NCBI GenBank assembly: GCA_049801375.1
Contig: JBARKJ010000046.1
Location: 3,204 to 67,203, forward strand
From: Nitrospirota bacterium
GTDB taxonomy: Bacteria > Nitrospirota > JACRHJ01
Direction: 5' to 3'
Length of the DNA stretch: 64,000 nt
The first letter of the stretch is position 1. Each line of letters opens with the position of its first letter. This document shows positions 1 through 64,000 of this stretch, piece after piece. The position numbers and the translations under genes were made by a program. The notes under the pieces are model-generated. The model made no database searches. It was not told the DNA's origin and saw nothing but the letters and a program-made list of their open reading frames with translations.

Positions 1-817
1 CCGGCAACTGCTCGATATCCGCCTTTTTGCCGAGGCTTTTCTCTATAAGTTCTATCAGTCTTCTCAGTTCCGTGGTTTGTGATTCGCCAATATTAAATAT
101 TTCAAATTTCGAATTATAATCTATCGCCTTGAGCACGCCGTCGGCGATATCGTCCACATATGTGTAGTCCCTGCGGGAAGAGCCGTCTCCGAACATGGGG
201 ACGGGTTTCCCCTGGTCTATCAGACGGGTGAATTTGTGTATCGCCATCTCCGGCCTCTGCCGCGGCCCATAGACGGTGAAGAACCTAAGGCATGAAATAT
301 TAAGATTATAGAGATGATGGTATGTGTGGCATATAAGCTCGCAGGCTTTTTTTGTAGCCGCGTAAGGAGACACCGGGTTATCCACGTTGTCGGTTTCGGA
401 AAAAGGAACCTTTTTATTGTTTCCGTATACGGACGAAGACGAGGCAAAGATAAAGCCCGGCAGGTTATTTTCCTTTGCCGCCTCCAGGAGGTTCATAGTC
501 CCCCGGAAATTTACCTCCTCATACAGGAGCGGGTCTATAATCGATGGCCGTACTCCTGCCCGCGCCGCAAGATGGAATACCCGGTCAAATTTTTCCCTTT
601 TAAAGAGCGTCTTCAGCAGTTCCAGGTCCCGGATATCGCCCTCGACCAGTTTATACGACTGATTTTTGAGGGCCTTTTGAATGTTGTTCCTCTTTATGCG
701 GGGGTCGTAGAACTCGTCGAAACAGTCGATGACTACTACCTCGTCGCCGCGCGCAAGGAGCTTTTCCGAGACGGTAGACCCAATGAAGCCCGCGCCGCCC
801 GTAACAAGTATCTTCAT
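1..817 (-). CDS. NAD-dependent epimerase/dehydratase (extended SDR; GalE / UDP-glucuronate 4-epimerase-like). The N-terminal ~272 codons are present; the C-terminus lies beyond the window start.
   Basis: Minus-strand ATG at 815-817 overlaps (ATGA) the stop of the downstream kinase gene. Translation gives MKILVTGGAGFIGS... with a Rossmann GxxGxxG motif and a later PYAATK catalytic motif. Absent from the ORF track because it is truncated by the window edge. Confidence 0.8.
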   Translation of the reverse strand, partial: MKILVTGGAGFIGSTVSEKLLARGDEVVVIDCFDEFYDPRIKRNNIQKALKNQSYKLVEGDIRDLELLKTLFKREKFDRVFHLAARAGVRPSIIDPLLYEEVNFRGTMNLLEAAKENNLPGFIFASSSSVYGNNKKVPFSETDNVDNPVSPYAATKKACELICHTYHHLYNLNISCLRFFTVYGPRQRPEMAIHKFTRLIDQGKPVPMFGDGSSRRDYTYVDDIADGVLKAIDYNSKFEIFNIGESQTTELRRLIELIEKSLGKKADIEQLP

Positions 818-1800
818 ATCAGCGCCTGCTTTATCGTCTTTTTCAATTGTTCCATTTTCACTGTAGCCGTCCCCACTTCGCCGACTACTATACCCGCCGC
901 ATGGTTTGCTATCACTGCCGCCTCGTGCATGTCCGCCCCCGTGGAAAGGGCCAGCATCAACACCGCTATGACGGTATCCCCGGCGCCTGTAACGTCATAT
1001 ACTTCCTTGGCCACGGTCGGTATGTGCACCGCTTTTCCGCCGTGTTGGAAGAGGCTCATCCCATGCTCTCCGCGGGTGATCAGCACCGCCTCGCTCTTTA
1101 GCTTCTCGATGAGCTTTTTACCCGCGGCGGCAAGAGATATTTCATCGGTTATCTCAAACCCCGCCGCCTGCGAGGCCTCTAAATTATTCGGCGTCACCAC
1201 CGTCACGTTCTTATAGTAATCGAAATGTCCCACCTTAGGGTCTACCGCGACGGGTATCTTTCTCTCTTTGGCTATCTTCACGATACCCGCGACCAGCTTT
1301 TTCGTAACTACCCCCTTGGCATAATCGGATATGATGATCCCGGAGAAGGAATGATTGTTGGTTTTCACGTAGTCCAGGATTATATTTTCCGAGGCGCAGG
1401 CAATGTCGCCCTTGCTCTCGCGGTCAAACCGGACTACCTGCTGGCTGTGCGCTATTACCCGCGTTTTTACGGTAGTCGGACGGCAGTTATCCACGATTAC
1501 TCCATCGGTATCTATCTTTTTAAGCCGCAGCTCATGAATTACTTTCCGGCCCATCTCGTCGCTACCGACGGCGCCGCAGATTCTGGCATTGCCGCCAAGA
1601 GATACTATGTTGCTAAGAACGTTGGCCGCGCCGCCCAGCATGATGGATTCATGGTTTATTTCCACGACCGGGACAGGGGCTTCGGGCGAGATTCTGGAAA
1701 CTTTGCCCCATACGAACTGGTCGAGTATGATATCGCCGACGACGAGGATATCGGCCGATTTAAACCGCTCCAGGTGTCCAAGAAGGCTTTTTTTATCCAA
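814..1800 (-). CDS. hldA: D-glycero-beta-D-manno-heptose 7-phosphate kinase (RfaE domain I / HldA-type PfkB-family sugar kinase)
   Basis: 328 aa. N-terminal ADILVVGDIILDQFVWGKVSRISPEAPVPVV and C-terminal VTGAGDTVIA (PfkB GAGD motif) are typical of the heptose kinase domain of HldE. No adenylyltransferase domain is present. Confidence 0.75.
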   Translation of the reverse strand: MDKKSLLGHLERFKSADILVVGDIILDQFVWGKVSRISPEAPVPVVEINHESIMLGGAANVLSNIVSLGGNARICGAVGSDEMGRKVIHELRLKKIDTDGVIVDNCRPTTVKTRVIAHSQQVVRFDRESKGDIACASENIILDYVKTNNHSFSGIIISDYAKGVVTKKLVAGIVKIAKERKIPVAVDPKVGHFDYYKNVTVVTPNNLEASQAAGFEITDEISLAAAGKKLIEKLKSEAVLITRGEHGMSLFQHGGKAVHIPTVAKEVYDVTGAGDTVIAVLMLALSTGADMHEAAVIANHAAGIVVGEVGTATVKMEQLKKTIKQALI

Positions 1801-1841
1801 AACGTTCTCTCCCGCGGTTATTATGATAAAAAAATGTTATT

Positions 1842-2960
1842 TTATATTACTTTCTCGTAAACCTCAAGCGTCTTGTGGAGAGTTTTTTCCCAGGTGAAGT
1901 TTTCTGCCTTATCTCTGGCCCTTTTGCCCGTTTCATTCCGCGCCTTTTCGCATGAAAGGTACTGAAGCGTAGCCGCAAGCCCCGCTGCGTCCTCAGGGTC
2001 ATTCAGCACGAAGCCGTCTACACCGTCTTCCATAACCTCCGCCACGCCATTTTGAGAGGTGGTTATTACGGGCAGGCCGGATGCCATTGCCTCCAGGCAG
2101 GAGTTGGAAAACGGGTCGTACTTAGTCGGCAGGACATAAATATCCGACGCGCCGTAAATAGATTCAGGGTCCCGGACATGGCCTGTAAAAACCAGCCTGT
2201 CGGCTACTCCCAATTTTCTTGCCAGTTTGAGGAATGGCTTCGGGTCGTCTTTTCCCGCCACCAACAGTTTCAAATCGCTGATATTTCCCTCCATGTCCTT
2301 CGCGTACCACAGTGCCTTGATGGCCGTCTGAAGCCCTTTTCTTCTGAACCCTGCCCCCATGAAAAGCGCGACCGGCTCATCGTTAAAACCATATTTTTGC
2401 CGGGACTCATGCCTGTTCAGCTTGATGTTGACCGGATTAAATTTCATAAGGTCAACTCCGTTGTAGGCCACGAAAACCTTCTCCGGCGGGATAGGATAGT
2501 GTTTGAGAAGACCTTCCTTGGAGAACTCGGAGTTGGTTATGACCGCCTTGCAACCTCCCGGCCGGTAACGGTCCCTTTCCATATTCAGGATAACCCGGTG
2601 CAGCGGGTTCAGAAAAGTAAAGCGCTTTCCCATCCTTTCCAGGTACTCGGCATGGCACCCGCCGCCTACAGTTACCACCCCGTCGGTGAACGGCCTTATC
2701 TGGTTATGCACCAGGTCTATATCCCTCCTGCCGGACAGCATCCGGCTGAGGTTGTTTTTAAAGCTTGATACCTTCAAAAAAGAAGGCCCCGCCGCGATCT
2801 TGACGATATTTACTTCCGCCTTGAAATCCGGCTCCTCAGATGTAGCCGCAAATATAGAGACATCGTGCCCGGCATCAACGAGTCCTCTGGCCAGATTCCA
2901 CGTGCGCCTCTCGCTCCCGCCTTTTCTGTCGAAGCGGATGGATGCTATAGCGATTCGCAT
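1842..2960 (-). CDS. Glycosyltransferase family 4 (GT-B; WaaG-like LPS glycosyltransferase)
   Basis: 372 aa. N-terminal MRIAIASIRFDRKGGSER and C-terminal EAMASGLPVITT, typical of GT1/GT4 retaining transferases. Sits within a heptose/LPS gene neighbourhood. Confidence 0.8.
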   Translation of the reverse strand: MRIAIASIRFDRKGGSERRTWNLARGLVDAGHDVSIFAATSEEPDFKAEVNIVKIAAGPSFLKVSSFKNNLSRMLSGRRDIDLVHNQIRPFTDGVVTVGGGCHAEYLERMGKRFTFLNPLHRVILNMERDRYRPGGCKAVITNSEFSKEGLLKHYPIPPEKVFVAYNGVDLMKFNPVNIKLNRHESRQKYGFNDEPVALFMGAGFRRKGLQTAIKALWYAKDMEGNISDLKLLVAGKDDPKPFLKLARKLGVADRLVFTGHVRDPESIYGASDIYVLPTKYDPFSNSCLEAMASGLPVITTSQNGVAEVMEDGVDGFVLNDPEDAAGLAATLQYLSCEKARNETGKRARDKAENFTWEKTLHKTLEVYEKVI

Positions 2961-3133
2961 ACCCGCGCCTTCCGGTATATTTCCCTGATAAGCTTTTCCT
3001 TGATAAAATTGCCGGCAGTCAAGATGTCGTTCAATGGGCCGTCGGTGAGTTTAGTAAACGTACTGGACACGGATTTCCCGTTCCTCCAGCCAATGATTGC
3101 TTCGGTAGGCTGCAGGCGGAAAAATTCACTCAT
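2945..3133 (-). CDS. Hypothetical small protein (62 aa) filling the gap between the methyltransferase and GT4 genes
   Basis: The ORF start ATG forms an ATGA overlap with the stop of the upstream methyltransferase gene, and its 3' end overlaps the GT4 start by 16 nt. No recognisable domain. Confidence 0.25.
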   Translation of the reverse strand: MSEFFRLQPTEAIIGWRNGKSVSSTFTKLTDGPLNDILTAGNFIKEKLIREIYRKARVCESL

Positions 3134-3963
3134 GGTTGTTTAAATACAATTCGCTTGATTGATTTTTTTACAGGTTGGATTAATTTTTTTCTTACATATC
3201 TCTCACATTTTTTTAGCAGCCCAGGATTGTGTTCATTCCTTAGTTTTTCGACCTGATTTTCAAGCGACTGCTTTTGAACATTATTTTTGCCCAAGAATTG
3301 GAAAAATTCATTTATGGTTTCCGACTCTTCCTGGCTGGCATTGAATAATGCATTCAATTCCATAGGAAATTCTTTCCCGACACCAATAATTCCCAATCCG
3401 GACCCAAACTTGAACTCAAAATTAGGATAAACGTTCTTCAACTCAGCCCACAAACGCCAAACGCCGAAATCTCTTTCATGCACAGCCGAGTCGTGAAACA
3501 TTATTATTCCACGACTGCTTAATTTGGGAAGCCATGTCTCGAAATCGTTTTTAACTGCTTCATAGCTGTGGAAACCGTCAATATGGAGCAGATCTATAGA
3601 GCCATTTTTGAAATCGTTGACTGCTTCATCGAAAGTCTTCCTTAATAAATGGGAAAATCGCCCGTATAAAGGATCGTGATGCGAACGCAGATCCTGCAGC
3701 ACAGTATCTTCATAACGGCCGCAATGCTCGTCGCCGCACCATGTATCAACTCCATAACAGGTAGTATCCAGACGCAATACATCTACAGCCTGACAGAAAG
3801 CGCAATAAGATTCCCCCGTATTGACGCCCAGCTCGACGAGTATTCGTGGCTTTATCATCTGAATAAGCGCTAAGGCAAAGGGTATATGCTCAGACCATGC
3901 CTTTATCTTAAGCCTGCGCGGCTGCATGAGGCATAACGGATAATTCAAGGGATTAAACGGCAT
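3130..3963 (-). CDS. Class I SAM-dependent methyltransferase (Methyltransf_24 / CmcI-like) with a C-terminal coiled-coil and basic tail
   Basis: 277 aa. ILVELGVNTGESY (SAM-binding G-rich motif) and LLHIDGFHSYEAVKNDFETWLPKLSSRGIIMFHD match the CmcI/TylF-like sugar O-methyltransferase pattern. C-terminal tail ...ERYVRKKLIQPVKKSIKRIVFKQP. Confidence 0.75.
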   Translation of the reverse strand: MPFNPLNYPLCLMQPRRLKIKAWSEHIPFALALIQMIKPRILVELGVNTGESYCAFCQAVDVLRLDTTCYGVDTWCGDEHCGRYEDTVLQDLRSHHDPLYGRFSHLLRKTFDEAVNDFKNGSIDLLHIDGFHSYEAVKNDFETWLPKLSSRGIIMFHDSAVHERDFGVWRLWAELKNVYPNFEFKFGSGLGIIGVGKEFPMELNALFNASQEESETINEFFQFLGKNNVQKQSLENQVEKLRNEHNPGLLKKCERYVRKKLIQPVKKSIKRIVFKQP

Positions 3964-4138
3964 GTTATTTCTTGCCTCTTTCTTTATGTGGGGTGTTTTC
4001 AGAATTGGCCTATTTGTTACTACTTTTCGCCTTAATTGTCAAGCCTTTATAAGCTAAATTATTATTCTGATTGTGAAAAATCCTTTGATATATCTAACAA
4101 TTATGATATTATTGCCCGCAATGGGAGGTTTTTTAAAG
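3964..4138. promoter_or_regulatory. AT-rich divergent intergenic region; contains a GGAGG Shine-Dalgarno ~10 nt upstream of the acetyltransferase ATG at 4139
   Basis: The only sizeable non-coding gap in the glycan locus, lying between divergently transcribed genes. TTGTCA / TATAAG-like hexamers are present, but promoters cannot be assigned confidently. Confidence 0.3.
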
Positions 4139-4750
4139 ATGTCTCTTTTCAAGAGGAACAGACAGCAAAAAGAAGAGACTAATAAAAAAAATTCAATTTA
4201 TACAAAAGATATTTTTGAGGGCTCGGAATCTGTCATAGCCGGTGATTTTTCATACGGTAGCCCAAAAGTTATGGAGTGGAAGGACGGGCATACACGGCTG
4301 GTAATCGGTAAATTCTGCTCTATTTCATCTGATGTCGTTATAATTCTGGGAGGCAACCACCGGACCGACTGGGTGACCACCTATCCGTTTCCCGCACTTG
4401 CCCAGGATTGGCCGGGCGCTTCAGAAATAAAAGGTCATCCAGCTACCAAGGGAGACATAATAATCGGCAACGATGTCTGGATATGTTACGGGGCGACGAT
4501 ATTATCAGGCGTAGTCATCGGTGACGGAGCAGTGATCGGAGCAAGGTCGGTGGTTTCGGACGCTGTAGCGCCATACTCGATCGTTGCAGGTAATCCGGCA
4601 AGAGAAATAAGGAAGCGCTTTGATGACGCCACTATAAAAATGCTTTTGGAACTTAAATGGTGGGACTGGCCGCTGGACAGGATAAAAAAGAATATGCATA
4701 TTTTGTGCGGATGCGATTTTGAGCATCTTTTTAAAACAAATGAAGGCTAA
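4139..4750 (+). CDS. Xenobiotic acetyltransferase family (CatB / Vat-type hexapeptide-repeat acetyltransferase)
   Basis: The track ORF spans 4073-4750; the start was chosen at Met23 (ATG 4139) because a GGAGG RBS precedes it and the length matches CatB. LVIGKFCSISSDVVIILGGNHRTDW, IIGNDVWICYGATILSGVVIGDGAVIG and a C-terminal LLELKWWDWPLDRIKKNMHILC are near-diagnostic of the CatB/Vat XAT family. Confidence 0.8.
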   Translation: MSLFKRNRQQKEETNKKNSIYTKDIFEGSESVIAGDFSYGSPKVMEWKDGHTRLVIGKFCSISSDVVIILGGNHRTDWVTTYPFPALAQDWPGASEIKGHPATKGDIIIGNDVWICYGATILSGVVIGDGAVIGARSVVSDAVAPYSIVAGNPAREIRKRFDDATIKMLLELKWWDWPLDRIKKNMHILCGCDFEHLFKTNEG

Positions 4751-4762
4751 GAAGGAATCTGA

Positions 4763-5614
4763 ATGATAATAATTACGGGAATAGGAAGGTCTGGAACCAG
4801 CTTTACCGCAAAGGTGCTGAGCGATGCTGGAGCTAATTTAAAGGGCGACTGGTTCGACGAGAAGATAAGGGCGGGAATGGAATACAAAAAGGTGGCCGAA
4901 ATAAACAACCTGCTTATACAGGGGTCGGCCTCTTCGCTGGATATGGCAATCTCAAGATTAGGCCAGTCCGAAATAAAATCCGAACTCTCAGGATCCGTTA
5001 TAATCAAAGACCCCAGGTTCGTGCTGACGCTGGATTTATGGTTGGCGGCAGGAACAGATGTAGAGCATATCGTATATTGCGCAAGGGATTATAAGGAGAT
5101 ATTCGACAGCTCTTTGAAGACTGGCGTCGGCGGCGTTGGGGACGTCAGCAACGGCGTCTTTATCCCAACCTTTAACGGCGCGAAAGTGTATTTTACTTAC
5201 CTGGAGAGGATGTTCTTCAAGTTGGCCAAAGACCATGGTATCCCCATTACCACAGTCAACTTCCCTCTGAGCGCGGAGAACTTCTCCGAGTTTGAAAAAC
5301 TGGCCTTCCTTGCCGACAAAGAAAGGCTCAGGAATTCCTGGGAGAAGCTGAGGAGGCCGAGAGAGATAGGCAGCCATGCCGCCCGCGTCAACGTGCCCGA
5401 CGACGATCAGAGATTACGCGACGCTTTCGTGCAGCTCAGCCAAAAAGAACAAGAATTGGCGGAACTGAAGGCGAAGCTTGCCGAATCGGCCAAAGTCCGG
5501 GACAGTCTTCCCCGAAAACTCGAAAGGACTTTTAGAAAAAAACTGGTCCATCCGGTCCGGAAAAGGATTTACTCCTGTTTAAAAAATATGGTTATTCGAT
5601 TTAATGGAAGATAA
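4763..5614 (+). CDS. Sulfotransferase-family protein (PAPS-binding 5'-PSB-like GIGRSGTS and 3'-PB-like KDPR motifs) with a C-terminal coiled-coil and basic tail
   Basis: 283 aa. N-terminal MIIITGIGRSGTSF P-loop-like motif and IIKDPRFVLTLD resemble Sulfotransfer_3 proteins. C-terminal QKEQELAELKAKLAES...ERTFRKKLVHPVRKRIYSCLKN. Confidence 0.55.
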   Translation: MIIITGIGRSGTSFTAKVLSDAGANLKGDWFDEKIRAGMEYKKVAEINNLLIQGSASSLDMAISRLGQSEIKSELSGSVIIKDPRFVLTLDLWLAAGTDVEHIVYCARDYKEIFDSSLKTGVGGVGDVSNGVFIPTFNGAKVYFTYLERMFFKLAKDHGIPITTVNFPLSAENFSEFEKLAFLADKERLRNSWEKLRRPREIGSHAARVNVPDDDQRLRDAFVQLSQKEQELAELKAKLAESAKVRDSLPRKLERTFRKKLVHPVRKRIYSCLKNMVIRFNGR

Positions 5615-6800
5615 AAAAACCGTCAGCATTATAACGGTCAACCTTAACGGCAAAATGCTCCTGGCCGATCTGCTGCAGTCTGTCCGCGAACTGGAATACC
5701 CGCGCGAGCTCCTGGAGGTAATCGTCGTGGACAACGGCTCCGATGACGGCTCGGTTGACTACCTTGAGGAAAATTACCCGGAGGTCAAGATCATAAGGAA
5801 CGAGCGGAACATGGGTTTCGCCTATCCTTGCAACCAGGGCGCACAGGCCGCGTCCGGCAGTTACCTTGCTTTTGTAAACAACGATATGAAGCTGGACGGA
5901 CGTTGGGTGGACGAAATGCTCCGGCATATCGGCGGGGACGGAAAGACAGTCTGCGTCGGTTCAAAAATACTGAATGCAGACGGGACGAAGATAGACTTCA
6001 TCGGGGGCATAGTCAATTACATTGGCATGGGGTATCAGAAAAACTTCCGCAAAGACGCCTCCCTTTACAACGAAACTGTTCCGAATGAGCTACTTTTCGC
6101 ATGCGGAGGCGCGATGCTCATAGACAGGAAGGTTTTCCTGGAGGTCGGCGCTTTCGATGACGATTATTTCGCATTCTTTGAGGACGTGGACCTTGGCTGG
6201 AGGCTTTGGGTGCTTGGTTATAAAGTTGTCTTTGCTCCTGGCGCCGCGGCTTACCACAAGCACCACCAGACCGCGAAATTGATCTCAAAACAGATGTTGA
6301 TGACGTTGTACGAAAGAAACAGTCTCTATACCATCTACAAGAACTACGGCGTGGAAAACCTGACTAAAGCTTTTACCGTAGTCTACCTCATGTCCTCGGT
6401 TCGCCTCGCGGATTCCCTCAGGCTGAACATCTCCAAATATGTAATAAACGACCCCCTCTTTGTGAACCGTTCGGTTGGGAGAAAGAGAAGCGCAATAAAG
6501 AAGGCTTACTGGAAGCTGGCGGGTTTCTTCCTCGACACCCTCGCCAGTCTTTTGTTGGATTTCAGGTTACGCTCCCGCATGTGCGCCCCTGCACGGCGCG
6601 AGCATTTCTCACCGGCGGTGGCCGCCGCCCATTTCGGTTTCAATCTCGAACGGATGGCGGAGAAAAGAGATCTTATACAGAGAAACCGTAAAAGAAGCGA
6701 TGGCGAGATACTGGAGCTTTTCAAGGATTCGTTTGGACTGGATACCGTCGAGGCAAATTACAACCGGCTCGCCATGCTCGCCAAAAAATTTCTAGATTAA
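5604..6800 (+). CDS. Glycosyltransferase family 2 (rhamnosyl/galactofuranosyl-transferase-like, GT-A fold)
   Basis: 398 aa. VSIITVNLNGKMLLADLLQSV...VIVVDNGSDDGS (DxD-type GT-A N-terminus), NMGFAYPCNQGA, and FFEDVDLGWRL, typical of WbbL-like GT2 enzymes. Confidence 0.8.
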   Translation: MEDKKTVSIITVNLNGKMLLADLLQSVRELEYPRELLEVIVVDNGSDDGSVDYLEENYPEVKIIRNERNMGFAYPCNQGAQAASGSYLAFVNNDMKLDGRWVDEMLRHIGGDGKTVCVGSKILNADGTKIDFIGGIVNYIGMGYQKNFRKDASLYNETVPNELLFACGGAMLIDRKVFLEVGAFDDDYFAFFEDVDLGWRLWVLGYKVVFAPGAAAYHKHHQTAKLISKQMLMTLYERNSLYTIYKNYGVENLTKAFTVVYLMSSVRLADSLRLNISKYVINDPLFVNRSVGRKRSAIKKAYWKLAGFFLDTLASLLLDFRLRSRMCAPARREHFSPAVAAAHFGFNLERMAEKRDLIQRNRKRSDGEILELFKDSFGLDTVEANYNRLAMLAKKFLD

Positions 6801-6809
6801 GCATCCCGG

Positions 6810-7997
6810 ATGGAAAAAAAACCAAAAATACTTTGCGTCACTCCGGAAGTGGACGCCCCGTTCATCATCAATATCCTCCAGCCGCTTGAGATATTGAAAG
6901 CCCGGGGCGAAGCCGTGTTTACCGTGAAAAAAGAAAAAGACGCGCTGATACATGACGCGATGCGCCATGACATCATACTTTTTTTCAGGAACTCATCTCC
7001 CGCCAGATTGAAGTTGCTGCATTTCTCGAAGCTTGCCGGAAAACTGGTCATCTATTCCGTGGACGATAATTTTTTCGAGTTGGCATCTTCCGAAAAAGGG
7101 CCGATGGACGCTCTCCTGCTGGATGCCCATTCACGTTATATGCAGAAGTCCGACATCGTCCTTGTATACTCGGATCCTATGGTGGAACAGGCCTCCCGGC
7201 TTAACCTGAACGTTATAAAGATGCTTCCGGGAGGCATAGATTTTTCCAGATTCGGCGGCATCGGGAGACGGCGGGATAAAAAAGACAAGATCCGCATAAT
7301 CTACGCCACGTCGCGTTTCGGAAACGACATACTCTCAAAGCAGTTCCTGCCCGCCCTGAAAAAAATATTAACCGAGTACAAAGGACGGGTGGAGATGGAC
7401 CTGTGGGGGTTCAGGCCCGTTGAGCTCGAAGGTATTCCGGGAGTGGGCTATGCCCAAAAGATGGATTATCTCACATACATCAAGCGTCTTTATGCTGAGG
7501 ATTTCGATATAGGACTGGCCCCATTGCAGGATGACCTGTTCCACCGGTCAAAGACGAACACAAAACTCAGGGATTACGGCGCGTGCGGCATCGCGGGAAT
7601 TTATTCAAATGTGGACGTTTATTCGGATTGCGTTTCGGATGGCAAGACGGGCCTGCTAGTGGACAATACCGACGACGCATGGTATCAGGCTATGAAGAAA
7701 TTAATAGATGATGAAACACTCAGAGAATCCATAAAAAAGAACGCGCACCAGTACGTCAGGACTAATTATGATATGAAAGCGACGGCGGACATGTTCTACG
7801 ATATATTCAGCAAAGCGGCAGACGATTTTAACCGAGAGGCGAAAAAGCTACCGACGAATATCAGATTAATTTCCGGTTTCCTGGATATCTCAATGATATT
7901 TCGGGTGCGCCTTAAAACAAACCTCAAGGCACTAGAGCATTCTTTCCGGAAATACGTCCGCGATCCGCTGAGAGATTTATTCAGGAAGAGGCTGTAA
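6810..7997 (+). CDS. Glycosyltransferase (GT4-like C-terminal domain) with a basic C-terminal tail
   Basis: 395 aa. C-terminal half GKTGLLVDNTDDAWYQAMKKLIDDETLRESIKKNAHQYVRTNYD resembles GT1/GT4 nucleotide-sugar binding domains. Tail ...HSFRKYVRDPLRDLFRKRL. The 3' end overlaps the convergent GT4 gene by 17 nt. Confidence 0.65.
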   Translation: MEKKPKILCVTPEVDAPFIINILQPLEILKARGEAVFTVKKEKDALIHDAMRHDIILFFRNSSPARLKLLHFSKLAGKLVIYSVDDNFFELASSEKGPMDALLLDAHSRYMQKSDIVLVYSDPMVEQASRLNLNVIKMLPGGIDFSRFGGIGRRRDKKDKIRIIYATSRFGNDILSKQFLPALKKILTEYKGRVEMDLWGFRPVELEGIPGVGYAQKMDYLTYIKRLYAEDFDIGLAPLQDDLFHRSKTNTKLRDYGACGIAGIYSNVDVYSDCVSDGKTGLLVDNTDDAWYQAMKKLIDDETLRESIKKNAHQYVRTNYDMKATADMFYDIFSKAADDFNREAKKLPTNIRLISGFLDISMIFRVRLKTNLKALEHSFRKYVRDPLRDLFRKRL

Positions 7998-8982
7998 CGA
8001 TCTCCTCAATCAGGGAAATATATTCTTTAAGGTAGCCTTCGCGGGAGTACCTTTCCGCAACCGTCTTCCGTCCTTCGGCCCCCATCTTTTTTCTAAGCGA
8101 GGCATCGGCTATTAGCTCCGCAAGGCGCGCTTCCCACTCGTCAGGATTGCCGGCGAGGAACCCGTTTACGCCGTCTTTGATAATTTCGCAGTTTATCCCT
8201 ACCGGCGACGCAACAGCCGGCACGCCCACCGAGAAATACTGGAGTATTTTGAACCCGCACTTGCCCCTACTCCATATATCGTCCGTAAGGGGCATAAGCC
8301 CGATGTCCATCTCGCGCAGGAATTCCAACTCATTTTCTGTGCTCCATATTCTTTTATTTATCTTGATCCCTTCAATGTCGGGGAAATCGCTGCATACTAC
8401 TGAAAGGGAGACGTAAGAAAATTTCCGGGCGAGGTTTTGAAATACCGGGGCCAGAGCTTTAAGATAAAAGAGGTTCCCCTCCATGCCGATCCAGCCGATT
8501 TTGACTTCCTCAGCTTTCTTATCGCCCGGACTATATTTTGCCGTATCCACAGGGGTAGAAAGTATTACAGGCTCCTTTCCAGCCTTCCTCGCCTCTTCGG
8601 CTAGAAAAGAATTTCCCGCCACGACGGCATCTGCTGATGCAACTACCTTCCTGAACTTCCTGAGGCTTTTATCTCCTGGTCTGCTGCATCTTTTTTCAGC
8701 ATACATCACTGCATCGTCAAAATCATACAAGATGTTTCGGCAAATTCGCGATAGGATAGCTATTTCAAAAGGCTTCAGAAGCTTTCTGTGCAGGATGACA
8801 ATATCTGAACCCGCAATTTTCAGATATAGCCGAAGCCTCCCAATTGCCCCACTTGGCACCGGCAAATACAGGCATTTATGGCCTCTCGCGCACATCTCCT
8901 GGTAAAGAGGCAATATCCGGTGCCTGCTGCTCGGATCACTCTCTTTGTGCACAACGAAAGCTATCTTCTTCGGTTCAGGCAT
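7981..8982 (-). CDS. Glycosyltransferase family 4
   Basis: 333 aa. GLMPLTDDIWSRGKCGFKILQYFSVGVPAVASPVGINCEIIKDGVNGFLAGNPDEW is the GT4 E-x7-E region. Confidence 0.8.
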   Translation of the reverse strand: MPEPKKIAFVVHKESDPSSRHRILPLYQEMCARGHKCLYLPVPSGAIGRLRLYLKIAGSDIVILHRKLLKPFEIAILSRICRNILYDFDDAVMYAEKRCSRPGDKSLRKFRKVVASADAVVAGNSFLAEEARKAGKEPVILSTPVDTAKYSPGDKKAEEVKIGWIGMEGNLFYLKALAPVFQNLARKFSYVSLSVVCSDFPDIEGIKINKRIWSTENELEFLREMDIGLMPLTDDIWSRGKCGFKILQYFSVGVPAVASPVGINCEIIKDGVNGFLAGNPDEWEARLAELIADASLRKKMGAEGRKTVAERYSREGYLKEYISLIEEIVTASS

Positions 8983-10810
8983 GGCTCTCCCAGATGCCCA
9001 TTACCAGCAAGGCCCAAAGCCTGTTTGCATGGTTCCTTTCTCCAGAGAAATGTTCCCGCATCAACTTCTCTATATATATCTGATTAAAGAACTCGCCTAT
9101 AATGCCCGAATTTTTCAGAACCCGCTCAGTCTTCTCGCGAAGAGGCCCTTTAAGCCATTCTCCGACCGGAATGCTGAAGCCTTTTTTACGCCTATCAATC
9201 AGGCTGTCGGGTATCTTCCCCCTCATTGCCTCTTTGAGAATATATTTTGTAACCCCACTTTTAACTTTAAATGAAGAAGGGAGCGACGCCGAAAATTCCA
9301 GCAGCTCATGGTCCAGGAACGGCGAACGCACCTCCAGCGAATTAGCCATGCTGGCGATATCCATCTTTACCAGCAGGTCACCCGGAAGGTAATGGTTGAA
9401 ATCCAACGCCAGCATTTTGTCCAGGGGTGAGAGATTCTCGATACCATCGGATAATCCCGAGGAGATCTCTTCCCATCTCGTACCCGATACCGCGCTTCTC
9501 ATCCTTTTATTATAAAGAAGCTCTTTCATGTACGGCAGAAAAAAATCTGAATAGTATAAAGATTGAGCCTGCGGCTGGAATGATTTCAGAATTTTATGCT
9601 TTAGTTTGCCGGCAGGATTTTTGCAATTAAATACATGCGCCATATTATTCGAAAGCAGCGCCGGCATCATTGTCTGCAGGAGCCGCAGTTTGTATTTGTC
9701 ATACCCTGCAAAGTTCTCGTCTCCGCCGTCTCCATTTAAAGCCACGGTGACAAACTTTCGGGCCATTTTAGAAACATAAAATGACGGCACCGCAGATTTA
9801 TCCGCAAACGGTTCTCCATAGACCTTCGGCAAGAAGTCCAATGTTGAGCCGATTTCCGGGTCAACTACCAGCTCGTGTATCTCTGAACTGCAATGCATTG
9901 CCGCTTCTCTGGCGAAGGGCAGTTCGTTGTGTTTCTCTTCTTCGAAACCGATAGAAAAGCTTTTTATCTTTCCTGACGCGGCCCTTGACATAAAATATAA
10001 AATCGCACTTGAGTCCAGACCTCCGGAGAGGAGCGCGCCAAGAGGGACATCACTTATCATCCGCAGACGCACAGCTTCTTCTAGCCGCCTCAGGATCTCC
10101 TCTTTGGCTTCTCTTTCACTGATATTTATTTTTTTTGAATAATCGAGTTTCCAGTACCTTTCTATGGAAACAGCGCCGTCCTTCACTACCATGTAATGGG
10201 CTGGTGGAAGTTTCCTAATGCCTCTATAAATCGAATAGGGGTGCGGGATGAACTGCCAGGAAAGGTAAAGGTCGAGTGATTCCAGGTCCAGGGTCCGGTC
10301 TACATCAGGGTCCTTCAGGAGCGAATTGATTTCGGAAGAAAAGCTTATCCAGTTCTTCCCCTGGGCATATACCAGCGGTTTTTTCCCGACCCTGTCGCGT
10401 GCCATGAACAGCTTACGTTCTTTTTCATCCCAAATGGCGAAAGCAAACATGCCTCGGAGGTATCGGAGACAATCGATTCCATATTCTTCATAAAGGTGTA
10501 CCAGCACCTCCGTATCAGTACGGCTTTTGAAATCATGCCCTTTCATTAAAAGCGAGTCCCGAAGCTGTGCAAAGTTATAAATCTCTCCGTTCAAAACAAC
10601 CCAGATGTCGCCCCGTTCATTTGAAATAGGCTGTTTGCCGCCCCGGACATCTATGATGGACAGCCGGCGCATGCCTAGGCCCGTGCCGCCTTTCAGATAA
10701 AATCCCCGGTCGTCAGGTCCGCGGTGTGTCATTGCATCAGTCATCGCGCCGATTAAAGCTGAATCGACGGGGGTGGCGTCAAAATTTATCTTGCCGCATA
10801 TCCCGCACAT
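8975..10810 (-). CDS. asnB: Asparagine synthetase B-type glutamine amidotransferase (AsnB/WbpS-like; likely sugar-acid amidotransferase in the glycan pathway)
   Basis: 611 aa. N-terminal MCGICG (Ntn-type catalytic Cys2) and SGGLDSS PP-loop ATP pyrophosphatase motif. Confidence 0.85.
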   Translation of the reverse strand: MCGICGKINFDATPVDSALIGAMTDAMTHRGPDDRGFYLKGGTGLGMRRLSIIDVRGGKQPISNERGDIWVVLNGEIYNFAQLRDSLLMKGHDFKSRTDTEVLVHLYEEYGIDCLRYLRGMFAFAIWDEKERKLFMARDRVGKKPLVYAQGKNWISFSSEINSLLKDPDVDRTLDLESLDLYLSWQFIPHPYSIYRGIRKLPPAHYMVVKDGAVSIERYWKLDYSKKINISEREAKEEILRRLEEAVRLRMISDVPLGALLSGGLDSSAILYFMSRAASGKIKSFSIGFEEEKHNELPFAREAAMHCSSEIHELVVDPEIGSTLDFLPKVYGEPFADKSAVPSFYVSKMARKFVTVALNGDGGDENFAGYDKYKLRLLQTMMPALLSNNMAHVFNCKNPAGKLKHKILKSFQPQAQSLYYSDFFLPYMKELLYNKRMRSAVSGTRWEEISSGLSDGIENLSPLDKMLALDFNHYLPGDLLVKMDIASMANSLEVRSPFLDHELLEFSASLPSSFKVKSGVTKYILKEAMRGKIPDSLIDRRKKGFSIPVGEWLKGPLREKTERVLKNSGIIGEFFNQIYIEKLMREHFSGERNHANRLWALLVMGIWESHA

Positions 10811-11922
10811 CAGCGATTTCTCCCGCAGAGAGACATATATAAACCTTCGTACTGGTCCACTATCCTGTCCCAGTCGTAAATTTTTACTTCCTGCAACGCT
10901 GCCGCCCCCATTGCCTTCCGCAGATTATCATCCCGCATTAATCTCAGCATCGCTTTCGCCAGGGCTTCTACACTTTCTTTCGTTACAAGAATGCCGTTTA
11001 CGCCGTCTTTAACCACTTCAAGATTTCCGCCGACTGCGGCGGCTATCAAAGGCTTACCAGATGCCATAAATTCCAGATTAGAATTTGAAAAGGGTTCTCT
11101 CCTTGAAGATGACACGCCAAAGAGGCAGCCGGAAAGGGCATCCAGTTTATCCTTTCCGGAGATGATTCCCGTGAATATAATTTTTCCCTTTAGCCCCAAT
11201 TTCTCCGCCAGCTTGCGGAGGCTTTCCTCCTCAGGGCCCATCCCGGCAATATAGAGCTTTAAATCAGGTACTTCTTTGGAAACGTCACAAAAGGCCTTGA
11301 TCAAGATATCGAAGCCTTTTTTCCAGGTGAGGCTTCCAAGCGCAAGGGCATACGGCTGATCAAATCTGTTATTAAAATGAAAATTTTTATATTGCGCTGC
11401 ATCCACGCCGTTGGGAATAATCTTTATATTTTGCTCTGCTACTCCCAAGCCGGTTATAATTTCATTAAGTTCCCGGCTCTGCGCCACCACCGCGTCCGCC
11501 CTCGTAAGCGCGGTTATAAGCCTTCCTTCCAGTCTTTTATTCTTTCTTATTCCTTCCCCCGGTAGTATATCGGAGCCGTGCGGGCGGATTACCAGGGGGA
11601 CGTGGAACAGACTCTTAAAACTAGCGCCAACGAATCCTGTTGGATAACCGCCGTGGCAGTGGAGGAGGTCGATTGTTGTTTTCAGCCTCTCCCTGAACAG
11701 GTAAAAAAGCGTTTGGCGGACGCCGAATCTTTTTGAAGATGGCTTTTGGTATCTGACAAGCCGGTATTTGCAGTCGACGTGGTTATCCTTATGCCGTACC
11801 TCAGGCGCAAGAACAATGATATTATGGCCGCGATCAGAAAGCGATGTTGCCAGGTTATGAAGCATTAGTTCAGCACCGCCAATGGTGGGCAGGAAAGTGG
11901 GCGTAAAAAAAAGTATATTCAT
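10810..11922 (-). CDS. Glycosyltransferase family 4
   Basis: The track ORF extends to 12033. The start was set at Met38 (MNILFFTPTFLPTIGGAE...) because this ATG forms an ATGA overlap with the stop of the upstream GT9 gene and the 37-aa extension is Arg-rich junk. C-terminal ...EFMASGKPLIAAAVGGNLEVVKDGVNGIL GT4 motif. Confidence 0.8.
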   Translation of the reverse strand: MNILFFTPTFLPTIGGAELMLHNLATSLSDRGHNIIVLAPEVRHKDNHVDCKYRLVRYQKPSSKRFGVRQTLFYLFRERLKTTIDLLHCHGGYPTGFVGASFKSLFHVPLVIRPHGSDILPGEGIRKNKRLEGRLITALTRADAVVAQSRELNEIITGLGVAEQNIKIIPNGVDAAQYKNFHFNNRFDQPYALALGSLTWKKGFDILIKAFCDVSKEVPDLKLYIAGMGPEEESLRKLAEKLGLKGKIIFTGIISGKDKLDALSGCLFGVSSSRREPFSNSNLEFMASGKPLIAAAVGGNLEVVKDGVNGILVTKESVEALAKAMLRLMRDDNLRKAMGAAALQEVKIYDWDRIVDQYEGLYMSLCGRNR

Positions 11923-12974
11923 TGCGTGCCCAGCAGCTCTTCTATCGCAGAGATGACCTCTTGTACCGTTATGGCTTCCAGACAGTCGCTTTTTTTGCTT
12001 CCGCCACAGCCGGCCTTCTGGCAGGGCAGGCATGGAAACATATCTTTCTTCATCACCACGCGGGCCTTATCCGTAAACGGCGCCCAGACCCTGTAGTCCG
12101 ACGGCCCGAACAGGGCTACTACCGGTGTCCCGACCGCCGCCGCTATGTGCATCGGCGCGGAATCCACTCCGAAAGATAGTCTGCTCATCTTAATGAGCGA
12201 AGCGAGCTGCCCAAGGGTCAAAAGGCCGGAGAGATTTATTGGGCGTGCCGTGGCAAGGTTTGCAATGTCGATTACCTTTCCCGCCTCTTCCTTGTCCGGA
12301 GCGGAAGTCATTATCACCCTTAGACCATTTGCCTGAAGGTAATCTATAACCTCGGCGATCGATTTATCGTTCCAACACTTGAACGGCCATCGGGAGGTCG
12401 GATGCACCGTGGCTATCGGCTCGTTTTCCTTGACCCCTCGATCCGCGAGCAGCCCCCGGACATATTCGTCGTCTTTTTTTGATGTATAAAGCTCCAGCTT
12501 CTGCCCTGCCGGCGAGATTCCAAGCGGCCTGACCATCTCCAGGTCCATCAGCGCACGGTGCTTGTCCCATATCTGCGGGACGATGCTTGTAAAAATCCGG
12601 TTCTTGCCCAGGAAGCCTTTTTTTGTCGGGTCCGCTCCAATCTTTATCCTCGCCCCGGAAACCAGGCACATTATGGCACCCCTGTCGCCTTCGGTCATAT
12701 TAATCGCAATGTCAAATTTTTTGTCTCGGAGCGATTTCAGGAGAATTAAATCCTTCATCAACCCGCTCCCCTTCCTGAACGTGAGGATTTCATCGATGGA
12801 AGGGTTGGACGCGAGTATGTCCTCCATCCCGAAAGGTACCACGGCGGTTATCTCCGCCTCCGGCATGGCGTCTTTCAACGCGCGGAGCGCAGGGGTCATC
12901 ATCAGGACGTCTCCGATATGCCTGAGCTTTATGACCAGGATCCTCTTTACGTTTTCCAGTTTGGCCTTGTCCAT
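11919..12974 (-). CDS. Glycosyltransferase family 9 (LPS heptosyltransferase; WaaQ/WaaC-like third heptosyltransferase)
   Basis: 351 aa. N-terminal KRILVIKLRHIGDVLMMTPALRALK (GT9 signature). C-terminal Cys motif PCLPCQKAGCGGSKKSDC. Confidence 0.75.
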   Translation of the reverse strand: MDKAKLENVKRILVIKLRHIGDVLMMTPALRALKDAMPEAEITAVVPFGMEDILASNPSIDEILTFRKGSGLMKDLILLKSLRDKKFDIAINMTEGDRGAIMCLVSGARIKIGADPTKKGFLGKNRIFTSIVPQIWDKHRALMDLEMVRPLGISPAGQKLELYTSKKDDEYVRGLLADRGVKENEPIATVHPTSRWPFKCWNDKSIAEVIDYLQANGLRVIMTSAPDKEEAGKVIDIANLATARPINLSGLLTLGQLASLIKMSRLSFGVDSAPMHIAAAVGTPVVALFGPSDYRVWAPFTDKARVVMKKDMFPCLPCQKAGCGGSKKSDCLEAITVQEVISAIEELLGTQ

Positions 12975-12977
12975 CGG

Positions 12978-13733
12978 CTACTTCTTATCTTTCAGCTCCA
13001 TTTCAAGGAGCTTCGCATATTTTGAAAAGACGTAAAAAGAATACAGCCCCGCCAGCAGAAACCCGTATATCCCGTCCAGGAAGCCCCTCTTCAGGAAGAA
13101 CATCTTCATAAAGGTTCCTTGCGGCCTGAAAATCATGTCGGCAATACTTGCCTTCCGGCCGTCCTTCCTCAACTCCTCCGCCGCGAGGGTCGAGTATTTA
13201 TCCATCCTCCGGAGGTAATCAGAAACGCCGTCGTAGGTGAAATGGAGCATGGGGTTTTTTAAATACCCCGCCTCCCCGTTCAGCTTCACGGCTTCATGTA
13301 CGGACCGCTCTTTAAACCGTCCCCGCCTCCTGTCAAAAAGGCGGACGGAATAGTCCGGATACCAGCCGCCGTGTCCGATCTCCCTGCCCATGAAGTGGTT
13401 CCTGCGCGGGCAGAAATATCCTGGTTTATCCGGCACGGCGTCCATCAGCCTCTTAATCTCTTTGGCAAGGCCGGGAGTTATCCTCTCGTCAGAGTCCAGG
13501 ACGAACACCCAGTCGTTTCCAGCCAGATCGACCACCCGCTGTTTCTGGCCGGAGAAGCCGCGCCACTCTTCCTGAAAGATTTTATCCGTGAACTCCCTGC
13601 AAATTTCAAGTGTCCCATCCGTGCTGAAGGAATCCAGCACAACCACCTCGTCCGCGAAAGACGCGCTTTCAAGCGCCTCCCTGATATTTTTTTCTTCGTT
13701 CAACGTAATGACGACGACTGAAAGGGCTGTCAT
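12978..13733 (-). CDS. GT2-family LPS core glycosyltransferase (WaaE/KdtX-like)
   Basis: 251 aa. LSVVVITLNEEKNIREALES...VVVLDSFSTDGT and a C-terminal hydrophobic tail, typical of small inner-core GT2 enzymes. Confidence 0.75.
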   Translation of the reverse strand: MTALSVVVITLNEEKNIREALESASFADEVVVLDSFSTDGTLEICREFTDKIFQEEWRGFSGQKQRVVDLAGNDWVFVLDSDERITPGLAKEIKRLMDAVPDKPGYFCPRRNHFMGREIGHGGWYPDYSVRLFDRRRGRFKERSVHEAVKLNGEAGYLKNPMLHFTYDGVSDYLRRMDKYSTLAAEELRKDGRKASIADMIFRPQGTFMKMFFLKRGFLDGIYGFLLAGLYSFYVFSKYAKLLEMELKDKK

Positions 13734-13901
13734 TTATGGAAGCTTCTCCGCCTCGTCGATGAGCATCACGGGTATGTCGTCTTTTACCGGATACTTCAGC
13801 TTGCACGCGTCGCAGACAAGGCCATCGCCGTTTTCAGTCAGCCGGATATCTCCCTTGCACTTCGGGCAGGCCAGAATTTCAAGGAGTTCCTTGCTTATCA
13901 T
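13734..13901 (-). CDS. ycaR: Trm112-like small protein (YcaR / UPF0434 family, DUF343)
   Basis: 55 aa, not in the ORF track because it is below 60 aa. MISKELLEILACPKCKGDIRLTENGDGLVCDACKLKYPVKDDIPVMLIDEAEKLP matches the L-x-I-L-ACP-x-CKG ... C-x2-C ... YP ... GIP-x-ML consensus of YcaR/Trm112. Its stop abuts the start of the GT2 gene. Confidence 0.7.
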   Translation of the reverse strand: MISKELLEILACPKCKGDIRLTENGDGLVCDACKLKYPVKDDIPVMLIDEAEKLP

Positions 13902-14937
13902 CTTTTCCCTCCAGCATCTCCTCCGCCGTACGGAGGACGTCTTCGACAGTAATCTCCTTCATGCACCGCATATTATGTTTTGTGTCCGGGCAGTTCTTCT
14001 TTAAACACGGAGCACAGGGAGCGCTGGAGGTGATTACCCTGTGGCCGCTTCCATAAGGGCCTGTGCGTTCCGGAATTGTCGGGCCGAATATCGCCAGCAC
14101 GTCCGTACCAACTGCCGCCGCAACGTGCATTGGACCTGAGTCGTTGGTTATCATAAGCTTTGCTTTGCCGAGTAACGCGGCAAGACCTTTCAGAGAGGTC
14201 TTTCCGAAAGCAAGGTTCTCATGGCCCGTCCGGTCTTCAAATGCGGACATCACGCCTGCTTCATCCGCGCTCCCTACAAAGATGTATTTCAGCCCTATGC
14301 TTTCCTTAAGCGCCTGGGCTAGGCGGACGAAATTCTCCGCGGGCCACCGCTTGGTGATCCATCTCGCCGAGGGCGCGAGGGCTATGAATTCATCGCCTTC
14401 GTTTATACCCGCATCTTTTAAAACCCGACCCGCCTCGATTAAGTCTTCCCGGCTAGCGGGAATATTGAATTCGGGCGCCTCGGGCGCCGGAATGCCGAAA
14501 GCTTTTAGAGTAAGAAGGTAGCGGTCCACGGCGTGCATTTCCGGGTCCGGCACGGAGATTTTTTTATTATAGAAAAAATGAGCGCCCTCCCGCGCGCTCC
14601 CCAGGCCGATTTTTTTCCCGGCCCTGCACGCATAGATCATAATCCCGCTCCGGAGGAGTCCCTGGAGGTCAATCGCCGCGTCGTACTCCTCGGCCCTCAG
14701 CGCCTTTATAAACCTCGACAGCTCGCCGCACCCGCTCTTCGATCTGTCGAAGGCGATGACGTTCGTTATCGCGGGATGGCCGCTGAGTACCGGCTCATAC
14801 GCCTTAAAGACCACCCAGTCCACCCGCAGCCCGGGTACCGCCTTTTTCAGCGCCGCCGCGACCGGCAGGGCATGGATTATATCCCCCAGCGAACTCGGCT
14901 TTATTATCAGGACTTTCTTGAGTCGCCGATTATCCAA
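13879..14937 (-). CDS. Glycosyltransferase family 9 (LPS heptosyltransferase, WaaC-like heptosyltransferase I candidate)
   Basis: 352 aa. KKVLIIKPSSLGDIIHALPVAAAL...VDWVV, typical of WaaC. C-terminal APCAPCLKKNCPDTKHNMRC Cys motif. Confidence 0.7.
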   Translation of the reverse strand: MDNRRLKKVLIIKPSSLGDIIHALPVAAALKKAVPGLRVDWVVFKAYEPVLSGHPAITNVIAFDRSKSGCGELSRFIKALRAEEYDAAIDLQGLLRSGIMIYACRAGKKIGLGSAREGAHFFYNKKISVPDPEMHAVDRYLLTLKAFGIPAPEAPEFNIPASREDLIEAGRVLKDAGINEGDEFIALAPSARWITKRWPAENFVRLAQALKESIGLKYIFVGSADEAGVMSAFEDRTGHENLAFGKTSLKGLAALLGKAKLMITNDSGPMHVAAAVGTDVLAIFGPTIPERTGPYGSGHRVITSSAPCAPCLKKNCPDTKHNMRCMKEITVEDVLRTAEEMLEGKDDKQGTP

Positions 14938-15476
14938 TCAGCCGCCTCCGGGAGGTTCGCCGAGATCATGTCCGGCTCTATCCCCTTCTCTTTAAGCAGG
15001 GCCTTTTCTTCGCCGCCGAAGCCCGTCAGGACGAGCACAGTCTTCCCCCCGGCGTTAATGCCAAGCTCTATGTCCGTGGCCTTGTCCCCCACGAAGTACG
15101 AGCGCGATAGGTCTATGCCGAATCTCTCCGAGGCACTCACGGCCATCCCGGTCTTCGGCTTCCTGCATTCGCATTCGAGCTTCTCGCCGTGGCGAGGGTG
15201 GTGCGGACAAAAATAATATGCGTCGACTGAAGCCCCTTTTTGCTCCAGAAGGTTTGAGAGCTTCAGGTTGACCTTATGCAGCTCTTCCTCCGAGAAAAGC
15301 CCCCTCGCCACCCCGGACTGGTTGCTGACCACTACCAGCATAAACCCGGCATTTTTCAGCCGGAGGAGCGCCTTCGCCGCGCCTGGTATCAGCGCGACCT
15401 GCTCAGGGTTGGACAGGTATCCTATCTCCTCGTTTATCGTCCCGTCTCTGTCAAGGAAGACCGCGCGCTCACGCAT
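14907..15476 (-). CDS. gmhB: D-glycero-beta-D-manno-heptose 1,7-bisphosphate 7-phosphatase (HAD superfamily)
   Basis: 189 aa. AVFLDRDGTIN (HAD motif I, DxDGT), VVSNQSG (motif II), and the Zn-binding C-x-H-x(n)-C-x-C loop (YFCPHHP...CECRKP) characteristic of GmhB. Confidence 0.85.
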   Translation of the reverse strand: MRERAVFLDRDGTINEEIGYLSNPEQVALIPGAAKALLRLKNAGFMLVVVSNQSGVARGLFSEEELHKVNLKLSNLLEQKGASVDAYYFCPHHPRHGEKLECECRKPKTGMAVSASERFGIDLSRSYFVGDKATDIELGINAGGKTVLVLTGFGGEEKALLKEKGIEPDMISANLPEAADWIIGDSRKS

Positions 15477-16497
15477 ATTTCGAAAGCATCTCTTCCGCCG
15501 TTTTCAGGACCTTTGCCGGGGTCACGCGCTCAAGGCAATTATAGTGCTGATGCGGGCATGTCCTCTTAAAACAGGGGCTGCATGTTACCGGCTCCCGGAC
15601 GACCGCCGATTTTTTATTAAACGGCCCGGTCGCCGCCGGGTCCGTCGAACCGAATATCGCAAGCGTCGGGACATCCAGCGCCGATGCTATATGCATCGGT
15701 CCGGTATCGTTCGTAATGAATAGCGAGCAGGCTTTTATCAGCGCCATCAGGCCCCGGAGGTCCGTCTTTCCGGCAAGGTTCACCGCCCCCTCGCGCATCG
15801 ATGCCTGGACCGCATTCGCGGTATTCATTTCCCCGGGCCCGCCGAAGATAATTATTTTAGCGCCATGCTTCGCCAATTTGTCGGCGACCTGCCCGAACCG
15901 CTCCGGGTGCCATTTTTTAGCGACACCATACTGCGCTCCGGGGTTTATACCGACTATGGTATCTCCTTTTTTAATATCGGCTGAGTTTAAAAGCTCCCGC
16001 GCCGAATTTATTTCATCCTTCGACAGGTAAAGTTTCGGGTGGTGCCCGGCTGTTTTCAGTCCCAGTTTTTCGAGCAGGTCAAGGTAATAAAAAACCTGGT
16101 GCTTTTTCTTCGTCTCATACGATACCTTTACGCTCTTCGTAAGCAGGATTCCCCTGCCATCCGTCGAGTAACCCATCCGCTCAGGTATATTGGCCAGAAA
16201 CGCGATAAGCGCCGCCTCGAATGCATTTTGAAGGAGGATAGCGGTCTTGAATTTTTGCTTCCTGATCTCTATAACGGCGCTGGCCAAACCGCGGGGGCCG
16301 GAGTGCTTCCCCTTGCGGTCAAGCCGTATGACGTGGTCAACCGCCGGGTTTCCTAAAAGCAGTAAATCCAGCGGAGGGCGCACGATGGCCGTAATCTCGG
16401 CCTCTGGATAGTTCTTTCGTATACCCGCCAGGGCCGGGGTAGCCATTATGAGGTCGCCCACCCAGTTCGTCGCTCGGACAAGGACCTTCTCACGCAT
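15469..16497 (-). CDS. waaF: ADP-heptose:LPS heptosyltransferase II (GT9)
   Basis: 342 aa. NAFEAALIAFLANIPERMGY and INPGAQYGVAKKWHPERFGQVADKL align with E. coli WaaF NSFKSALVPFFAGIPHRTGW / [25 protein letters not shown]. C-terminal CSPCFKRTCPHQHYNC motif. Confidence 0.75.
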   Translation of the reverse strand: MREKVLVRATNWVGDLIMATPALAGIRKNYPEAEITAIVRPPLDLLLLGNPAVDHVIRLDRKGKHSGPRGLASAVIEIRKQKFKTAILLQNAFEAALIAFLANIPERMGYSTDGRGILLTKSVKVSYETKKKHQVFYYLDLLEKLGLKTAGHHPKLYLSKDEINSARELLNSADIKKGDTIVGINPGAQYGVAKKWHPERFGQVADKLAKHGAKIIIFGGPGEMNTANAVQASMREGAVNLAGKTDLRGLMALIKACSLFITNDTGPMHIASALDVPTLAIFGSTDPAATGPFNKKSAVVREPVTCSPCFKRTCPHQHYNCLERVTPAKVLKTAEEMLSKYA

Positions 16498-17443
16498 TGT
16501 CAGGATACTCCGTCGGCGTCTCTAAAGGCCTGGTTTTCCACCGCCTGTGCACCCAGAACCATTGGTCCGGATATTGCCTTATGAAATCTTCGATGGCCTT
16601 CGTATATGCCTGCGTATTCGCCGTTAAGTCCGCCTCTTTGTCGCCGGTTTCTATAAGAGGTATCTCGTCTCCTATATGTATCTCGTGCAACCCGCTGTTA
16701 ACCCGCCTTATAAAAGCGGGAATTACCGGGGCCTTGGTCCGCGCCGCTATTAACGCCAGGCCTTTGTTCGTGCAGGCCGGCCTGCCGAAAAAGTCCACGA
16801 AAACGCCTTCCTTGCGGGCCACGTTCTGGTCTAGGAGTATCCCCACGGTCCCGCCCTCGGAAACCGTTTTCAGTATCTCCTTCATTCCCCATTTTTTTCC
16901 GATCATGAAGTTCCCGTAACGGGTGCGGATTTTTGTGACAAGTTCTTCCATGTACGGGTTGTCCATGGGACGAGCGACCACGCCGAACGGCGGTTTCCGT
17001 ACCGACTGCGCAAGGGCCAGAAACTCCCAACTTCCGCAGTGACCGGTCAGAAGCAGCAACCCCTTGCCCTTTGAGAGCGCCCGGTCGTAGGCTTCGATGT
17101 TGACTATCCTGAAGTTTTTCTCGATGCCGTCTTTGAAAAACCTCTCCGACCTTATGAACTCGATTGCGGATTTGGTGAAATTCTGAAAAACCGACCTTGC
17201 AATTTGGTGGATCTCTTCTTCGCCTTTATCCTTAAAGCTGTTTCTTAAATTATCAAGCGTAATCGATTGGTGTCGTTTATCAATTTTAAATGCGACCGAA
17301 CCGATAACCCCGCCCATCCAGTACATCAGCGGGTACGGAACAAGGCTTATCATCCCGCCCACTGCTACAGTTAACCAGTACTCAGCAAGCCACGCTAACT
17401 TATTGTTTCCTTTATTTTTTTTCTTACCCATCCTGCCCTTCAA
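16490..17443 (-). CDS. lpxL: Lipid A biosynthesis late acyltransferase (LpxL/LpxM/HtrB family; Kdo2-lipid IVA acyltransferase)
   Basis: 317 aa. N-terminal TM segment; HCGSWE (HX4D/E acyltransferase motif variant); C-terminal YPDQWFWVHRRWK typical of LpxL/HtrB. Confidence 0.8.
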   Translation of the reverse strand: MKGRMGKKKNKGNNKLAWLAEYWLTVAVGGMISLVPYPLMYWMGGVIGSVAFKIDKRHQSITLDNLRNSFKDKGEEEIHQIARSVFQNFTKSAIEFIRSERFFKDGIEKNFRIVNIEAYDRALSKGKGLLLLTGHCGSWEFLALAQSVRKPPFGVVARPMDNPYMEELVTKIRTRYGNFMIGKKWGMKEILKTVSEGGTVGILLDQNVARKEGVFVDFFGRPACTNKGLALIAARTKAPVIPAFIRRVNSGLHEIHIGDEIPLIETGDKEADLTANTQAYTKAIEDFIRQYPDQWFWVHRRWKTRPLETPTEYPDNA

Positions 17444-18533
17444 GCGCCCGGTTCAACGAAATATCCAGTAATTCCGAGCCGTTATAAATTTCCATGCCGG
17501 CCTTCAATGCGTAAATTCCCGTCCCCGCCGGGACTAGCCCTTCGAGCTTCACGGCGTCTTTCTCTGTAGTTACAAGCACTTCCGCGCCGGATTCTGCCGC
17601 TTTTCCCTCTAAAAAAGCCACGTCTTCCAGAGAATAGGAATGATGGTCCGGGAACTCTTCCGACCCGGTGATTTTAGCATTAAGTTTATGTAAAATCAAT
17701 GAAAAAGACCCCGGATTGGCGATCCCGCAGAATGCGAAAATCCTTTTGCCGGCAAAGAGTTCGGCGGGTATTTCTTCGCGAGATTTTTCGCGTGAGTTTA
17801 TGTTATAAAAGCTTACTGGGAAATATCCTGCATTAGCCATTGAAGTATCTGATAAGGCGAATGATTTAACCTTTTGTTCCTCTTCTGGACGTATAGTCGT
17901 AGCCCCTGTAAATATGATGAAATTTGCCCTTTTTACCCCCCTTTTTGGCTCGCGGAGGTACCCCATCGGGATTGTATGCCCGTTCCCGAACGGATGCGCC
18001 GCATCCATCAGGAGTATGTTCAGGTCCCGGTGCAGCCGGACATGCTGGAAGCCGTCGTCGAGTACCATCGCCCGGGGATGGAATCGCTCCCAGGCCGCCT
18101 TCCCCGCCTCGTACCTGTCGCTCCCCATCACCACCGGCACGCCCGGCAGGCTCCTTGCGATGAGCACCGGCTCGTCCCCCGCCTCACCGGGCGGCAGGAT
18201 GTTCCCCAGGCCATCCGATACGACACGCACCCTGCCCTCGGACATGCCCTTATATCCGCGCGTCAGGACCGCCGTTTTGATTCCTTTTTCCTCCAGCATC
18301 CGCACGATGTTTATGACCATCGGCGTCTTGCCCGTCCCCCCGGCGGTTATGTTGCCGACGCTTATGACCTTGCACGCCAGGCGCTTCGGCTTGATTATCC
18401 CGCTTGAATACAGCCACGCCTTCAGCCCCGCCGCAAAACCGTAAATAAGGCTGGCGGGGTATAGAAGGTATAGCCACGGAGGCATCGGCGCTTCGCCTTT
18501 CAGGGATGCGAGGAGTTTAGGAGAGAGGTTCAT
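17424..18533 (-). CDS. lpxK: Tetraacyldisaccharide 4'-kinase
   Basis: The track ORF extends to 18623. The start was set at Met31 (MNLSPKLL...PWLYLLYPASLIYGF, matching the E. coli LpxK N-terminal membrane helix). Walker A VISVGNITAGGTGKTP. Confidence 0.85.
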   Translation of the reverse strand: MNLSPKLLASLKGEAPMPPWLYLLYPASLIYGFAAGLKAWLYSSGIIKPKRLACKVISVGNITAGGTGKTPMVINIVRMLEEKGIKTAVLTRGYKGMSEGRVRVVSDGLGNILPPGEAGDEPVLIARSLPGVPVVMGSDRYEAGKAAWERFHPRAMVLDDGFQHVRLHRDLNILLMDAAHPFGNGHTIPMGYLREPKRGVKRANFIIFTGATTIRPEEEQKVKSFALSDTSMANAGYFPVSFYNINSREKSREEIPAELFAGKRIFAFCGIANPGSFSLILHKLNAKITGSEEFPDHHSYSLEDVAFLEGKAAESGAEVLVTTEKDAVKLEGLVPAGTGIYALKAGMEIYNGSELLDISLNRALEGQDG

Positions 18534-18572
18534 AATTTTATGGACACCATGCTTTTCATAACTCCCCCTCAA

Positions 18573-18608
18573 TCCCCCTCTTATCTTAAGCGGGGGATGA
18601 ATGAAGGG
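18573..18608. repeat. Left terminal inverted repeat / hairpin of the DUF559 cassette (TCCCCCTCTTATCTTAAGCGGGGGATGAATGAAGGG)
   Basis: A near-perfect inverted copy of the sequence at 18991-19031; the core CCCCCTCTTA-TCT-TAAGCGGGGG is itself a 10-bp-stem hairpin. Confidence 0.7.
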
Positions 18609-18996
18609 ATGTATCGGATACAATCTTCACCGTCAACTTCGCCAGAACGGTCTTAACATCCTCCAAAACTTCATTGTTCCGGAATCGCATAACATTTATA
18701 CCATTGGCATTCAGATATTCTGTCCGCACCGTATCGTATTTCCGGTTATCAGATTCGTCATGCTGTCCGCCGTCCAATTCTACCGCAAGCTTCGCGGCGG
18801 GAGAATAAAAATCCAAGATATATGGCCCGACGCTGTATTGGCGGAAAAATTTCAGGTCTTGAAATTCCCTGTCCCGCACATGTGACCAGAAAATTTCCTC
18901 GGCCTCCGTCTGGTTATGCCGTAATTCCCTCCTACGCGGTTTAAGTATCGGATGATTTTTGATTTTTATATTATCCAATTTTCTTTTCACCTTCAT
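18586..18996 (-). CDS. DUF559 domain protein (Vsr/restriction-endonuclease-like fold; small selfish endonuclease-type gene)
   Basis: 136 aa. ...NQTEAEEIFWSHVRDREFQDLKFFRQYSVGPYILDFYSPAAKLAVELDGGQHDES...RTEYLNANGINVMRFRNNEVLEDVKTVL matches the DUF559 consensus (xPTxAExxLWxxLR...FRRQxPIGxYIxDFYC...LxIELDGxxH...VLRFxNxEV). The start and stop codons lie inside the flanking inverted repeats. Confidence 0.7.
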   Translation of the reverse strand: MKVKRKLDNIKIKNHPILKPRRRELRHNQTEAEEIFWSHVRDREFQDLKFFRQYSVGPYILDFYSPAAKLAVELDGGQHDESDNRKYDTVRTEYLNANGINVMRFRNNEVLEDVKTVLAKLTVKIVSDTSLHSSPA

Positions 18997-19031
18997 CCCC
19001 CTCTTAAGATAAGAGGGGGACCGAGGGGGCG
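18991..19031. repeat. Right terminal inverted repeat / hairpin of the DUF559 cassette (CTTCATCCCCCTCTTAAGATAAGAGGGGGACCGAGGGGGCG)
   Basis: Reverse complement matches 18573-18608 (28/30 plus one indel). Core CCCCCTCTTA-AGA-TAAGAGGGGG is a perfect 10-bp-stem hairpin. It overlaps the waaA stop codon (19004-19006) and the DUF559 start codon (18994-18996). Confidence 0.7.
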
Positions 19032-20317
19032 TTATGAAGCATCTCCTCCACCGCCTTAAAATCTTTTGCCAGCGCGCCTTTATTTTTTTCTATCGCTTCA
19101 AGTGCCGCCTTGCCGAGAGCCGAATATCTGGCTGGGTCGCACAGGAGTTTCGCCGCTTCGGTTGCGAGTTCTTCGCCGTCGCGGACTTCTATGCCCGCGC
19201 CGCAGTCCTTCAGTATCCGGCTGATGTCGCGGAAATTGTGCATCACCGGGCCGAATAAGACGGGCTTGCCGAAGGAAGCGGGTTCCAGGATATTGTGCCC
19301 GCCGACCTCGGCCCAGCTTCCGCCGACGAAGTTTATATCGCCCACGGCATATGTCCCGGCCAGTTCGCCCATCGTGTCGAGGAGCAGGACGGAGCCGGAA
19401 GAGGGGCCGGGGGTGAGGGTACTTTTCCTCCTGCACGCAAATCCCGCCCGCTTGACCGACTCTTCCGCCGCCGCGAAACGCTCCGGGTGTCTGGGGGCCA
19501 GGACCATCACCATGTCCGGAAAAGCCATAAGCAGTTTTTTATATGCCTTGAGCGCCTCGTCCTCTTCGCCCTGGTGAGTGCTCCCGGCGATGAATACCTT
19601 CGCGCCCTCCGGGATGCCAAGTGCCGCCCGTGTCACGGCGGGTTTGCCCGCGACTATCGCCTGGTCGAACTTGATATTGCCGGCTACGGATACCCTATCC
19701 GGCGGCGCGCCAAGTTGGATTATCCGCTCGGCGTCCATCTCGCTCTGCATCAGGAAGCGGCTGACCAGCGGGAGCACGCGCCGGAAGAAGAATCTGAACC
19801 TGCTGTACCCCTTGAGCGAGCGGGGCGAGATGCGGCCGTTGACGATTAGCGACGGGATATTTTCATCGTGCAAGGTCTTCAGGAGGTTCGGCCATATCTC
19901 CGTCTCCACCACCACGAAGAGGTCCGGGGACATATGCCCGATTACGCGGCGGACGACGACGGCGAAATCGAAGGGAAAGAAAAAAAATTTCGCCTTATCA
20001 CCAAGCTTCTCATGCGCGATTTTATTGCCGGTCTCGGTGACGGTGGAGAAATAAATCTCCGTATCCGGGTGGGCTTCCTTAAGCTGGATGACGAGCGGGG
20101 CCGCCGCTACCGTCTCGCCGACGGACACCGCGTGGAACCAGACGCGCTTTCTTTTTTTCTGGTTAAAAAAACCCGTCTTGAAAAAGCCGAACCGCTGGCC
20201 TATCCCCGCCCTCTTTTTCCCCTTCGCCATGAGCGAGATCAGCATATAGGGGAAATAAAAAAGCGCGAAGACATAGAGCAGAATTCCGTAGAGGAAAAAT
20301 ATCACTTGGGCCCCCAC
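19004..20317 (-). CDS. waaA: 3-deoxy-D-manno-octulosonic acid (Kdo) transferase
   Basis: 437 aa. WFHAVSVGETVAAAPLVIQLKEAHPDTEIYFSTVTETG aligns with E. coli WaaA LHSVSVGETLAAIPLVRALRHRYPDLPITVTTMTPTG. The track start is GTG at 20317; an alternative GTG lies at 20305. The last six codons are encoded by the right inverted-repeat hairpin. Confidence 0.9.
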   Translation of the reverse strand: MGAQVIFFLYGILLYVFALFYFPYMLISLMAKGKKRAGIGQRFGFFKTGFFNQKKRKRVWFHAVSVGETVAAAPLVIQLKEAHPDTEIYFSTVTETGNKIAHEKLGDKAKFFFFPFDFAVVVRRVIGHMSPDLFVVVETEIWPNLLKTLHDENIPSLIVNGRISPRSLKGYSRFRFFFRRVLPLVSRFLMQSEMDAERIIQLGAPPDRVSVAGNIKFDQAIVAGKPAVTRAALGIPEGAKVFIAGSTHQGEEDEALKAYKKLLMAFPDMVMVLAPRHPERFAAAEESVKRAGFACRRKSTLTPGPSSGSVLLLDTMGELAGTYAVGDINFVGGSWAEVGGHNILEPASFGKPVLFGPVMHNFRDISRILKDCGAGIEVRDGEELATEAAKLLCDPARYSALGKAALEAIEKNKGALAKDFKAVEEMLHNAPSVPLLS

Positions 20318-20945
20318 CAGTTATCCGCCCTGTCCGTCAATTCGCGCATCCGCCTCTCCAGCTCGGCCCGGAGGGCTTCCGCCGTCTCTTTATCGGCGTC
20401 TCTCGGGACGAATAGCGGCTCTCCGTAGATCGCAACGGCCTGTGTGAAGGGGTAAGGGATGATGAAGCTATCCCAGGATTTTAAAGTTTTTTTTTGCGTG
20501 CGGAATATGTAAGGGGATATATCGGGAGGCCGGTCGCCTTCGCCGCCTGGATTACTCCCGGCTGGACGACGTACCTGGGGCCCTTGGGGCCGTCGGGAGT
20601 GAACGCGATGCTGAAGCCTTCGCGGGCGAGCTTTATCAGTTCTTTAAGCGCCGATATACCGCCGCGGGTCGTCGAGCCGCGCGAGGAGGCGATGCCGAAA
20701 TACTTTACCAGCCTGGCTATAAGCTCCCCGTCCTTGTGCCTGCTGACCATCACGGAGGACGGGCGGGAGAGCTTCATGAACGGCATCAGGAGTATCCTGC
20801 CGTGCCAGAACGAGAATATAAGCTGCGTGTCTTTCGGAGGACGGTTTATCACCTTAAGGCGCAGCGTGAGCCGTAAGAGCTTCAATAAGACCGCACCCAG
20901 AAACGGGCCGGCAAGTATCAGTAGTTTGTCAGAGCGTTTCGACAT
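20302..20945 (-). pseudogene. DUF374 (waaA-associated lysophospholipid-acyltransferase-superfamily) gene interrupted by a -1 frameshift in an A9 homopolymer (20487-20495)
   Basis: The track ORF 20481-20945 (154 aa, ...FWHGRILLMP...ITPDGPKGPR-like motifs) stops right after KKK encoded by AAAAAAAAA. Adding one A gives ...RKKKTLKSWDSFIIPYPFTQAVAIYGEPLFVPRDADKETAEALRAELERRMRELTDRADNWWGPK* ending at 20302, which is the expected DUF374 C-terminus (SWDxFxIPxPF...). Confidence 0.6.
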
Positions 20946-22683
20946 TCTCAGTCTTAAGCTTCCCGAACTGCATATCGTAGAGCCGCTTATAGATGCGGCT
21001 TTTTTCCAGGAGTTCGGAATGCTTTCCTATGTCGGTTACTTTGCCGCCGCTTATTACGACTATTTTGTCCGCGTTTATTATCGTGGAGAGCCTGTGGGCT
21101 ATTACCAGGGTCGTCCTGTTCTTCATAAGGTTCTCAAGGGCCTGCTGGACTATCCTCTCCGACTCGGTATCAAGGCTCGATGTGGCCTCGTCCAGGATGA
21201 GTATCTGGCTGTTCTTTAAGATGGCGCGCGCTATCGAAATCCTCTGCTTCTCGCCTCCGGATAGCCGGAAGCCCTTCTCGCCGATTATGGTATTGTATTT
21301 CTTCGGGAGCTTGTCTATGAATATGTCCGCGTGGGCGGCGCGCGCCGCCGCGGCGACCATCTCCTCTGTAAACTCTTCCTTGCCGTAGGCGATATTGTTG
21401 CGGATGGTGTCGTTGAACAATATCGTATCCTGAGTCACTACCGCGATGTTCTGACGGAGCGTCTTCAACTGAAAGCCCCTTGTGTCCTGGCCGTCAATCA
21501 ATATCGCGCCTTCCTGAAGCTCGTAGAAGCGCGGGAGAAGGTTTGCCAATGTTGTTTTTCCGCCGCCTGACGCCCCGACTACCGCGACTACTTCGCCTTT
21601 TTTTATGGTAAGGTCCACGTCCTTCAGGACGTAGTCCTCTTTTTCGTTGTACTTGAAGCTCACGCCGCGGTACTGAATATTGTCTTTTATCCCCTCAGGG
21701 CCGGAAATGCCCCTGGACATCGCCTCCTTCTCGTTCGCGGTATCGAATACCTTAAAAATCCTCTCGGTAGCGGATATACCCGACTGCAGACTGTTATGCA
21801 GGCCGCCGAGCGTTTTTACCGGGCCGTACAACATAAAAAGCGCCGCCGTAAAGGAAAAGAATCCGCCGGGCGTCATTGCATGAGTGGTAACCTTGTGGCC
21901 GCCGTAGAATATTATAATCGCCATGGTAAGCCCGCCCAGCAAATCAAGGGTTGGGGAGAGCAGGCTATTTATTTTGGCGTTCTTTATCTGGAGTTTTGTA
22001 AATCTCTCGTGCTCCTCCATGAACTTCTCGTCTTCCCGGTCCTCCATCGTAAACGCCTTCACAATCCTGCTGCCGGTGAAGCTCTCCTGGAGGGTGCTCA
22101 TGATGCCGGCGATGGACTCCTGGGATTTACGGCTGAGTTTGCGCGTCTTCTTGCCGTATTTGGAAATTAAAACTCCCATAAGCGGCATTATTATAATGGC
22201 TATGGTCGCGAGCTTCCAGTCCCTCATGAAGAGCACGACGACCAGACCCACGATGGAGAACGACTGCTGGAGGGTGTCCTTCACTAAATTTCCGGCCAGA
22301 CTGCTTAAGGCCCCAACGTCGTTTATGACATGGGAAATCAATCTCCCGGTATTGGTGGCCTGATATTCCTTGAGCGGGAGATAGACCATGTGGGTGTATA
22401 GGTCGTTACGGATATCTTTTATTATATTGAACGACGCGTACTGCGTCAGGTAGGACTGGAAATACGTGAACACGTTTTTTATCAAGTAGACGGCAAACAC
22501 CGCGAACGACAACGGGGCAAGTTTTGTGGTATCGGCCTTGACGAAAATATCGTCCAGGATGGGTTTTATCAGCCACGCGGTCGCACCGCTCGTGCCGGAC
22601 ACCACCAGCGTGCAGATTATCGCCAGGAAGGTTATCCTTAAATATTTTTTTACATAGGGCCAAAGCCTTGCAAGCAGTTCCAT
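20929..22683 (-). CDS. msbA: Lipid A export ATP-binding/permease protein (ABC exporter, type I)
   Basis: 584 aa. Six N-terminal TM helices, Walker A GASGGGKTT, signature LSGGEKQRISIARAIL, Walker B ILILDEATSSLD. Sits between lpxB and waaA. Confidence 0.85.
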   Translation of the reverse strand: MELLARLWPYVKKYLRITFLAIICTLVVSGTSGATAWLIKPILDDIFVKADTTKLAPLSFAVFAVYLIKNVFTYFQSYLTQYASFNIIKDIRNDLYTHMVYLPLKEYQATNTGRLISHVINDVGALSSLAGNLVKDTLQQSFSIVGLVVVLFMRDWKLATIAIIIMPLMGVLISKYGKKTRKLSRKSQESIAGIMSTLQESFTGSRIVKAFTMEDREDEKFMEEHERFTKLQIKNAKINSLLSPTLDLLGGLTMAIIIFYGGHKVTTHAMTPGGFFSFTAALFMLYGPVKTLGGLHNSLQSGISATERIFKVFDTANEKEAMSRGISGPEGIKDNIQYRGVSFKYNEKEDYVLKDVDLTIKKGEVVAVVGASGGGKTTLANLLPRFYELQEGAILIDGQDTRGFQLKTLRQNIAVVTQDTILFNDTIRNNIAYGKEEFTEEMVAAAARAAHADIFIDKLPKKYNTIIGEKGFRLSGGEKQRISIARAILKNSQILILDEATSSLDTESERIVQQALENLMKNRTTLVIAHRLSTIINADKIVVISGGKVTDIGKHSELLEKSRIYKRLYDMQFGKLKTENVETL

Positions 22684-22694
22684 CTATACTCCAG

Positions 22695-23834
22695 TTATAT
22701 CCCGGCCTCTTTAAGCACTTCCAGGGCCGCCCTCTCCGAGGCTCCCGGACCACCCAGCTTCTCGCTGACGAAGCCCAGGTTCCGGACAATGTCGCAGTTA
22801 TATGCTTTATCATAAAACATCTTTAAAATCAAGGAACTTATCCTCTCGGGGCTCGCCTCGTCCTGTATCAGCTCCGGCACGGCCTCATGTCCCGCGATGA
22901 GGTTCGGCATCCCGATGAACGGCACGTCTATAAGCATTTTCCCCAGCCAGTAAGTAATCGGGGATAATTTATAGATTATCACCATCGGTTTTCCCTTGAG
23001 GGCGGTCTGGAGAGTTGCCGTCCCGGAAGCTACCACCGCGGCGTCCATAACCGTCATCACCCCAGGCGCATCGTCGTTTATAAGCCGCACGTCTTCATAA
23101 CCAGCCAGGTATCCCCTGAAATCATCAAGGGAAAGGGTCGGCGCAAGCGGTATTACCGCCTGGACATCCGGCATTTTAGCCTTTATCCGGGAAAACGCCT
23201 TCAACATCACCGGCAGGTGGAAGTTAAGCTCTTTTTTCCTGCTGCCGGGCAGGATTCCGAGTATGGGCTTCTGCGGGTCCAGCCCGAATTTATCCGCCAG
23301 CTCTTCTTTCGAGCGGGTCTGTGTCTCTTCATCCAGAAGCGGGTGCCCCACGAAAGAGCATTTCACGCCCGCCTCCCGGTAAACCGCCTCCTCGAAAGGA
23401 AATACCACGAGCATCCTATCCACGACCTTTGCGATGTTTTTTATTCGACCCTTGCGCCACGCCCATACCTGCGGGCTGACATAATAAACGACCTTCACCC
23501 CGGCGGCTTTGGCCTTCTTGGCCATCCGCAGGTTGAAGTCCGGGTAGTCTATCAGCACGACGGCGTCGGGCCGCTCCCGGATTATCGTCTCCTCCATGAG
23601 GTTGAACGCGGCCCTTATGTCCTTAAGGTGGGTCAGCACCTCCCATATCCCCACGACCGCAAGGCGCGAGATATCCTGGAGGGTCTTTACCCCAGCTTCC
23701 CGCATCATCTTCCCGCCCATGCCGGAGATGCTGAGGTCCGGCCTGAGGGCCATGAGCGCCTTTGCGAGGTTGCCGCCGTGCAGGTCGCCGGAGGCCTCCC
23801 CGGCGATTATCAGGATCTTTTTTTCGCGGGACAC
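22695..23834 (-). CDS. lpxB: Lipid-A-disaccharide synthase
   Basis: 379 aa. N-terminal KILIIAGEASGDLHGGNLAKAL aligns with E. coli LpxB [22 protein letters not shown]. Confidence 0.9.
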   Translation of the reverse strand: MSREKKILIIAGEASGDLHGGNLAKALMALRPDLSISGMGGKMMREAGVKTLQDISRLAVVGIWEVLTHLKDIRAAFNLMEETIIRERPDAVVLIDYPDFNLRMAKKAKAAGVKVVYYVSPQVWAWRKGRIKNIAKVVDRMLVVFPFEEAVYREAGVKCSFVGHPLLDEETQTRSKEELADKFGLDPQKPILGILPGSRKKELNFHLPVMLKAFSRIKAKMPDVQAVIPLAPTLSLDDFRGYLAGYEDVRLINDDAPGVMTVMDAAVVASGTATLQTALKGKPMVIIYKLSPITYWLGKMLIDVPFIGMPNLIAGHEAVPELIQDEASPERISSLILKMFYDKAYNCDIVRNLGFVSEKLGGPGASERAALEVLKEAGI

Positions 23835-24934
23835 GAAAGAGTTGCCCTTATATTCTCTGAGATCAAATCGACATCCACCGGGTTAAGCTCCGGGTAAATC
23901 GGCAGGGACAGAACGCGCCTTGAGAGGTTTTCCGAGACCGGGAAGTCGCCTTCTTTATATCCCAGGCCCCTGTAGGATTTTTGCAGATGGAGCGGGACGG
24001 GGTAGTAGATAGCTGAAGCAATATCCTTTTCCGCTAGCGTGCGGAGTATCTCGTCTCTGCGCTCGGCGAGTATCGTGTACTGGTGATATACGTGGTAATA
24101 TCCGTTTTTCTCGACCGGGAGGTCAATCCCGTCCAGCGTCGCAAGCAGTTCGTTGTACTGCGCGGCCCGCTCGCGGCGGAGGCCGTTGTATCGGTCTATC
24201 TTTGGGAGCTTCACGCGGAGTATCGCGGCCTGTATCTCGTCCAGGCGGCTGTTGTATCCCACGGTATCGTGATAATACCGCGTCCTGCTCCCGTGGTTAC
24301 GCAGTGCCCGAAGCTCTTCGGCTGTATCGTCGCTGTCCGTGGTGACCATCCCTCCGTCGCCGTAGCAGCCGAGGTTCTTGCTGGGAAAAAATGAAAAACA
24401 ACCCGCGTCCCCGAAAGAGCCAGTCCTGACGAATTTGTATCCGGCACCGAAGCTCTGCGCGCAGTCCTCTATCACTTTCAGCCCGTGGGCGTTCGCGATA
24501 TCGAGGATGCTACTCATCTCCGCCGGGTGGCCGAACAGGTGCACGGGTATGACCGCCTTCGTCCGGGAGGTAATTTTTTTCTTTATTTCTTCCGGGTCTA
24601 TGTTCCAGGTATCGGGCGAGACGTCCGCGAATACCGGTTTCGCCCCTATGTAGGATATAGCCTCCGCCGTGGCGATGAACGTGAACGGGGTCGTGATTAC
24701 CTCGTCCCCGGCCTTTATCCCCGAGGCGAGGAGCGCCAGGTGCAGTGCGTCCGTGCCGGAGGCACAGGCTACGGCGTGCTTCGTCCCGATATATTCCGCG
24801 ACCTCTTTTTCCAGCGCCTGCACGTTCGGCCCCAGGATGAACTGCGTCGCAAGCAGGACCTCCTGCAGCTTTGCGTCCAGTTCGTCCTTAAGGTCGATAT
24901 ACTGGGCCTTCAAATCAACCATCGGTATTTTCAT
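23810..24934 (-). CDS. gnnB: DegT/DnrJ/EryC1/StrS-family PLP-dependent sugar aminotransferase; by position a UDP-3-keto-GlcNAc aminotransferase GnnB candidate
   Basis: 374 aa. ...AVACASGTDALHLAL..., SFFPSKNLGCYGDGG (PLP-Lys region), typical of the DegT family. Located between lpxB and a Gfo/Idh/MocA oxidoreductase inside the lpx cluster, as described for gnnA/gnnB in Acidithiobacillus and Leptospira. Confidence 0.65.
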   Translation of the reverse strand: MKIPMVDLKAQYIDLKDELDAKLQEVLLATQFILGPNVQALEKEVAEYIGTKHAVACASGTDALHLALLASGIKAGDEVITTPFTFIATAEAISYIGAKPVFADVSPDTWNIDPEEIKKKITSRTKAVIPVHLFGHPAEMSSILDIANAHGLKVIEDCAQSFGAGYKFVRTGSFGDAGCFSFFPSKNLGCYGDGGMVTTDSDDTAEELRALRNHGSRTRYYHDTVGYNSRLDEIQAAILRVKLPKIDRYNGLRRERAAQYNELLATLDGIDLPVEKNGYYHVYHQYTILAERRDEILRTLAEKDIASAIYYPVPLHLQKSYRGLGYKEGDFPVSENLSRRVLSLPIYPELNPVDVDLISENIRATLSCPAKKRS

Positions 24935-24937
24935 AGT

Positions 24938-25885
24938 CTAGACCGTATGGCTCCTTATCTCTTCCTGTACGAGCATGGCGACTTTCAGCGCCTCCCTGCC
25001 CTCAACTCCCGAAACCAGCGGTTTTTTACGCGATGCCACGCATTCGAGGAACGCGTCCAACTCCGCCTTCAGGGGCTCCTCTTTTTTTACCTTCACCTTG
25101 CCGCCGACAATATCAGGCTTCCCTTCCGGGTCTTTCTTGTTGGGGATGCGGTGGTAGGCGTATATCTCCTGGTCCTGATAGTTGAGCGATATGTAAGTAT
25201 CCGGCTGAAAGAGCCGGATTTTGCGCTCCTTCTTCAGCGATATCCTGCTGGAGGTAACGTTGGCGACGCAGCCGGACTCGAACTCCATCCTGGCGTTCGC
25301 TATATCGACATTCTTCGATATGACGGGTATGCCGACGGCGTGGATGTTCTTAACGGGCGAGCCAACCAACGAGAGTATGATGTCTATGTCGTGTATCATG
25401 AGGTCGAGCACCACGTCCACGTCAGTCGACCTGTCCGGGAACGGGGAGAGCCTGTTGCACTCGATGAACTTCGGAGTCGTGGTAAGCTCCACCATCTTGG
25501 TCACGGCTGAATTGAACCGCTCTAAATGCCCGACCTGAAGGATGCAGTTTTTCTCCTGAGCGAGATTTACCAGCTCGTCCGCCTCCTCCACCGTTACGGT
25601 CATGGGCTTCTCCAGGAGCACGTCCACCCCGGCGGAAAGAAAATCTTTCGCAATCCTGTAATGGTGGACGGTCGGCGCGGAGATAGATACCGCCTGCACC
25701 TTCCCTATCAGCTCCTCGTGGGAAGTAAACGCAACGGTCTTCGCGGATTTCGCAATCTCTTTTGCCTGGTCCGCGTTCACGTCGCAAACCCCGACCAGTT
25801 CGGCTCCCGGGAGTTCCGAATATATCCTCGCGTGGTGCCTGCCAAGGTATCCCACGCCTACTACGCCTACTTTTATTTTTTGCAC
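24938..25885 (-). CDS. gnnA: Gfo/Idh/MocA-family NAD-dependent oxidoreductase; by position a UDP-GlcNAc 3-dehydrogenase GnnA candidate
   Basis: 315 aa. N-terminal KVGVVGVGYLGRHHARIYSELPGAELVGVCD Rossmann fold; EKP motif (LLEKPMTVTVEEADEL). Confidence 0.6.
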   Translation of the reverse strand: MQKIKVGVVGVGYLGRHHARIYSELPGAELVGVCDVNADQAKEIAKSAKTVAFTSHEELIGKVQAVSISAPTVHHYRIAKDFLSAGVDVLLEKPMTVTVEEADELVNLAQEKNCILQVGHLERFNSAVTKMVELTTTPKFIECNRLSPFPDRSTDVDVVLDLMIHDIDIILSLVGSPVKNIHAVGIPVISKNVDIANARMEFESGCVANVTSSRISLKKERKIRLFQPDTYISLNYQDQEIYAYHRIPNKKDPEGKPDIVGGKVKVKKEEPLKAELDAFLECVASRKKPLVSGVEGREALKVAMLVQEEIRSHTV

Positions 25886-26703
25886 TATATTCCCATTATG
25901 CAGATGCCGGACTTATCCGCCCCGGCTAAAAGTCTTTCCTTCTCGAGCATCAGCGTCTTACCGGCCTCGATTGCCAGTACCCGCGCCTTGCTGTCCCGCA
26001 TCGCCTCAAGCGTACGCATCCCGACCACCGGGACGTCGAAGCGCATGTCGTGGTCCTTCTTGCTCACCTTCACTATGACTATGCCGTCTTTGCCCAGTTC
26101 GCCAGCGCGCCTGATGCAGTTGTCCGTCCCTTCCACGGCCTCGACCGCGACTACGGATAAGTCTTTCACCGCTACGCTCTGGCCTATGTCGTGCTGGGCT
26201 ACCACCTTTGCCATCCGAAGACCGAACTCAACGTCTGCGGCCTGGGCCTTTGTCGGCCTGGATTTCGTCATCACCCCCGGCTCCGCCAGGAATGGCTTCA
26301 TGTAAAGAGTGGAATCAAGGAGTTCTATACCGTTTTTTTCCAGTTCGTCGGCGACGGCGCGCAGGATGGATTCACCCTTCTTGTCCGGAAGCGACGCCCA
26401 GAGTCTTGCGGCGGTCAGGTCGAGCTTTAAGAGGTCCGACGTGTACATCCTGCGCTTTATGACCTGACCGGCCATGACGGCTTTGGTGACGCCCTCTTTC
26501 TGAAAAGTTTTTATCAGCTTCCCGAGCTGCGTTATCGAGAGCCAGTGCACGCTGTCCGCTAACTCTTCGATGAGCGGGTCAGCTTCCTCCGAGAGCGCGC
26601 ACGCGACGACATAAAGCCCTTCGGCCTTCGCGTTGCCGGCCAAAATTAAGGGGAACTTCCCGTTCCCCGCGATTATGCCCAGCTTCTCCATATCCGCCGT
26701 CAC
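25885..26703 (-). CDS. lpxI: UDP-2,3-diacylglucosamine pyrophosphatase LpxI (DUF1009)
   Basis: 272 aa. MEKLGIIAGNGKFPLILAGNAKAEG... N-terminus and the lpxA-lpxI-lpxB gene order match LpxI organisms that lack LpxH. Confidence 0.75.
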   Translation of the reverse strand: MTADMEKLGIIAGNGKFPLILAGNAKAEGLYVVACALSEEADPLIEELADSVHWLSITQLGKLIKTFQKEGVTKAVMAGQVIKRRMYTSDLLKLDLTAARLWASLPDKKGESILRAVADELEKNGIELLDSTLYMKPFLAEPGVMTKSRPTKAQAADVEFGLRMAKVVAQHDIGQSVAVKDLSVVAVEAVEGTDNCIRRAGELGKDGIVIVKVSKKDHDMRFDVPVVGMRTLEAMRDSKARVLAIEAGKTLMLEKERLLAGADKSGICIMGI

Positions 26704-27476
26704 CTGCAGACGCCCCGTTCGGAAGAGGCGACGAAGTCGAGGAGCTTTTTCACTTCCGGGAAATTACCGTAACCGGCGGAGGCTTTCTCCACGGCGTCCT
26801 TTACAGTAAGGCCGCTCCGAAACAGTATCTGATACGCCTTCTTCAGCGCGGATATCGTCTCTTTTGAAAACCCTCTTCGCGAAAGGCCTATGGCGTTCAG
26901 GCCGTGCAGAGTAGCCCTGTTGCCGGTCGCGTTGACAAACGGCGGCACGTCCTGCGAGACGGCGGAGCATGCGCCTACCATGCTGTGCGCGCCGATCCTC
27001 ACGAACTGATGGAGCCCGGTAAGCCCGCCTATGATGGCGTGTTCCTCTATATGGACATGCCCGCCTATCTGCACGGAGTTCGCGATTATGACGTGGTTTC
27101 CGACATGGCAGTCGTGCGGGATGTGGGCGTAGACCATTATAAAGCAGTCGTCGCCTATTACCGTCGCGCCGCCGCCGCCTTCGGTGCCCCGGTTAATGGT
27201 GGTAAACTCGCGTATCCGGTTCCTGTTCCCGATGATGAGCTTTGACTTCTCGCCGCCGAACTTCAAGTCCTGCGGGATTTCTCCGATGGAGGCGGACTGG
27301 TATATCTCGTTGTCCTCGCCCATCTCGACGTATTGCCTTATTACGGCATGGGGGCCGATTTTTGACCTTGCGCCTATCGTCACGTTGTCCTCTATGACGG
27401 CATAGGGTCCTACGACAACGTCCTGGGCCAGGACCGCCCCGGGATGTACTAACGCGGTCGGATGTATATTTTGCAT
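26700..27476 (-). CDS. lpxA: Acyl-ACP:UDP-N-acetylglucosamine (or UDP-GlcNAc3N) acyltransferase
   Basis: 258 aa. Left-handed beta-helix hexapeptide repeats throughout (IHPTALVHPGAVLAQDVVVGPYAVIEDNVTIG...). Confidence 0.9.
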   Translation of the reverse strand: MQNIHPTALVHPGAVLAQDVVVGPYAVIEDNVTIGARSKIGPHAVIRQYVEMGEDNEIYQSASIGEIPQDLKFGGEKSKLIIGNRNRIREFTTINRGTEGGGGATVIGDDCFIMVYAHIPHDCHVGNHVIIANSVQIGGHVHIEEHAIIGGLTGLHQFVRIGAHSMVGACSAVSQDVPPFVNATGNRATLHGLNAIGLSRRGFSKETISALKKAYQILFRSGLTVKDAVEKASAGYGNFPEVKKLLDFVASSERGVCR

Positions 27477-27485
27477 GAAGAGAGC

Positions 27486-27914
27486 CTATTCTTTCGTGGT
27501 CATGGCCATGAACTCGGCCTCGCAGACTACCTTGCCGTCGACCTTAGCCTCGCCTTTGAACTTATAGACCTTGCCCCTGACCTGGAGCGGCTCCACTTCG
27601 AGCACGAGCTGGTCGCCGGGGACAACCGGCTTTCTGAACTTCACCTTGTCTATGCTCATGAAGTAGACCATATTGTCATCGGACTCCACGGTCTTGTGGA
27701 CCAGTATACCCGACGCCTGCGCCAACGCCTCGACAATCAGTACGCCCGGCATTATCGGCTTTCCGGGGAAATGCCCCTGGAAGAAATGCTCGTCGAAGGA
27801 GACGTTTTTTATGGCGACCAGCCTCTTGCCCGGCTCGATCTCAAGCACCCTGTCCACGAATAGGAAGGGGTAGCGATGAGGCAGTATTTTCTGAATCTCG
27901 ATGATGTCCAGCAT
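27486..27914 (-). CDS. fabZ: 3-hydroxyacyl-ACP dehydratase
   Basis: The track ORF extends to 28016. The start was set at Met35 ([23 protein letters not shown]..., the canonical FabZ N-terminus). [19 protein letters not shown] hot-dog active site. Confidence 0.9.
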
Positions 27915-27928
27915 TAGCCCTCCGTCCG

Positions 27929-28942
27929 CTAATTTTTTTCCAGCTTCTTCTCCAGGTCCAATATCCGCTTCCGATACTCCGGCAGCTTCCTGAGCGCGGC
28001 CTGCATCTTGAGCCATTCGGCGTGCGGAGCCGCCGGCGAGCCGCTATAGACCTGCCCCGCCTCCACGTCGTTCATCACGCCCGACTTCGCGCCGATCTGC
28101 GCGCCGTCCCCAATCTTTATATGGCCCACCAAGCCAGTCTGTCCCCCGATCACCACCCGGCGCCCCACTTCCGTGCTGCCGGATACGCCGACCTGGGCGA
28201 CTAATATCGAGTCCTCGCCGATTAAGACATTGTGTCCGACCTGGACGAGGTTGTCTATCTTGGTCCCACGCCCGATGATGGTATCCCCCAGCGCGCCCCG
28301 GTCGATTGTAGAGTTCGCGCCGACCTCCACGTCGTCCTCGATGACCACGCCGCCGATCTGTGGGATTTTGAAGCGCTTTCCTGCGTCCGTCGCGTAGCCG
28401 AAGCCGTCAGCGCCAATGACCACCCCGCCGTGTATTATCACGCGGTCGCCTATCCTCACTTTTTCGCGGATGACCACGTTGGGATAGATTATGCAGTCCG
28501 CGCCTACCGACGAGCCTTTTCCGACATAGACCCCCGGATAAAGGACGGTCCGGTCGCCGATTTTCGCGCCCGCCTCTACGAACACATTGGAATAAATTGC
28601 CGCGTCCAGTCCAATCGATGCTTCCGAGTTGACTTTTGCGCCGTCCATGATGCCCTTTGGAACTTCAGTCTTCGGGGTGAACAGCGTCAGCAGTTTGGCG
28701 AAGGCAAGATAAGGGTTTTTCGTGCGGAGGCAGGGCCTGCCTCCGACGTCCACTCCCGGCGCGGCTATGACGGCCGAGGCGCGGGTGTCGGATAATTCCT
28801 TCGCATGCTTCATGCTGGTAATAAAGGTAATCTCGCCAGGGCCTGCCGCTTTTAAGCTGGCTAAGCCCTTTATCCGGACCTGGGAATCACCTTCCGCCTG
28901 CGCCCCGACGGCGTCGGCTAATTCTTGAAGTGTCCTGTCCAT
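27929..28942 (-). CDS. lpxD: UDP-3-O-acylglucosamine N-acyltransferase
   Basis: 337 aa. N-terminal uridine-binding domain followed by hexapeptide repeats; lpxD-fabZ-lpxA order. Confidence 0.9.
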
Positions 28943-29499
28943 TATTTTTTAGGTTTGCTTTCGCCGGTTTCTTTGGTGTCGTCGTAAGCCTTGATTATCT
29001 TGTCCGTAATATCAACCGCCTCCGGGGCGTACAGCACTACGGAACGGTCGAGGATGAGGGTATAGCCCTCTTCCTTGCCGAACTTATTTATGACGGCGGT
29101 GACTTCGTCAAACATCTTGTTCGCCATCTCTTCTTTCTTCTTGGACAGTTCATCTTCGGAATCGGACCCGAACCTCTGGTAGTCCTTGTACGCCCTCTGG
29201 AGTTTGTCCTGCCTGCGGCTCCTCTCGTCCGCGGAGATTACGGCGGACTGCTTATCAAGCTCTTCCTGCATCTTCTGTATCTCTTCCTTCCGCTGCTCTA
29301 TCTGGGCCTGCTTTTCTTTGACCAGGTTCTCCAGCGTCTTCAGCGCCTGCTTGCCCGCTTTTGAATCCGACTGCACCTTGCGGAGGTTTATATATCCCAG
29401 TTTAATCTCCGCAGCGGACGACACACTGCAGAACATTGCCGCAAGGACAAGCGCCGCGGTTGTTGCCACTATTATCTTCCTCATCCTCTTGACCTCCAT
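28942..29499 (-). CDS. skp: Periplasmic chaperone Skp (OmpH family)
   Basis: 185 aa. Signal peptide [24 protein letters not shown] followed by a Lys/Glu/Gln-rich coiled-coil (OmpH). Sits between bamA and lpxD. Confidence 0.8.
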
Positions 29500-29502
29500 T
29501 TT

Positions 29503-31827
29503 TTAGAACATCGACCCCATGGAAAATTCAAATTTTCCAGATCTATCACCCAGCTGCTTGTTAAGGACGTAACCATACTCGAGCCTGATAAGCCCCATTG
29601 GAGAAGTCCACCTTAAACCGGCGCCGGCGGTATATTTCAGCTTGCTTAAATCGAAACCCTCGCCGTCGTCGAAAGCCCGTCCGGCGTCCACGAAGGTCAC
29701 GCCCCTGAGTTTTACGGCGGGGAACAGCGGGAAAGTGTATTCTCCGTTGAATACTAATTCTTTATTGCCGCCCTTCGGGTCTCCGAGCGGCGATATCGAA
29801 ACGGACTTGGGGACTATGGGTTCCAGTTTCACAATCGGAAAACGCGGGCCTGCGGTGCCCCAGTCAAGGCCCCGCACGGTGTCGATGCCGCCGACAAAGA
29901 ACCTCTCGTTTAACGGGATCGGACGCCCCTGCAATCCCGCGGCATATCCGGCCCTGCCGTGAATGGAAAACGCGGTGTCGAAGTAGAACGGGAAGTACCA
30001 GGTGCTGTCGCCTACCATCTTATAAAATGCGTTATCGCCGCCGAGAAAGGTCGCGGCGTACTCAGCGTATATCGAGTTGTTGCTTCCCCGCCTGGGGTCC
30101 AGGTAGTTGTCTCTGCTGTCCCGGTAGAAATTGACCCCGAATTTGCCGGTGGTCTTAAACTCCTGGCTCTGCTGGAAGAGGGGGCTGGTCGCTATTGAGT
30201 TATCCACGTCGAAATAGTTCTCGGAGGACCAGGAATAGGAACCGGTTATGCCCCAGTAATCCAGGAAACGACGGCCAAGACTCAGGCTCGCGCCGGCGGA
30301 TTTGTCCGAATAGCCGGTATAAGTCCTTTGATCTTTAAAGAGGTCTATGCGGAGCGATACGGGCCTGTTCAGAAGCCACGGCTCCAGGAAGCTTACGTCG
30401 AAGTCCTGCGTGCGCGCGCCGAACTCTCCCTTGAACTTAAGCATTTCGCCGAGTCCCAGGAAGTTGTTCTGCGTGATCTCGCCTATTCCCACCAGCCTGT
30501 CTATCGTGCTGTACCCGCCGCCGATGCTGAAGGAGCCGGTGGATTTCTCCTTAACCTTGACGTTTAAGTCCACCGTGTCCTTCTGTTCCTTCCTGTCGGG
30601 GACGATCTGCACGTCCTCGAAGAAGTCCAGGTTCTTGAGCCTTTCGTAGCTCCGTTTCAGACTGGTGGTATCGTATATCTCGCCCTCGTCGAACTTAAGC
30701 TCGCGCCGTATTATCTTGTCCCGCGTCTTTACGTTCCCGGAGATGTTTATCCTGTTCACGAATATCTGGTCGCCCTCGCTTACCTCCAGCGTAACGTCCA
30801 CCAGCCTCTTCTCGGCGTTCGGCTTAATGACCGGGGAGATCGAGGCGAACGCATAGCCCTTTGAGCCGTACATGTCGGTAAGGGCGACTACGTCGTCTTT
30901 CATCAGGTCCCGGTTCATGATCTCGCCCGGCTTGCTCTTGACCTTGGCCATCAGTTCCTTGCCGGTAAAGACTTTGTTGCCGGAGACGTCAATCGTACCG
31001 TAGCGGAACTGTTCGCCCTCATGGATGGGTATGGTGATGGAGAGGCTTTTCTTGTCCGCGGACAGGTCCACCTTGGGCTCGCCGACGTTTACCTGGATGT
31101 AGCCGTTGTTGTAATAAAGGCCCTTTATCCTGTCGATGTCCTGGGAGAGGTCCACCACCTTGTACGTCCCGGTCTTCATAATCCAGGACCAGAGCGTAAT
31201 GTATTTTTTGGTGGACATGACCTTCTTTATTTTTTTGGCGCTGATCTTTTCGTTCCCGATGAAGGTAACTTTACTTATGCGTACCTTATCGCCCTCTTTT
31301 ATCTGGTATATTACCCGCACGTCCCTCTTCGTCTCTTTTAGTACCGGGAGGACCTGCGCGTTGTAATATCCCTCGTCCTGGTAGAAAAGCCGGAGCTTCT
31401 CCGCGTTCTCTTCCACCAGCGACGGATTATATATTGAATAAGCCGTGAGGTTTACCTTCTCCCGGAGTTTCGTGCTCTCAAGTTTTTTGTTCCCCTCGAA
31501 ATTGAACGACGCGAGAATCGGCCGCTCGACGACGGTGAACGTCAGCCTGAGTCCCCCCTGATAACCCTCCGCGTCCACCTTTATATCGCTGAAATATCCC
31601 ATCCGGTAGATGTTCGCCACGTCCTGGCGGACCTTGGACGGGACAAAAAGGTCCCCGACCTTAAGAGACATCTTCGAGCGGATGGTATCGGTCTCGACCT
31701 TCTTGTTACCCACTATCTGGATATCGGTTACCTTGGCCGCTTCATCGGCGAAAACCGGGAGAGCGAGAGCTAATAGGTAAATGGAGAAGGTTAAGAACAG
31801 AAATTTTCTAATGCGGGGAAAACCCAA
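29503..31827 (-). CDS. bamA: Outer membrane protein assembly factor BamA
   Basis: The track ORF extends to 31923. A TTG start at 31827 is preferred, because it is preceded by AAGGAGG at 6-nt spacing and yields a classic signal peptide MGFPRIRKFLFLTFSIYLLALALPVFA. POTRA repeats and a C-terminal beta-barrel ending ...FEFSMGSMF. Confidence 0.85.
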   Translation of the reverse strand: MGFPRIRKFLFLTFSIYLLALALPVFADEAAKVTDIQIVGNKKVETDTIRSKMSLKVGDLFVPSKVRQDVANIYRMGYFSDIKVDAEGYQGGLRLTFTVVERPILASFNFEGNKKLESTKLREKVNLTAYSIYNPSLVEENAEKLRLFYQDEGYYNAQVLPVLKETKRDVRVIYQIKEGDKVRISKVTFIGNEKISAKKIKKVMSTKKYITLWSWIMKTGTYKVVDLSQDIDRIKGLYYNNGYIQVNVGEPKVDLSADKKSLSITIPIHEGEQFRYGTIDVSGNKVFTGKELMAKVKSKPGEIMNRDLMKDDVVALTDMYGSKGYAFASISPVIKPNAEKRLVDVTLEVSEGDQIFVNRINISGNVKTRDKIIRRELKFDEGEIYDTTSLKRSYERLKNLDFFEDVQIVPDRKEQKDTVDLNVKVKEKSTGSFSIGGGYSTIDRLVGIGEITQNNFLGLGEMLKFKGEFGARTQDFDVSFLEPWLLNRPVSLRIDLFKDQRTYTGYSDKSAGASLSLGRRFLDYWGITGSYSWSSENYFDVDNSIATSPLFQQSQEFKTTGKFGVNFYRDSRDNYLDPRRGSNNSIYAEYAATFLGGDNAFYKMVGDSTWYFPFYFDTAFSIHGRAGYAAGLQGRPIPLNERFFVGGIDTVRGLDWGTAGPRFPIVKLEPIVPKSVSISPLGDPKGGNKELVFNGEYTFPLFPAVKLRGVTFVDAGRAFDDGEGFDLSKLKYTAGAGLRWTSPMGLIRLEYGYVLNKQLGDRSGKFEFSMGSMF

Positions 31828-31865
31828 AAATCGCCTCCTTGATACTCGCCCTTTTAAAGTGCCAT

Positions 31866-31895
31866 AATATAGCACTACGGCCATGACGCTGTAAA
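31866..31895 (-). promoter_or_regulatory. Putative sigma70-type promoter for bamA (-35 TTTACA, 18-nt spacer, -10 TATATT)
   Basis: Read on the minus strand, this lies in the 79-nt gap between the hemW stop and the bamA SD/TTG start. Confidence 0.3.
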
Positions 31896-31906
31896 CAAAA
31901 AAATTC

Positions 31907-33031
31907 TTAGAAAAACTCCGCAATTACCCGGTTTGAGGCTAGGACTCCGCGCATCGTCAGGAAGGCTTTGCCCTCGCTTATGACCATATATCCAGCATCC
32001 GCCATTTTCATGGCTATTGAACCATATTCATCCAGAAAATCCTTCCCGAATCTTGTTTCGTATTCTTCCAGCGAAAACCCGTCGCTCTTCCTTAAACCAA
32101 GCATCAGGAATTCCCGTTCCCGCTCCCCGGGTGTCAGGACCTCAGAGGACTCCGCCGGGCTTTCTCCCTTTTCCAGCCTTTCGATATACCGGGCGATATC
32201 CGGAACATTCCAGGCGGCATGGCCTTCAGCCCGCGAATGCGCGCCCGCGCCGAAACCGATAAAATCGCACGCGGACCAGTAGTTCAGGTTATGCGCGCAC
32301 TCATGGCCGGGGCGGGCGAAATTGGAAATCTCGTAACGCGCGTATCCGGCTTCCGAAAGCCGGCTGACCGCCTGGAGATACATCTCCACCTGCACCGTCT
32401 CCGGCGGAAGGGTCAGAAGTCCGGCCTTCTGCATCGCGTGAAACTCCGTCCCCTCCTCTATGGACAGGTCGTACAGGGAGATGTGTTCGGGTGAAAGGCT
32501 GATGGCTTCGTCGAGCGAATTCTGCCACCGCTTCATGTCCTGCCCGGGAAGCGAGTAGATGAGGTCGATGCTGATGTTATCTATCCCGGACGCCCGCAGT
32601 TCGTCCACGGCCCGCTTTATCTCACCCGGGCCGTGTATCCTCCCCAGCGTCCGAAGCTCCTCCGGGTCGAACGATTGCGCGCCCAGGCTTACCCTGTTCA
32701 CCCCGAGGGCCTGAAGCGCGGAAAAATCAATGTGTCCCAGTGCACCGGGGTTCGCTTCGACGGTTAACTCCGTGCCTGCCTCCGGGTTGAAATATTCTCC
32801 GATGCCCTCCAGCAGGAGGCGCAGGCTTTCCATCGGCAGGACCGTGGGCGTGCCGCCGCCGACGTAAATGCTTAAAGGGTCTATTCCGATGCCCCGCATC
32901 CGCATCTCTTTCAAGATGGCCAGGACATATTTCTTCGCTATTTCTTTATCGAACGGGATGGAATTGAAGGAGCAGTAACGGCACTTGCGGACGCAGAAAG
33001 GGATGTGGAAATAAAGCCCGGCCTTCTTCAA
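31907..33031 (-). CDS. hemW: Radical SAM heme chaperone HemW (coproporphyrinogen III oxidase-like, HemN paralog)
   Basis: The track ORF extends to 33106. A TTG start at 33031 (L26, TTGA overlap with the upstream GNAT stop) gives MKKAGLYFHIPFCVRKCRYCSF, matching HemW LYIHIPWCVQKCPYCDF (CxxxCxxC). Confidence 0.8.
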   Translation of the reverse strand: MKKAGLYFHIPFCVRKCRYCSFNSIPFDKEIAKKYVLAILKEMRMRGIGIDPLSIYVGGGTPTVLPMESLRLLLEGIGEYFNPEAGTELTVEANPGALGHIDFSALQALGVNRVSLGAQSFDPEELRTLGRIHGPGEIKRAVDELRASGIDNISIDLIYSLPGQDMKRWQNSLDEAISLSPEHISLYDLSIEEGTEFHAMQKAGLLTLPPETVQVEMYLQAVSRLSEAGYARYEISNFARPGHECAHNLNYWSACDFIGFGAGAHSRAEGHAAWNVPDIARYIERLEKGESPAESSEVLTPGEREREFLMLGLRKSDGFSLEEYETRFGKDFLDEYGSIAMKMADAGYMVISEGKAFLTMRGVLASNRVIAEFF

Positions 33032-33486
33032 TCGAGCTTCAGGGTCATCGCTGTCTCGTTGCACTCGTCGGGATACTTGACGCACTTGTTCCGGCACTCG
33101 GTCCATACCTTCTGCGGGAGGTCGTTTTTGCTGGCCTTACGGAAACCGATTTTATCGAAGAATTCCTGGACGTACGTCAGGACGAAGACTTCCTTAACCC
33201 CCATCTCGGCGGCCTCTTCCATGCAGGCCCGGACCAGTTTTTTTCCTATGCCCTTCCCGATATGCTCCGGCGCGACCGCAACCGACCTCAGCTCGCCAAG
33301 GCCTTCCCAGCCGACATGGAGCGCGGCCACGCCTATGACTTTTCCGTTTTTTTCATAGACGCTGAAATCGCGGATGGAGTCGTACAGCTCGCCAAGCGCC
33401 CTGGGGAGCATCTCTCCCTTTTCGGCGTAGCGGTTGACCAAGTCCTTTATGACTTTTACGTCCTGGATTCGCGCTTTTCGTATCAT
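33028..33486 (-). CDS. GNAT-family N-acetyltransferase (short ArgA-like amino-acid N-acetyltransferase)
   Basis: 152 aa. ...VAVAPEHIGKGIGKKLVRACMEEAAEMGVKEVFVLT (acetyl-CoA binding Q/RxxGxG/A motif). Confidence 0.7.
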   Translation of the reverse strand: MIRKARIQDVKVIKDLVNRYAEKGEMLPRALGELYDSIRDFSVYEKNGKVIGVAALHVGWEGLGELRSVAVAPEHIGKGIGKKLVRACMEEAAEMGVKEVFVLTYVQEFFDKIGFRKASKNDLPQKVWTECRNKCVKYPDECNETAMTLKLD

Positions 33487-34022
33487 CAGCCGACCTGAGA
33501 AAAGCCCTTTTCGAGCGCGGATATGTTCGCGGTAAGGAGATGCCTGTTCCTGGGTGGGAGCGATTCTTCGAGGGCCTTCATTACATGGCCGATGGAGGCC
33601 GCGCCGGAGACCTTCAAGTATGCGCCGAGCAGGACCATGTTGACCACGCGCGGGTTTCCTATTTCCTCCGCTATCTCGTTCGCGGCTACATTAAGTACCT
33701 TTCTGCCCGGCCTCTTGACGACCGTCTTGACGAGAGAGGAATTCAGGATTATGAACCCGCCGCGCCCGACCTTATCGGAGAACTTGACGGCGGAGGCCTC
33801 GTTCATGGCGATGAGCGCGCCGGGGCTGTCCACCACCGGAGAGCCGATCTCTTCATCGGATATTATTACGGTGCAGTTGGCGGTGCCGCCGCGCATCTCC
33901 GCGCCGTATGAAGGGAACCATGTCACATGCTTCCCGCCCAGCATCCCCGCCCACGCCAGGAGCTTGCCTGCCAGCAGGACTCCCTGGCCGCCGAAGCCCG
34001 CAATTAATACGTCGCTTTTCAC
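33486..34022 (-). CDS. 2-oxoacid:ferredoxin oxidoreductase gamma subunit
   Basis: The long track ORF (351 aa) is spurious upstream. A GTG start at 34022 (GTGA overlap with the beta-subunit stop) gives MKSDVLIAGFGGQGVLLAGKLLAWAGMLGGKHVTWFPSYGAEMRGG..., a typical gamma-subunit N-terminus. Confidence 0.75.
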   Translation of the reverse strand: MKSDVLIAGFGGQGVLLAGKLLAWAGMLGGKHVTWFPSYGAEMRGGTANCTVIISDEEIGSPVVDSPGALIAMNEASAVKFSDKVGRGGFIILNSSLVKTVVKRPGRKVLNVAANEIAEEIGNPRVVNMVLLGAYLKVSGAASIGHVMKALEESLPPRNRHLLTANISALEKGFSQVG

Positions 34023-34765
34023 AGACGTTTCCCGCCGTCTTTGAATACCTTCACCGGGAAAACATCCTGCATCGGCCCGGCCACCCATTCCATCGCCTTC
34101 AGGGGGTCCATCCCCCAGTTCGTCGGGCACAGCGAGAGGACCTCGACGAAAGTAAAACCCTTGCCCGCAAGCTGGTACTCGAAGGCCTTCCTTATGGCGT
34201 TCTTCGTCTTGACGACGTTTTTCTTGCTGTCTATCGCGGTGCGCTCCACGTAATACGGCGCCTCCAGCGTCGCTATCATCTCCGCCGCCCGCAGGGGATA
34301 TCCGTCCTCTTCGGGTTTTCTGCCCCTTGGAGTCGTGGTAGTTTTCTGGTTTATCAATGTCGTGGGGGCCATCTGGCCGCCGGTCATCCCGTATGTCGCG
34401 TTGTTCACGAATATGACCGTGAAGTTCTCGCCCCTGTTGGCGGCGTGTATAATCTCCGCGGTCCCGATGGCGGCAAGGTCCCCGTCGCCCTGGTAGCTGA
34501 ATATCAGCCTGTCCGGGAGGACCCGTTTCATCCCGGTGCATGCCGCCGGGGGCCGTCCGTGGGCGACTTCGAGCATATCGAAATTAAAATAGTCGTAAGC
34601 GAACACGGCGCATCCGACGGGCGCGATGCCGATGGTCTTTCCGCGCATCCCCAAATCGTCTATCGCCTGGGCGATCATCCTGTGCAGAGTGCCGTGGCTG
34701 CAACCCGGACAGAATCGAAACGGCGCGGGCTTCAAGGACTTCGGCCTTACGGAAATCTGCTTCAA
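34019..34765 (-). CDS. 2-oxoacid:ferredoxin oxidoreductase beta subunit (TPP-binding)
   Basis: 248 aa. FCPGCSHG (N-terminal Cys motif of the OFOR beta subunit), and the GDGD...NN TPP-binding motif (SYQGDGDLAAIG...IFVNNATYGMTGGQ). Confidence 0.8.
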   Translation of the reverse strand: MKQISVRPKSLKPAPFRFCPGCSHGTLHRMIAQAIDDLGMRGKTIGIAPVGCAVFAYDYFNFDMLEVAHGRPPAACTGMKRVLPDRLIFSYQGDGDLAAIGTAEIIHAANRGENFTVIFVNNATYGMTGGQMAPTTLINQKTTTTPRGRKPEEDGYPLRAAEMIATLEAPYYVERTAIDSKKNVVKTKNAIRKAFEYQLAGKGFTFVEVLSLCPTNWGMDPLKAMEWVAGPMQDVFPVKVFKDGGKRL

Positions 34766-34849
34766 TAATACCTCAAGTAAATGGTGCTCATGACGGGGAA
34801 CGAGTTGGAACAGCCTCTAAAGTGTCCCGTGTTCTGCTATAATTTTATC

Positions 34850-34879
34850 TTGACAAACCGTCGGACGCTCTGTTAATTT
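34850..34879 (+). promoter_or_regulatory. Putative sigma70 promoter for tRNA-Phe (-35 TTGACA, ~18-nt spacer, extended -10 TGtTAATTT)
   Basis: The -10 ends ~11 nt upstream of tRNA +1. Confidence 0.35.
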
Positions 34880-34890
34880 ATTGACCTCGT

Positions 34891-34966
34891 GCCGAGGTAG
34901 CTCAGATGGTAGAGCAGAGGCCTGAAAAGCCTCGTGTCCGCAGTTCGATTCTGCGCCTCGGCACCA
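34891..34966 (+). tRNA. tRNA-Phe (anticodon GAA), with encoded 3' CCA
   Basis: GCCGAGGTAGCTCAGATGGTAGAGCAGAGGCCTGAAAAGCCTCGTGTCCGCAGTTCGATTCTGCGCCTCGGCACCA. The 7-bp acceptor stem GCCGAGG/CCTCGGC, D-loop AGCTCAGATGGTAGAGC, anticodon loop CTGAAAA and T-loop GTTCGATTC are all canonical. Confidence 0.9.
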
Positions 34967-34973
34967 TTTTTTC

Positions 34974-36359
34974 CTACCGCTTCACTTCCGTGTACTCCGA
35001 CGCTTCCTTTTCCGCCTTCATTTTCTCCCATGCCTTATCCGCGATCCTGCAGTATTCCTCGGAGTATTTATCCAGATCCGGCGCCAGGTCGGTCAGAATC
35101 TTCTCCGCGCCTTCATGCGTGGGCCGCGCCCCGGAGGCCAGGACCGATTCGCGGACGAACTCCGGCTTGTCTATCATCATGCACGGGGTCAGCATGTTCG
35201 GGTTCGTCTTCTGCCGCGCGCGGATCATCTTGAAGAACGACGACATCAGCGCGTCTTTTATCGTCGTATTCCTGATGTTGTCCACGGCGAAATGGCAGAA
35301 TACGCAGGGTTCGATATCTCCGTGCGCGTTCACGTGCAGGTATTTCCTGCCGCCGGCTAAGCACCCGCCCACGACGTGCCCGTCGTTCCAGAAATCAGCT
35401 AACAGTATCGGCTTTGTCCGCCGGACGCGCCAGACCGTCTCCCGGAGCGTGCTTCTCTGCTGGGGCGTGGGCATAAGGTCGATGTTCGGCTCCCTGCCTA
35501 TGGGTATGTACGAGAAGAACCAGCCCACCGAGCAGCCCTTTTCAATCATAAGGTCATAGTACTCCTCCGAGGTAATGGTCTCGAAGTTCTTGCGGGTCGA
35601 GGTGCAGGAGAAGCCGAACAGTACCCCGGCCTCTTTCAAAAGGTCCATGGCGTGCATGACCTTCTGGAAATGTCCCTTGCCGCGCCGCAGGTCGGTCTCC
35701 TCCTCGAACCCTTCAAGGCTTATGCAGGGCAGGACGTTGCCAAGCTCGGCAACCTTCTTCACAAGCGTCTCGTCTAAAAGTCCGCCGTGGGTGAAAACGA
35801 GGAACGCGACATCGTGGTGCTTTTCGAAAATTTCCAGCAGGTCCTTACGGAAGAACGGCTCTCCGCCGGAGACGACGCAGAAGTAAACGCCCATCTCCTT
35901 CATCTGGTTTATGACGCCGTCGACTTCATCGAACGACAGTTCTTCGGTCTTTTTATAGCTGCCGGCGTAGCAGCCGAAGCAGTTCAAGTTGCAGCGCATC
36001 GAGGGCGATATGACATACAGGCCGGGTGGATAGAAACCGCCCCCTTCGTCCTGAAACGCCTTCCGCTTGTTCGTGCCTACCAGCAACTGGCCGACTATGA
36101 ACGTCTTCACCAGCCTCTTGCGGACGTTCGGGTGGGTCTCCCGGATTATCTTCTTCGCCACCTGCAGACTCGGGTGGCCGTCCATGAACATCTTCCGGAT
36201 CTCCCTTATCGCCTTGACGTACTTCTCTTTTTTGGCGAATTTTTCAGCCAGGTAGGTAAACCGGATTACATTTTCGTCTGAACTGTTGCCCAGAATCCCC
36301 AGCAGGGCGTCCGCCGCCTGCGTTATTGTATAATTTCGAAACTGCTCAAAATAACTCAT
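34974..36359 (-). CDS. Radical SAM protein with a C-terminal SPASM/twitch-like Cys-rich domain (terminal gene of the PKS-lipid cluster)
   Basis: The start was set at Met7 of the track ORF (MSYFEQF...). CNLNCFGCY (CxxxCxxC) preceded by a ~100-aa N-terminal domain; SGGEPF glycine-rich SAM motif; GGCLAGGRKYLHVNAHGDIEPCVFCH auxiliary-cluster motif. Confidence 0.75.
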   Translation of the reverse strand: MSYFEQFRNYTITQAADALLGILGNSSDENVIRFTYLAEKFAKKEKYVKAIREIRKMFMDGHPSLQVAKKIIRETHPNVRKRLVKTFIVGQLLVGTNKRKAFQDEGGGFYPPGLYVISPSMRCNLNCFGCYAGSYKKTEELSFDEVDGVINQMKEMGVYFCVVSGGEPFFRKDLLEIFEKHHDVAFLVFTHGGLLDETLVKKVAELGNVLPCISLEGFEEETDLRRGKGHFQKVMHAMDLLKEAGVLFGFSCTSTRKNFETITSEEYYDLMIEKGCSVGWFFSYIPIGREPNIDLMPTPQQRSTLRETVWRVRRTKPILLADFWNDGHVVGGCLAGGRKYLHVNAHGDIEPCVFCHFAVDNIRNTTIKDALMSSFFKMIRARQKTNPNMLTPCMMIDKPEFVRESVLASGARPTHEGAEKILTDLAPDLDKYSEEYCRIADKAWEKMKAEKEASEYTEVKR

Positions 36360-36429
36360 TACCGCTTCACCTCCCACTACGATTGCAGAGTATGTAATTT
36401 TTACAAAACAGGGGGCACTAAGTCAAGGA

Positions 36430-37329
36430 TTAATCCCAAAAATAATAAAAATTGAACCATTGTTCAGGGTGGCTGCGCACGTATTTTTCAAATACGGCGG
36501 CGATTTTCCTGATGTTTACCCGCAGGTCATGGTCAACGTCCCCGGTAGCCGTCATCTCTATCGGCGGCTCCGCGACAGGATGGTATTTGCCGTCCTCTCC
36601 CATTATTGTAAACGCGGGTATAAGCGGCACACCGGTTTTCATGGCCAAAAGCGCCGGCCCCCTTGGGAACGCCGCCGGCTTCCCGAAGAAATCCACCCTG
36701 ATGCCGGACCTGCTTAAGTCCCGGTCCCCCTGAATCGCCACCAGTTCATTTCTTTTCAGGGCGTTATACGCGCTCAGGGCAAACCCGGCGGGGTTGTCGG
36801 TGGATATTATTTTTATCCCCCTGATATCCTTGTTCCTGTCTAAAAGGCGGTTCTGCTCCTCCGAGTCGTAGAGGTGCTGGACGACGTTTACCTTGAACCC
36901 GAGGTATTTAAGCAGTATCCCGCCCAGTTCCCAATGGCCTATGTGCGCGGTCAAGATTATCGCGCCCTTCCCGCCCTCGACCGCTTTTTTAATATTGTCC
37001 AGGCCTAAAAATTCCGGCACGCGCGAGGCTATCTCGGCGTCGCTCATCCGCTCGAAACGGAAGAGGTCCAGCAGAAATCTCCCGTGGCTGCGCCAGAGCT
37101 TCCGCACCGTCATGAACTTTTCACGCTGCGGGACGTCCGGGCCCAGGACGTGGTCCAGGTTCCTTACCTGCTCGGGGACGATATTTTCGGATTTATAATA
37201 GAATAGCCAGTCGGCGATCCTGTCCCCTATCAAGTTGGCGAGAGGGGTCGGGATATATCTCGCCCCCCAGGAGATCCACCAGTAGATGGAGTGCTTGTCC
37301 AGCCTGTAGGAATGAGTCCCTTTAACCAT
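36430..37329 (-). CDS. Lysophospholipid/lipid A-type acyltransferase (LpxL/HtrB-family paralog inside the PKS cluster)
   Basis: 299 aa. AHIGHWELGG (HX4E acyltransferase motif); C-terminal HPEQWFNFYYFWD resembles the LpxL C-terminus. A second LPLAT copy, distinct from the lpxL at 16490-17443. Confidence 0.7.
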   Translation of the reverse strand: MVKGTHSYRLDKHSIYWWISWGARYIPTPLANLIGDRIADWLFYYKSENIVPEQVRNLDHVLGPDVPQREKFMTVRKLWRSHGRFLLDLFRFERMSDAEIASRVPEFLGLDNIKKAVEGGKGAIILTAHIGHWELGGILLKYLGFKVNVVQHLYDSEEQNRLLDRNKDIRGIKIISTDNPAGFALSAYNALKRNELVAIQGDRDLSRSGIRVDFFGKPAAFPRGPALLAMKTGVPLIPAFTIMGEDGKYHPVAEPPIEMTATGDVDHDLRVNIRKIAAVFEKYVRSHPEQWFNFYYFWD

Positions 37330-38884
37330 CAGCCAGCCCCAGTTTCCTCAAGGCTTCCCTCATCGGCCCCTGAAAAGGCCGGGGCGTCTCGGAGAGAAAC
37401 GCGTCCTTTACGTCGGAAGCTTTCACCGTACCGGATCTTACCGCCCCTTGCACCTTCTTCCGGATAGCCTTGCGCGCAATGGGCCGAAGTAGAGCCGGGA
37501 CTTCCAGCAGGACTTTCTCGAACACCTCCAGGGCGAAATCGTCCCACAGAGCTTCCTTCGGTTGTGAATCGGGACGTCTTCTCGAACTTGAATCCGAATA
37601 CATTCCCTGTAGAATAGCGTTGGCGGGATAGCAGACCCAGTCCGGATGGGTCTTGAAATATTCCCCGGCTATGGAATAAAGGCCGTCTCCCAACCTGTCC
37701 GAGACGTAAAACTTAGGCTCCATAAGCGTATCTTCGGGCGAAATTAATTTCTCATACACGGCGAGGCGGGCAAGGGGCGTGCCCGGATATATCCGCACCC
37801 CGGCGACGGCGAACACTTTATCGGGCTGCAGTTCCTCAAGGGCGTCGAAGGTCTCTTTAAGCGAATCCCCGTCTTCGCCCGGCCCGCCCAGGAGGAGGAA
37901 CACGAGGCTCATCAGCCCTGCCTCCTTCGCGGCCCGGACGGCGTTCACGGCCTCATTCTTTCCGAATTTTTTACCGAGCCTTGGGAGCATCCTGTCGGAC
38001 AGGGAATCCGCGCCCACCTCCACGCTCTCGCATCCCGCCCGCTTCATCTTGTCGAGGAGTCTTGCGTCCAGTCCGACGGGGCTTGCAAGGCATCCCCAGG
38101 AAGCTCTTATCCCGCGCTTAATTATTTCATCGCATACGGCAGCGGCATGGCCGGGCGGATTATTGAATATATTGTCCACGAAATAAAAAGGGGCCGTCAG
38201 TCCGGCGTCTATCGCGCTGCTCATCTCGCGCGCCACTTCCTCGGGGGGCCTCAGGCGCATTTCTCTTCCTTCCAGCCCCGGATAGGTGCAATAGACGCAC
38301 GAGAAGGAACAGCCGCGTTTAGACTGGATACCTACCATGTCGTAATCCTTGGCCGGGAAGAGGTCCCACGCTGGCAGGACGAGCGGAGAAAGGCTTAGCG
38401 GACTTGGCGGGTTCTGGAAATAGGAGCCGCCTTCAAACCGGCAAAGGCCGGGGACCTTGGAAAAAGGCGTCTTGCCGGTAAGCGCGTCCGCGAGCATCGG
38501 CACGGCCATCTCTCCCTCTCCGGCTATCCCGTAATCCGCTCCCAGGTATTCAAGTGCGGCCTCCGGCATGATGGAATATCCCGGCCCCCCCAAAACGACA
38601 GGGGCTTCCGTCTCTCGTTTTATCTGCCCGATGACTTCCCTGTAATCCGGCAGGAGAAAACGGCTGGAAGACTCGATATTCCTTATCGAGACGCCGACGA
38701 AATCCGGAGAGAGAGAACTGATTGCCCGCGTCAGTTCAGTTTCCGGGTCTTCCGCGAAAAGGAGGTCGAGCGCATGCACGTCGTGCCCCGCAAGGCGGAG
38801 CGCTTGAGCGACGAGCGCAAGGCCGAGCGGGGCCGCGGTGAACGGCTCGGTCTCCCTGTTCACGGATACCAACAAAACTTTCAA
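37322..38884 (-). CDS. B12-binding-domain radical SAM enzyme (class B rSAM) with a C-terminal PCP-reductase-like tail
   Basis: 520 aa. N-terminal cobalamin-binding Rossmann fold (MKVLLVSVNRETEPFTAAPLGLALVAQALRLAGHDV...), CSFSCVYC (CxxxCxxC). C-terminal ...PIARKAIRKKVQGAVRSGTVKASDVKDAF resembles the PF08369-type tail. Confidence 0.75.
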   Translation of the reverse strand: MKVLLVSVNRETEPFTAAPLGLALVAQALRLAGHDVHALDLLFAEDPETELTRAISSLSPDFVGVSIRNIESSSRFLLPDYREVIGQIKRETEAPVVLGGPGYSIMPEAALEYLGADYGIAGEGEMAVPMLADALTGKTPFSKVPGLCRFEGGSYFQNPPSPLSLSPLVLPAWDLFPAKDYDMVGIQSKRGCSFSCVYCTYPGLEGREMRLRPPEEVAREMSSAIDAGLTAPFYFVDNIFNNPPGHAAAVCDEIIKRGIRASWGCLASPVGLDARLLDKMKRAGCESVEVGADSLSDRMLPRLGKKFGKNEAVNAVRAAKEAGLMSLVFLLLGGPGEDGDSLKETFDALEELQPDKVFAVAGVRIYPGTPLARLAVYEKLISPEDTLMEPKFYVSDRLGDGLYSIAGEYFKTHPDWVCYPANAILQGMYSDSSSRRRPDSQPKEALWDDFALEVFEKVLLEVPALLRPIARKAIRKKVQGAVRSGTVKASDVKDAFLSETPRPFQGPMREALRKLGLADG

Positions 38885-38907
38885 TCTAGCTAATCCTCCG
38901 TGCGGCC

Positions 38908-39492
38908 CTATCTGCTCAGTTTCTCTACGAACTCCGATATCTTGTCGCCCGTGGCCTTAACCCTGTTTTCCACAAGCGCCCATTTGTCGCCGCCCTGTAG
39001 TCCGGAGGTGCTTTCGTGCTGGAATGTCGCGAGCTCCTTGCCGGTCTTGGCGTCTATGAGTTTGCCTTTCACTGTGATTCCCGCCTGGCCGGCACCCATT
39101 CCCCAGAACATCCTGCTGAATGTGCTCCCCATGTTAACCTGCGAGAACTCGCCCTCGATTATCATGTCCGCCTTGTCGGCGTTCTTGCCGTCCGGATCAA
39201 TGATAAAGGCGGTGACCCTGTCCCCGTTAAGCTCGTTCTTCATAGTCCGGGCTAGCATCTCCTGCCAGTCCTTCAGGTAGTTTTTGAGCTCTCTCTTCTC
39301 TTCGTCGTCCACGTTGTTGTACTCTACGTTATCAGTGGAGAATAGCTTGATCCCGATGGTCCTGTACTTCGAGAGGCTCTCGTCTGTCATTACGTCCTCT
39401 TTGTCGAGGACTCCCGGAGCCGACATCCTGGCTAAGCCATTAATGGGTATCAAAAGTGCGACAACGGCCATTATTAAAAGCATTTTTTTCAT
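38908..39492 (-). CDS. Secreted/lipoprotein-like protein of unknown function
   Basis: The start was set at Met15 (MKKMLLIMAVVALLIPINGLA signal peptide). No catalytic motifs. Gly-rich MFWGMGAGQAGITVKGK segment. Confidence 0.45.
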   Translation of the reverse strand: MKKMLLIMAVVALLIPINGLARMSAPGVLDKEDVMTDESLSKYRTIGIKLFSTDNVEYNNVDDEEKRELKNYLKDWQEMLARTMKNELNGDRVTAFIIDPDGKNADKADMIIEGEFSQVNMGSTFSRMFWGMGAGQAGITVKGKLIDAKTGKELATFQHESTSGLQGGDKWALVENRVKATGDKISEFVEKLSR

Positions 39493-39564
39493 TGTATTCC
39501 TCCTGTTCACAATCGGGTTAATAAATAAAAACACGGGTAACCCCCCTTGCCTCCTTTCGAGAAT

Positions 39565-40926
39565 TTAACTTCCGAAATTCTTTATTATCAGTCTCGCGGC
39601 GGCCCTGCCGGACAGCACCGACGACGCGGCACAGCCGCCGACCGGAAGCACCGTGGAACCTACGCAGTATAATCCCTTGACAGGCGTATTCGTGCCCATC
39701 TTCTCGTAATGCACGCTCTCGGCGACAGGCGAGACGGAACTGGCAAAACCGAAGTTAACCGCATAGTCCATCGGAGTGTAGAGCCTGCCTTCGACCACGC
39801 TCTCCCGGAAGCCCGGAATCAACGAATCCATTTTAGCCATTACTTTCCCGGCCTCGGCCTCGATTGCCTCTCTTGCGATAGCGCCCTTGGGCACGAGGAA
39901 TTTTATGGTACCGGCAAGATGCTCCCCGCCCGTGTCATGCGCCGCGCCGGGGACGGAGATGACGTACATATTATCTTCCGGAAACGAGCCGTCTTTCAGG
40001 GTCTTGAACATCCCGCCGACACTTTTCGGAAACATCGCGTAGAGGTGCACGCCCGGAGTAATCTTCGCGCTCCTCTTAAATACCGTGAACACGCTCGCCA
40101 TGCAAAAACCCTCTTTGTAGTAGCCCAGCGTGTTCAGGAACCCCTGCGGGAAATTCTCCTTGCCCGCGAGAGAGTGAACCGTCTGCAGAATGCCCGTCCC
40201 GCTTATGACACTCTCCGCCTCTATCTCCCTGCCGTCAAGCAGGACGCCCCTCGCCTTGCCGTCGCTTATCAATATTTTTTTCGGCTGCGCGTTATAGACT
40301 ATGCCGCCGCCGTTCTCGCGGATGACGTCGGCCAGAAGTTCGGGCAGTCTCCCCGAACCGGCTCTGGGTATGAATGGCTTATCGTATCCGTACGTCCTGC
40401 CGAAGACAAGGTTAAACCAATGAGACGGCATATTTTCAGGTTCGTTCCCGGAGAAAAACGCGCCGACATTCAATATCTCCCGTAAATTGTCGTTATCGGT
40501 AATCCGGTTTATCACTTCTTTGTAATTGGAGATTTTCCTGTAGCGGTTAAATAATATCTGACCGCCCATACTGAGGCCGAAGCGGCCGATATCCTTTGCC
40601 CCCATCCCCATGCCGCTAAGGTCCTTAGGCGTATGCAGGCCCGGCGGGATGGTCATGGAGGAATCTGAGCAATTCGCCAGCACCTTGAACCATACCGGCT
40701 CCAGCTCTTTTTTCTTCCCCAGCTCCGAGAATACGCCGAGTAATTTTTTGCCGAAATAGTCCGCGCCGATGTCGAAGCGGTGCCCCATAAGCTCCACCGT
40801 CCGGCATCGCCCGCCCGGCTCGGACATCTTCTCCAGCACCAGCACTTTTTTCCCGGCGCGCGAAAGATACGCTCCGGCGGAAAGCCCGCCAAGACCGGCG
40901 CCGATTATTACCGCGTCATATGACAT
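39565..40926 (-). CDS. FAD-dependent oxidoreductase, phytoene desaturase (CrtI) family
   Basis: The start was set at Met23 (MSYDAVIIGAGLGGLSAGAYLSRAGKKVLVLEKMSEPGGRC, the dinucleotide-binding GxGxxG...E motif followed by GG). ~450 aa CrtI-like length. Confidence 0.7.
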   Translation of the reverse strand: MSYDAVIIGAGLGGLSAGAYLSRAGKKVLVLEKMSEPGGRCRTVELMGHRFDIGADYFGKKLLGVFSELGKKKELEPVWFKVLANCSDSSMTIPPGLHTPKDLSGMGMGAKDIGRFGLSMGGQILFNRYRKISNYKEVINRITDNDNLREILNVGAFFSGNEPENMPSHWFNLVFGRTYGYDKPFIPRAGSGRLPELLADVIRENGGGIVYNAQPKKILISDGKARGVLLDGREIEAESVISGTGILQTVHSLAGKENFPQGFLNTLGYYKEGFCMASVFTVFKRSAKITPGVHLYAMFPKSVGGMFKTLKDGSFPEDNMYVISVPGAAHDTGGEHLAGTIKFLVPKGAIAREAIEAEAGKVMAKMDSLIPGFRESVVEGRLYTPMDYAVNFGFASSVSPVAESVHYEKMGTNTPVKGLYCVGSTVLPVGGCAASSVLSGRAAARLIIKNFGS

Positions 40927-40928
40927 TG

Positions 40929-42131
40929 TCAGGCAAACCCCTTTATCGCCTGCACCGTTTTTTTCGCGGTGTAAACGCATGACTCTATGCACGGGAGCCG
41001 GTAGAAATCTCCGGCCAGATATGCGCCCGGAACCTCGGTCTCGATTCCTCGCGTCCTGCTCCCCGGCGGGATGAGCGTAATCGCCGGAGACCAGCCCACC
41101 TTAGGCAGTTCCTTATATTTCCCGAACACGGCCTCGATGTCCGCGTCCGTCCTGTACATGAACATCCCGGCGATGGTCCTGCCGTCAGGCAGGTGTTTCA
41201 TCTCTCCGCCGTGGATGCCGTGGCGGTTTTTATATTTGGAAAAAAGCAGGACGTCGTATTTGCCGTACCGGGGGGTGCGGGACTCGAATATCACTCCGCG
41301 CGTCTTGGTGGATTTCACGTCCACGGTTATTTCCGGCATCACCTTGCCAAGGCTCTCCTGGCCGGTGGCGAACACCACGCAATCCGCCGTCTCCTTCAAA
41401 GGCTCCCCCTTCGGCCCTTTAAGACTTATATCAAAAGTCCCTGATGCATTTTTCTTTACCCTCTCGACCTTATATCCCGTCTTTACAACGCCCGGCATCC
41501 TCCGCACAAGCTCGGCCGCCACCTCCGCCATCCCCTTGTGCGGTACGCGCACGGGCGAATCGCCGTACGCAAACAGGAACAGCCCATGGTCCGCGGCGAT
41601 GTGAGGCGGGTCTATATACCCGAAGCTGGAGAACGGCTGGACGATGTAGTCCAGCATTTTTTGCGAATAACCCATCTCGCGCACGCAGAACTCTTCGAGT
41701 GAAATCGAATGAAGCTCCCGAAGCTTCGGGTCCCAGTTCTCCATCCGGAAGTCCAGGCCCTTTATAAACTTCTTCAGCCGCCCCCACTGCATGTACTCGG
41801 AAAAAGTAAAAAAGCCGCTTCTGAACATGGACCAGGAATCAAGGCCGGTGATTTTATCGCCTATCTGGAGGGCAAATTTTTTAAGCCTGATCAGCTCGTG
41901 CGACACGCCCAGTTCCGCGATCAGTTCCGTGAAGTGCGGGTTCAGGCGTGGCGCGAACATCATCGCGCCTTTATTTATATATACCCCTTCATATTCCAGC
42001 GTCGCGAACCGTCCGCCCGCATCCGGCCTCTTCTCATAGACGACCGGCTGGCAGCCCTCCTTCCGCAGGTAATAGGCCGTCGAAAGCCCGGCGATACCGG
42101 CACCGAAAATCAAGACCTTTTTATTTAACAT
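40929..42131 (-). CDS. FAD-dependent oxidoreductase (amine-oxidase / protoporphyrinogen-oxidase / HpnE-like)
   Basis: 400 aa. KKVLIFGAGIAGLSTAYYLRKEGCQPVVYEKRPDAGGR N-terminal FAD fold; C-terminal ...GAYLAGDFY typical of the amine-oxidase fold. Confidence 0.65.
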   Translation of the reverse strand: MLNKKVLIFGAGIAGLSTAYYLRKEGCQPVVYEKRPDAGGRFATLEYEGVYINKGAMMFAPRLNPHFTELIAELGVSHELIRLKKFALQIGDKITGLDSWSMFRSGFFTFSEYMQWGRLKKFIKGLDFRMENWDPKLRELHSISLEEFCVREMGYSQKMLDYIVQPFSSFGYIDPPHIAADHGLFLFAYGDSPVRVPHKGMAEVAAELVRRMPGVVKTGYKVERVKKNASGTFDISLKGPKGEPLKETADCVVFATGQESLGKVMPEITVDVKSTKTRGVIFESRTPRYGKYDVLLFSKYKNRHGIHGGEMKHLPDGRTIAGMFMYRTDADIEAVFGKYKELPKVGWSPAITLIPPGSRTRGIETEVPGAYLAGDFYRLPCIESCVYTAKKTVQAIKGFA

Positions 42132-42243
42132 TCAAAACCTTTCGTTACTTTCTTTTGGGTAAAAAGCAGCTAAGGCGCTGTGCATTTGTCCATCTTCGGA
42201 GCCTTCGCCTCCGTAAGGTAGAAGTAACCAAATAAAACCGGAA

Positions 42244-43155
42244 TTATAAACCAAGTACAGTTGCCAAATTACCGTACAAAATCTTTTGTTTGGAAGGAAG
42301 CGTTAAGGCTAGTGCGTTAACCGCGTCTATCGACGCCTTTATCTCCCGGTTCGCCGGGAAATCGCTCCCCCACAGCACCCTGTCCTCGCCGAATACATCG
42401 GCCGCAAGTTCCAGCATCTTTACGTCCGCCGTGCCGGAAGTGTCCACGTAAACTTTCTTCAACGTCTCCCCCGGTTCCTCACCCATGTCCTTCACTATCC
42501 CCCGGCCAAGGAGCATCTTGTACGTCCTTCCGTATCTGCCGGCAAGAAACGGCATCACGCCAGCAAAGCTCGCGAACACAAGCTTCAGCCGGGGGAACTT
42601 TTTCAGCAGGCCAGAGTCGATAACCCTGGCGAGGCAGAGCGTGGTATCGAACGCATACTGGAACACCGGAGTTATCAGCGGGTGGCGCAGCTTCTCGAAC
42701 CCGAACGGAGTAAGCGTAGTGGGATGAAAAAAGACCGGCGCTCCCCACCCTTCGGCCTTCTCGAAAAAAGGCAGGAACCTATCATCGTCCGGATAATTAC
42801 CGCCGTTGTTCGTCGGCACTGTAAATCCGGCCGCGCCCTGCGCCAATGCCTCTTCCCCCAGAGTGACCATATCGTCAGCCCCTGCCAATGGCACTGACCC
42901 AAGCCATAAAATACGCCCAGTCGACCTCTTTGCTATGTCCTTCACCGCCCCGTTATATACGCGCGCCGCATCCGTTTCCGCAAGGGCGGCCTTGATGTGA
43001 AAATCGGTAGTCGGGTATGATACCAGCGCGCGAGAAACGCCGGCTTCGTCCATTGCACGAAGATGGTTATCAATTCCGCCCCAGGACTCGTTGTAGAACG
43101 AGGCGTGTTTGATTACCTCGTCCGGCAATAGATGGAAATGCGAATCGAATATCAT
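42244..43155 (-). CDS. Amidohydrolase_2 family (ACMSD / hydroxybenzoate (de)carboxylase / 2-pyrone hydrolase-type TIM-barrel metalloenzyme)
   Basis: The start was set at Met17 (MIFDSHFHLL, the metal-binding HxH of the amidohydrolase fold). ...VLWGSDFP (C-terminal Asp ligand). 1-nt shared ATG/TAA overlap with the flavoprotein gene. Confidence 0.65.
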   Translation of the reverse strand: MIFDSHFHLLPDEVIKHASFYNESWGGIDNHLRAMDEAGVSRALVSYPTTDFHIKAALAETDAARVYNGAVKDIAKRSTGRILWLGSVPLAGADDMVTLGEEALAQGAAGFTVPTNNGGNYPDDDRFLPFFEKAEGWGAPVFFHPTTLTPFGFEKLRHPLITPVFQYAFDTTLCLARVIDSGLLKKFPRLKLVFASFAGVMPFLAGRYGRTYKMLLGRGIVKDMGEEPGETLKKVYVDTSGTADVKMLELAADVFGEDRVLWGSDFPANREIKASIDAVNALALTLPSKQKILYGNLATVLGL

Positions 43156-43880
43156 TAATATCTCAGCACTTCTTTTATCGTTTGAAACAGCTCCGAATTC
43201 CACACGTCGTATACTTGTTCGCCCACCGCGCGCGCCATCATTGTTGCTGGTTTATTCTCCTCATAGGACGGCATCGGCTTATCCAGCAGGGTTTTAAAAC
43301 CGGGATGCTCCATCGCGAAACGCTTTCCAACCATGCAGAGGTTCCTCATCTCCGCATCCATCAGGGCGATTCCAGCGCACGCGACCGACGTCGCCGTCAT
43401 TGCTTTCAGGTAATGGAACAGGTAATAGAGCGCGCCCTCCATGCCGAGCGCCGCGCCAACCGCGAGGTTACCCACCGGGGCGCCCTTGAAAGGGTTTTTC
43501 GGGTATGCGGTGATAGTCGTCCCCCATATCTCCGAACGCTCCTGTTCGTGCAGGGGGCGGGTCCTGTGCAAAAGGTTCATGACTATTGCGGGCTGTTGAT
43601 AGGCATAGACCGGGGACGAAAAAATAAACGCGTCCGATTCGGACATTTTATCAAAAATGAGCTTTCCGTCGTCGCCCTTGTCTTCAAGTAGAGGGCAGGT
43701 AAGGCCGCAGAGGCAGCGGTTGCATGCGAGGCATGGCTTCACGTTGTAATTTATCAGGCGGATAACTTCAGACTCGGCGCCTTTTTCCTCGGCGGCCTCA
43801 AGCGCCTTGCGCAGAAAATAATCGCTGGCGGATTTCTGCTTCCCCCTCTTGTGCGTCCCACAGATACCAAGTATCTTCAT
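43155..43880 (-). CDS. Iron-sulfur flavoprotein (Isf) / NADPH-dependent FMN reductase family
   Basis: The start was set at Met72 of the track ORF (MKILGICGTHKRG, the flavodoxin-like FMN phosphate loop). Compact Cys cluster CLACNRCLCGLTC, typical of Isf [4Fe-4S] binding. Confidence 0.7.
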   Translation of the reverse strand: MKILGICGTHKRGKQKSASDYFLRKALEAAEEKGAESEVIRLINYNVKPCLACNRCLCGLTCPLLEDKGDDGKLIFDKMSESDAFIFSSPVYAYQQPAIVMNLLHRTRPLHEQERSEIWGTTITAYPKNPFKGAPVGNLAVGAALGMEGALYYLFHYLKAMTATSVACAGIALMDAEMRNLCMVGKRFAMEHPGFKTLLDKPMPSYEENKPATMMARAVGEQVYDVWNSELFQTIKEVLRY

Positions 43881-44305
43881 ATTCCCTCGATTATTTCTTT
43901 TATCCTCTGCATGTTCTTCTTCGAGTGCTCGTTTATACGGGCTTCCGCCGTTTTGTCGTCCACCGGCGCTTTTTCGTCCATAGAGAAGTCCTGCTCCCAG
44001 GTCATCTCCACCCCGCCGTCTTTCTCTACGTATGTCCAGAGGAGGTCCATGTATTTGAACGGGAACATCGGCTCCTCGCGTTTCGCGGAGCATTTATGCC
44101 CGGGCTTGTCCAGGATGCGACTGGAGCGCCAGGACTTCCCATCTTTGTTGGTCAACTGGAAGGTTATTTTGTTTCCTTCGCGCGAAAGGATCTTCGCGTC
44201 CGAATACTCGTCAAAAAGCTCGGGCCAGCGCTCGATGTCGTTCGTAATGTCGAACACGCTCCCATAAGGCGCGTTTATGAAGATTGAATTCTTGGTGTGT
44301 GCCAT
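43877..44305 (-). CDS. Type II polyketide aromatase/cyclase (SRPBCC, TcmN / WhiE-ORFVI ARO/CYC N-terminal-domain type), stand-alone
   Basis: 142 aa. NSIFINAPYGSVFDITNDIERWPELFDEYSDAKIL...PMFPFKYMDLLWTYVEKDGGVEMTWEQDFSMDEKAPVDD...NMQRIKEIIE follows the TcmN pattern [29 protein letters not shown]...FAYMNLHWTY...[21 protein letters not shown]...NMERIKKIIE (recalled from memory). Confidence 0.7.
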   Translation of the reverse strand: MAHTKNSIFINAPYGSVFDITNDIERWPELFDEYSDAKILSREGNKITFQLTNKDGKSWRSSRILDKPGHKCSAKREEPMFPFKYMDLLWTYVEKDGGVEMTWEQDFSMDEKAPVDDKTAEARINEHSKKNMQRIKEIIEGI

Positions 44306-44314
44306 TATTTTCCT

Positions 44315-45085
44315 TTAGTCCTCGAGTATAGCCACGGCGCGTGCCCATGCCGCGCCCGCGTTTTTTATCTTTACAGGGAAACAGGCGAACTTAAATCCGT
44401 GCGCCCTCGGGAGCGCGCCGAGGTTTGCGAGCCGCTCTATATGACAGTATTCTTTTTTTCTTCCCAGCATGTGTACCGGCCAGAGTTTTGAGCTGTCCGC
44501 GGTCGTTTGATAATCTGCTACCATATTCATAAAAGGCCTGTCCAGGCCCGGCGCGTCGGTCCCGATAGTCCTGATTCCAAGACCGAATAAATATTCCGCC
44601 GCACGGGCATCCAAACCCGCGAATTTAAGAAAATATTCCTTGGTGCCAAAGTACCTGTCCGCCCCGGTCCTGATGAGCGCGATATCGCCCGGTTTCGGCT
44701 TGTAATTTATTTCTTCTAAGCCCCGCCGCACATCATCCGGTTTTATTTCTCCGCCGGGCGGCAGACTTCTCATGTCAATTACAAAACCGTCCCCATAGCA
44801 CCATTCAAGGGGGACCTCGTCTATCTTCTTCGCCGGCCGTCCTTCCGATTCCGGCCCGAAATGCCACGGCGCGTCCACGTGCGTCCCGCAGTGAACCGAC
44901 GCCTGGACGGTCTCATGTGACAGGAACATCCCGCCGGGAAAAGTATCGCCGCCAATTTTCTTCTCTCCCGGAAATTTTTCCCCTACCCTCTCCGCGCCCT
45001 CCTCATGGCCAATCCGGGTCACCTGTACCGGAAAAGGTTCAGGCGCCAAGTCGTCTATAGGGGTGCTTAGGTCGATTATTTTCAA
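44315..45085 (-). CDS. Cyclase-family protein (PF04199; kynurenine-formamidase-like metal-dependent hydrolase / putative polyketide cyclase)
   Basis: 256 aa. ...SVHCGTHVDAPWHF (His-rich metal site, HxGTHxDxPxH) is diagnostic of the cyclase family. Confidence 0.75.
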   Translation of the reverse strand: MKIIDLSTPIDDLAPEPFPVQVTRIGHEEGAERVGEKFPGEKKIGGDTFPGGMFLSHETVQASVHCGTHVDAPWHFGPESEGRPAKKIDEVPLEWCYGDGFVIDMRSLPPGGEIKPDDVRRGLEEINYKPKPGDIALIRTGADRYFGTKEYFLKFAGLDARAAEYLFGLGIRTIGTDAPGLDRPFMNMVADYQTTADSSKLWPVHMLGRKKEYCHIERLANLGALPRAHGFKFACFPVKIKNAGAAWARAVAILED

Positions 45086-45318
45086 GACCTGGCCGCCACG
45101 GTTAGAAAATAGTCGATTATCTCGCGGACCGTAATCACGCCGTTTATCACGCCGTCGGGGATTTTGGCCGAGAATTCTTTTTCCAGCGCAACCATCAGTT
45201 CCACCATCTCAGTCGAGTCAATCCCGAGACCGCTTTTCAAAGTCGCGTCAGGGCGAAGTTCATTTTTGCCTATGCCTATTTCCGCGAAAACTTTTTCTAC
45301 CCTCTCTTCTACCGGCAT
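45082..45318 (-). CDS. Acyl carrier protein (PKS ACP)
   Basis: 78 aa. GIDSTEMVEL (phosphopantetheine attachment Ser in the DSxE/xxE motif). ATGA overlap with the cyclase gene. Confidence 0.8.
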   Translation of the reverse strand: MPVEERVEKVFAEIGIGKNELRPDATLKSGLGIDSTEMVELMVALEKEFSAKIPDGVINGVITVREIIDYFLTVAARS

Positions 45319-45328
45319 CCTTTACCTC

Positions 45329-46537
45329 TTACCTAGGCTTTCCGATTAAAAGGCAGGCGTTTACCCCGCCCCGCCCGATGGAATTTATAATGATATCCTG
45401 CTGATCGAACTTCTTTGTTCCGCCGCCGTTAAAGAAATCAAATTCCGGATCAAGCACTTTGAGGGTCGGCGTCTCACCTCTACCAAGCGCCATGCAGGCA
45501 AGTGCCGTGTCGAGCGCGCCGGACGCCCCTAATAAATTCCCAGTCTGCGGCTTCGGCGAATAAACCGGCAGTTCACTTGCCCTGTTTCCGAATATTTTTA
45601 AAAGGGCCCTTCCCTCGGATAAATCTGCTTCCTTCCCCGCATTCGCGGATGGGATAGCCATCCCGATTTCGGATGGAGAGATAGCGGCCTGCCGCATCGC
45701 GAATCCGATGGCGCGGGCCATGCCTTCGCCTGAGGGGTCCGGCATAGTCGGATGGACACCGTCGCTGGTAAACCCGAAACCTTTTACTTCCGCGTATATT
45801 CTGGCCCCCCTCGCGGCTGCCTTTTCCATATCTTCGATGACGAGTACGGCCGCCCCTTCGCCGATTATATATCCGTCCCGGCTCTTACTGAAGGGCCTGT
45901 AGCTCCCGGTCTGGCTGAGCTCCCCGGATGTATTGCAACACAGAAGCGCGTAAGGCGATACCGGGGCTTCGGTGCCGCCAGCTAACATCACGTCCGCCTT
46001 GTCCGTTTGAATGGCTCGCGCGGCGTAAGCGATAGCTAGATGCGAACTTGCTATGTCGGAAATTATGGTCTTGGAAAAACCTTTTATGCCGTAGAAGATG
46101 GATATCTGGCCCTGCGGCGCCGCCGGGAACCATGCGGTTGCCTGGTACGGGCTGACTTCCCGAAGGCCGTGCTTCCAGAGGTCCCGCAGTTCCTCCTCCG
46201 CAAAAGCCCAGCCGCCCAGGGCGTTGCCGAAGGCTATCCCGACACGGTCTTTGTCCTCGGCGTCAAGGTTAATCCCGCTGTCTTTAATCGCCCCGTCGGT
46301 GGCTGAGAGCGCCATGTGCGAGAACCTGTCCAGCTTCTTAAGTAGCCGCTTGGAAAATATCTCTTCTCCGCCAAGATTATTTACCAACCCCGCGTGACGG
46401 GACGGATAGCGCGAAGCGTCAAAGCGGCTGATCTCGCCCGTGAAGCCATCGCCCGAGGAGAGCCTGTCGAATAATTCTTCAGGCGAATTGCCAGCCGGGC
46501 TCACTACCCCGATGCCTGTTATGACCGCGCGTCTCAT
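45329..46537 (-). CDS. Ketosynthase beta / chain-length-factor-like KS homolog lacking the catalytic Cys and second His
   Basis: The start was set at Met38 (MRRAVITGIGVVSPAG, ATGA overlap with the KS-alpha stop). In the active-site region ...FSKTIISDIASSHLAIAYAARAIQTDKADVMLAGGTE the Cys of T-A-C-x-(T/S) is replaced (Ile or Asp). One His is retained (VHPTMPD) and the second His region is divergent (MAIPSANAGKE). Confidence 0.8.
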   Translation of the reverse strand: MRRAVITGIGVVSPAGNSPEELFDRLSSGDGFTGEISRFDASRYPSRHAGLVNNLGGEEIFSKRLLKKLDRFSHMALSATDGAIKDSGINLDAEDKDRVGIAFGNALGGWAFAEEELRDLWKHGLREVSPYQATAWFPAAPQGQISIFYGIKGFSKTIISDIASSHLAIAYAARAIQTDKADVMLAGGTEAPVSPYALLCCNTSGELSQTGSYRPFSKSRDGYIIGEGAAVLVIEDMEKAAARGARIYAEVKGFGFTSDGVHPTMPDPSGEGMARAIGFAMRQAAISPSEIGMAIPSANAGKEADLSEGRALLKIFGNRASELPVYSPKPQTGNLLGASGALDTALACMALGRGETPTLKVLDPEFDFFNGGGTKKFDQQDIIINSIGRGGVNACLLIGKPR

Positions 46538-47790
46538 GCCCGCCTCAAGACCATTGACGAATGGATCCCGGAGAACCCGCTGCTCGTTTTTATCACCACG
46601 TCCACCTTTTTCTCCCGCGCCCAGTTCGGCACATAATCTAAGTCGCATGCAGGGTCGGGCTCACGGTAATTCACCGTCGGCGGGATAATGCCCCGCTCCA
46701 TCACCATCGCCGAAAGCGCTAGCTCGATGGCGTTCGCCGCGGAAAGCGGATGTCCTATCATGGACTTGATGGAACTGACGGGCACCCGAAAGGCATGTTC
46801 CTTAAGCGCGGTCTTTATCGCGTTCGTCTCGAAGACATCGTTCTGTTCCGTGGAGCTTCCATGAGAGCTTATGTAATCAACGTCATCGGCGTTGACCCGC
46901 GCCTCGTCCATAGCCATTTTTATAGACCGGGCAAGGGCCTCGCCGTCCGGCGGTAAATCCGTCATGTGATACGCATTGGATGTGGAGCCGAAACCTGCTA
47001 TCTCCGCATATATCTTCGCACCGCGCTTCGCCGCGTGCCCGTATTCCTCCAGTACCAGTATCCCCGCGCCCTCGGCCAGGACAAACCCGTTCCTCGTCCT
47101 GTCGAAAGGACGAGACGCCGCCCCGGGGTCGTCATTATGCTTCGAGAGCGCCTTTATTACATCGAATGCGGCAAGGGCTATCGGCGTAATCGGGGCCTCG
47201 GACGCGCCGGTTATCATCATGTCGCATAAGCCGAGTTGGATATTTTCATACGCATAGGCCACCGAATCCGTCCCGGCCGTGCAGCCGGTGGATATGACGC
47301 ACGCACCGCCTTTTAAGCCATAGCGCGCGGCTATGAAGTTGGCGGGAGAATTGAATATGGACGCATCATACAGATACGGCGACGCGAGGCCCGGGTCAAT
47401 CGGCTCATGCCCGTTCCGGGTCACGCGCAGGAACTCCTCCTCCATCCATTTCGTCCCGCATATGGCGTTAGCCAGCGCCACTCCGCACCGCTCACGATCC
47501 AGGCCGCCGAATTCCAGCCCGGCGTCCTCCACTGCCAGCTTCGCCCCGGCCAGGGCGAACTGCAGATAGCGGTCCATCCCCGAGGCCTCTTCAGACGAGA
47601 TGCCGAAGACGGCGGGGTTGAACCCCTTCACTTCCGCCGCGACCTTCGAAAGGAACTCGGAGGTATCGAATGCGGTAATAAGCCCGGTCTGCGTCCGCGC
47701 GTTTATCATGGAATCCCAGAAGGCGTCTTTACCGATGCCTCCCGGCGCGATAACGCCCAGGCCTGTTATGACGACCCTGCGGAGATTCAA
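46534..47790 (-). CDS. Ketosynthase alpha (FabF/KAS II-like, catalytically competent)
   Basis: 418 aa. ISTGCTAGTDSVAYA (active-site Cys), AYHMTDLP (His1), YISSHGSST (His2), C-terminal NSFGFSGIHSSMVL-like end. Confidence 0.85.
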   Translation of the reverse strand: MNLRRVVITGLGVIAPGGIGKDAFWDSMINARTQTGLITAFDTSEFLSKVAAEVKGFNPAVFGISSEEASGMDRYLQFALAGAKLAVEDAGLEFGGLDRERCGVALANAICGTKWMEEEFLRVTRNGHEPIDPGLASPYLYDASIFNSPANFIAARYGLKGGACVISTGCTAGTDSVAYAYENIQLGLCDMMITGASEAPITPIALAAFDVIKALSKHNDDPGAASRPFDRTRNGFVLAEGAGILVLEEYGHAAKRGAKIYAEIAGFGSTSNAYHMTDLPPDGEALARSIKMAMDEARVNADDVDYISSHGSSTEQNDVFETNAIKTALKEHAFRVPVSSIKSMIGHPLSAANAIELALSAMVMERGIIPPTVNYREPDPACDLDYVPNWAREKKVDVVIKTSSGFSGIHSSMVLRRA

Positions 47791-48056
47791 CCCTCCACCC
47801 TCCTGACCTTGAACCGCACATACCCGCCGTCCGGGCAGGTTACGGTGTTGATGGAATTCGGGTCTTCCATGAAGGGGTACTTCGCACCGAAGTTCAGGGC
47901 GAAGAGCACCGGGAACAGCGTATGGTATGCCGCGCCGCAGAAACCTTCCGGCGTCCGAAGTCCCAGGACCTCCACCTCCTGGCCCCGCTCGTATTTATAA
48001 AAACACGGCCCGGAAACTTCCTCGACCGATATAACCATTTTTTTGGGATTTGCCAT
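47787..48056 (-). CDS. Small Cys-containing protein, paralog B (~89 aa; resembles TIGR04076-type proteins)
   Basis: The start was set at Met21 (MANPKKMVISVEEVSGPCFYKYERGQEVEV...PEGFCGAAYHTLFP...FGAKYPF...VTCPDGGYVRFKVRR). ATGA overlap with the KS-alpha gene. Confidence 0.5.
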   Translation of the reverse strand: MANPKKMVISVEEVSGPCFYKYERGQEVEVLGLRTPEGFCGAAYHTLFPVLFALNFGAKYPFMEDPNSINTVTCPDGGYVRFKVRRVEG

Positions 48057-48319
48057 TATAATTTCCTCACCTTGAACGTCAGTTTCCCACCGTCCGGGCA
48101 TGTCGTCCTGACGCAACCTTCCCCATCCTTGAAAGGGAATTCCGCGCCGAATGTCCAGGCATAAATAATCGGGAATAGCGAATGATACGCCCCGGCGCAG
48201 AAGCCGTCGGGCGGCGTCACGAAGTCCTTTACCTCAAAAGAATCACCCGCTTTATATCCCTTGAAACATTCTTTTTGAAGACTGTCCACCGTCAGCAGAA
48301 AACCCGGAAACTCCATCAT
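48056..48319 (-). CDS. Small Cys-containing protein, paralog A (87 aa; resembles TIGR04076-type proteins)
   Basis: ...KECFKGYKAGDSFEV...PDGFCAGAYHSLFP...FGAEFPF...TTCPDGGKLTFKVRK. The same architecture as paralog B (~45% identity by eye). TAATG stop/start overlap. Confidence 0.5.
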   Translation of the reverse strand: MMEFPGFLLTVDSLQKECFKGYKAGDSFEVKDFVTPPDGFCAGAYHSLFPIIYAWTFGAEFPFKDGEGCVRTTCPDGGKLTFKVRKL

Positions 48320-49314
48320 AAGCCTAACCTCGTTAGCATCTCTTCCGTTGATAGAAATTGATTTGTTTTTTCGATTTCCCTGACCAGCTCCGCCGCTTTT
48401 GAATTCAACTTTGCCTCCCGCCCCATCTCAAGCGCCACCCTCGCGACTTCGCCGTTTAAATAATCCACCTCCGACGAGCGGCCCCGCATGACGCTCTGCA
48501 GGACGGAGCCTGGAAGGGGGAGGTGGGAAAGGCCCCGCATGATATTGCCATATATCTGCGCCCCCACTTCCTCCGGGGCGTATAGCAGCGATTTCAACTT
48601 CTCCAGAGGCAGGTTCGGGAGGTCGGCCATCTCCATCCCTCCCGCTTCAAAAACCTCCCATGCTTCGCGCATCATCGACAGCCCCAATATGCATATCCTT
48701 TTATCCGAAAACGTCTCCTGCAGGTTCTTCCCCAGTACGCAGGCAAGCGCGTTATTCAGGTTCAGTACGAGCTTCGCGCGGTGCATGGCCTGGATGTTGC
48801 CGGCTACGCGCACTTCTAAAGACCCGGCCATGATACTCTTCGCCTTATCGACAATGCCGCCGCCGTCCGGGCCGAACGCCTTGCCTATAACCAGGCCGCC
48901 GGGAAAGTTATACGTTACATGCCCCGGCTCTTTATATGTCGCCCCGAACATAACGACCGAAGAAATGATTCGCTCGCTGCCAAGGATGCTTCCGGCTATC
49001 TCGTCGGCCATCAGGCCGTTCTGCATCGTCAGCGCCGGAAAATCACCCATGCCTGCAATCTGAGTACACGCCGTTTCCAGGTCCTGCGTCTTTACCGCGA
49101 GGAGGGCCAGGTCGGGAATGAACTCCAGCGACCTTGCGGCATATATGACAAAGTTATTCCTTGCCGAAATGCCGTCAAGCGACAGGCCTTCGCGGTTAAT
49201 CGCCCGGACCTGGCGCGGGTCGCGGCTGACAAGGGTAACAGCGTGTCCCTTCTCATGGAGCAGCGCCCCCGCAACACACCCGATAGCCCCCGCGCCGATT
49301 ACCGCTATTTTCAT
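48316..49314 (-). CDS. Ketopantoate-reductase-family NAD(P)H oxidoreductase (ApbA/PanE); candidate polyketide ketoreductase
   Basis: 332 aa. MKIAVIGAGAIGCVAGALL Rossmann N-terminus; C-terminal ApbA_C-like domain. Confidence 0.75.
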   Translation of the reverse strand: MKIAVIGAGAIGCVAGALLHEKGHAVTLVSRDPRQVRAINREGLSLDGISARNNFVIYAARSLEFIPDLALLAVKTQDLETACTQIAGMGDFPALTMQNGLMADEIAGSILGSERIISSVVMFGATYKEPGHVTYNFPGGLVIGKAFGPDGGGIVDKAKSIMAGSLEVRVAGNIQAMHRAKLVLNLNNALACVLGKNLQETFSDKRICILGLSMMREAWEVFEAGGMEMADLPNLPLEKLKSLLYAPEEVGAQIYGNIMRGLSHLPLPGSVLQSVMRGRSSEVDYLNGEVARVALEMGREAKLNSKAAELVREIEKTNQFLSTEEMLTRLGL

Positions 49315-49387
49315 AGTTTTCCTGAATCCGGATTTATAACATTAAGTCTTAAAAGTATTTTCAGATTCCGCCCAACCGGGATAACTG

Positions 49388-51253
49388 TTAATGAGGTTTT
49401 CCTGTTTTAACGTCCCAGCCGTGGCAGGCGTAATATTCGTCCAGCATCCCGTCGTACAAATCCCGGTCGAGCTTCATCGTTCGAGATTCGTCGTCCAGCC
49501 CGTCCTGCCATATGAGCGGCTCGAAATACCTCATGGGCGGGTAATCGTCTTTCCGCCCCACGCCCTCGTGGCAAATGAACCTGCGCTCCACATCCGTTAT
49601 AGCGTGTCCCGCCGCGAATACCTCTTCCGGCGCCATCTCCATTCCGCTGCCCTTCCTGATGAGGTCGCTGAATACATTGAAGCCGAATACGCCCGGCTCC
49701 GGCAAGGTGTGGAAGGCCAGGAGCTTGCACAGCCCCAGCGCGTCGAAGAGCGCTAGATAACTTTCCCACCACCAGACCACCCGGCCCTTGCCGCCATATT
49801 TCAGCGGGTCCGGCTCCACCGGCCCGCCATAAATTCCCGCCAGAAATTCCTTATCGAATTCGAACGCCTCCCAGGGACAGCGGCTTCGGAGGTGGTCTGC
49901 ACCGCGGGTTGCGGTGGAGACTCCAAGGGCGAACGCCTTGATGAACCGGAGGTCTACCGGGTCCGACTGCGGGAGGCCCTTCACCCAGATCATGCGTCCG
50001 GCCGAGTCCTTTCCGAATTGAGCCGACGCCGCCGATGCGCCGTTAGCAAGGACGTCTCCAAACCCTCTGCGGTATGCAATATCCTCCAGAAGCAGGGCGA
50101 CCGTCTCCGGGTCGTTCCAGTCCAGCTTCATCCCGCCGGTCTCGGCGTCTCCGATAAAACCTTCTTTATACAATTCTATTGCCCACGCTATTATGTTGCC
50201 GGCGGAGCTTGCGTCTATGCCGAGGCGGTTAAGCCTGTCGTTCAACATGAGTACCGCTTCGGAGGAATTTATCCCAAGCACCGGCCCCATATGTCCCATG
50301 ATGCCGTATTCCGGACCTTCGCCTGTCAGCCCGGCATGTTTTCCTTCAGTTATTTTATATGAATGCCTGCACGCCACCGCGCAGTGCCTGCATCCGCGTT
50401 TGCCCGAATAATATCGTGCTTCCAGCGTCTCCGGGCCAAGGTCCCCGGGCTCTTTCATTTTCGTCGAGAGGCCGTTATATGCCCGGCCCATCTCGATGTT
50501 CGTATTTATTACGTTATATAGATGCGCCGTCCCGAAACGCGCAAGGTCCTGCGTAAGGAATTCCGTCCGAAGCTTCGAATTTATTTCGTGGGTAAGGGCA
50601 GCAAAACCGTCCGGGTCGTGCGGCTGGACCTTCCCGCCGTCGAGCGCCACAACCGCCTTCAAATTTTTTGCCCCCATCAGGCAGCCCATCCCGGTGCGGC
50701 CCGCGGCATTCTTTCTGCCGTGCATAACGCATGCGAAGCGGACGAGGTTCTCACCGGCCGGGCCTATGCACGCGATATGGGCCTTCACGCCATGCTCCTC
50801 TTTTATGACCTTTTGCGCTTCGACTGTGTCCATGCCCCAGACGTGCGAGGCTTCTTTTATTTCCGCAGCCGTCCCGTCGCCAATTTTTTTTATAAGAAGA
50901 TAAACGGGTCTATCCGACTTACCTGTGATGACCAGATGCCTGACGCCCGTGGAGGCTAAAGCGCACCCGAAATCCCCTCCGATATTCGCGTCTCCTAAAA
51001 GACCGCTCTCCGGGCTCTTGCCGGTGATGGTCAGTCTGGCGGATGACGGCCCCGGCATCCCGGTTAGCAGGCCCGCGCCGAATATCAACGGGTTCTCCGG
51101 GCTTAGAGGGTCCAGGCCTTTCTTTGTATTTTCAAAGAGCAGCGCGCTGTTTATCCCCCGCCCGCCGATGTAATTGCGAAGGAGGCTTTCCGGAAGGTCC
51201 TTTACTTCGGAGGCCCCGCCGCTTAGATCTATATATAAGATTTTATGGTTCAT
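49388..51253 (-). CDS. Aldehyde:ferredoxin oxidoreductase (tungsten/molybdopterin AOR family)
   Basis: 621 aa. N-terminal KILYIDLSGGASEVKDLPESLLRNYIGGRGINS (AOR_N); internal CRHC-type [4Fe-4S] Cys ligands (GCRHCAVACRH). Confidence 0.85.
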   Translation of the reverse strand: MNHKILYIDLSGGASEVKDLPESLLRNYIGGRGINSALLFENTKKGLDPLSPENPLIFGAGLLTGMPGPSSARLTITGKSPESGLLGDANIGGDFGCALASTGVRHLVITGKSDRPVYLLIKKIGDGTAAEIKEASHVWGMDTVEAQKVIKEEHGVKAHIACIGPAGENLVRFACVMHGRKNAAGRTGMGCLMGAKNLKAVVALDGGKVQPHDPDGFAALTHEINSKLRTEFLTQDLARFGTAHLYNVINTNIEMGRAYNGLSTKMKEPGDLGPETLEARYYSGKRGCRHCAVACRHSYKITEGKHAGLTGEGPEYGIMGHMGPVLGINSSEAVLMLNDRLNRLGIDASSAGNIIAWAIELYKEGFIGDAETGGMKLDWNDPETVALLLEDIAYRRGFGDVLANGASAASAQFGKDSAGRMIWVKGLPQSDPVDLRFIKAFALGVSTATRGADHLRSRCPWEAFEFDKEFLAGIYGGPVEPDPLKYGGKGRVVWWWESYLALFDALGLCKLLAFHTLPEPGVFGFNVFSDLIRKGSGMEMAPEEVFAAGHAITDVERRFICHEGVGRKDDYPPMRYFEPLIWQDGLDDESRTMKLDRDLYDGMLDEYYACHGWDVKTGKPH

Positions 51254-51365
51254 GTTTTATACTTGTCACACCCGTGAAAACGGGTATCCGGGTGCCCCGG
51301 CGGGAATGACGGTCAGTCCCTTCTTAACCCCCTTTCTTAACATTAAGAAGGGGGGAAGAGGAGAG
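51254..51365 (-). other. Structured 5' leader of the AOR gene (two to three GC-rich hairpins)
   Basis: Minus-strand hairpins CTTCCCCCCTTCTTAA-TG-TTAAGAAAGGGGG and ACCCGTTTTCACGGGT lie immediately upstream of the AOR ATG. Not followed by a U-tract. Confidence 0.3.
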
Positions 51366-51611
51366 TTATGCCGGCATATCGAATCCCGCGCTCCTGGCCG
51401 TGTCCCGCATACTATTCTGAAACGGCGCCGGGGTCTCTGCAATCAACGCAGCTACTATATGGTCCTCTTCGACCTGCGCCGCGCCGCGTTCCTGCGCGTA
51501 TTCTTCCGCCTTCTTCCCCGCCAGTCTCTCCGCCATCTTCCGCTGAAAAAATGGGATCATAGATATCATTTTTTCAAATTTCGTCCGCGCCCCAGTCTCC
51601 CAGTCCATCAA
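51366..51611 (-). CDS. Small PCP-reductase-family-like protein (PF08369-like, 81 aa)
   Basis: MMDWETGARTKFEKMISMIPFFQRKMAERLAGKKAEEYAQERGAAQVEEDHIVAAL resembles the stand-alone PCP_red domain (W...A...L..IP.FxR). Confidence 0.45.
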   Translation of the reverse strand: MMDWETGARTKFEKMISMIPFFQRKMAERLAGKKAEEYAQERGAAQVEEDHIVAALIAETPAPFQNSMRDTARSAGFDMPA

Positions 51612-52129
51612 TGTCTCCTTATTAATGATTTGAAGAAACGTCTCCTGTCCTGCTCTTCAGGAGAAAGCCGATCCTCCTCTTGCTTCGAGACTTCAACACC
51701 CTCAAGGCTCGCCTTCAGAGAACGCAGAATCAGTTTTATATTATCGTCATGCATCCGCCGGTAAATGCGCGCCCACAAGATGCGGTTAAGATTCCCGACT
51801 ATTTCGTAGTCCATCAGGAAATGGACCTCGTTGAACCCCCGGTTGGGAATTATATATACCTTGTCCGTGCCCTTGAACATCCCGTTGATGAATTTCCTTG
51901 AGACCTCGCGTCCGGGCGTGATTGAAGTCACCTCGACGTCCCATTCCGGCGCGAACGGCCTGTGCACTTTCTGATGGAATATCGTGCCGACCTTTATCTC
52001 TCCCTTTTCTTCGCGGCTGTACTTCATGGGCGATTCATCAGGCCACCAGGAACTCTCGCCCCAGAGGATAACTTGTTCGAATATCTTTTCATGCGGCGCC
52101 TGTATCTCCACGAAGTGGTGGTTCAGCAA
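51608..52129 (-). CDS. SRPBCC-superfamily protein (Polyketide_cyc2-like) with a charged C-terminal tail
   Basis: 173 aa. HHFVEIQAPHEKIFEQVILWGESSWWP ... TRVT-like strand pattern. Weak family-level call. Confidence 0.4.
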   Translation of the reverse strand: MLNHHFVEIQAPHEKIFEQVILWGESSWWPDESPMKYSREEKGEIKVGTIFHQKVHRPFAPEWDVEVTSITPGREVSRKFINGMFKGTDKVYIIPNRGFNEVHFLMDYEIVGNLNRILWARIYRRMHDDNIKLILRSLKASLEGVEVSKQEEDRLSPEEQDRRRFFKSLIRRH

Positions 52130-53529
52130 TTCTTAAGCTCCGCGATCTTGTCCTCTACCAGCTTCTTGAACGGGGCGGGGGTAACCCTCTGCCATGCGGC
52201 GTAAATATCGTCCAGGCTCACTTTCCCGCCGTTTACATTTACCTCCGCGGACACTTTTTTCCCGGCGGTCGAACGGAAAATCGCGGGTACGAAATCAATG
52301 AGTTTTTTATGAGCCGTCTGCGCTTCGGAGTCCCATTCGCCCGCCGTCGGCTCCGGCTCTTCCCGGTAAATCTCGCCGGAAACGAGCGACTCCAAAAGCG
52401 CCTCGTACCTCCCTGCAACCTCCCCCGTCAGCGCCTTGTCCACCGTAAGCGCCCTCTTGGCGATCAGGGCGCAGTACCCGCACTCTTCGCAGTCACTCGT
52501 CGCGCAGTCCTTGGTCTTGAAGAAGCTTAAGAAGTTTGACGGGACCTTCGAGTTATCCAGGACCAGGCCTTCCGTCACCGGGTAATCCGTGATATCCGCG
52601 AACTCCATCAATTTAGACGTATTTATATATTCATCCCTCAGGAGATACTTTACATTCGCGGGCAGGAACGCCTTCTTGCGGGGAAGGTTCAGAAGCTCCA
52701 CGAGGTTCCCGTCAAACCGCCTGTCGGTATATGCCTTCAGGTACGACAGCAGCGTCTCGGTGGTCTTGTAACGGTCTATGATCTTAAGGCAATCAATGCC
52801 TATCATCTCGTAATCTTCCACGTCCTCGGGGCGTATCCAGCGTATCTTTATCAACTCCGCCGGGTTTTTTATCTTGTCCTTCGTGCAGGAGAAATAGCAG
52901 TGGTCAACAAGGAAGCCTTCGGAGGAATGATTACCCTGGGAGCCGTGTGTCATGACGTTCGCGTGGTAGAAAGAGCGCGGACATCCGTACAGGCAGCCGG
53001 GGTTGGCGATAAGGATAAGCTTGCACTTTACCGCTTTCCGGATGGCCTCCAGGGTTTTAAAATCACGGTTTATCTCCTCGGACAGCACGATAGCGTCCGC
53101 GCCCATCTCCTCCCAGTACTGGGCCTTCCGTACGCTCTCCACCCGCGCCCAGGAAGATACTACGGCTTTCAGGGCCGGATAATGTTTTTTGATTATCTGG
53201 AAGAGGTAGGGTATTGTGACCGTCACCCAGTCCGCGGAGGTCGCCTGCACCCATTCGACATGACGGAGTATCTTTTCGAACTCGTCTTTTCTGTACTCCC
53301 TGTTATCGAGACAGGAGGCATTCAGCAGGAAGTTGAAAGAATGCCCTGCTTCGCGTGCGGCTGCGATATATTTTTCGGCGTCGGCTTCCGTCACTTCCGG
53401 GGCGACGAAAGACGCCCTGCCCCCCGCGATAAGGCTTCCGGGGATGCCGCCGAACAGCTCCACCTTCGGGGAGCCTTCCAGCCCTTCAAGGAGCGCGGGA
53501 TCCCAATTACATGCCAGTTCGAATTTCAT
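52123..53529 (-). CDS. Cys-rich protein of unknown function (468 aa), putative Fe-S or metal enzyme
   Basis: Motifs GCLYGC, HCYFSC and DCATSDCEECGYC; GADAIVLSEE TIM-barrel-like stretch. No confident family assignment from sequence alone. Confidence 0.35.
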   Translation of the reverse strand: MKFELACNWDPALLEGLEGSPKVELFGGIPGSLIAGGRASFVAPEVTEADAEKYIAAAREAGHSFNFLLNASCLDNREYRKDEFEKILRHVEWVQATSADWVTVTIPYLFQIIKKHYPALKAVVSSWARVESVRKAQYWEEMGADAIVLSEEINRDFKTLEAIRKAVKCKLILIANPGCLYGCPRSFYHANVMTHGSQGNHSSEGFLVDHCYFSCTKDKIKNPAELIKIRWIRPEDVEDYEMIGIDCLKIIDRYKTTETLLSYLKAYTDRRFDGNLVELLNLPRKKAFLPANVKYLLRDEYINTSKLMEFADITDYPVTEGLVLDNSKVPSNFLSFFKTKDCATSDCEECGYCALIAKRALTVDKALTGEVAGRYEALLESLVSGEIYREEPEPTAGEWDSEAQTAHKKLIDFVPAIFRSTAGKKVSAEVNVNGGKVSLDDIYAAWQRVTPAPFKKLVEDKIAELKNC

Positions 53530-54086
53530 GCGGCCCCTTCCCTTCCAGCCTCAAGTCTGCCGATTATCCCTTCCAGAAACTTTATCTCCGCCTCCGAGTG
53601 CGCGAGGTAATGCGCGGGTATGAAAAGCATATGCTCCGGCGCGCCCTTCGATGCCAGTTCGTCTTTAAACCGCTCCGCTTCGGCGTGATACTCCTTAAGC
53701 CGCACCCGGAGTTCCCGGAGTTGAACAAGGAACTGCCCCGCATCCGATTCCCGGAGAAAATAGAAGGATATATCAAGCGCCAGGTGCGGACGCTCGAAGT
53801 TCGTTATGTTCTCCTGAAGGAGGCTGTCGAAGGTGCGGACGCCCTCGTCCGTGATATGGTAAATCTGCTTTTCGGGGTGCGCGGTGTCCTTGAGGACGCT
53901 CTTGGTCACAAGGCCGCGTTTTTCCAGGATTTTGAGGTTATGGTAGAGCGAGCCGGAGGTGATGGGCGCGACATGGACGAGTTCCTCGTCCACAAGCTGC
54001 TTTATCTCGTAGCCGTACATCGGCTTCCTCTTCAGAAGTCCAAGAAGAAGCACCTCTTTCGACATCGTGGTATTAAAGCCTGCCAC
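53526..54086 (-). CDS. PadR-family transcriptional regulator (head of the co-directional cluster)
   Basis: LLLGLLKRKPMYGYEIKQLVDEELVHVAPITSGSLYHNLKILEKRGLV is the PadR winged-HTH. An alternative start is Met8 at 54065. ATGA overlap with the next gene. Confidence 0.8.
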   Translation of the reverse strand: MAGFNTTMSKEVLLLGLLKRKPMYGYEIKQLVDEELVHVAPITSGSLYHNLKILEKRGLVTKSVLKDTAHPEKQIYHITDEGVRTFDSLLQENITNFERPHLALDISFYFLRESDAGQFLVQLRELRVRLKEYHAEAERFKDELASKGAPEHMLFIPAHYLAHSEAEIKFLEGIIGRLEAGREGAA

Positions 54087-54123
54087 GCCATCCCCCTTTT
54101 CGCGCTATTACGGCTTAAAATAG

Positions 54124-54133
54124 TTTACGTAAA
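54124..54133. promoter_or_regulatory. Perfect 10-bp palindrome TTTACGTAAA between the -10 element and the PadR start; candidate PadR operator
   Basis: Self-complementary. Positioned ~12 nt downstream of the predicted -10, where a repressor would occlude RNA polymerase. Confidence 0.35.
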
Positions 54134-54144
54134 ATAGCTTGCGT

Positions 54145-54174
54145 ATAATAGCAGGAGAAAACCTGGAATGTCAA
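54145..54174 (-). promoter_or_regulatory. Putative sigma70 promoter of the PadR-headed operon (-35 TTGACA at 54174-54169, 18-nt spacer, -10 TATTAT at 54150-54145)
   Basis: Consensus-like hexamers read on the minus strand, in the 104-nt gap between the S2P stop and the PadR start. Confidence 0.4.
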
Positions 54175-54190
54175 GAGAAAGAGAGAAAAA

Positions 54191-55042
54191 TCAAGGCGTG
54201 ATGACGATAGGCACGGGCGTGAACGTGACTATGAAAATCAGGAGGGAAAAAATTCCAACAGCTCTCCTTTTCCAGTCCAGCGGCTCATAAGGGTTCTCGA
54301 CCGGCGGATGCTTCGTGCCCAGGAACAGGAGCAGGACGCCCCAGATAAACCAGCCGGGAAATCCAAGACCCATTACAATGAGGGCGCCGACGAAGATGTT
54401 GGATATGATCCTGTGCCGCTTGGTGAAGAAGGCGTAGGAGACATGGCCGCCGTCCAACTGGCCGACGGGCATCAGGTTTATAGACGTTACAAAAAGCCCC
54501 ACCCATCCCGCCACCGCTACCGGGTTCAGGTCCACCGCATGGTTGTGAATATCGCCCTTGAGGAATATGCTCATCAGAAATCTATAGATCAAAGAGCCGC
54601 CAAGGACCGTCTGGCCAGAAGCCGGAGGATGCGCCGGGACAATATGGGACATGGAAAGTCCAATAGAGCAGACGATTACCGACAGGATGAAACCGACGAT
54701 GGGGCCGGATGCCCCAATGTCTATGAGAGCGGACTTGTCCCGTATACGCGATTTCATCTTTATTACTGCGCCAAGCGTCCCGAAGAGGTTCGGGAATGGG
54801 ATGAAATACGGGAGCGTCGCAATGACTTTGTGCCGGCGAGAGTTCACGTAGTGCGCCATCTCGTGCCCGCCGAGTATAAGCATCAGCGGCATGGCGAACG
54901 GGACTCCTACCGCCAGCCCGTGGAGCAGGTGTTTCGGGAATTCGCTTAAGAGGTTGTATTCAGAGATGAAATACGAGCCTGCGATCAGCGTCGAGAAGAC
55001 CGTCATGACAAAAAGGAGCAGGTGTATTTTAATATCGCGCAT
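54191..55042 (-). CDS. Site-2 protease family zinc metalloprotease (peptidase M50)
   Basis: 283 aa. Multiple TM helices; HEMAHY (HExxH) and a later LDGG motif. Confidence 0.8.
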   Translation of the reverse strand: MRDIKIHLLLFVMTVFSTLIAGSYFISEYNLLSEFPKHLLHGLAVGVPFAMPLMLILGGHEMAHYVNSRRHKVIATLPYFIPFPNLFGTLGAVIKMKSRIRDKSALIDIGASGPIVGFILSVIVCSIGLSMSHIVPAHPPASGQTVLGGSLIYRFLMSIFLKGDIHNHAVDLNPVAVAGWVGLFVTSINLMPVGQLDGGHVSYAFFTKRHRIISNIFVGALIVMGLGFPGWFIWGVLLLFLGTKHPPVENPYEPLDWKRRAVGIFSLLIFIVTFTPVPIVITP

Positions 55043-55060
55043 AAAATGTTATACTATCCC

Positions 55061-55516
55061 ATGCCTCTTCACATCGTACTATATCAGCCCGAAATCGCAG
55101 GAAATACCGGGAACATCGCCAGGCTATCCGCCGCCGCGGACTGCTATCTCCACTTGGTCGGGCCGCTTGGGTTCTCTCTCTCGGACCGCTACTTAAAACG
55201 CGCCGGGCTGGACTACTGGCCGCACGTGAAGCTCACCGTGCACGACTCGCTTGACGACGTTTACCAGGGGCTTCCCGACTCCCGCTTCTTCTATTTAAGC
55301 ACCAAGGTAACGATGCCTTATACGCAAGCGAAATATAAAGACGGCGATGCTTTGGTTTTCGGCCCGGAGACCAGGGGTCTGCCGGAAGAACTGCTAAAAA
55401 CACATGCCGAGTCCTCACTGACCATCCCTATGTTCGGGGAAGTCAGGAGCCTGAACCTCTCCACGTGCGTGGGGATAGTGGTCTATGAGGCGCTCAGGCA
55501 GGTAAAGAAATTCTAA
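55061..55516 (+). CDS. trmL: tRNA (cytidine/uridine-34 2'-O)-methyltransferase (SpoU/TrmH family)
   Basis: The track ORF starts at 55022 (GTG). Met14 (MPLHIVLYQPEIAGNTGNIARLSAA) matches the TrmL N-terminus [22 protein letters not shown]. SPOUT knot motifs follow. Confidence 0.8.
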   Translation: MPLHIVLYQPEIAGNTGNIARLSAAADCYLHLVGPLGFSLSDRYLKRAGLDYWPHVKLTVHDSLDDVYQGLPDSRFFYLSTKVTMPYTQAKYKDGDALVFGPETRGLPEELLKTHAESSLTIPMFGEVRSLNLSTCVGIVVYEALRQVKKF

Positions 55517-56051
55517 ACCGGCGCGATTCTTCACTACGCTCAGGATGACAAGCCGGGAGCACCCCTTCCAGTTGAAGAAGCCTTTTCTTAAGCTCTATCC
55601 CGCCGCCGAACCCGCCTATGCCGCCCGAGGACTCGATAATCCGATGACAGGGTACGATTACGGGGATTTTATTGCCATTCAGCGCATTTCCGACGGCTCT
55701 CGCGGCGTTCGGGTTCCCGGCCTGAGCTGCGAGCCACTTATACGAGCGGACGTTCCCGTAGGGGATTTTCAGGAGTTCCCGCCAGACGGTCTTTTGAAAA
55801 TCCGTCCCGCGCAGGTCCAGTTTCTGGGTGAAGGATACCGGCTCGCCCGCAAAATATGATTTCAACTCACGCGAGAGCGTCTGGAACAGCCTCCCGTCTT
55901 CGACAGGCTTCATGCCGAAATACGCCTCCATCTCCTCAATGAACTCGCCGAAGGACGGCGGATTCAAGTCCAGTTTACAAAGACCGTCCTTGGTGGCCGC
56001 CGCGAAAGCGGGGCCGGTGGGAAGGTCTATCGAGACGTAATACAGGTTCAT
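55494..56051 (-). CDS. ogt: Methylated-DNA-protein-cysteine methyltransferase
   Basis: 185 aa. PCHRII active site (PCHR[VI]), preceded by the N-terminal domain. Confidence 0.8.
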   Translation of the reverse strand: MNLYYVSIDLPTGPAFAAATKDGLCKLDLNPPSFGEFIEEMEAYFGMKPVEDGRLFQTLSRELKSYFAGEPVSFTQKLDLRGTDFQKTVWRELLKIPYGNVRSYKWLAAQAGNPNAARAVGNALNGNKIPVIVPCHRIIESSGGIGGFGGGIELKKRLLQLEGVLPACHPERSEESRRFRISLPA

Positions 56052-56680
56052 GCGGCCCTCTTGAATACGTGCGTCTTCCCCTTATACAGTTTTTTGAATT
56101 TCTCCGCATCGTCCTCGGTGCCTACAATCGACGCATAATGCATCGGCACCGCGACCTCCGGATTTATGTCCTCCGCGGCCTTTGCGGCCTCCTCCGCCGT
56201 CATTACATATGTCCCGGATACCGGCAGAAGCGCGATGTCGCACCGGAAGTTTTTCATCTCCGGGATGCGGTCGGTATCGCCCGCCAGATATATCCTCTTC
56301 CCTTCCACGGTGAATATATACCCGACCCAACTTTGGAACTTGGGATGGAACTGTTTGTTGGTGTTGTACGAAGGCACGGCCTCTATATCCACGCCCATCT
56401 CCGTCAGCCTATCGCCCGGTTTGACAGTCCGGACGTTTCCCGTAAGTTTTCCTTCGCAGTCCCCCGGCGCGACGATTATCGTGCCGTCCTTCGCTATCTT
56501 CTTGACGTCGTCCGGCGAGCAGTGGTCGTAGTGTTCATGCGTAATGAGGATAAGGTCCGCCTTCGGCAGTCCCTCCTTGAGTTGGAACGGGTCCGTATAT
56601 ATAACCTTGCCGCCCGACTCTATCTTGAAAGTGTCGTGGCCCAGCCATTTCATCCGGTCAAGCATCTTAACCTCCAGCAA
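56048..56680 (-). CDS. MBL-fold metallo-hydrolase
   Basis: 210 aa. LILITHEHYDHCSPDD (HxHxDH motif). Confidence 0.75.
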   Translation of the reverse strand: MLEVKMLDRMKWLGHDTFKIESGGKVIYTDPFQLKEGLPKADLILITHEHYDHCSPDDVKKIAKDGTIIVAPGDCEGKLTGNVRTVKPGDRLTEMGVDIEAVPSYNTNKQFHPKFQSWVGYIFTVEGKRIYLAGDTDRIPEMKNFRCDIALLPVSGTYVMTAEEAAKAAEDINPEVAVPMHYASIVGTEDDAEKFKKLYKGKTHVFKRAA

Positions 56681-56801
56681 CGCCTTCTATGCCCTCTTCT
56701 TAAGGTTAATAGAGTGATTAGCGTTATGAAATCATTATATCCCGGCGCAATAAATTACGCCCTAAATTAAAATGTACCACCCTGTAATTGCCGTGTCAAA
56801 A

Positions 56802-57041
56802 TCACCTTCCGCCGCCGCGTTTATGGCACGTAAAACACATTTCCTTAGGCGGGTGGTCATGCTTTAACGGGCTGACCTTACCCGGCGCGTGACAGTCCAG
56901 GCAGGCGCGCTGGTCGGTAATTTTTACATGCGCCGCGTCCTGCGGTATCGCCGGAGCCTTTCTGCCTATTGTGCTTAAGTAAACCAGAAAAAGGACTATA
57001 GCTATTACGACGGCGGGAAAAAATATGTCCCTCGGCTTCAT
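56802..57041 (-). CDS. Small membrane-anchored di-heme c-type cytochrome (~79 aa)
   Basis: The start was set at Met27 (MKPRDIFFPAVVIAIVLFLVYL TM anchor). Two CxxCH motifs (CLDCH, CFTCH). Confidence 0.45.
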   Translation of the reverse strand: MKPRDIFFPAVVIAIVLFLVYLSTIGRKAPAIPQDAAHVKITDQRACLDCHAPGKVSPLKHDHPPKEMCFTCHKRGGGR

Positions 57042-57054
57042 AAGACTCCCTTCA

Positions 57055-57837
57055 TTACTTGATAAGCCTTCTCCGTATGAATTTAATCGCGGTCCAGGAG
57101 CAGATGAAAGTGAAGACAATCATCCAGAGGATGTCCCAGACCAGACCAATGTACAGATGCCCGGTTGAAAGCGCGCGCGATACGTTCACCGCGTGTATCA
57201 GCGGGGTAAACCATGCGATTTTCAGGACCCACGGCGGCAAGGTCGAGAGCGGGAAGAATATGCCGGAGAAGAAGAACATCGGCGATATTACGAGGCTGAA
57301 GTAATACGCGTAATAATCATATGACGGGACGAACGCGGTAACGATAAGCGCCATAGATGCGAACATCAGGCTCATGAGGATATAGAGCACGGGCGATAGG
57401 ATAAGCCAGGGAGAGCTCATCAGGCCGAAGGCCATAAGTACCGGGAGCATCACGGCCGCGGAGATAAAACCCTTCGTCGCGCCCCAGAGTATGTCGCCCG
57501 CCGCGACTTCGTCGATGTTTACCGGGGTCACTATGATGGCGTCATAGGATTTTTGCGTGCTCATCCTCGTGAAGGAGCCGAAGGTACATTCGAAAGACGC
57601 CGCGTTCATCGCCGCCGCAATTACAAGACCAGGCGCTATGAACTGTATATACGGGACGCCCTCGACGTTCCTGATGAACTTGCCCAGCCCCAGGCCAAAA
57701 GCGACCAGGAATAAAATCGGTTCCGCGAGGTTGCCGACCATGCTGGCCTTGTAGAACTTGAGCCAGGCGTCCTTATTCCTTTGCCAGACCTTGAACGCGC
57801 GGCGTCCGACCTGAGGGGGCGATAAAAAATCAATCAT
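57055..57837 (-). CDS. ABC-2 family transporter permease
   Basis: 260 aa, six TM helices, NodJ/ABC-2-like. Confidence 0.75.
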   Translation of the reverse strand: MIDFLSPPQVGRRAFKVWQRNKDAWLKFYKASMVGNLAEPILFLVAFGLGLGKFIRNVEGVPYIQFIAPGLVIAAAMNAASFECTFGSFTRMSTQKSYDAIIVTPVNIDEVAAGDILWGATKGFISAAVMLPVLMAFGLMSSPWLILSPVLYILMSLMFASMALIVTAFVPSYDYYAYYFSLVISPMFFFSGIFFPLSTLPPWVLKIAWFTPLIHAVNVSRALSTGHLYIGLVWDILWMIVFTFICSWTAIKFIRRRLIK

Positions 57838-58754
57838 TCCCGGAGCTCCCTCCCGGTAAGCTTTAGAAAAACGTCCTCAAGCGTTGCCTGCCTGTGCACG
57901 AACCCGCCTTTAACAAACTTTGTAAGCCTGGCAAGGACCTCATCACTTTTCGCGCTTTTGATAAAGAGGGTGTCTCCCGATATTTCATATTCGTAATCCG
58001 CGCCTGACAGGGCTTTCAACACCTCTTCCGCGCCACTACTCGGTATTGGCAACTCGACCACGCTTCCCTTCGCGTATGTATCTATCAGCTCCGCGGGCGT
58101 TCCGAGCGCGAGGATTTTCCCCTGGTCCATCACCACAATCCTGTCGCACAGATGCGCCGCCTCTTCCATATAGTGAGTCGTCAGGACCATCGTCCGCCCC
58201 TCGCGCTTCAATGCCCGTAGCTTCTGCCATATCAAGTGCCTCGCCTGCGGGTCAAGCCCGGTTGTCGGCTCATCCAGCATTATAAGGTCCGATTCGTTTA
58301 TCAAAGCGCGCGCGACCATCAGCCGTCTTTTCATCCCGCCGGAGAGCTTAGTTATTTTCTCGTCCTTTTTATCCGAAAGCGACATCATCTCAAGCAGGGA
58401 CTCCGCTCGCCTCTGGGCCTCCGCCTTCGGGATGTCGAAGTACCTCGCATAGACCCGAAGGTTCTCTATGACCGAGAGGTCGGGGTCCAGGTTATTCTCC
58501 TGCGGGACAACCCCAAGCCGGGCCTTTATCTTCCTCTCGTTCCCCCGGACGTCCATTCCGAAAATCCTGAGCGTGCCGCCGGTGATGGTCACGTAGCCCT
58601 GGACCATGTTCATGGTGGTAGTCTTGCCCGCGCCGTTCGGCCCCAGGAAACCGAAACACTCGGCCCGCTCCACGGTGAAGTCTATGTGCTTTACGGCGGG
58701 GTATCCGGAGTATTCCTTGTACAGTCCCCGCGCTTCTATTATGTTTTCAGGCAT
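57834..58754 (-). CDS. ABC transporter ATP-binding protein (NodI/DrrA-like)
   Basis: Walker A GPNGAGKTT, signature LSGGMKRRL, Walker B IMLDEPTTGLD. Confidence 0.85.
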   Translation of the reverse strand: MPENIIEARGLYKEYSGYPAVKHIDFTVERAECFGFLGPNGAGKTTTMNMVQGYVTITGGTLRIFGMDVRGNERKIKARLGVVPQENNLDPDLSVIENLRVYARYFDIPKAEAQRRAESLLEMMSLSDKKDEKITKLSGGMKRRLMVARALINESDLIMLDEPTTGLDPQARHLIWQKLRALKREGRTMVLTTHYMEEAAHLCDRIVVMDQGKILALGTPAELIDTYAKGSVVELPIPSSGAEEVLKALSGADYEYEISGDTLFIKSAKSDEVLARLTKFVKGGFVHRQATLEDVFLKLTGRELRE

Positions 58755-58761
58755 AAATTTG

Positions 58762-60021
58762 CTAAAATCCCCTCAGCCTCACAGCCTTCGAAACTTTCTC
58801 AATAGCTATGGCATATGCCGCCGTCCGCATAGTGACTTTATTCTGCTCGGATACTTTTTTTACCAGCTCATATGCGTCCAGCATCATCTTCGAGAGCTTC
58901 CTGTTCACCCGTTCTTCTTCCCAGAATGCGGACTGGAGGTCCTGCGCCCACTCGAAATAGGATACCAGCACTCCGCCCGCGTTAGCAAGGATGTCCGGCA
59001 CCACATACACGCCTTTCCCATCGAGGATATTATCGGCCTCGGGAGAGGTAGGTATGTTCGCGGCCTCAATAAGCATGGAGCATTTAAGCCTGTCCGCGTT
59101 GTGCTCCATTATCACGCACTCCAGCGCCGCGGGTATCAGCGCTTCGCAGGGAAGTTCCAGAAGCTCTTCATTCGTGATATAGTCCGCGCCGACGTAACCC
59201 TTAAGAGAGCCGGTCTCCTCTTTGTGCATCGTGACGCGGGAGATGTTAAGACCCCCTTCGTTGTAAAGGCCTCCCCTGCTGTCCGATATCGCGATGACCT
59301 TGCATCCTTCGTCCGCAAGTAATTTTGCGGATGTTCCGCCGACGTTGCCCATCCCCTGCACGACAACTCTCGCGCCCTGGATTTCGATTTTTTTGTCCTT
59401 GAACGCCCGCTTCGTCAGGTACATCACGCCCCTGCCCGTGGCCTCCATGCGTCCTTCCGAGCCGCCAAGCTCCACCGGCTTGCCCGTCACCGCCGCCGGA
59501 GAATAACCGTGCCTTTTTGAATATTCGTCCATTATCCAGGCCATCACCTGGGGGTTGGTGTTCACGTCGGGCGCGGGGATATCGACGTTCGGGCCGATGC
59601 TGTCGCTTATCCTGGTGACGAAGAACCGTGTAAGCCTCTCCAACTCTCCCGGGGACAACACCTTGGGGTTGCACGTCACGCCTCCCTTCGCGCCGCCGAA
59701 CGGGATACCTATAAGCGCGGTCTTCCAAGTCATCGCCGCCGCCAGCGCCCTTATCTCCCCGAGGTTCACCTGCGGGTGATATCTTATGCCGCCCTTCATC
59801 GGGCCGCGCGTCTGGTTGTGCTGGACCCGGTATCCCACGAATATCTCCACCCGCCCGTCGTCCATCTTCAGCGGTATCTGGACCTTTATCTCGCGGAACG
59901 GGACTTTAAGAAAGGTCCTCATCTCGTTGTCCAGGTTTATCTTCTGTGCCGCGATATCGACGTTGTGGTTCAGGATCCTCTCGGTCTCGGACCGTTCCCA
60001 CGCCTCTTCGACAATCCCCAT
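58762..60021 (-). CDS. gdhA: Glutamate dehydrogenase (Glu/Leu/Phe/Val dehydrogenase family)
   Basis: 419 aa. GGAKGGVTCNP (catalytic Lys region), GMGNVGG dinucleotide fold. Confidence 0.9.
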   Translation of the reverse strand: MGIVEEAWERSETERILNHNVDIAAQKINLDNEMRTFLKVPFREIKVQIPLKMDDGRVEIFVGYRVQHNQTRGPMKGGIRYHPQVNLGEIRALAAAMTWKTALIGIPFGGAKGGVTCNPKVLSPGELERLTRFFVTRISDSIGPNVDIPAPDVNTNPQVMAWIMDEYSKRHGYSPAAVTGKPVELGGSEGRMEATGRGVMYLTKRAFKDKKIEIQGARVVVQGMGNVGGTSAKLLADEGCKVIAISDSRGGLYNEGGLNISRVTMHKEETGSLKGYVGADYITNEELLELPCEALIPAALECVIMEHNADRLKCSMLIEAANIPTSPEADNILDGKGVYVVPDILANAGGVLVSYFEWAQDLQSAFWEEERVNRKLSKMMLDAYELVKKVSEQNKVTMRTAAYAIAIEKVSKAVRLRGF

Positions 60022-60039
60022 GTCTCCTCCGGCTGACTT

Positions 60040-61428
60040 TTAAGGAAAAATTTTTCCGGGATTCAGTATCCCTTGAGGGTCGAAAACCGATTTTATTTTT
60101 TTCAGCAGGTTCAGTTCGCCATCGCTCAGCTCCATTCCGATATACGGAAGCTTTGTAAGCCCGATTCCGTGCTCCCCGGAAATCGTCCCGCCAAGAGCGA
60201 GCACCAGCCTGAATACTTCCTCTATCGCTTCTTCCGCTTTCCGTAGCCTCTCCGGGTCCGACTTATCTGTCATCACGTTCACATGGATGTTCCCGTCCCC
60301 CGCATGGCCGAAACATATTATCTTCTGGCCGGACCTGGATGCTATCTCCCTGAAGCCTTCCAGGGCTTCCGGGACTTTGGCTATCGGCACCACGGTGTCT
60401 TCATTTATCTTGTGCGGGGCAATCGAAAAGAGCGCCTGAGACGTGCTCCGGCGCAGTTTCCATAACTCCACCGCGAAAGCTTTATCCTGTGTAATTTTTA
60501 TTTCCAGCGCCTTGTCTTTCATAAGCCCGCGGATGCCGTCCATCTGCCGGGCCGCCTCCTCGCGGTTTCCGTCCGTCTCGACCAGCAGAAATGCGCCCGC
60601 GCCTTCTGGCAACGCATAACCGATTTTTTTCGCCCCGGCGTTAAGCGCCTCGCCGTCCAGGAATTCCAGGCAACGAGGCGTATAGGGAGACGCCATGATA
60701 GCCGCGACGGCCTCGCCCGCAAGCCTGGTACCGGCAAAGAATGCGGTCATCGTGATTACTCTCTCCGGCAGCGGGATAAGCCTGAGCGTTATCTCCGTCA
60801 CTACCGCGAGCGTCCCTTCCGAGCCGACCAGCAGGCGCGCGAGGTCGTAACCCACGACCCCCTTGGCCGTCTTTACCCCTGCGCGTATGACTTCGCCGGA
60901 CGGCAGGACGGCCCGAAGCCCGGTAACGTAATCGCGCGTGACGCCGTATTTCACCGCCCGCATCCCACCCGCGTTCTCGGCTACGTTCCCGCCGATTGTG
61001 CAGAACGCGAGGCTGCCTGGATCAGGCGGATAAAAAAGCCCTTTCTCCTCTACAGCCCTCTGGAGGTCCCCCGTCACCACGCCGGGCTGAACGGTCGCGA
61101 TTCGGTTCCCCACGTCGATTGCAAGTATGCGGCTCATCCTCTCGAACGAGAGGATTATCCCCCCCCTGCTTGCCACCGCGCCGCCGGACAGGCCGCTCCC
61201 CGCCCCGCGAGGAATTACAGGGATACCATGCTCGCTTGAGAGGATCAGGATTTTGGAAACCTCTTCCTCGGTCCCCGGCCTGACAACCGCCTGCGGCGTC
61301 CCCTTCAGGCGTGTCGCGTCATAGGCGTAAGCCAACAGCCCCGCCTCGTCCGAGACGACGTTCTCCGGGCCGGCAATGGCCTTCAATCTATCTATTATAT
61401 CCTTTGATATTATTTCAGCAGCTGCCAT
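60040..61428 (-). CDS. FAD-linked oxidase (GlcD / D-lactate dehydrogenase-like)
   Basis: 462 aa. FAD_binding_4 domain (RGAGSGLSGGAV), C-terminal FAD-oxidase_C. Confidence 0.8.
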   Translation of the reverse strand: MAAAEIISKDIIDRLKAIAGPENVVSDEAGLLAYAYDATRLKGTPQAVVRPGTEEEVSKILILSSEHGIPVIPRGAGSGLSGGAVASRGGIILSFERMSRILAIDVGNRIATVQPGVVTGDLQRAVEEKGLFYPPDPGSLAFCTIGGNVAENAGGMRAVKYGVTRDYVTGLRAVLPSGEVIRAGVKTAKGVVGYDLARLLVGSEGTLAVVTEITLRLIPLPERVITMTAFFAGTRLAGEAVAAIMASPYTPRCLEFLDGEALNAGAKKIGYALPEGAGAFLLVETDGNREEAARQMDGIRGLMKDKALEIKITQDKAFAVELWKLRRSTSQALFSIAPHKINEDTVVPIAKVPEALEGFREIASRSGQKIICFGHAGDGNIHVNVMTDKSDPERLRKAEEAIEEVFRLVLALGGTISGEHGIGLTKLPYIGMELSDGELNLLKKIKSVFDPQGILNPGKIFP

Positions 61429-61460
61429 TTAATAAAGATAACACAGAGGCCCTTGTTTTT

Positions 61461-61489
61461 AAATAAAAAATCCGCCGATGAACGGCGGA
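61461..61489 (-). terminator. Rho-independent terminator downstream of smc (stem ATCCGCCG / CGGCGGAT, loop TTCAT, then TTTTTTATTT on the minus strand)
   Basis: The hairpin plus T-run reads correctly on the minus strand, 35 nt after the smc stop. Confidence 0.5.
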
Positions 61490-61523
61490 TAAAATAATTT
61501 AGGATTTTTAGTTCAATAAAATT

Positions 61524-64000
61524 TTACACTCCTGCCAGTTCCGCCGCTTCAGTTAAGCGGACAGACACAAGCCGCGAGACGCCCGGCTCGTCCATCGTGA
61601 CGCCGTAAAGCGCGTCCGCAAGCTCCATCGTGGGGCGGCTGTGCGTAATGACGATGAACTGGGTCTTGTCCGCGAACTCTTTCAGCAGGTTCCCGAAACG
61701 CTGTACGTTGCCTTCGTCGAGCGGCGCGTCCACCTCGTCCAGGACGCAGAAGGGCGAGGGCTTCACGAGGAAACATGCGAACGTCAGCGCGGCGGCTATA
61801 AGCGCCTTCTCACCACCGGAGAACAGGAGCAGGCTCTGGAGCTTCTTTCCAGGCGGCTGTGCGACAATCTCAAGGCCCGAATCCAGCACGTCGTTTCCCT
61901 CCTCAGGCGGCACGAGTACGAGCTCAGCGCGTCCTCCGCCGAATAGTGAGAGGAATACCGTTTTAAAAGTCTCGTTGATGGCGTTGAACGCCTCCGTGAA
62001 AAGCTCTTCGGAAGTTTTATTTATCTTGCCGATGGCCTCCCGAAGCCGCGAGACCGACGACTCCAGGTCCTGCTTCTGTGAACTCAGGAAGTCGAAGCGC
62101 TCCATCAGTTCGTTATATTCCTCTATCGCGCCGACATTAACCGGCCCGAGTTTTTCAAGCTTTATCTTAAGCTCCGCCGCATCCATCTCCGCCTGCTCGC
62201 GCTCTATCTGAAGATTCTTGAACTGTTCCTCTATTTCAGGTATCTGGATATGGTAGTTGTGTTCCACGGTCTCAAGCAGGTGCTCGGCTTTAAGCCTAAG
62301 TTCCGCGCGCTTAAGCTCAATCTCGCCCAGCGCGTCCCGCGCCGCTTCGGCTTCCCGGCGAGTCGATTTCAACGACTCTTCCAAACCTTCTATGGCGTCG
62401 TATGCGATCTGATACGCGTCCTGGAGCGCGGGCGCCTGCTCCTTCATCGCCATCGCCTCACTCAAAAACGAATTGATACTGCCTTCCGCTTCCGCGCGGC
62501 CTTTAGACAGCTCATCCTTCTTCTCTGATATCTCGCGTCCTTCTTCCTCAAGGCGTGTCCGTCTTCGTTCCAGCTCTTCTTTTTTGAGGTCCGCCCGTTT
62601 CAAATCACGCGCCCACGACTCGTGCTTCTGAATAAGCGCCGAGAGGTCCATCTTCTTCGCCGTCAGCGCCTCCCGGTCTCTCTCAAGTTGTGATTTAGCG
62701 GCCTTGAGATTTTCCTGCACGGCAAAAAGCAAGGATTCCGCTTTATTTTTCCCCTCGCCCAGTTCTTCGAGGGCCGCGCGTGTCTTTACTAGGGATTCTC
62801 TTATTTCATCTTCTTCCTGGGAGCGCTGGGACGCTTCAATGTCCAGCACTTCCAGCTTCTTAGTTATCCGTTCCATTTCGGCGGCCAGAGATGCCGCGTC
62901 CTTTTCAAGCCCTACCAAGGTAACGCGCTTTTCATTTATAATCTCATGAAGCCCCTTCAGCTTACCTTCCAGTTCTTCCATCAGGGCCTTCGACTCGGAA
63001 AGCCTGTCCTGGGCCGCCTGGTTGCTCCGGGAAAGACTCTTCACTTCTTCGGTCAGCTCGCGTATCTCGCGCTTCTTGGAAAGTATCCCGCCCGAGCCGC
63101 CCGCCCCGCCGGTAACCGCGCCCGAAGGTTCCACCACTTCTCCGTCCAGAGTAACCAGCGTCCAGTCCGCACCCTGCTCCCAGATTGAGAACGCGGCGTC
63201 CAGGTCCCGGACGACCAGCACTTGCCCCAGGAGGCTCTTTAGAATATCTTCGTATCCGTCATTCACGTTCGAGAGCGAAAGCGCCGCGCCAACTATCCCC
63301 TCTCCCGCCGGAGCTTCCGAACAGGAAAAAACCTTCGGCAACGCGGGTAGAAAGCTTCCCCTGCCCGCGCCGCGCGCTTTTAGGAATTCAATCGCGGCTT
63401 TCGCGTCGTCGTGGCCGCCGACGATTATATTCTGGAGCCTCTCGCCCAGTACCGCCTCGATCGCGCGTTCATGCTCCGGGCTTGCGGAAAGAATGTCCGC
63501 GACCAGCCCCCTTATGCCGGGAAGCGCGCCGCGCTTGTTCTCGGATACCAGGGCTTTCACGCCCGCGGCAAACCCTTCCAGCCCCTCTTCCAGCTCTTTC
63601 AGGGATTTCAGCCGGTTCGACTTCTGGGAGAGCCGTTCCCTGCCAATGGCCAACTCGTCCGAAAGCCCTTTTAACGAGGTGCGCGTCTCATCCACTTTAG
63701 CGGACAGACTGCCCCGTTCGGCTTCGAGTTCGTTATTTGAAGACCGGGCCGCCTCCAACTCCATCCTCTTCTTCTCTACCGCAAGCTTCGCGGCAGACAA
63801 GATTTCCTCCGTCTCCCGCCTCTCTTCTGACGCCCTAGCAGACCGGGTTTCCAGCGCGGCCCTTCGCTCTTCCAGTCTCGCGAGGACGTTCTGGTTGCTC
63901 GAAAGGCCCGCCTGCATATCGAAAAGCCGGACCCGCCCATGCTCTATCTCCTGCTCGAGCGCGTGCGCATCGTCGGTTTTTTCCTGGTACTCGGACTCAA
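61524..64000 (-). CDS. smc: Chromosome partition protein Smc, C-terminal ~825 codons (the N-terminus lies beyond the window end)
   Basis: Long coiled-coil, hinge, and C-terminal ABC signature LSGGEKALIAAALTFACFL with the Walker B/D-loop CVLDEVDAPLD. Confidence 0.9.
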   Translation of the reverse strand, partial: ESEYQEKTDDAHALEQEIEHGRVRLFDMQAGLSSNQNVLARLEERRAALETRSARASEERRETEEILSAAKLAVEKKRMELEAARSSNNELEAERGSLSAKVDETRTSLKGLSDELAIGRERLSQKSNRLKSLKELEEGLEGFAAGVKALVSENKRGALPGIRGLVADILSASPEHERAIEAVLGERLQNIIVGGHDDAKAAIEFLKARGAGRGSFLPALPKVFSCSEAPAGEGIVGAALSLSNVNDGYEDILKSLLGQVLVVRDLDAAFSIWEQGADWTLVTLDGEVVEPSGAVTGGAGGSGGILSKKREIRELTEEVKSLSRSNQAAQDRLSESKALMEELEGKLKGLHEIINEKRVTLVGLEKDAASLAAEMERITKKLEVLDIEASQRSQEEDEIRESLVKTRAALEELGEGKNKAESLLFAVQENLKAAKSQLERDREALTAKKMDLSALIQKHESWARDLKRADLKKEELERRRTRLEEEGREISEKKDELSKGRAEAEGSINSFLSEAMAMKEQAPALQDAYQIAYDAIEGLEESLKSTRREAEAARDALGEIELKRAELRLKAEHLLETVEHNYHIQIPEIEEQFKNLQIEREQAEMDAAELKIKLEKLGPVNVGAIEEYNELMERFDFLSSQKQDLESSVSRLREAIGKINKTSEELFTEAFNAINETFKTVFLSLFGGGRAELVLVPPEEGNDVLDSGLEIVAQPPGKKLQSLLLFSGGEKALIAAALTFACFLVKPSPFCVLDEVDAPLDEGNVQRFGNLLKEFADKTQFIVITHSRPTMELADALYGVTMDEPGVSRLVSVRLTEAAELAGV

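Follow-up and report, generated by a model that had tools for sequence, protein, structure and literature searches.

The rhizobial AcpXL/FabF1XL/FabF2XL/LpxXL cluster uses an enzyme of the PF03279 type to equip lipid A with a special acyl chain, and AcpXL and LpxXL put very-long-chain fatty acids on lipid A (PMC5613085). Aryl-polyene clusters carry their own acyltransferases, which fix the product to a lipid of the outer membrane (PMC8253772; bioRxiv 10.1101/2020.12.19.423268). The candidate ladderane cluster of anammox bacteria has two KS genes and genes for an ACP, a phytoene-dehydrogenase-like protein and a B12-binding radical SAM (rSAM) enzyme, all of which recur in the locus described here (PMC10139942; PMC2649909). 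With the acpXL-fabF1XL-fabF2XL-lpxXL cluster, this locus shares a dedicated ACP and two KS genes (PMC5613085). The window, a 64-kb stretch of DNA from a Nitrospirota bacterium, contains three adjacent minus-strand genes for a B12-rSAM, a PatA-like acyltransferase and a SPASM/twitch rSAM of ~460 residues (SPASM450). This trio recurs in “ladderane-like” lipid clusters of many anaerobes, and its enzymes were still termed uncharacterised in a review of 2026 (PMC13459092). The cluster class is already known, and the cluster in the window is a previously undescribed form of that class. With about even confidence, we read the trio as closing a dedicated lipid pathway of the “ladderane-like” FAS/PKS class, one that depends on an ACP, and as serving there for tailoring and anchoring.

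The trio closes a conserved string of ~21 co-directional genes, which runs from 54086 to 34974 with intergenic gaps of at most 221 nt and constitutes a ~19-kb fatty-acid/polyketide-like cluster. As listed in Table 1, the string leads from PadR through the U32-like protein, AFOR, two TIGR04076 proteins, KS/CLF, ACP, cyclase, flavoenzymes and DUF4410 to the trio; this layout and the Pfam domain content bear out the earlier note, which had placed the trio at a cluster tail; the cluster is of the KS/CLF-ACP kind. The downstream boundary is marked by a tRNA-Phe gene that lies on the other strand, 7 nt past the SPASM450 stop codon. Scans for consensus promoters and terminators stayed at background level, and co-transcription is presumed from gene spacing only. 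The ACP scores 51-55 bits with NCBIfam ACP models, below cut-off, and the flavoenzymes also remain under the NCBIfam cut-offs (crtI_fam 96 bits, proto_IX_ox 55 bits); the flavoenzyme pair is syntenic in loci L001, L007, L008 and L010. The DUF4410 protein is probably periplasmic or envelope-located; in relatives its gene lies just upstream of the B12-rSAM gene, and DUF4410 recurs in other cluster types too. Relatives at 50-90% identity keep the entire string in synteny.

Table 1. Features of the cluster in the window, in the order of transcription of the string.
Feature	Position	Strand	Evidence
PadR regulator, first gene of string	53526-54086	-	PadR 63 bits
U32-like protein with PCP_red-like C-terminal module	52123-53529	-	Peptidase_U32 45 bits
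Unassigned 173-aa protein	51608-52129	-	synteny
Stand-alone 81-aa PCP_red-like module protein	51366-51611	-	PF08369 26.3 bits (cut-off 32.5)
Aldehyde:ferredoxin oxidoreductase (AFOR)	49388-51253	-	domain search; synteny in L093-L095
Ketopantoate-reductase-like reductase	48316-49314	-	domain search; synteny in L093-L095
TIGR04076-family paralogues, two	47787-48116 and 48056-48319	-	domain search; synteny in L093-L095
KSa, active-site Cys present	46534-47790	-	Pfam ketoacyl-synt
KSb (chain-length factor), without active-site Cys and His	45329-46648	-	Pfam ketoacyl-synt; pairwise alignment
Cluster ACP, motif GIDSTEMVEL	45085-45321	-	tblastn with cluster ACPs
PF04199 “cyclase”	44315-45085	-	Pfam; synteny
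FMN_red	43155-44093	-	Pfam; synteny
Amidohydrolase_2	42244-43203	-	Pfam; synteny
Amine-oxidase/phytoene-desaturase-like flavoenzymes, two	39565-40992 and 40929-42131	-	Amino_oxidase 70 and 83 bits
DUF4410 protein, N-terminal signal-like segment	38908-39534	-	PF14366 75.9 bits
Class B (B12-binding) rSAM	37322-38884	-	Pfam B12-binding 67.6 bits, Radical_SAM 70 bits
PCP_red/DUF2621-like four-helix module, B12-rSAM C-terminus (aa ~445-520)	37325-37552	-	BLASTP; module HMM; AF2
PF03279 acyltransferase, PatA-like clade specific to these clusters	36430-37329	-	Lip_A_acyltrans 142 bits
SPASM450 rSAM, SPASM/twitch C-terminal region	34974-36377	-	Pfam Radical_SAM 72 bits, SPASM 30.1 bits
tRNA-Phe(GAA)	34891-34966	+	ARAGORN; Rfam tRNA 68.8 bits

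Homologues of all three trio genes in Nitrospirota MAGs are 86-96% identical, and the trio therefore consists of real genes and not of chance open reading frames. ORF calls (467, 299 and 520 aa in ascending order of position) and Pfam agree with the positions, strand and domains first assigned to them. The B12-rSAM carries its CX3CX2C motif at C192/C196/C199 and matches TIGR04072, “lipid biosynthesis B12-binding/radical SAM protein” (NCBIfam short name rSAM_ladder_B12), with 339.6 bits (cut-off 360), the match covering aa 2-417 only; relatives in L003 (438 bits) and L005 (375 bits) are bona fide members. By sequence, the window enzyme is essentially a TIGR04072 protein with a swapped C-terminal tail. 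Its AF2 model (pLDDT 90) is closest to TsrM (TM 0.72), and the folds most like it belong to the methylases TsrM, MgmA, CysS and TokK, so that the predicted structure is consistent with the methylase role suggested for it earlier. Class B rSAM enzymes are also known to catalyse reactions other than methylation, as in BchE, HpnJ and OxsB. The TIGR04072 match, together with the gene content shared with the anammox candidate cluster, could also be taken to mean that the cluster makes ladderanes or other cyclobutane lipids with the B12-rSAM as ring-former, as has been proposed for anammox bacteria. This is very improbable, since ladderanes are known from anammox Planctomycetota only, Desulfotalea has a syntenic cluster and no ladderanes (PMC2649909), and “ladderane” BGC calls in other phyla come without matching lipids (PMC9902471). 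Moreover, the window cluster has no dedicated FabZ, and its SPASM partner is 25% identical to that of the anammox-like locus L003.

SPASM450 has an all-helical N-terminal domain of ~115 aa, and its true start is probably the ATG at 36359, because a GGGAGGTGA Shine-Dalgarno sequence lies 5' of this codon and the starts of homologues coincide with it. The SPASM domain scores above the Pfam cut-off of 21.5 bits, in keeping with the type assigned by the earlier note; beyond the CX3CX2C motif (C129/C133/C136), however, only four Cys are invariant (C339, C358, C361 and C399), and the region is therefore twitch-like, probably with one auxiliary cluster. The best PDB folds for the AF2 model (pLDDT 86) are SuiB, SkfB and anSME at TM ~0.5, and an NCBIfam profile search of SPASM450 reached no family. 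The family, represented in the GTDB species-genome collection by at least 502 loci, has no characterised member, which leaves the crosslinking formerly attributed to the enzyme unsupported. A housekeeping identity is ruled out for both rSAMs by the scores of the BchE model (72 bits, cut-off 481), the HemN/MiaB-type models (23-29 bits) and the NirJ/AhbD models (at most 94 bits, cut-off 500). Most SPASM enzymes are peptide or cofactor maturases, and maturation of a peptide (RiPP), cofactor or tetrapyrrole by the two rSAMs could be argued from the SPASM region, from NirJ2 and AhbD as best NCBIfam matches (90-94 bits), from the origin of PCP_red in protochlorophyllide reductase, from proto_IX_ox as best NCBIfam model of one flavoenzyme and from HemW nearby. 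We find this scarcely credible: the scores lie far under the cut-offs (for proto_IX_ox, 55 against 98), no precursor-peptide candidate occurs among the small ORFs, which encode TIGR04076 proteins and the module protein, the partners that stay constant in the genomes are ACP, KS, acyltransferase, LolA and MMPL, and HemW lies outside the string, past the tRNA gene.

The acyltransferase had been described as an LpxL/HtrB-type late acyltransferase, an identity that is ruled out by profile scores, structural matches and phylogeny. It reaches 141.6 bits with the PatA profile, 36 with LpxL and 19 with LpxM, whereas the same LpxL and LpxM models give 159 and 100 bits with the true LpxL of the window, and this LpxL also outscores the cluster enzyme in each of the “lipid A lauroyl acyltransferase” models. 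Among PDB matches PatA reaches 84 bits and LpxM 31. In an NJ tree the enzyme groups with acyltransferases of other radical-SAM lipid clusters, outside the LpxL/LpxM clade, with PatA in between. A PlsC identity is ruled out as well, as the Pfam search found no PF01553 (PlsC-type) match. On these comparisons the enzyme has PatA as its nearest characterised relative and is neither LpxL, LpxM nor PlsC. With the rSAMs outside the housekeeping families, neither of the two outcomes named beforehand as counting against the earlier proposal was therefore observed. The enzyme has an HX4E motif (H129-E134) and, at 201, an acidic GDRDL; 8 nt at the start of its gene are shared with the end of the B12-rSAM gene. 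The true lpxL (16490-17443), whose product is 25% identical to the cluster acyltransferase, lies 19 kb from the trio, close to the ~20 kb given before, but downstream in the direction of transcription and not upstream. In the window and in relatives, the cluster neighbourhood holds BamA, Skp, LpxD through LpxL and LPS core genes. A complete Raetz pathway next to the cluster, here and in relatives at 50-90% identity, the Pfam family shared with LpxL, LpxM and LpxXL, and the ACP and KS likeness to the rhizobial cluster would suit a second late (LpxL/LpxXL-like) acyltransferase that adds the rSAM-modified acyl chain to lipid A. This reading is unlikely, given the model scores and tree position above and the orthologous clusters of Geobacterales, which are not beside lipid A genes; in the window, a tRNA gene, 2-oxoacid:ferredoxin oxidoreductase genes, a GNAT gene and HemW separate the cluster from BamA. 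Transfer onto a lipid A-like acceptor, as first proposed, is only one possible reading, suggested by the neighbourhood and the AcpXL/LpxXL precedent.

Among well-flanked loci (GTDB SPASM450 loci with at least 4 kb on each side, n = 53), the acyltransferase clade is present in 45 and the B12-rSAM in 50. Gene order differs: B12-rSAM, acyltransferase, SPASM450 in the window type; acyltransferase, B12-rSAM, SPASM450 in other Nitrospirota; and SPASM450, acyltransferase, ACP, B12-rSAM in Geobacterales, where the ACP gene is immediately 3' of the acyltransferase gene. In L090 the acyltransferase and B12-rSAM genes overlap and are followed by LolA. From this co-occurrence across phyla in differing order, the trio behaves as a module. 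The remainder of the Geobacterales cluster comprises MAT, TE, FabG, KS/CLF, LolA and MMPL; the Geobacter-type cluster has GT2, deacetylase, LolA, MMPL, TE and MAT genes, whereas the window lacks them. Zymogenia-type loci hold SPASM450 beside SecDF, GT2, LolA-like and polysaccharide-deacetylase genes, without KS, ACP, B12-rSAM or acyltransferase, and the SPASM450 substrate may therefore be something besides the acyl chain of the cluster. Such loci invite the view that the trio, or at least SPASM450, modifies membrane lipids or head groups in general, whether bulk lipids or a sugar linked to a lipid, and does so independently of what the upstream KS/ACP genes make. SPASM450 orthologues from different phyla are 55-60% identical, an unusually high conservation; 42 of the 53 well-flanked loci, and 58 of the full 80, have a GT2 gene no more than 10 kb away, and in Geobacterales and Zymogenia-type loci such a gene is directly upstream of SPASM450; and the sugar-acting twitch enzyme BlsE is among the weak PDB matches. 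We consider this view improbable, because 45-50 of the 53 loci pair SPASM450 with the acyltransferase and B12-rSAM inside ACP/KS clusters, and because GT2 and deacetylase genes are absent from the surroundings of the window type.

The tailoring-and-anchoring reading of the trio draws on the one-directional string, the 8-nt overlap and the tRNA boundary, on synteny, trio co-occurrence and the acyltransferase-ACP adjacency of Geobacterales, on the TIGR04072 match, methylase folds, PF03279 domain with HX4E and PatA kinship, and on the AcpXL/LpxXL and aryl-polyene precedents. In such a pathway, the KS/CLF pair would assemble a chain, acyl or polyketide, on the ACP encoded in the cluster, to be modified by the phytoene-desaturase-like flavoenzymes and other upstream enzymes. 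The TIGR04072-type class B rSAM would then, by fold and family, make a cobalamin-dependent radical change, most likely C-methylation, and SPASM450 would perform a second radical step. Judging from family mechanism and synteny, the PatA-like acyltransferase would finally move the chain from ACP or CoA to a hydroxyl of an envelope lipid or glycolipid; an acceptor in the envelope is suggested by the signal-like segment of DUF4410 and by the BamA/Skp/LpxD-LpxL/LPS core neighbourhood.

A disordered linker (aa 428-441) connects the body of the B12-rSAM to its C-terminal tail, which is homologous to the 81-aa module protein (BLASTP E = 8e-11, 30% identity over 74 aa; HMM), so that the resemblance pointed out earlier held on alignment. 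The label “PCP_red-like” applies in part: 20 of 21 module sequences match both PF08369 and PF11084 at E <= 0.1, but PF08369 scores of 12.9-26.3 bits fall below the cut-off of 32.5. The module may serve as an adaptor specific to the cluster, acting in docking or else as a lid over the substrate or a device for handing it off. A module HMM found exactly three sites in the window; the third, at 52126-52341, is the C-terminal end of the U32-like protein and had been missed before. The 81-aa protein is kept in L092-L095 and L099.

The gene cluster that closes with the genes for the B12-binding radical SAM enzyme (B12-rSAM), the acyltransferase (LPLAT) and the SPASM/twitch radical SAM enzyme (family SPASM450), together called the trio, is a real, clearly bounded representative of a cluster class that is known but unsolved. 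All genes from 54086 down to 34974 are minus-strand genes, none separated from the next by more than 221 nt, and the three trio reading frames are recovered exactly as the earlier note had called them. The start of the acyltransferase gene and the stop of the B12-rSAM gene overlap by 8 nt, and 52 nt lie between the acyltransferase and SPASM genes. Because homologues of the SPASM enzyme begin at residue 7 of its reading frame, where a Shine-Dalgarno sequence (GGGAGGTGA) is found 5' of an ATG, this gene probably starts at 36359. Homologues with 86-96% identity to each trio protein are present in Nitrospirota metagenome-assembled genomes. The trio had been described as a cluster tail, which is correct since it closes the minus-strand string and a plus-strand tRNA-Phe just past the SPASM stop codon marks the end. 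This sole RNA gene of the window lies on the opposite strand between the cluster and the 2-oxoacid:ferredoxin oxidoreductase genes; apart from it, no Rfam match, including cobalamin and SAM riboswitches, was obtained in the window. Promoter and terminator scans gave background levels, and repeats around the trio were limited to short matches at chance level. Gene order is kept in relatives at roughly 50-90% identity, the downstream half in the homologous loci L001, L007, L008 and L010 and the upstream half in L092-L095, with L095 lying on the same 66-kb contig as an SPASM orthologue and an acyltransferase orthologue.

Features of the cluster in order of transcription, followed by neighbouring features
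Feature	Coordinates	Strand	Remarks
PadR regulator		-	First in transcription order
U32-like protein	52123-53529	-	Module copy at C-terminus (52126-52341)
173-aa protein	51608-52129	-	Between U32-like and 81-aa genes
81-aa protein	51366-51611	-	Module copy (51366-51611)
Aldehyde:ferredoxin oxidoreductase (AFOR)		-	
Ketopantoate-reductase-like reductase		-	
TIGR04076 paralogue	48056-48319	-	44.3 bits, cut-off 33
TIGR04076 paralogue	47787-48116	-	50.6 bits, cut-off 33
KS		-	Active-site Cys present
KS, chain-length-factor-like	45329-46648	-	No active-site Cys
ACP	45085-45321	-	After the KS pair
PF04199 'cyclase'		-	
FMN_red		-	
Amidohydrolase_2		-	
Two amine-oxidase/phytoene-desaturase-like flavoenzymes		-	
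DUF4410 protein		-	Signal-like N-terminus
B12-rSAM	37322-38884	-	520 aa; B12-binding (PF02310) 67.6 bits, cut-off 32.1; Radical_SAM (PF04055) 70 bits, cut-off 29.5; module copy at C-terminus (37325-37552)
Acyltransferase	36430-37329	-	299 aa; Lip_A_acyltrans (PF03279) 142 bits, cut-off 22.3
SPASM enzyme	34974-36377	-	467 aa; Radical_SAM (PF04055) 72 bits, cut-off 29.5; SPASM (PF13186) 30.1 bits, cut-off 21.5
tRNA-Phe(GAA)	34891-34966	+	Starts 7 nt past SPASM stop codon
Mechanical ORF	33486-34541	-	351 aa; long Arg/Asp-rich N-terminal part
Lipid A/outer-membrane locus	14-32 kb	-	Nearly complete
Lipid A FabZ	27489-28043		Nearest FabZ to the cluster

The second KS also lacks a catalytic His, so that the pair looks like a type II KS/chain-length-factor (CLF) heterodimer; its mechanical ORF extends 115 nt into the first KS, and the start called in this way probably lies too far upstream. 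The TIGR04076 pair is directly upstream of the KS genes and has 76-87% identity in relatives. Near the cluster start, the U32-like protein has as its sole NCBIfam match a weak one to the prephenate-dependent hydroxylase TrhP (23 bits), and may hydroxylate the cluster product independently of O2. The 173-aa protein has no Pfam or NCBIfam match and is found in relatives at 49-93% identity. The small ORFs of the cluster were considered as RiPP precursors and rejected, being TIGR04076-family proteins and the module protein. In the window-type relative L094, the gene immediately upstream of PadR is a GT2 gene (7955-8650) that shares 42% identity with the GT2 from clusters in other lineages; the window instead carries an M50 peptidase gene there.

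The trio is a recurrent set in other lineages. SPASM450 is found in at least 502 loci among GTDB species genomes, with full-length identity of 55-60% between Nitrospirota, Geobacterales, Zymogenia and others, and it is carried by cultivated strains as well, among them Geotalea sp. SG265 (L025), Geobacter sp. AOG1 (L038), Trichlorobacter thiogenes (L078), Pelotalea chapellei (L069) and Oryzomonas japonica (L043). The 80 best GTDB loci of the family were sampled with neighbouring ORFs labelled by BLAST, and co-occurrence was counted in the 53 loci having at least 4 kb on both sides of SPASM450. A B12-rSAM is present in 50 of these 53, a member of the acyltransferase clade in 45 and a small GT2 in 42. 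A Zymogenia-type exception reads SecDF, GT2, SPASM, LolA-like, deacetylase, LolA, with no KS, ACP, B12-rSAM or acyltransferase in the locus, and because of it SPASM450 may have a head-group or bulk-lipid role. The fixed trio recurs in at least four cluster architectures. The window type has the order B12, LPLAT, SPASM; other Nitrospirota have LPLAT, B12, SPASM, with B12, DUF4410, GT2, MMPL, TE, FabZ, ACP and FabG on the opposite strand; Geobacterales have deacetylase, GT2, SPASM, LPLAT, ACP, B12, MAT, TE, B12 (TIGR04072), FabG, KS, CLF, FabA-like, LolA, MMPL; and L090, the locus with the closest outgroup acyltransferase, has LPLAT overlapping B12, then LolA, MAT and a FabZ-like gene. Preservation of the set despite this shuffling of gene order is good evidence that the trio is functionally linked.

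Two of these locus types deserve further description. In L004, L006, L012 and L013, from Zymogenia and some Thermodesulfobacteriota, the SPASM450 gene comes after secDF and GT2 and is followed by LolA-like, deacetylase, LolA and weakly phospholipase-C-like genes, with no KS, ACP or acyltransferase nearby. The Geobacter-type cluster (L005/L027, L025, L038 and other Geobacterales) has two to four B12 radical SAM enzymes, two ACPs, a small GT2 and polysaccharide-deacetylase pair, and LolA and MMPL export genes. The GT2/deacetylase pair recalls ArnC/ArnD or HpnI/HpnK and by this analogy suggests an amino-sugar head group.

The best NCBIfam model of B12-rSAM is TIGR04072, the "lipid biosynthesis B12-binding/radical SAM protein" (short name rSAM_ladder_B12), which matches residues 2-417 over model positions 1-415 of 443. 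The score of 339.6 bits lies under the cut-off of 360 because the C-terminal tail of the family is replaced by a PCP_red-like module, and as judged by this match the enzyme is a near-member or sister clade of TIGR04072. Shorter relatives with about 40% identity are true members, e.g. in the anammox-like locus L003 (438 bits) and in the orthologous Geobacterales cluster L005 of Desulfuromonadaceae (375 bits). In the alignment, about 40 protein clusters (those named being from Nitrospirota) have the short tail exchanged for a module of about 75 residues behind a linker. The radical SAM motif CX3CX2C is invariant in the alignments of both trio enzymes (C192/C196/C199 in B12-rSAM, C129/C133/C136 in the SPASM enzyme). 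The AlphaFold model of B12-rSAM has a body with pLDDT 90, a disordered linker (428-441) and a module of four helices, and its nearest solved folds are TsrM (TM 0.72, cobalamin-bound), MgmA, OxsB, AprD4, CysS and TokK. By domain content and model, B12-rSAM is assigned to class B radical SAM enzymes with predicted cobalamin binding.

Methylation would be the default expectation for such a fold. The class B methylases TsrM, MgmA, CysS and TokK have the same domain order, a Rossmann B12 domain followed by the barrel, and CysS and TokK methylate carrier-bound substrates iteratively. However, identity of B12-rSAM to class B structures is at most 24% and its C-terminal module is an addition to them; furthermore, OxsB and, by NCBIfam, BchE and HpnJ are class B members that do not methylate. 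B12-rSAM was rejected as BchE, HpnJ or HpnR itself (72-80 bits against cut-offs of 481-650). The families BchE, HemN/HemW/HemZ, MiaB/RimO, NirJ/AhbD, MoaA and PqqE were tested against the family cut-offs, and the trio enzymes score far under every one: BchE 72 against 481, HemW 23 against 205, MiaB 23 against 355, NirJ2 94 against 500, AhbD 90 against 500, MoaA 53 against 325 and PqqE 53 against 381. Membership in these housekeeping radical SAM families, which would have spoken against the earlier note, is thus ruled out.

The likeness between the B12-rSAM C-terminus and the 81-aa protein, seen in the earlier note, is borne out by alignment (E = 8e-11). An HMM built from 21 modules finds exactly three sites in the window and the same three genes in relatives, and nothing in Geobacter-type or other loci. 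The module is rare, with 236 matches at E <= 0.001 among 1.84 billion representative proteins (including the homologous proteins P0359-P0506), and most carriers are free proteins of 80-100 aa. Sampled fusion partners comprise U32-like enzymes, SCP2 lipid-transfer domains, SPASM radical SAM enzymes, a LuxC acyl-CoA reductase and radical SAM fusion, and an ABBA aromatic prenyltransferase. These sampled partners handle hydrophobic substrates or need electron input, and therefore a role as a substrate lid or hand-off device, or as a docking device, fits either way. One module-bearing SPASM protein, P0427, was considered as a SPASM450 orthologue and rejected, its similarity being limited to the generic core.

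With respect to known families, 20 of the 21 module sequences match both PF08369 (PCP_red) and PF11084 (DUF2621) at E <= 0.1. For PF08369, the B12-rSAM C-terminus scores 12.9-13.5 bits and the 81-aa ORF 26.3 bits, neither reaching the cut-off of 32.5, and a BchB domain (2KRU) is the second-best PDB match of the module (E = 0.32). PCP_red/DUF2621 and the module have in common a helix-hairpin signature, W...A...VP.(F/L)(F/L)R...(K/R)K, whereas PF08369 stops short of the module's second half (DAFLSETPxPF) and all scores are under gathering thresholds. PCP_red occurs in a tetrapyrrole context, at the C-terminus of BchB/ChlB, whereas the context of the module is not tetrapyrrole metabolism. This similarity points to distant relatedness only.

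SPASM450 has no NCBIfam family name. Besides CX3CX2C, only four Cys (C339, C358, C361 and C399) are invariant among 26 homologues. Canonical SPASM domains have seven Cys and two auxiliary [4Fe-4S] clusters, and with four invariant auxiliary Cys SPASM450 is likely to be twitch-like with one auxiliary cluster. At its N-terminus, 115 residues fold into five helices, a domain that no Pfam family matches. The closest structures are generic ones (SuiB, SkfB and anSME, TM ~0.5), and the lipid-acting GDGT-MAS ranks only 30th by Foldseek. SuiB, SkfB, anSME and GDGT-MAS/Tes resemble SPASM450 in that a Cys-rich auxiliary-cluster region comes after the radical SAM core, but the five-helix domain is unique to SPASM450 in this comparison. 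A tetraether synthase of the Tes/GDGT-MAS or Mss type was rejected, as the 28.6 bits to 7TOL cover the radical SAM core only. The 366-aa SPASM enzyme of anammox-like clusters is a different enzyme, with 25% identity to SPASM450.

The general idea of the earlier note, in which a cluster-made acyl chain is radically modified and transferred to a glycolipid, is plausible and partly supported, but its description of the acyltransferase as an LpxL paralogue acting on lipid A is not supported. The enzyme is 25% identical to the true LpxL of the window. On the LpxL/LpxP model TIGR02207 (cut-off 297.8) it scores 36 bits and the window LpxL 159 bits, and on the LpxM model TIGR02208 (cut-off 336) the scores are 19 and 100 bits; the window LpxL outscores it on every lipid A acyltransferase model. 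In a neighbour-joining tree, the acyltransferase groups with those of other radical-SAM clusters, apart from the LpxL/LpxM clade, and tight orthologues (59-91% identity) are found in the window-type clade only. With cut-offs missed and this tree placement, LpxL/LpxP and LpxM are rejected. Grouping with PlsC, the outcome that would have contradicted the earlier note, is not seen, with no PF01553 match at E <= 0.01. A relationship to ApeD is rejected as well, E. coli ApeD being a PF01553 enzyme with no BLAST similarity.

The sequence comparisons place PatA as the closest characterised relative of the acyltransferase, though not as an orthologue. On the PatA model NF005919 it scores 141.6 bits and the window LpxL 78 bits, both under the cut-off of 209, and among PDB structures it scores 84 bits with PatA and 31 bits with LpxM. 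The HX4E motif (H129-E134) aligns as H129-IGHW-E134 with the HSGNWD motif of PatA (PDB 5F2T, 5OCE), and both the HX4(D/E) motif and the acidic residue of the (E/D)RDL segment are matched. Identity, however, is only about 27%, and PatA is a mycobacterial phosphatidylinositol-mannoside acyltransferase whereas the window organism is Gram-negative with no sign of PIM synthesis. The acyl donor is probably the cluster ACP, in place of the palmitoyl-CoA used by PatA.

FASII clusters with radical SAM and phytoene-dehydrogenase-like genes were described in Kuenenia, Desulfotalea, Geobacter and Pelobacter (Rattray et al. 2009; PMC2649909). For such clusters the enzyme and the product are still not established (PMC10139942; PMC13459092), and no explanation has been given for the "ladderane" BGC calls made in other phyla (PMC9902471). 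Ladderane-like clusters resemble the window in having a divergent FabF-type KS, an ACP and phytoene-dehydrogenase-like flavoenzymes (cf. PMC2649909, PMC10139942). In contrast to them, the window type adds PadR, U32-like, AFOR, two TIGR04076, cyclase, FMN_red and amidohydrolase genes and is without FabG, FabZ, MAT, TE, GT2, deacetylase, LolA and MMPL. No publication was found in the literature on the SPASM450 family, the acyltransferase clade or the module, nor on TIGR04072 or the combination of LolA, MMPL, deacetylase, GT and radical SAM genes.

Two other systems are informative on transfer of the chain. In rhizobia, the acpXL-fabZXL-fabF1XL-fabF2XL-lpxXL cluster places a fatty acid of very long chain onto lipid A by a PF03279-family enzyme (PMC5613085). 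The window resembles it in containing an ACP of its own, a pair of FabF-type condensing enzymes and an acyltransferase of the PF03279 family, and the logic is common to both: a special acyl chain is made and then passed to an envelope glycolipid, as would apply to the window. Unlike the window, the rhizobial cluster has no radical SAM enzymes. Aryl-polyene (APE) clusters contain the KS-CLF proteins ApeC/O/R, the ACPs ApeE/F, the acyltransferases ApeD and ApeJ, the TE ApeK, the LolA-like ApeL and the MMPL protein ApeM. Type II KS/CLF, a dedicated ACP and a lipid-anchoring cluster acyltransferase are likenesses to the window, and TE, GT2, LolA and MMPL genes are likenesses to the Geobacter-type relatives, whereas APE clusters have no radical SAM enzymes and the window has no LolA, MMPL or GT2. 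An outer-membrane lipid is assembled and exported in APE systems through cluster acyltransferases, GT, TE, LolA-like proteins and an MMPL pump (PMC8253772; bioRxiv 10.1101/2020.12.19.423268).

The observed gene identities, motifs, operon-like arrangement and co-occurrence across phyla can be arranged into a putative pathway. The KS/CLF pair and ACP would build the chain, the flavoenzymes may desaturate it, the B12 enzyme may methylate it or modify it otherwise, and SPASM450 would add a second radical step. The acyltransferase would then take the chain off the ACP and attach it to a hydroxyl of an envelope lipid, a step supported by the two precedents of the rhizobial acpXL/lpxXL and aryl-polyene clusters, with lipid A being one option only as acceptor. 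In its widest form, which is unlikely as a whole, this reading makes the trio a widespread anaerobic machine for radical carbon-skeleton changes in ACP-bound chains grafted onto an outer-membrane glycolipid, possibly of lipid A type in Nitrospirota, with the module as a hand-off or docking adaptor. Such changes might consist in methyl branches, rings or C-C links, and the adaptor would be common to B12-rSAM, the U32-type anaerobic oxygenase-like enzyme and the free 81-aa protein.

Clusters of FabF-like, phytoene-desaturase-like and B12 radical SAM genes have been the main ladderane candidates since 2009 (PMC2649909). Genome-mining tools flag them in many anaerobic phyla, and no product or enzyme activity is known for them (PMC2649909, PMC10139942, PMC9902471, PMC13459092). 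If this widest reading is true, radical SAM enzymes that modify lipids would gain a new family in SPASM450, and through the genetically tractable Geobacter relatives the chemistry of "ladderane-type" clusters, so far unsolved, could be approached. Should the product turn out to be a radically modified envelope lipid, it would represent a class of anaerobic lipid tailoring not known before and possibly a further source of sedimentary biomarkers. Cultivated Geobacterales carrying the trio are easier to work with than anammox bacteria or uncultured Nitrospirota and make this long-standing question experimentally approachable, although sequence does not establish new chemistry. Specific to the Nitrospirota lineage are the tail-swapped TIGR04072 enzyme, the rare module in three proteins, the PadR, U32-like, AFOR and TIGR04076 genes, and the position beside an LPS/outer-membrane biogenesis locus.

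Past the tRNA, genes for 2-oxoacid:ferredoxin oxidoreductase subunits, GNAT and HemW are followed by BamA, Skp, LpxD, FabZ, LpxA, LpxI, a GnnA/GnnB-like pair, LpxB, MsbA, KdtA, LpxK, LpxL and heptosyltransferases, and then by about 14 kb of LPS glycosyltransferases. The cluster itself contains no FabZ, whereas a specific amxACP/amxFabZ pair belongs to ladderane biosynthesis in anammox bacteria. Together, the LPS/BamA neighbourhood and the DUF4410 protein point to the envelope. At the place of the mechanical ORF 33486-34541, a POR gamma-type gene just 180 aa long is found in relatives, and for this reason the real gene is probably about half as long as the ORF. Neither LpxC nor LpxH was seen within the window. 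The lipid A/outer-membrane locus includes two heptosyltransferases, a GmhB-like gene, and a DegT aminotransferase with a GFO/IDH/MocA oxidoreductase, and this GnnB/GnnA-like pair suggests a GlcN3N-type lipid A.

Follow-up and report, generated by a model that had tools for sequence, protein, structure and literature searches.

A TcmN-type and an OxyN-type cyclase encoded beside KS, CLF, and ACP are a recognized ancestral architecture of type II polyketide synthase (PKS) clusters (PMC7693217). Genes for TcmN-type and OxyN-type cyclases come after KS, CLF, and ACP in the non-actinomycete clusters den (dendrubins, Dendrosporobacter), ant (AQ-256, Photorhabdus), pcy (pyxidicyclines), and clr and wex (clostridia), and several of their hosts are anaerobic. 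For the dendrubins, which come from a related anaerobe pathway, and for the pyxidicyclines, a terminal decarboxylation with no assigned enzyme has been proposed (PMC7693217).

The same layout is present in the window analyzed here, a stretch of 64,000 nucleotides from an anaerobic Nitrospirota bacterium (Table 1). Four minus-strand ORFs at 42244-45085 were recovered at the coordinates given by the preliminary description, and we propose with moderate confidence that they encode the steps after chain assembly in an orphan aromatic PKS operon of type II (iterative, dissociated), decarboxylation and flavoprotein reduction included. All four products score above the Pfam gathering thresholds (PF04199, 23.1 bits; PF03364, 23.4; PF10604, 27.4; PF03358, 24; PF04909, 26.4), and the motifs quoted for them earlier were all located (NDIERWPELF, YMDLLWTY, GGVEMTWEQDF, and CLACNRCLCGLTC). 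The arrangement of the four genes is far beyond chance. The exact proteins are annotated in an NCBI Nitrospirota MAG (MGC2423747-50), and the gene order is repeated on many independent contigs.

Table 1. Features of the PKS locus and its flanks, in the direction of transcription.
Feature	Positions	Strand	Basis
PadR regulator	53526-54086	-	Pfam
U32-family protein	52123-53529	-	Pfam
Unknown, 173 aa	51608-52129	-	
PCP_red/DUF2621-like, 81 aa	51366-51611	-	Pfam
Aldehyde:ferredoxin oxidoreductase (AFOR)	49388-51253	-	Pfam
ApbA/PanE-family NAD(P)H reductase, first gene of coupled run	48316..49314	-	PF02558, PF08546, TIGR00745
Two tandem TIGR04076-family genes	48056-48319 and 47787-48056	-	NCBIfam TIGR04076
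KS-alpha, intact Cys170-His275-His310 triad	46534..47790	-	PDB relatives
KS-beta, chain-length-factor-like, catalytically dead	45329..46537	-	Active-site residues
Acyl carrier protein (ACP), 78 aa, GIDS motif	45082..45318	-	PF00550 2.7e-9
PF04199 metal-dependent cyclase, 256 aa, TTG start overlapping ACP stop	44315..45085	-	Pfam 4.8e-31, 108.3 bits
Stand-alone TcmN-type aromatase/cyclase (SRPBCC), 142 aa	43877..44305	-	PF03364 40.2 bits, PF10604 38.5 bits
FMN_red-fold flavoprotein, CX2CX2CX5C (C50, C53, C56, C62), 241 aa	43155..43880	-	PF03358 69.5 bits, 3e-19
Amidohydro_2 (ACMSD-related), 303 aa; candidate non-oxidative o-hydroxyaryl carboxylate decarboxylase	42244..43155	-	PF04909 85.9 bits, 5.5e-24
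Downstream lipid-type module	34974..42131	-	

The four genes had been described as one translationally coupled run. The coupling is evident from the junctions, which were read directly: the ACP and PF04199 cyclase genes share a TTGA overlap, SRPBCC and flavoprotein an ATGA overlap, and flavoprotein and amidohydrolase a TAATG overlap. The PF04199 cyclase and SRPBCC genes are separated by a 9-nt gap with a GGA-rich ribosome-binding site. The run is longer than described, however, and starts not at the cyclase but upstream at 49314. It comprises ten minus-strand genes down to 42244 in the order ApbA-like reductase, two TIGR04076-family proteins, KS-alpha, dead KS-beta (joined to KS-alpha by another ATGA overlap), ACP, PF04199 cyclase, SRPBCC, flavoprotein, and amidohydrolase. 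The start/stop overlaps point to co-expression of these genes. A 112-nt gap lies 3′ of the amidohydrolase gene, and a terminator scan of its coding strand gave no terminator-like site. The lipid-type module beyond it encodes two CrtI/amine-oxidase-like flavoproteins, a DUF4410 lipoprotein, an LpxL-like acyltransferase, a radical SAM/SPASM protein, and a B12-radical SAM protein (TIGR04072 “lipid biosynthesis”), and this downstream run ends at a tRNA (34891-34963). On the other side, a promoter-like site at 54174-54145 (11/12 matches) precedes the PadR-to-AFOR genes (49388..54086, minus strand), which occur in the same order in a sister locus (L001). In another (L002), an AO1 orthologue follows the amidohydrolase.

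KS-alpha, whose catalytic triad is kept in its orthologues, has the actinorhodin KS (1tqy_A, 4.8e-119) and AntD of the ant cluster (6smo_B, 1.8e-115) as its best solved relatives. Because these rank ahead of FabF, an aromatic PKS is supported, and the earlier proposal of an aromatic polyketide also agrees with the TcmN-like partner described below. In KS-beta, the active-site Cys is replaced by Ile163 (Arg or Lys in orthologues) and the second His is lost. The CLF-type Gln that primes actinomycete type II PKSs is absent from KS-beta, which resembles FabF more than it does the actinorhodin CLF. The two TIGR04076-family proteins score 44.3 and 51.5 bits (NCBIfam cutoff 33), and the pair or a fused form lies 5′ of KS-alpha in every family locus whose contig covers the region; in one locus (L003), the fusion is to ACP. 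An AF2 model of TIGR04076 (pLDDT 88) gave no significant PDB fold match. The ApbA/PanE-family reductase passes TIGR00745 (147.9 bits versus 141.35), and its gene is found upstream of the PKS in most loci.

The SRPBCC protein belongs to the same fold family as the N-terminal aromatase/cyclase (ARO/CYC) of TcmN from Streptomyces glaucescens (PDB 2rer, 2res, 2rez, 3tvq) and the WhiE ARO/CYC (3tvr). TcmN itself catalyzes C9-C14, then C7-C16 cyclization. Both proteins are encoded beside a minimal PKS, and against the TcmN crystal-structure sequences the SRPBCC protein gives E=1.6e-33 and is 47% identical across 139 residues. In the pocket, W28, Y35, W65, S67, R69, R82, M91, W95, W108, Q110, and N136 are all retained and near-invariant among 77 homologues; together with the Pfam scores, they uphold its earlier assignment as a TcmN-like ARO/CYC. 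Unlike TcmN, the protein stands alone without a methyltransferase domain, comes from an anaerobic Nitrospirota host, and has a pocket loop that is five residues shorter through deletion of the part holding TcmN W63. The PF04199 cyclase, of the class that papers on type II PKSs call “OxyN”, carries the motif HxGTHxDxPxH (H65, H69, D71, H75) and D177, H205, and E217, all of them, metal ligands included, invariant where covered in 14 orthologous loci. It shows weak PDB matches to kynurenine formamidase and isatin hydrolase. Its gene is directly 3′ of ACP in the window and lies between ACP and SRPBCC in other loci.

The core was found in metagenome genomes of Nitrospirota, Desulfobacterota, Omnitrophota, Planctomycetota, and Bacillota and is common to uncultured anaerobes of at least five phyla. 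The TcmN-like protein and an Amidohydro_2 orthologue occur together in all 18 loci examined. Loci found via SRPBCC carried the amidohydrolase orthologue in 7/7 cases, and loci found via the amidohydrolase (at least 34% identity) carried the SRPBCC gene in 10/10, with the PKS too where the contig allows. Chain reduction may differ between cluster variants, as an SDR ketoreductase, missing in the window, is encoded in most sister clusters.

The start of the flavoprotein lies at 43880, giving the N-terminus MKILGICG that all homologues share, and not at 44093 as in the mechanical ORF list. Its AF2 model (pLDDT 90.7) is flavodoxin-like, and its four cysteines are kept without exception among 23 homologues with identities down to 36%. 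The Isf cluster pattern is CX2CX2CX4-7C, which the CX2CX2CX5C of the flavoprotein fits, and Isf from Methanosarcina thermophila has the flavodoxin-like FMN_red fold and the compact N-terminal Cys motif in common with it. The protein is thus probably an Isf-like reductase with FMN plus [4Fe-4S]. The Isf-type label of the preliminary description can be kept for this invariant motif, but the motif is its sole basis. Neither sequence nor fold searches with the flavoprotein retrieved a solved Isf, and among solved proteins the flavone ene-reductase FLR (PDB 7d38) comes closest. FLR aligns over residues 1-107 at 5e-16 with a CxxCxxC at the same place, but the 70-residue C-terminal extension of the flavoprotein does not resemble the one in FLR. 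RosB, SsuE, and azo- and quinone reductases are the other best solved folds. Flavone ene-reductase, quinone, and azo reductases bind planar aromatics over FMN (PMC7862272). The gene is present in only three of the 18 cluster-family loci; therefore, the four genes are not a single conserved unit, and the flavoprotein is lineage-specific. Its rarity would also suit a lipid-module or general electron-transfer/oxidative-stress protein (cf. Methanosarcina Isf) that has no part in polyketide tailoring and was inserted into the PKS operon in this lineage, an explanation that we consider unlikely but worth weighing. Relatives with 46-49% identity adjoin LpxL-like acyltransferases with no PKS (L086, L088), and the LpxL-like and TIGR04072 genes of the window lie downstream. 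On the other hand, the gene overlaps the SRPBCC cyclase gene at one end and the amidohydrolase gene at the other, L002 keeps an orthologue of 60% identity elsewhere inside its PKS cluster, and the substrate that FLR, the closest solved match, reduces is a planar aromatic resembling a polyketide.

For the amidohydrolase, the start codon is ATG 43155, which gives the N-terminus MIFDSH common to all orthologues, and not GTG 43203 of the mechanical list. LigW, ACMSD, the gamma-resorcylate, 2,3-DHB, and salicylate decarboxylases, and IDCase share with it the Amidohydro_2 TIM barrel and the HxH/H/D ligands, although it is only ~22-25% identical to any solved ACMSD-family member and, unlike these, has its gene inside a bacterial type II PKS operon. 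Fungal 6-methylsalicylate decarboxylase PatG is likewise an ACMSD-family non-oxidative decarboxylase. A literature search for amidohydrolases in type II PKS clusters found only the non-essential RslH of rishirilide. In 16 orthologues, H6, H8, H144, D265, and R207 are invariant, and R207 lines up with the Arg that binds the carboxylate in ACMSD and LigW. A profile of these orthologues, searched against the PDB, matched LigW (1e-36), ACMSD (1e-32), gamma-resorcylate decarboxylase (1e-27), and 2,3-DHB decarboxylase (1e-22) before LigJ hydratase (1e-19), PtmU3 (6e-18), and LigY hydrolase (1e-16). The protein therefore groups, in line with the preliminary description, with aromatic/heteroaromatic decarboxylases and not with ring-opening hydrolases. 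It is improbable that the enzyme instead acts on the product as a hydrolase, hydratase, or lactonase, releasing or trimming it, for instance by ACP-thioester or pyrone hydrolysis or by chain-shortening C-C hydrolysis as in AntI (a different fold). Such activities do occur in the family (LigI lactonase, LigJ hydratase, LigY C-C hydrolase, PtmU3 oxygenase), three of these members still match the profile at 1e-16 to 1e-19, and no thioesterase is encoded in the Nitrospirota and Omnitrophota-type clusters. Moreover, the GH(M/G)G motif of ACMSD and LigW has a conserved His, for which the window protein has Ser196, and this position varies across the clade (seven Ser, six His, three Tyr). Nevertheless, the top ~ten solved relatives are all decarboxylases, ~45-55 bits above the hydratase and hydrolases, the Arg aligned with their carboxylate-binding Arg is invariant, and a terminal decarboxylation is expected in related anaerobe pathways.

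With the amidohydrolase as a decarboxylase, the pathway may proceed as follows. Judging from homology and active-site residues, KS-alpha and the dead KS-beta would build an unreduced poly-beta-ketone on ACP. The SRPBCC protein, with its fully conserved pocket and 47% identity, would enclose the chain and perform the first-ring aldol cyclization and aromatization, and the PF04199 cyclase would close a later ring by analogy with the OxyN/DpsY class. After release, the product would bear a terminal carboxylate ortho to a phenol, the substrate pattern of ACMSD-family non-oxidative decarboxylases. Amidohydro_2 would remove this carboxylate as CO2, a step proposed because the solved proteins closest to the enzyme are decarboxylases, its metal ligands and Arg do not vary, and an orthologue occurs in every locus of the cluster family. 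In the weakest step of the scheme, deduced from fold relatives only, the flavoprotein would transfer two electrons, probably from ferredoxin, to the planar product (quinone, enone, or anthrone) in a reaction independent of oxygen. In this lineage, the U32-family protein, AFOR, CrtI-like flavoproteins, B12-radical SAM protein, and LpxL-like acyltransferase probably process the product further and may turn it into a compound associated with the membrane. That the operon yields, in place of a polycyclic aromatic, a small mono- or bicyclic phenolic head group (resorcinol- or naphthol-type) for attachment to a membrane lipid by the downstream acyltransferase/lipid enzymes is very doubtful: the FabF-like KS-beta without Gln, the shortened SRPBCC pocket loop without W63, the co-oriented CrtI-like, LpxL-like, and TIGR04072 genes with no terminator between, and an additional MMPL exporter in L002 would fit it, but two distinct conserved cyclases normally imply at least two or three rings, and the lipid module is missing from most sister clusters, which have an MFS exporter instead.

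Compared with the known clusters, the aromatic PKS operon of the window differs in its cyclases, as the OxyN-type precedes a monodomain TcmN-type enzyme, whereas den, ant, and pcy have didomain TcmN-TcmN proteins. The Amidohydro_2 gene, the TIGR04076 pair, and the ApbA-like reductase are constant in the family of the window, but no report mentions them in den, for which two cyclases and one oxidoreductase are listed. The combination was said to lack any counterpart in classical clusters, which is correct for the amidohydrolase and flavoprotein but not for the TcmN/OxyN cyclases beside KS-CLF-ACP. The core always carries a probable decarboxylase that is not known from classical antibiotic clusters. 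While the layout of cyclases and KS-CLF-ACP was already known, the novelty lies in the TIGR04076 pair, the anaerobic tailoring genes, and a decarboxylase candidate that is constant in the family.

The PF04199 cyclase, the SRPBCC protein, the FMN_red flavoprotein, and the Amidohydro_2 protein are encoded by four successive ORFs on the minus strand (42244-45085), as the preliminary description had claimed, and every motif that it quoted is found in their translations. All four products pass the curated Pfam thresholds, and the database names of the identical proteins in a Nitrospirota MAG are merely generic (SRPBCC family, cyclase family, flavodoxin family, and amidohydrolase family). The four genes had also been described as one translationally coupled run. 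The coupling is borne out by the junctions, which were read directly: the ACP stop and the cyclase start have TTGA in common, the SRPBCC and flavoprotein genes overlap in ATGA, the flavoprotein and amidohydrolase genes overlap in TAATG, and the 9-nt spacing between the cyclase and SRPBCC genes harbors a ribosome-binding site. The cyclase gene, however, is not the start of the run. Since overlaps are also present upstream of it (ATGA between the ApbA-like gene and the first TIGR04076 gene, TAATG between the two TIGR04076 genes, TTGA between the second of these and KS-alpha, and ATGA between KS-alpha and KS-beta), the coupled run comprises ten genes from 49314 to 42244. Compared with the mechanical ORFs, homologue alignments place the flavoprotein start at 43880 and the amidohydrolase start at an ATG at 43155.

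Features of the cluster and of related loci (positions in the window or in the locus named)
Feature	Sequence	Position	Strand	Remark
Promoter-like site	window	54174-54145		upstream of PadR gene
U32 "peptidase"-family protein	window	52123-53529	-	beside PadR, head of cluster
173-aa protein	window	51608-52129	-	one homologue, 34% identity, beside ApbA-like gene in Omnitrophota locus L012
PCP_red/DUF2621-like protein, 81 aa	window	51366-51611	-	Pfam sub-threshold, 26 bits
PCP_red-like counterparts	L002; L004; L005; L089	4517-4768; 2718-2987; 4552-4827; 10572-10766
ApbA-like reductase	window	48316-49314	-
TIGR04076 tandem pair, ~88 aa each	window	47787-48319	-	directly upstream of KS-alpha
TIGR04076 counterparts	L002; L004; L005; L003	5828-6388; 3995-4582; 5824-6408; 8618-9127
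KS-alpha	window	46534-47790	-
KS-beta	window	45329-46537	-
ACP	window	45082-45318	-
PF04199 Cyclase	window	44315-45085	-	Pfam E=4.8e-31, 108.3 bits
PF03364 / PF10604 (SRPBCC)	window	43877-44305	-	Pfam E=4.9e-10 / 1.8e-9
PF03358 FMN_red flavoprotein	window	43155-43880	-	Pfam E=3e-19
PF04909 Amidohydro_2	window	42244-43155	-	Pfam E=5.5e-24, 85.9 bits
Lipid-type module	window	34974-42131	-	after amidohydrolase, same strand
tRNA gene	window	34891-34963	+	downstream boundary of minus-strand cluster
LpxD, OmpH/Skp, BamA	window	27929-31923	-	outer-membrane/LPS genes
PNP_UDP_1 / IF-2B / class II aldolase trio	L004; L005; L090	18361-20441; 14719-16660; 14017-16757		flanks PKS
Flavoprotein relative and LpxL-like acyltransferase	L086; L088	10001-11697; 10001-11644		Omnitrophica MAG; metagenome contig

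Upstream of the coupled run lie genes for a PadR regulator, a U32-family protein, a 173-aa protein, an 81-aa PCP_red/DUF2621-like protein, and an aldehyde:ferredoxin oxidoreductase (AFOR). The promoter-like site ahead of the PadR gene is strong (11/12 matches, TG extension). At the other end, a terminator scan of the 112-nt gap after the amidohydrolase gene found no terminator-like site on the coding strand, and an operon-ending terminator at this point was rejected; same-strand genes run on downstream as far as the tRNA gene. This tRNA is the only element that was returned by Rfam, and the idea of a riboswitch or some further RNA element within the cluster was likewise rejected. The presence of BamA, OmpH, and LpxD together with AFOR and several radical SAM genes identifies the host as a diderm anaerobe; the BamA encoded in the window carries five POTRA domains, and the outer-membrane and LPS genes confirm the diderm host.

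The cluster belongs to a family that extends across phyla. The SRPBCC protein has homologues in metagenomic contigs that carry the annotations Syntrophaceae, Deltaproteobacteria, Omnitrophota, and Bacillota. The seven loci that were fetched via this protein (L001-L005, L089, and L090) all contain a full-length Amidohydro_2 orthologue (31-90% identity). A genome scan with the amidohydrolase alignment revealed at least ten loci with at least 34% identity in Omnitrophota and Planctomycetota MAGs; the SRPBCC gene is present in 10/10 listed loci, as are KS-alpha, KS-beta, ACP, and the PF04199 cyclase where the contig allows. Among the matches listed, the PKS association vanishes below about 30% amidohydrolase identity. 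The constant core consists of the PCP_red/DUF2621-like protein, the ApbA-like reductase, the TIGR04076 pair, KS-alpha, KS-beta, ACP, the PF04199 cyclase, the TcmN-like SRPBCC protein, and the Amidohydro_2 protein. In a common variant of the Omnitrophota type, the gene for a 139-aa protein separates the SRPBCC and amidohydrolase genes, and an MFS exporter, an SDR ketoreductase, and a B12-radical SAM enzyme specific to the variant are encoded as well; the window has none of these extra genes. In several Omnitrophota-type loci, among them L004, L005, and L090, the PKS is flanked by a PNP_UDP_1/IF-2B/class II aldolase trio, which in some cases is accompanied by an SCP2 domain and an aldehyde dehydrogenase. 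The trio resembles a 5′-deoxyadenosine/MTA salvage shunt; recycling of the radical SAM by-product is a possible role.

KS-alpha harbors an intact Cys-His-His triad (C170, H275, and H310) and is nearest to the ketosynthases of aromatic PKSs, with 401 bits (4.8e-119) to the actinorhodin KS (1tqy_A) and 389 bits (1.8e-115) to Photorhabdus AntD (6smo_B), compared to 349 bits for FabF. In KS-beta the active-site Cys is substituted with Ile163 in the window and with Arg or Lys in the orthologues, and the second His is gone, which marks it as the inactive partner. The Gln that takes the place of the active-site Cys in actinomycete chain-length factors is absent from the window KS-beta, and FabF (242 bits) outscores the actinorhodin CLF (182 bits). 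By its sequence, KS-beta is CLF-like in role, that is, predicted to be inactive and paired with KS-alpha.

The genes for KS-alpha, KS-beta, and ACP immediately precede the cyclase and SRPBCC genes on the same strand. The SRPBCC protein scores above the cutoffs of the Polyketide_cyc models (PF03364, 40.2 bits against 23.4; PF10604, 38.5 bits against 27.4). Its resemblance to the TcmN aromatase/cyclase, put forward in the preliminary description, is confirmed by an alignment of residues 2-140 to 2rez (E=1.6e-33, 47% identity), and 3tl1, a "Polyketide cyclase," is matched with E=1.2e-30. The homology to the aromatase/cyclases of known structure, TcmN and WhiE, thus spans the full length of the protein. 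Every one of the pocket and catalytic residues of TcmN, which we take to be Tyr35, Arg69, Trp28, Trp65, Ser67, Arg82, Met91, Trp95, Trp108, Gln110, and Asn136, recurs in the window protein, and they are kept in 75-77 of 77 homologues. TcmN F32, E34, and F88 are likewise identical and near-invariant among the 77 homologues. The sole exception to the pocket conservation is the Trp63-bearing loop, which is deleted. The SRPBCC protein is thus classed as a putative first-ring cyclase/aromatase of an ACP-bound poly-beta-ketone.

The PF04199 protein contains the HxGTHxDxPxH motif and the distal ligands (H65, H69, D71, H75, D177, H205, and E217), which are invariant in 14 loci wherever the positions are covered. 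Its solved relatives in the PDB are only distant formamidases and isatin hydrolase (E about 1e-4). A putative assignment to the OxyN/DpsY/MtmY class is suggested by its position beside the ACP and by the architecture described in PMC7693217. Among product classes, an aromatic type II polyketide is best supported by the combination of the TcmN-like protein, the actinorhodin/AntD-like KS-alpha, the dead KS-beta, and the conserved second cyclase beside the ACP.

The flavoprotein carries a CX2CX2CX5C motif (C50, C53, C56, and C62) that fits the Isf pattern CX2CX2CX4-7C and is unchanged in 23 homologues, the most distant of which share 36% identity. Its AlphaFold (AF2) model (pLDDT 90.7) takes on a flavodoxin-like FMN_red fold, and the fold matches are FMN reductases. 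FLR (7d38), a flavone ene-reductase from gut bacteria, is the nearest solved structure (profile E=5e-16, covering the first 107 residues), and RosB, SsuE, and azo- and quinone reductases are among the other near solved folds. Of the initial designation "Isf-type," the compact Cys motif stands, but no solved Isf was found among the PDB matches by sequence, profile, or fold, and NCBIfam gave no match. Canonical Isf membership was dropped on the outcome of the PDB searches, and the label "Isf-like motif" is retained, which refers to the motif only. FMN and [4Fe-4S] are the predicted, putative cofactors. FLR stacks a planar flavone on its FMN (PMC7862272). The flavoprotein of the window would most plausibly catalyze the oxygen-independent two-electron reduction of a planar quinone or enone.

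A serious rival to this tailoring role is that the flavoprotein belongs to the lipid-type module downstream. This module comprises two CrtI/amine-oxidase-like flavoproteins, a DUF4410 lipoprotein, a B12-radical SAM protein, an LpxL-like acyltransferase, and a radical SAM/SPASM protein; the B12-radical SAM protein scores 339.6 bits against TIGR04072 ("lipid biosynthesis B12-binding/radical SAM protein"), just below the cutoff of 360. An orthologue of the module gene AO1 likewise comes after the amidohydrolase in L002. The lipid assignment is favored by the patchy distribution of the flavoprotein, which among the loci examined is limited to the window, the close relative L001, and, in another position, L002. 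It is also favored by relatives with 46-49% identity in L086 and L088, which adjoin LpxL-like acyltransferases with no PKS present. There the flavoprotein genes lie directly upstream of the acyltransferase genes, which suggests a recurrent flavoprotein-acyltransferase pairing. On the side of the tailoring role stand the overlaps of the flavoprotein gene with both of its neighbors in the coupled run.

In the Amidohydro_2 protein, the metal ligands H6 and H8 (HxH), H144 (strand 5 His), and D265 (strand 8 Asp) are invariant in 16 orthologues. R207 is invariant as well and matches the LigW Arg in the printed alignment; judged by alignment only, it would be the substrate-carboxylate-binding Arg, with the ACMSD equivalent assigned by analogy. 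A single-sequence PDB search yields LigW, ACMSD, and IDCase as best matches (about 1e-15). The profile of the 16 orthologues ranks decarboxylases first, with LigW at 129.8 bits (1e-36), ACMSD at 116 (1e-32), gamma-RSD at 100 (1e-27), and 2,3-DHB decarboxylase at 1e-22, compared to the non-decarboxylases LigJ hydratase at 74 bits (1e-19), PtmU3 at 68 (6e-18), and LigY at 64 (1e-16). By these profile scores, the nearest characterized relatives are decarboxylases and not hydrolases or hydratases, in agreement with the grouping first suggested. When a type II PKS releases an aromatic acid, the carboxylate stands ortho to a phenol, an arrangement shared by the substrates of LigW, gamma-RSD, 2,3-DHBD, and the fungal 6-methylsalicylate decarboxylases. 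As the released acid fits this pattern, the amidohydrolase is assigned, with moderate confidence, as candidate terminal decarboxylase. Alternatively, it may have a hydrolytic or release role. This possibility is left by the hydratase and hydrolase scores, which are still significant (1e-16 to 1e-19), and by the loss of the conserved His of the G-H-(M/G)-G motif, presumably the equivalent of ACMSD His228, which is Ser196 in the window and varies among the 16 orthologues (7 Ser, 6 His, and 3 Tyr). Decarboxylation remains the preferred assignment. An actinomycete relative from Streptomyces nogalater (locus L027, 27% identity) was rejected as a PKS-linked orthologue, with no KS or cyclase within 10 kb.

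Two accessory proteins are constant in the family. The TIGR04076 pair occurs in every family locus whose contig spans that region and displays a conserved Cys18, Cys40, His45, and C-P-D-G-G motif. In most loci and phyla the pair is fused (~190 aa), and in the Bacillota MAG locus L003 it is fused to the N terminus of the ACP. The pair yields an AF2 model of high confidence (pLDDT 88), and no PDB fold match to it reaches E<0.3. The TIGR04076 proteins may constitute an unrecognized PKS subunit. The PCP_red-like gene is kept across the family, mostly just upstream of the ApbA-like gene. In a tblastn comparison to the L001 orthologues, PCP_red-like sequence is found at the C termini of the U32-family protein (E=0.005) and the B12-radical SAM protein (4.5e-7), and several FMN_red proteins related to the Isf-like protein (P0202-P0206) bear a genuine PCP_red domain as a fusion. 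The PCP_red-like protein may represent a shared docking or adaptor domain. Direct homology of the 81-aa protein to the C-terminal domain on these FMN_red relatives was rejected, as BLAST was not significant; the link exists at the level of the Pfam domain only, which is sub-threshold in the window.

The U32-family gene is shared with L001 and absent from the other loci examined, and the NCBIfam match of its product is only weak (TrhP, 2.9e-5). The U32 family includes the oxygen-independent hydroxylases UbiU/UbiV, TrhP, and RlhA, and the window protein is a candidate anaerobic aromatic hydroxylase of the polyketide. The 173-aa protein has no match in Pfam, NCBIfam, or the PDB; its N terminus is superficially START-like, but a second SRPBCC cyclase was rejected, as hhalign against the SRPBCC alignment gave 0.4% probability.

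A far-reaching picture, which we consider unlikely, combines these elements. The constant core would make a decarboxylated aromatic polyketide by an ancient route that is shared across phyla and strictly independent of oxygen. In the Nitrospirota variant, oxygenase-replacing enzymes (the U32 hydroxylase candidate, the Fe-S flavoprotein, the B12-radical SAM protein, and AFOR) and the LpxL-like acyltransferase would convert it to a membrane-anchored, redox-active quinone- or phenol-type lipid, and TIGR04076 would represent a novel type of PKS subunit associated with the ACP.

To our knowledge, nearly all known type II aromatic PKSs come from aerobic actinomycetes, in which tailoring is mostly the work of oxygenases, and the characterized anaerobe pathways are a handful (clostrubin, wexrubicin, and the dendrubins). 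The window provides a well-defined, translationally coupled example of a family in at least five anaerobic phyla, most of them uncultured. Its Fe-S flavoprotein, radical SAM enzymes, and U32-family protein suggest tailoring chemistry that needs no oxygen, and the window flags TIGR04076 and the PCP_red-like protein as constant accessory proteins. A candidate enzyme can now be named for terminal decarboxylation, a step without an assigned enzyme in dendrubin and pyxidicycline biosynthesis. The domain calls are at the level of routine annotation; the value lies in the cross-phylum conservation, the candidate for an unassigned step, and the ten-gene core of ~7 kb, which is small enough for direct synthesis and expression. 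These three features make the core a good experimental target and a practical entry to the chemistry and early evolution of aromatic polyketide biosynthesis.

A full-text literature search found no characterized member of this cluster family. The candidates for a homologous cluster were limited to a 2023 catalogue of KS-CLF pairs in Omnitrophica, Planctomycetes, Nitrospirae, and delta-Proteobacteria, whose contents were not analyzed there (PMC10132072), and to RslH of the rishirilide cluster, a nonessential amidohydrolase (PMC7221717). RslH is the only amidohydrolase of a type II PKS cluster that the search turned up. The family is a real, conserved, and orphan anaerobe type II PKS family with accessory proteins and a constant decarboxylase candidate, the latter being unusual. 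KS-CLF-ACP with TcmN-type and OxyN-type cyclases has been called the ancestral architecture of non-actinomycete clusters (PMC7693217). The KS-CLF-ACP and two-cyclase layout of the window is therefore not new; what sets it apart is the constant Amidohydro_2 gene and, as a candidate novelty in the lineage of the window, the oxygen-independent tailoring genes.
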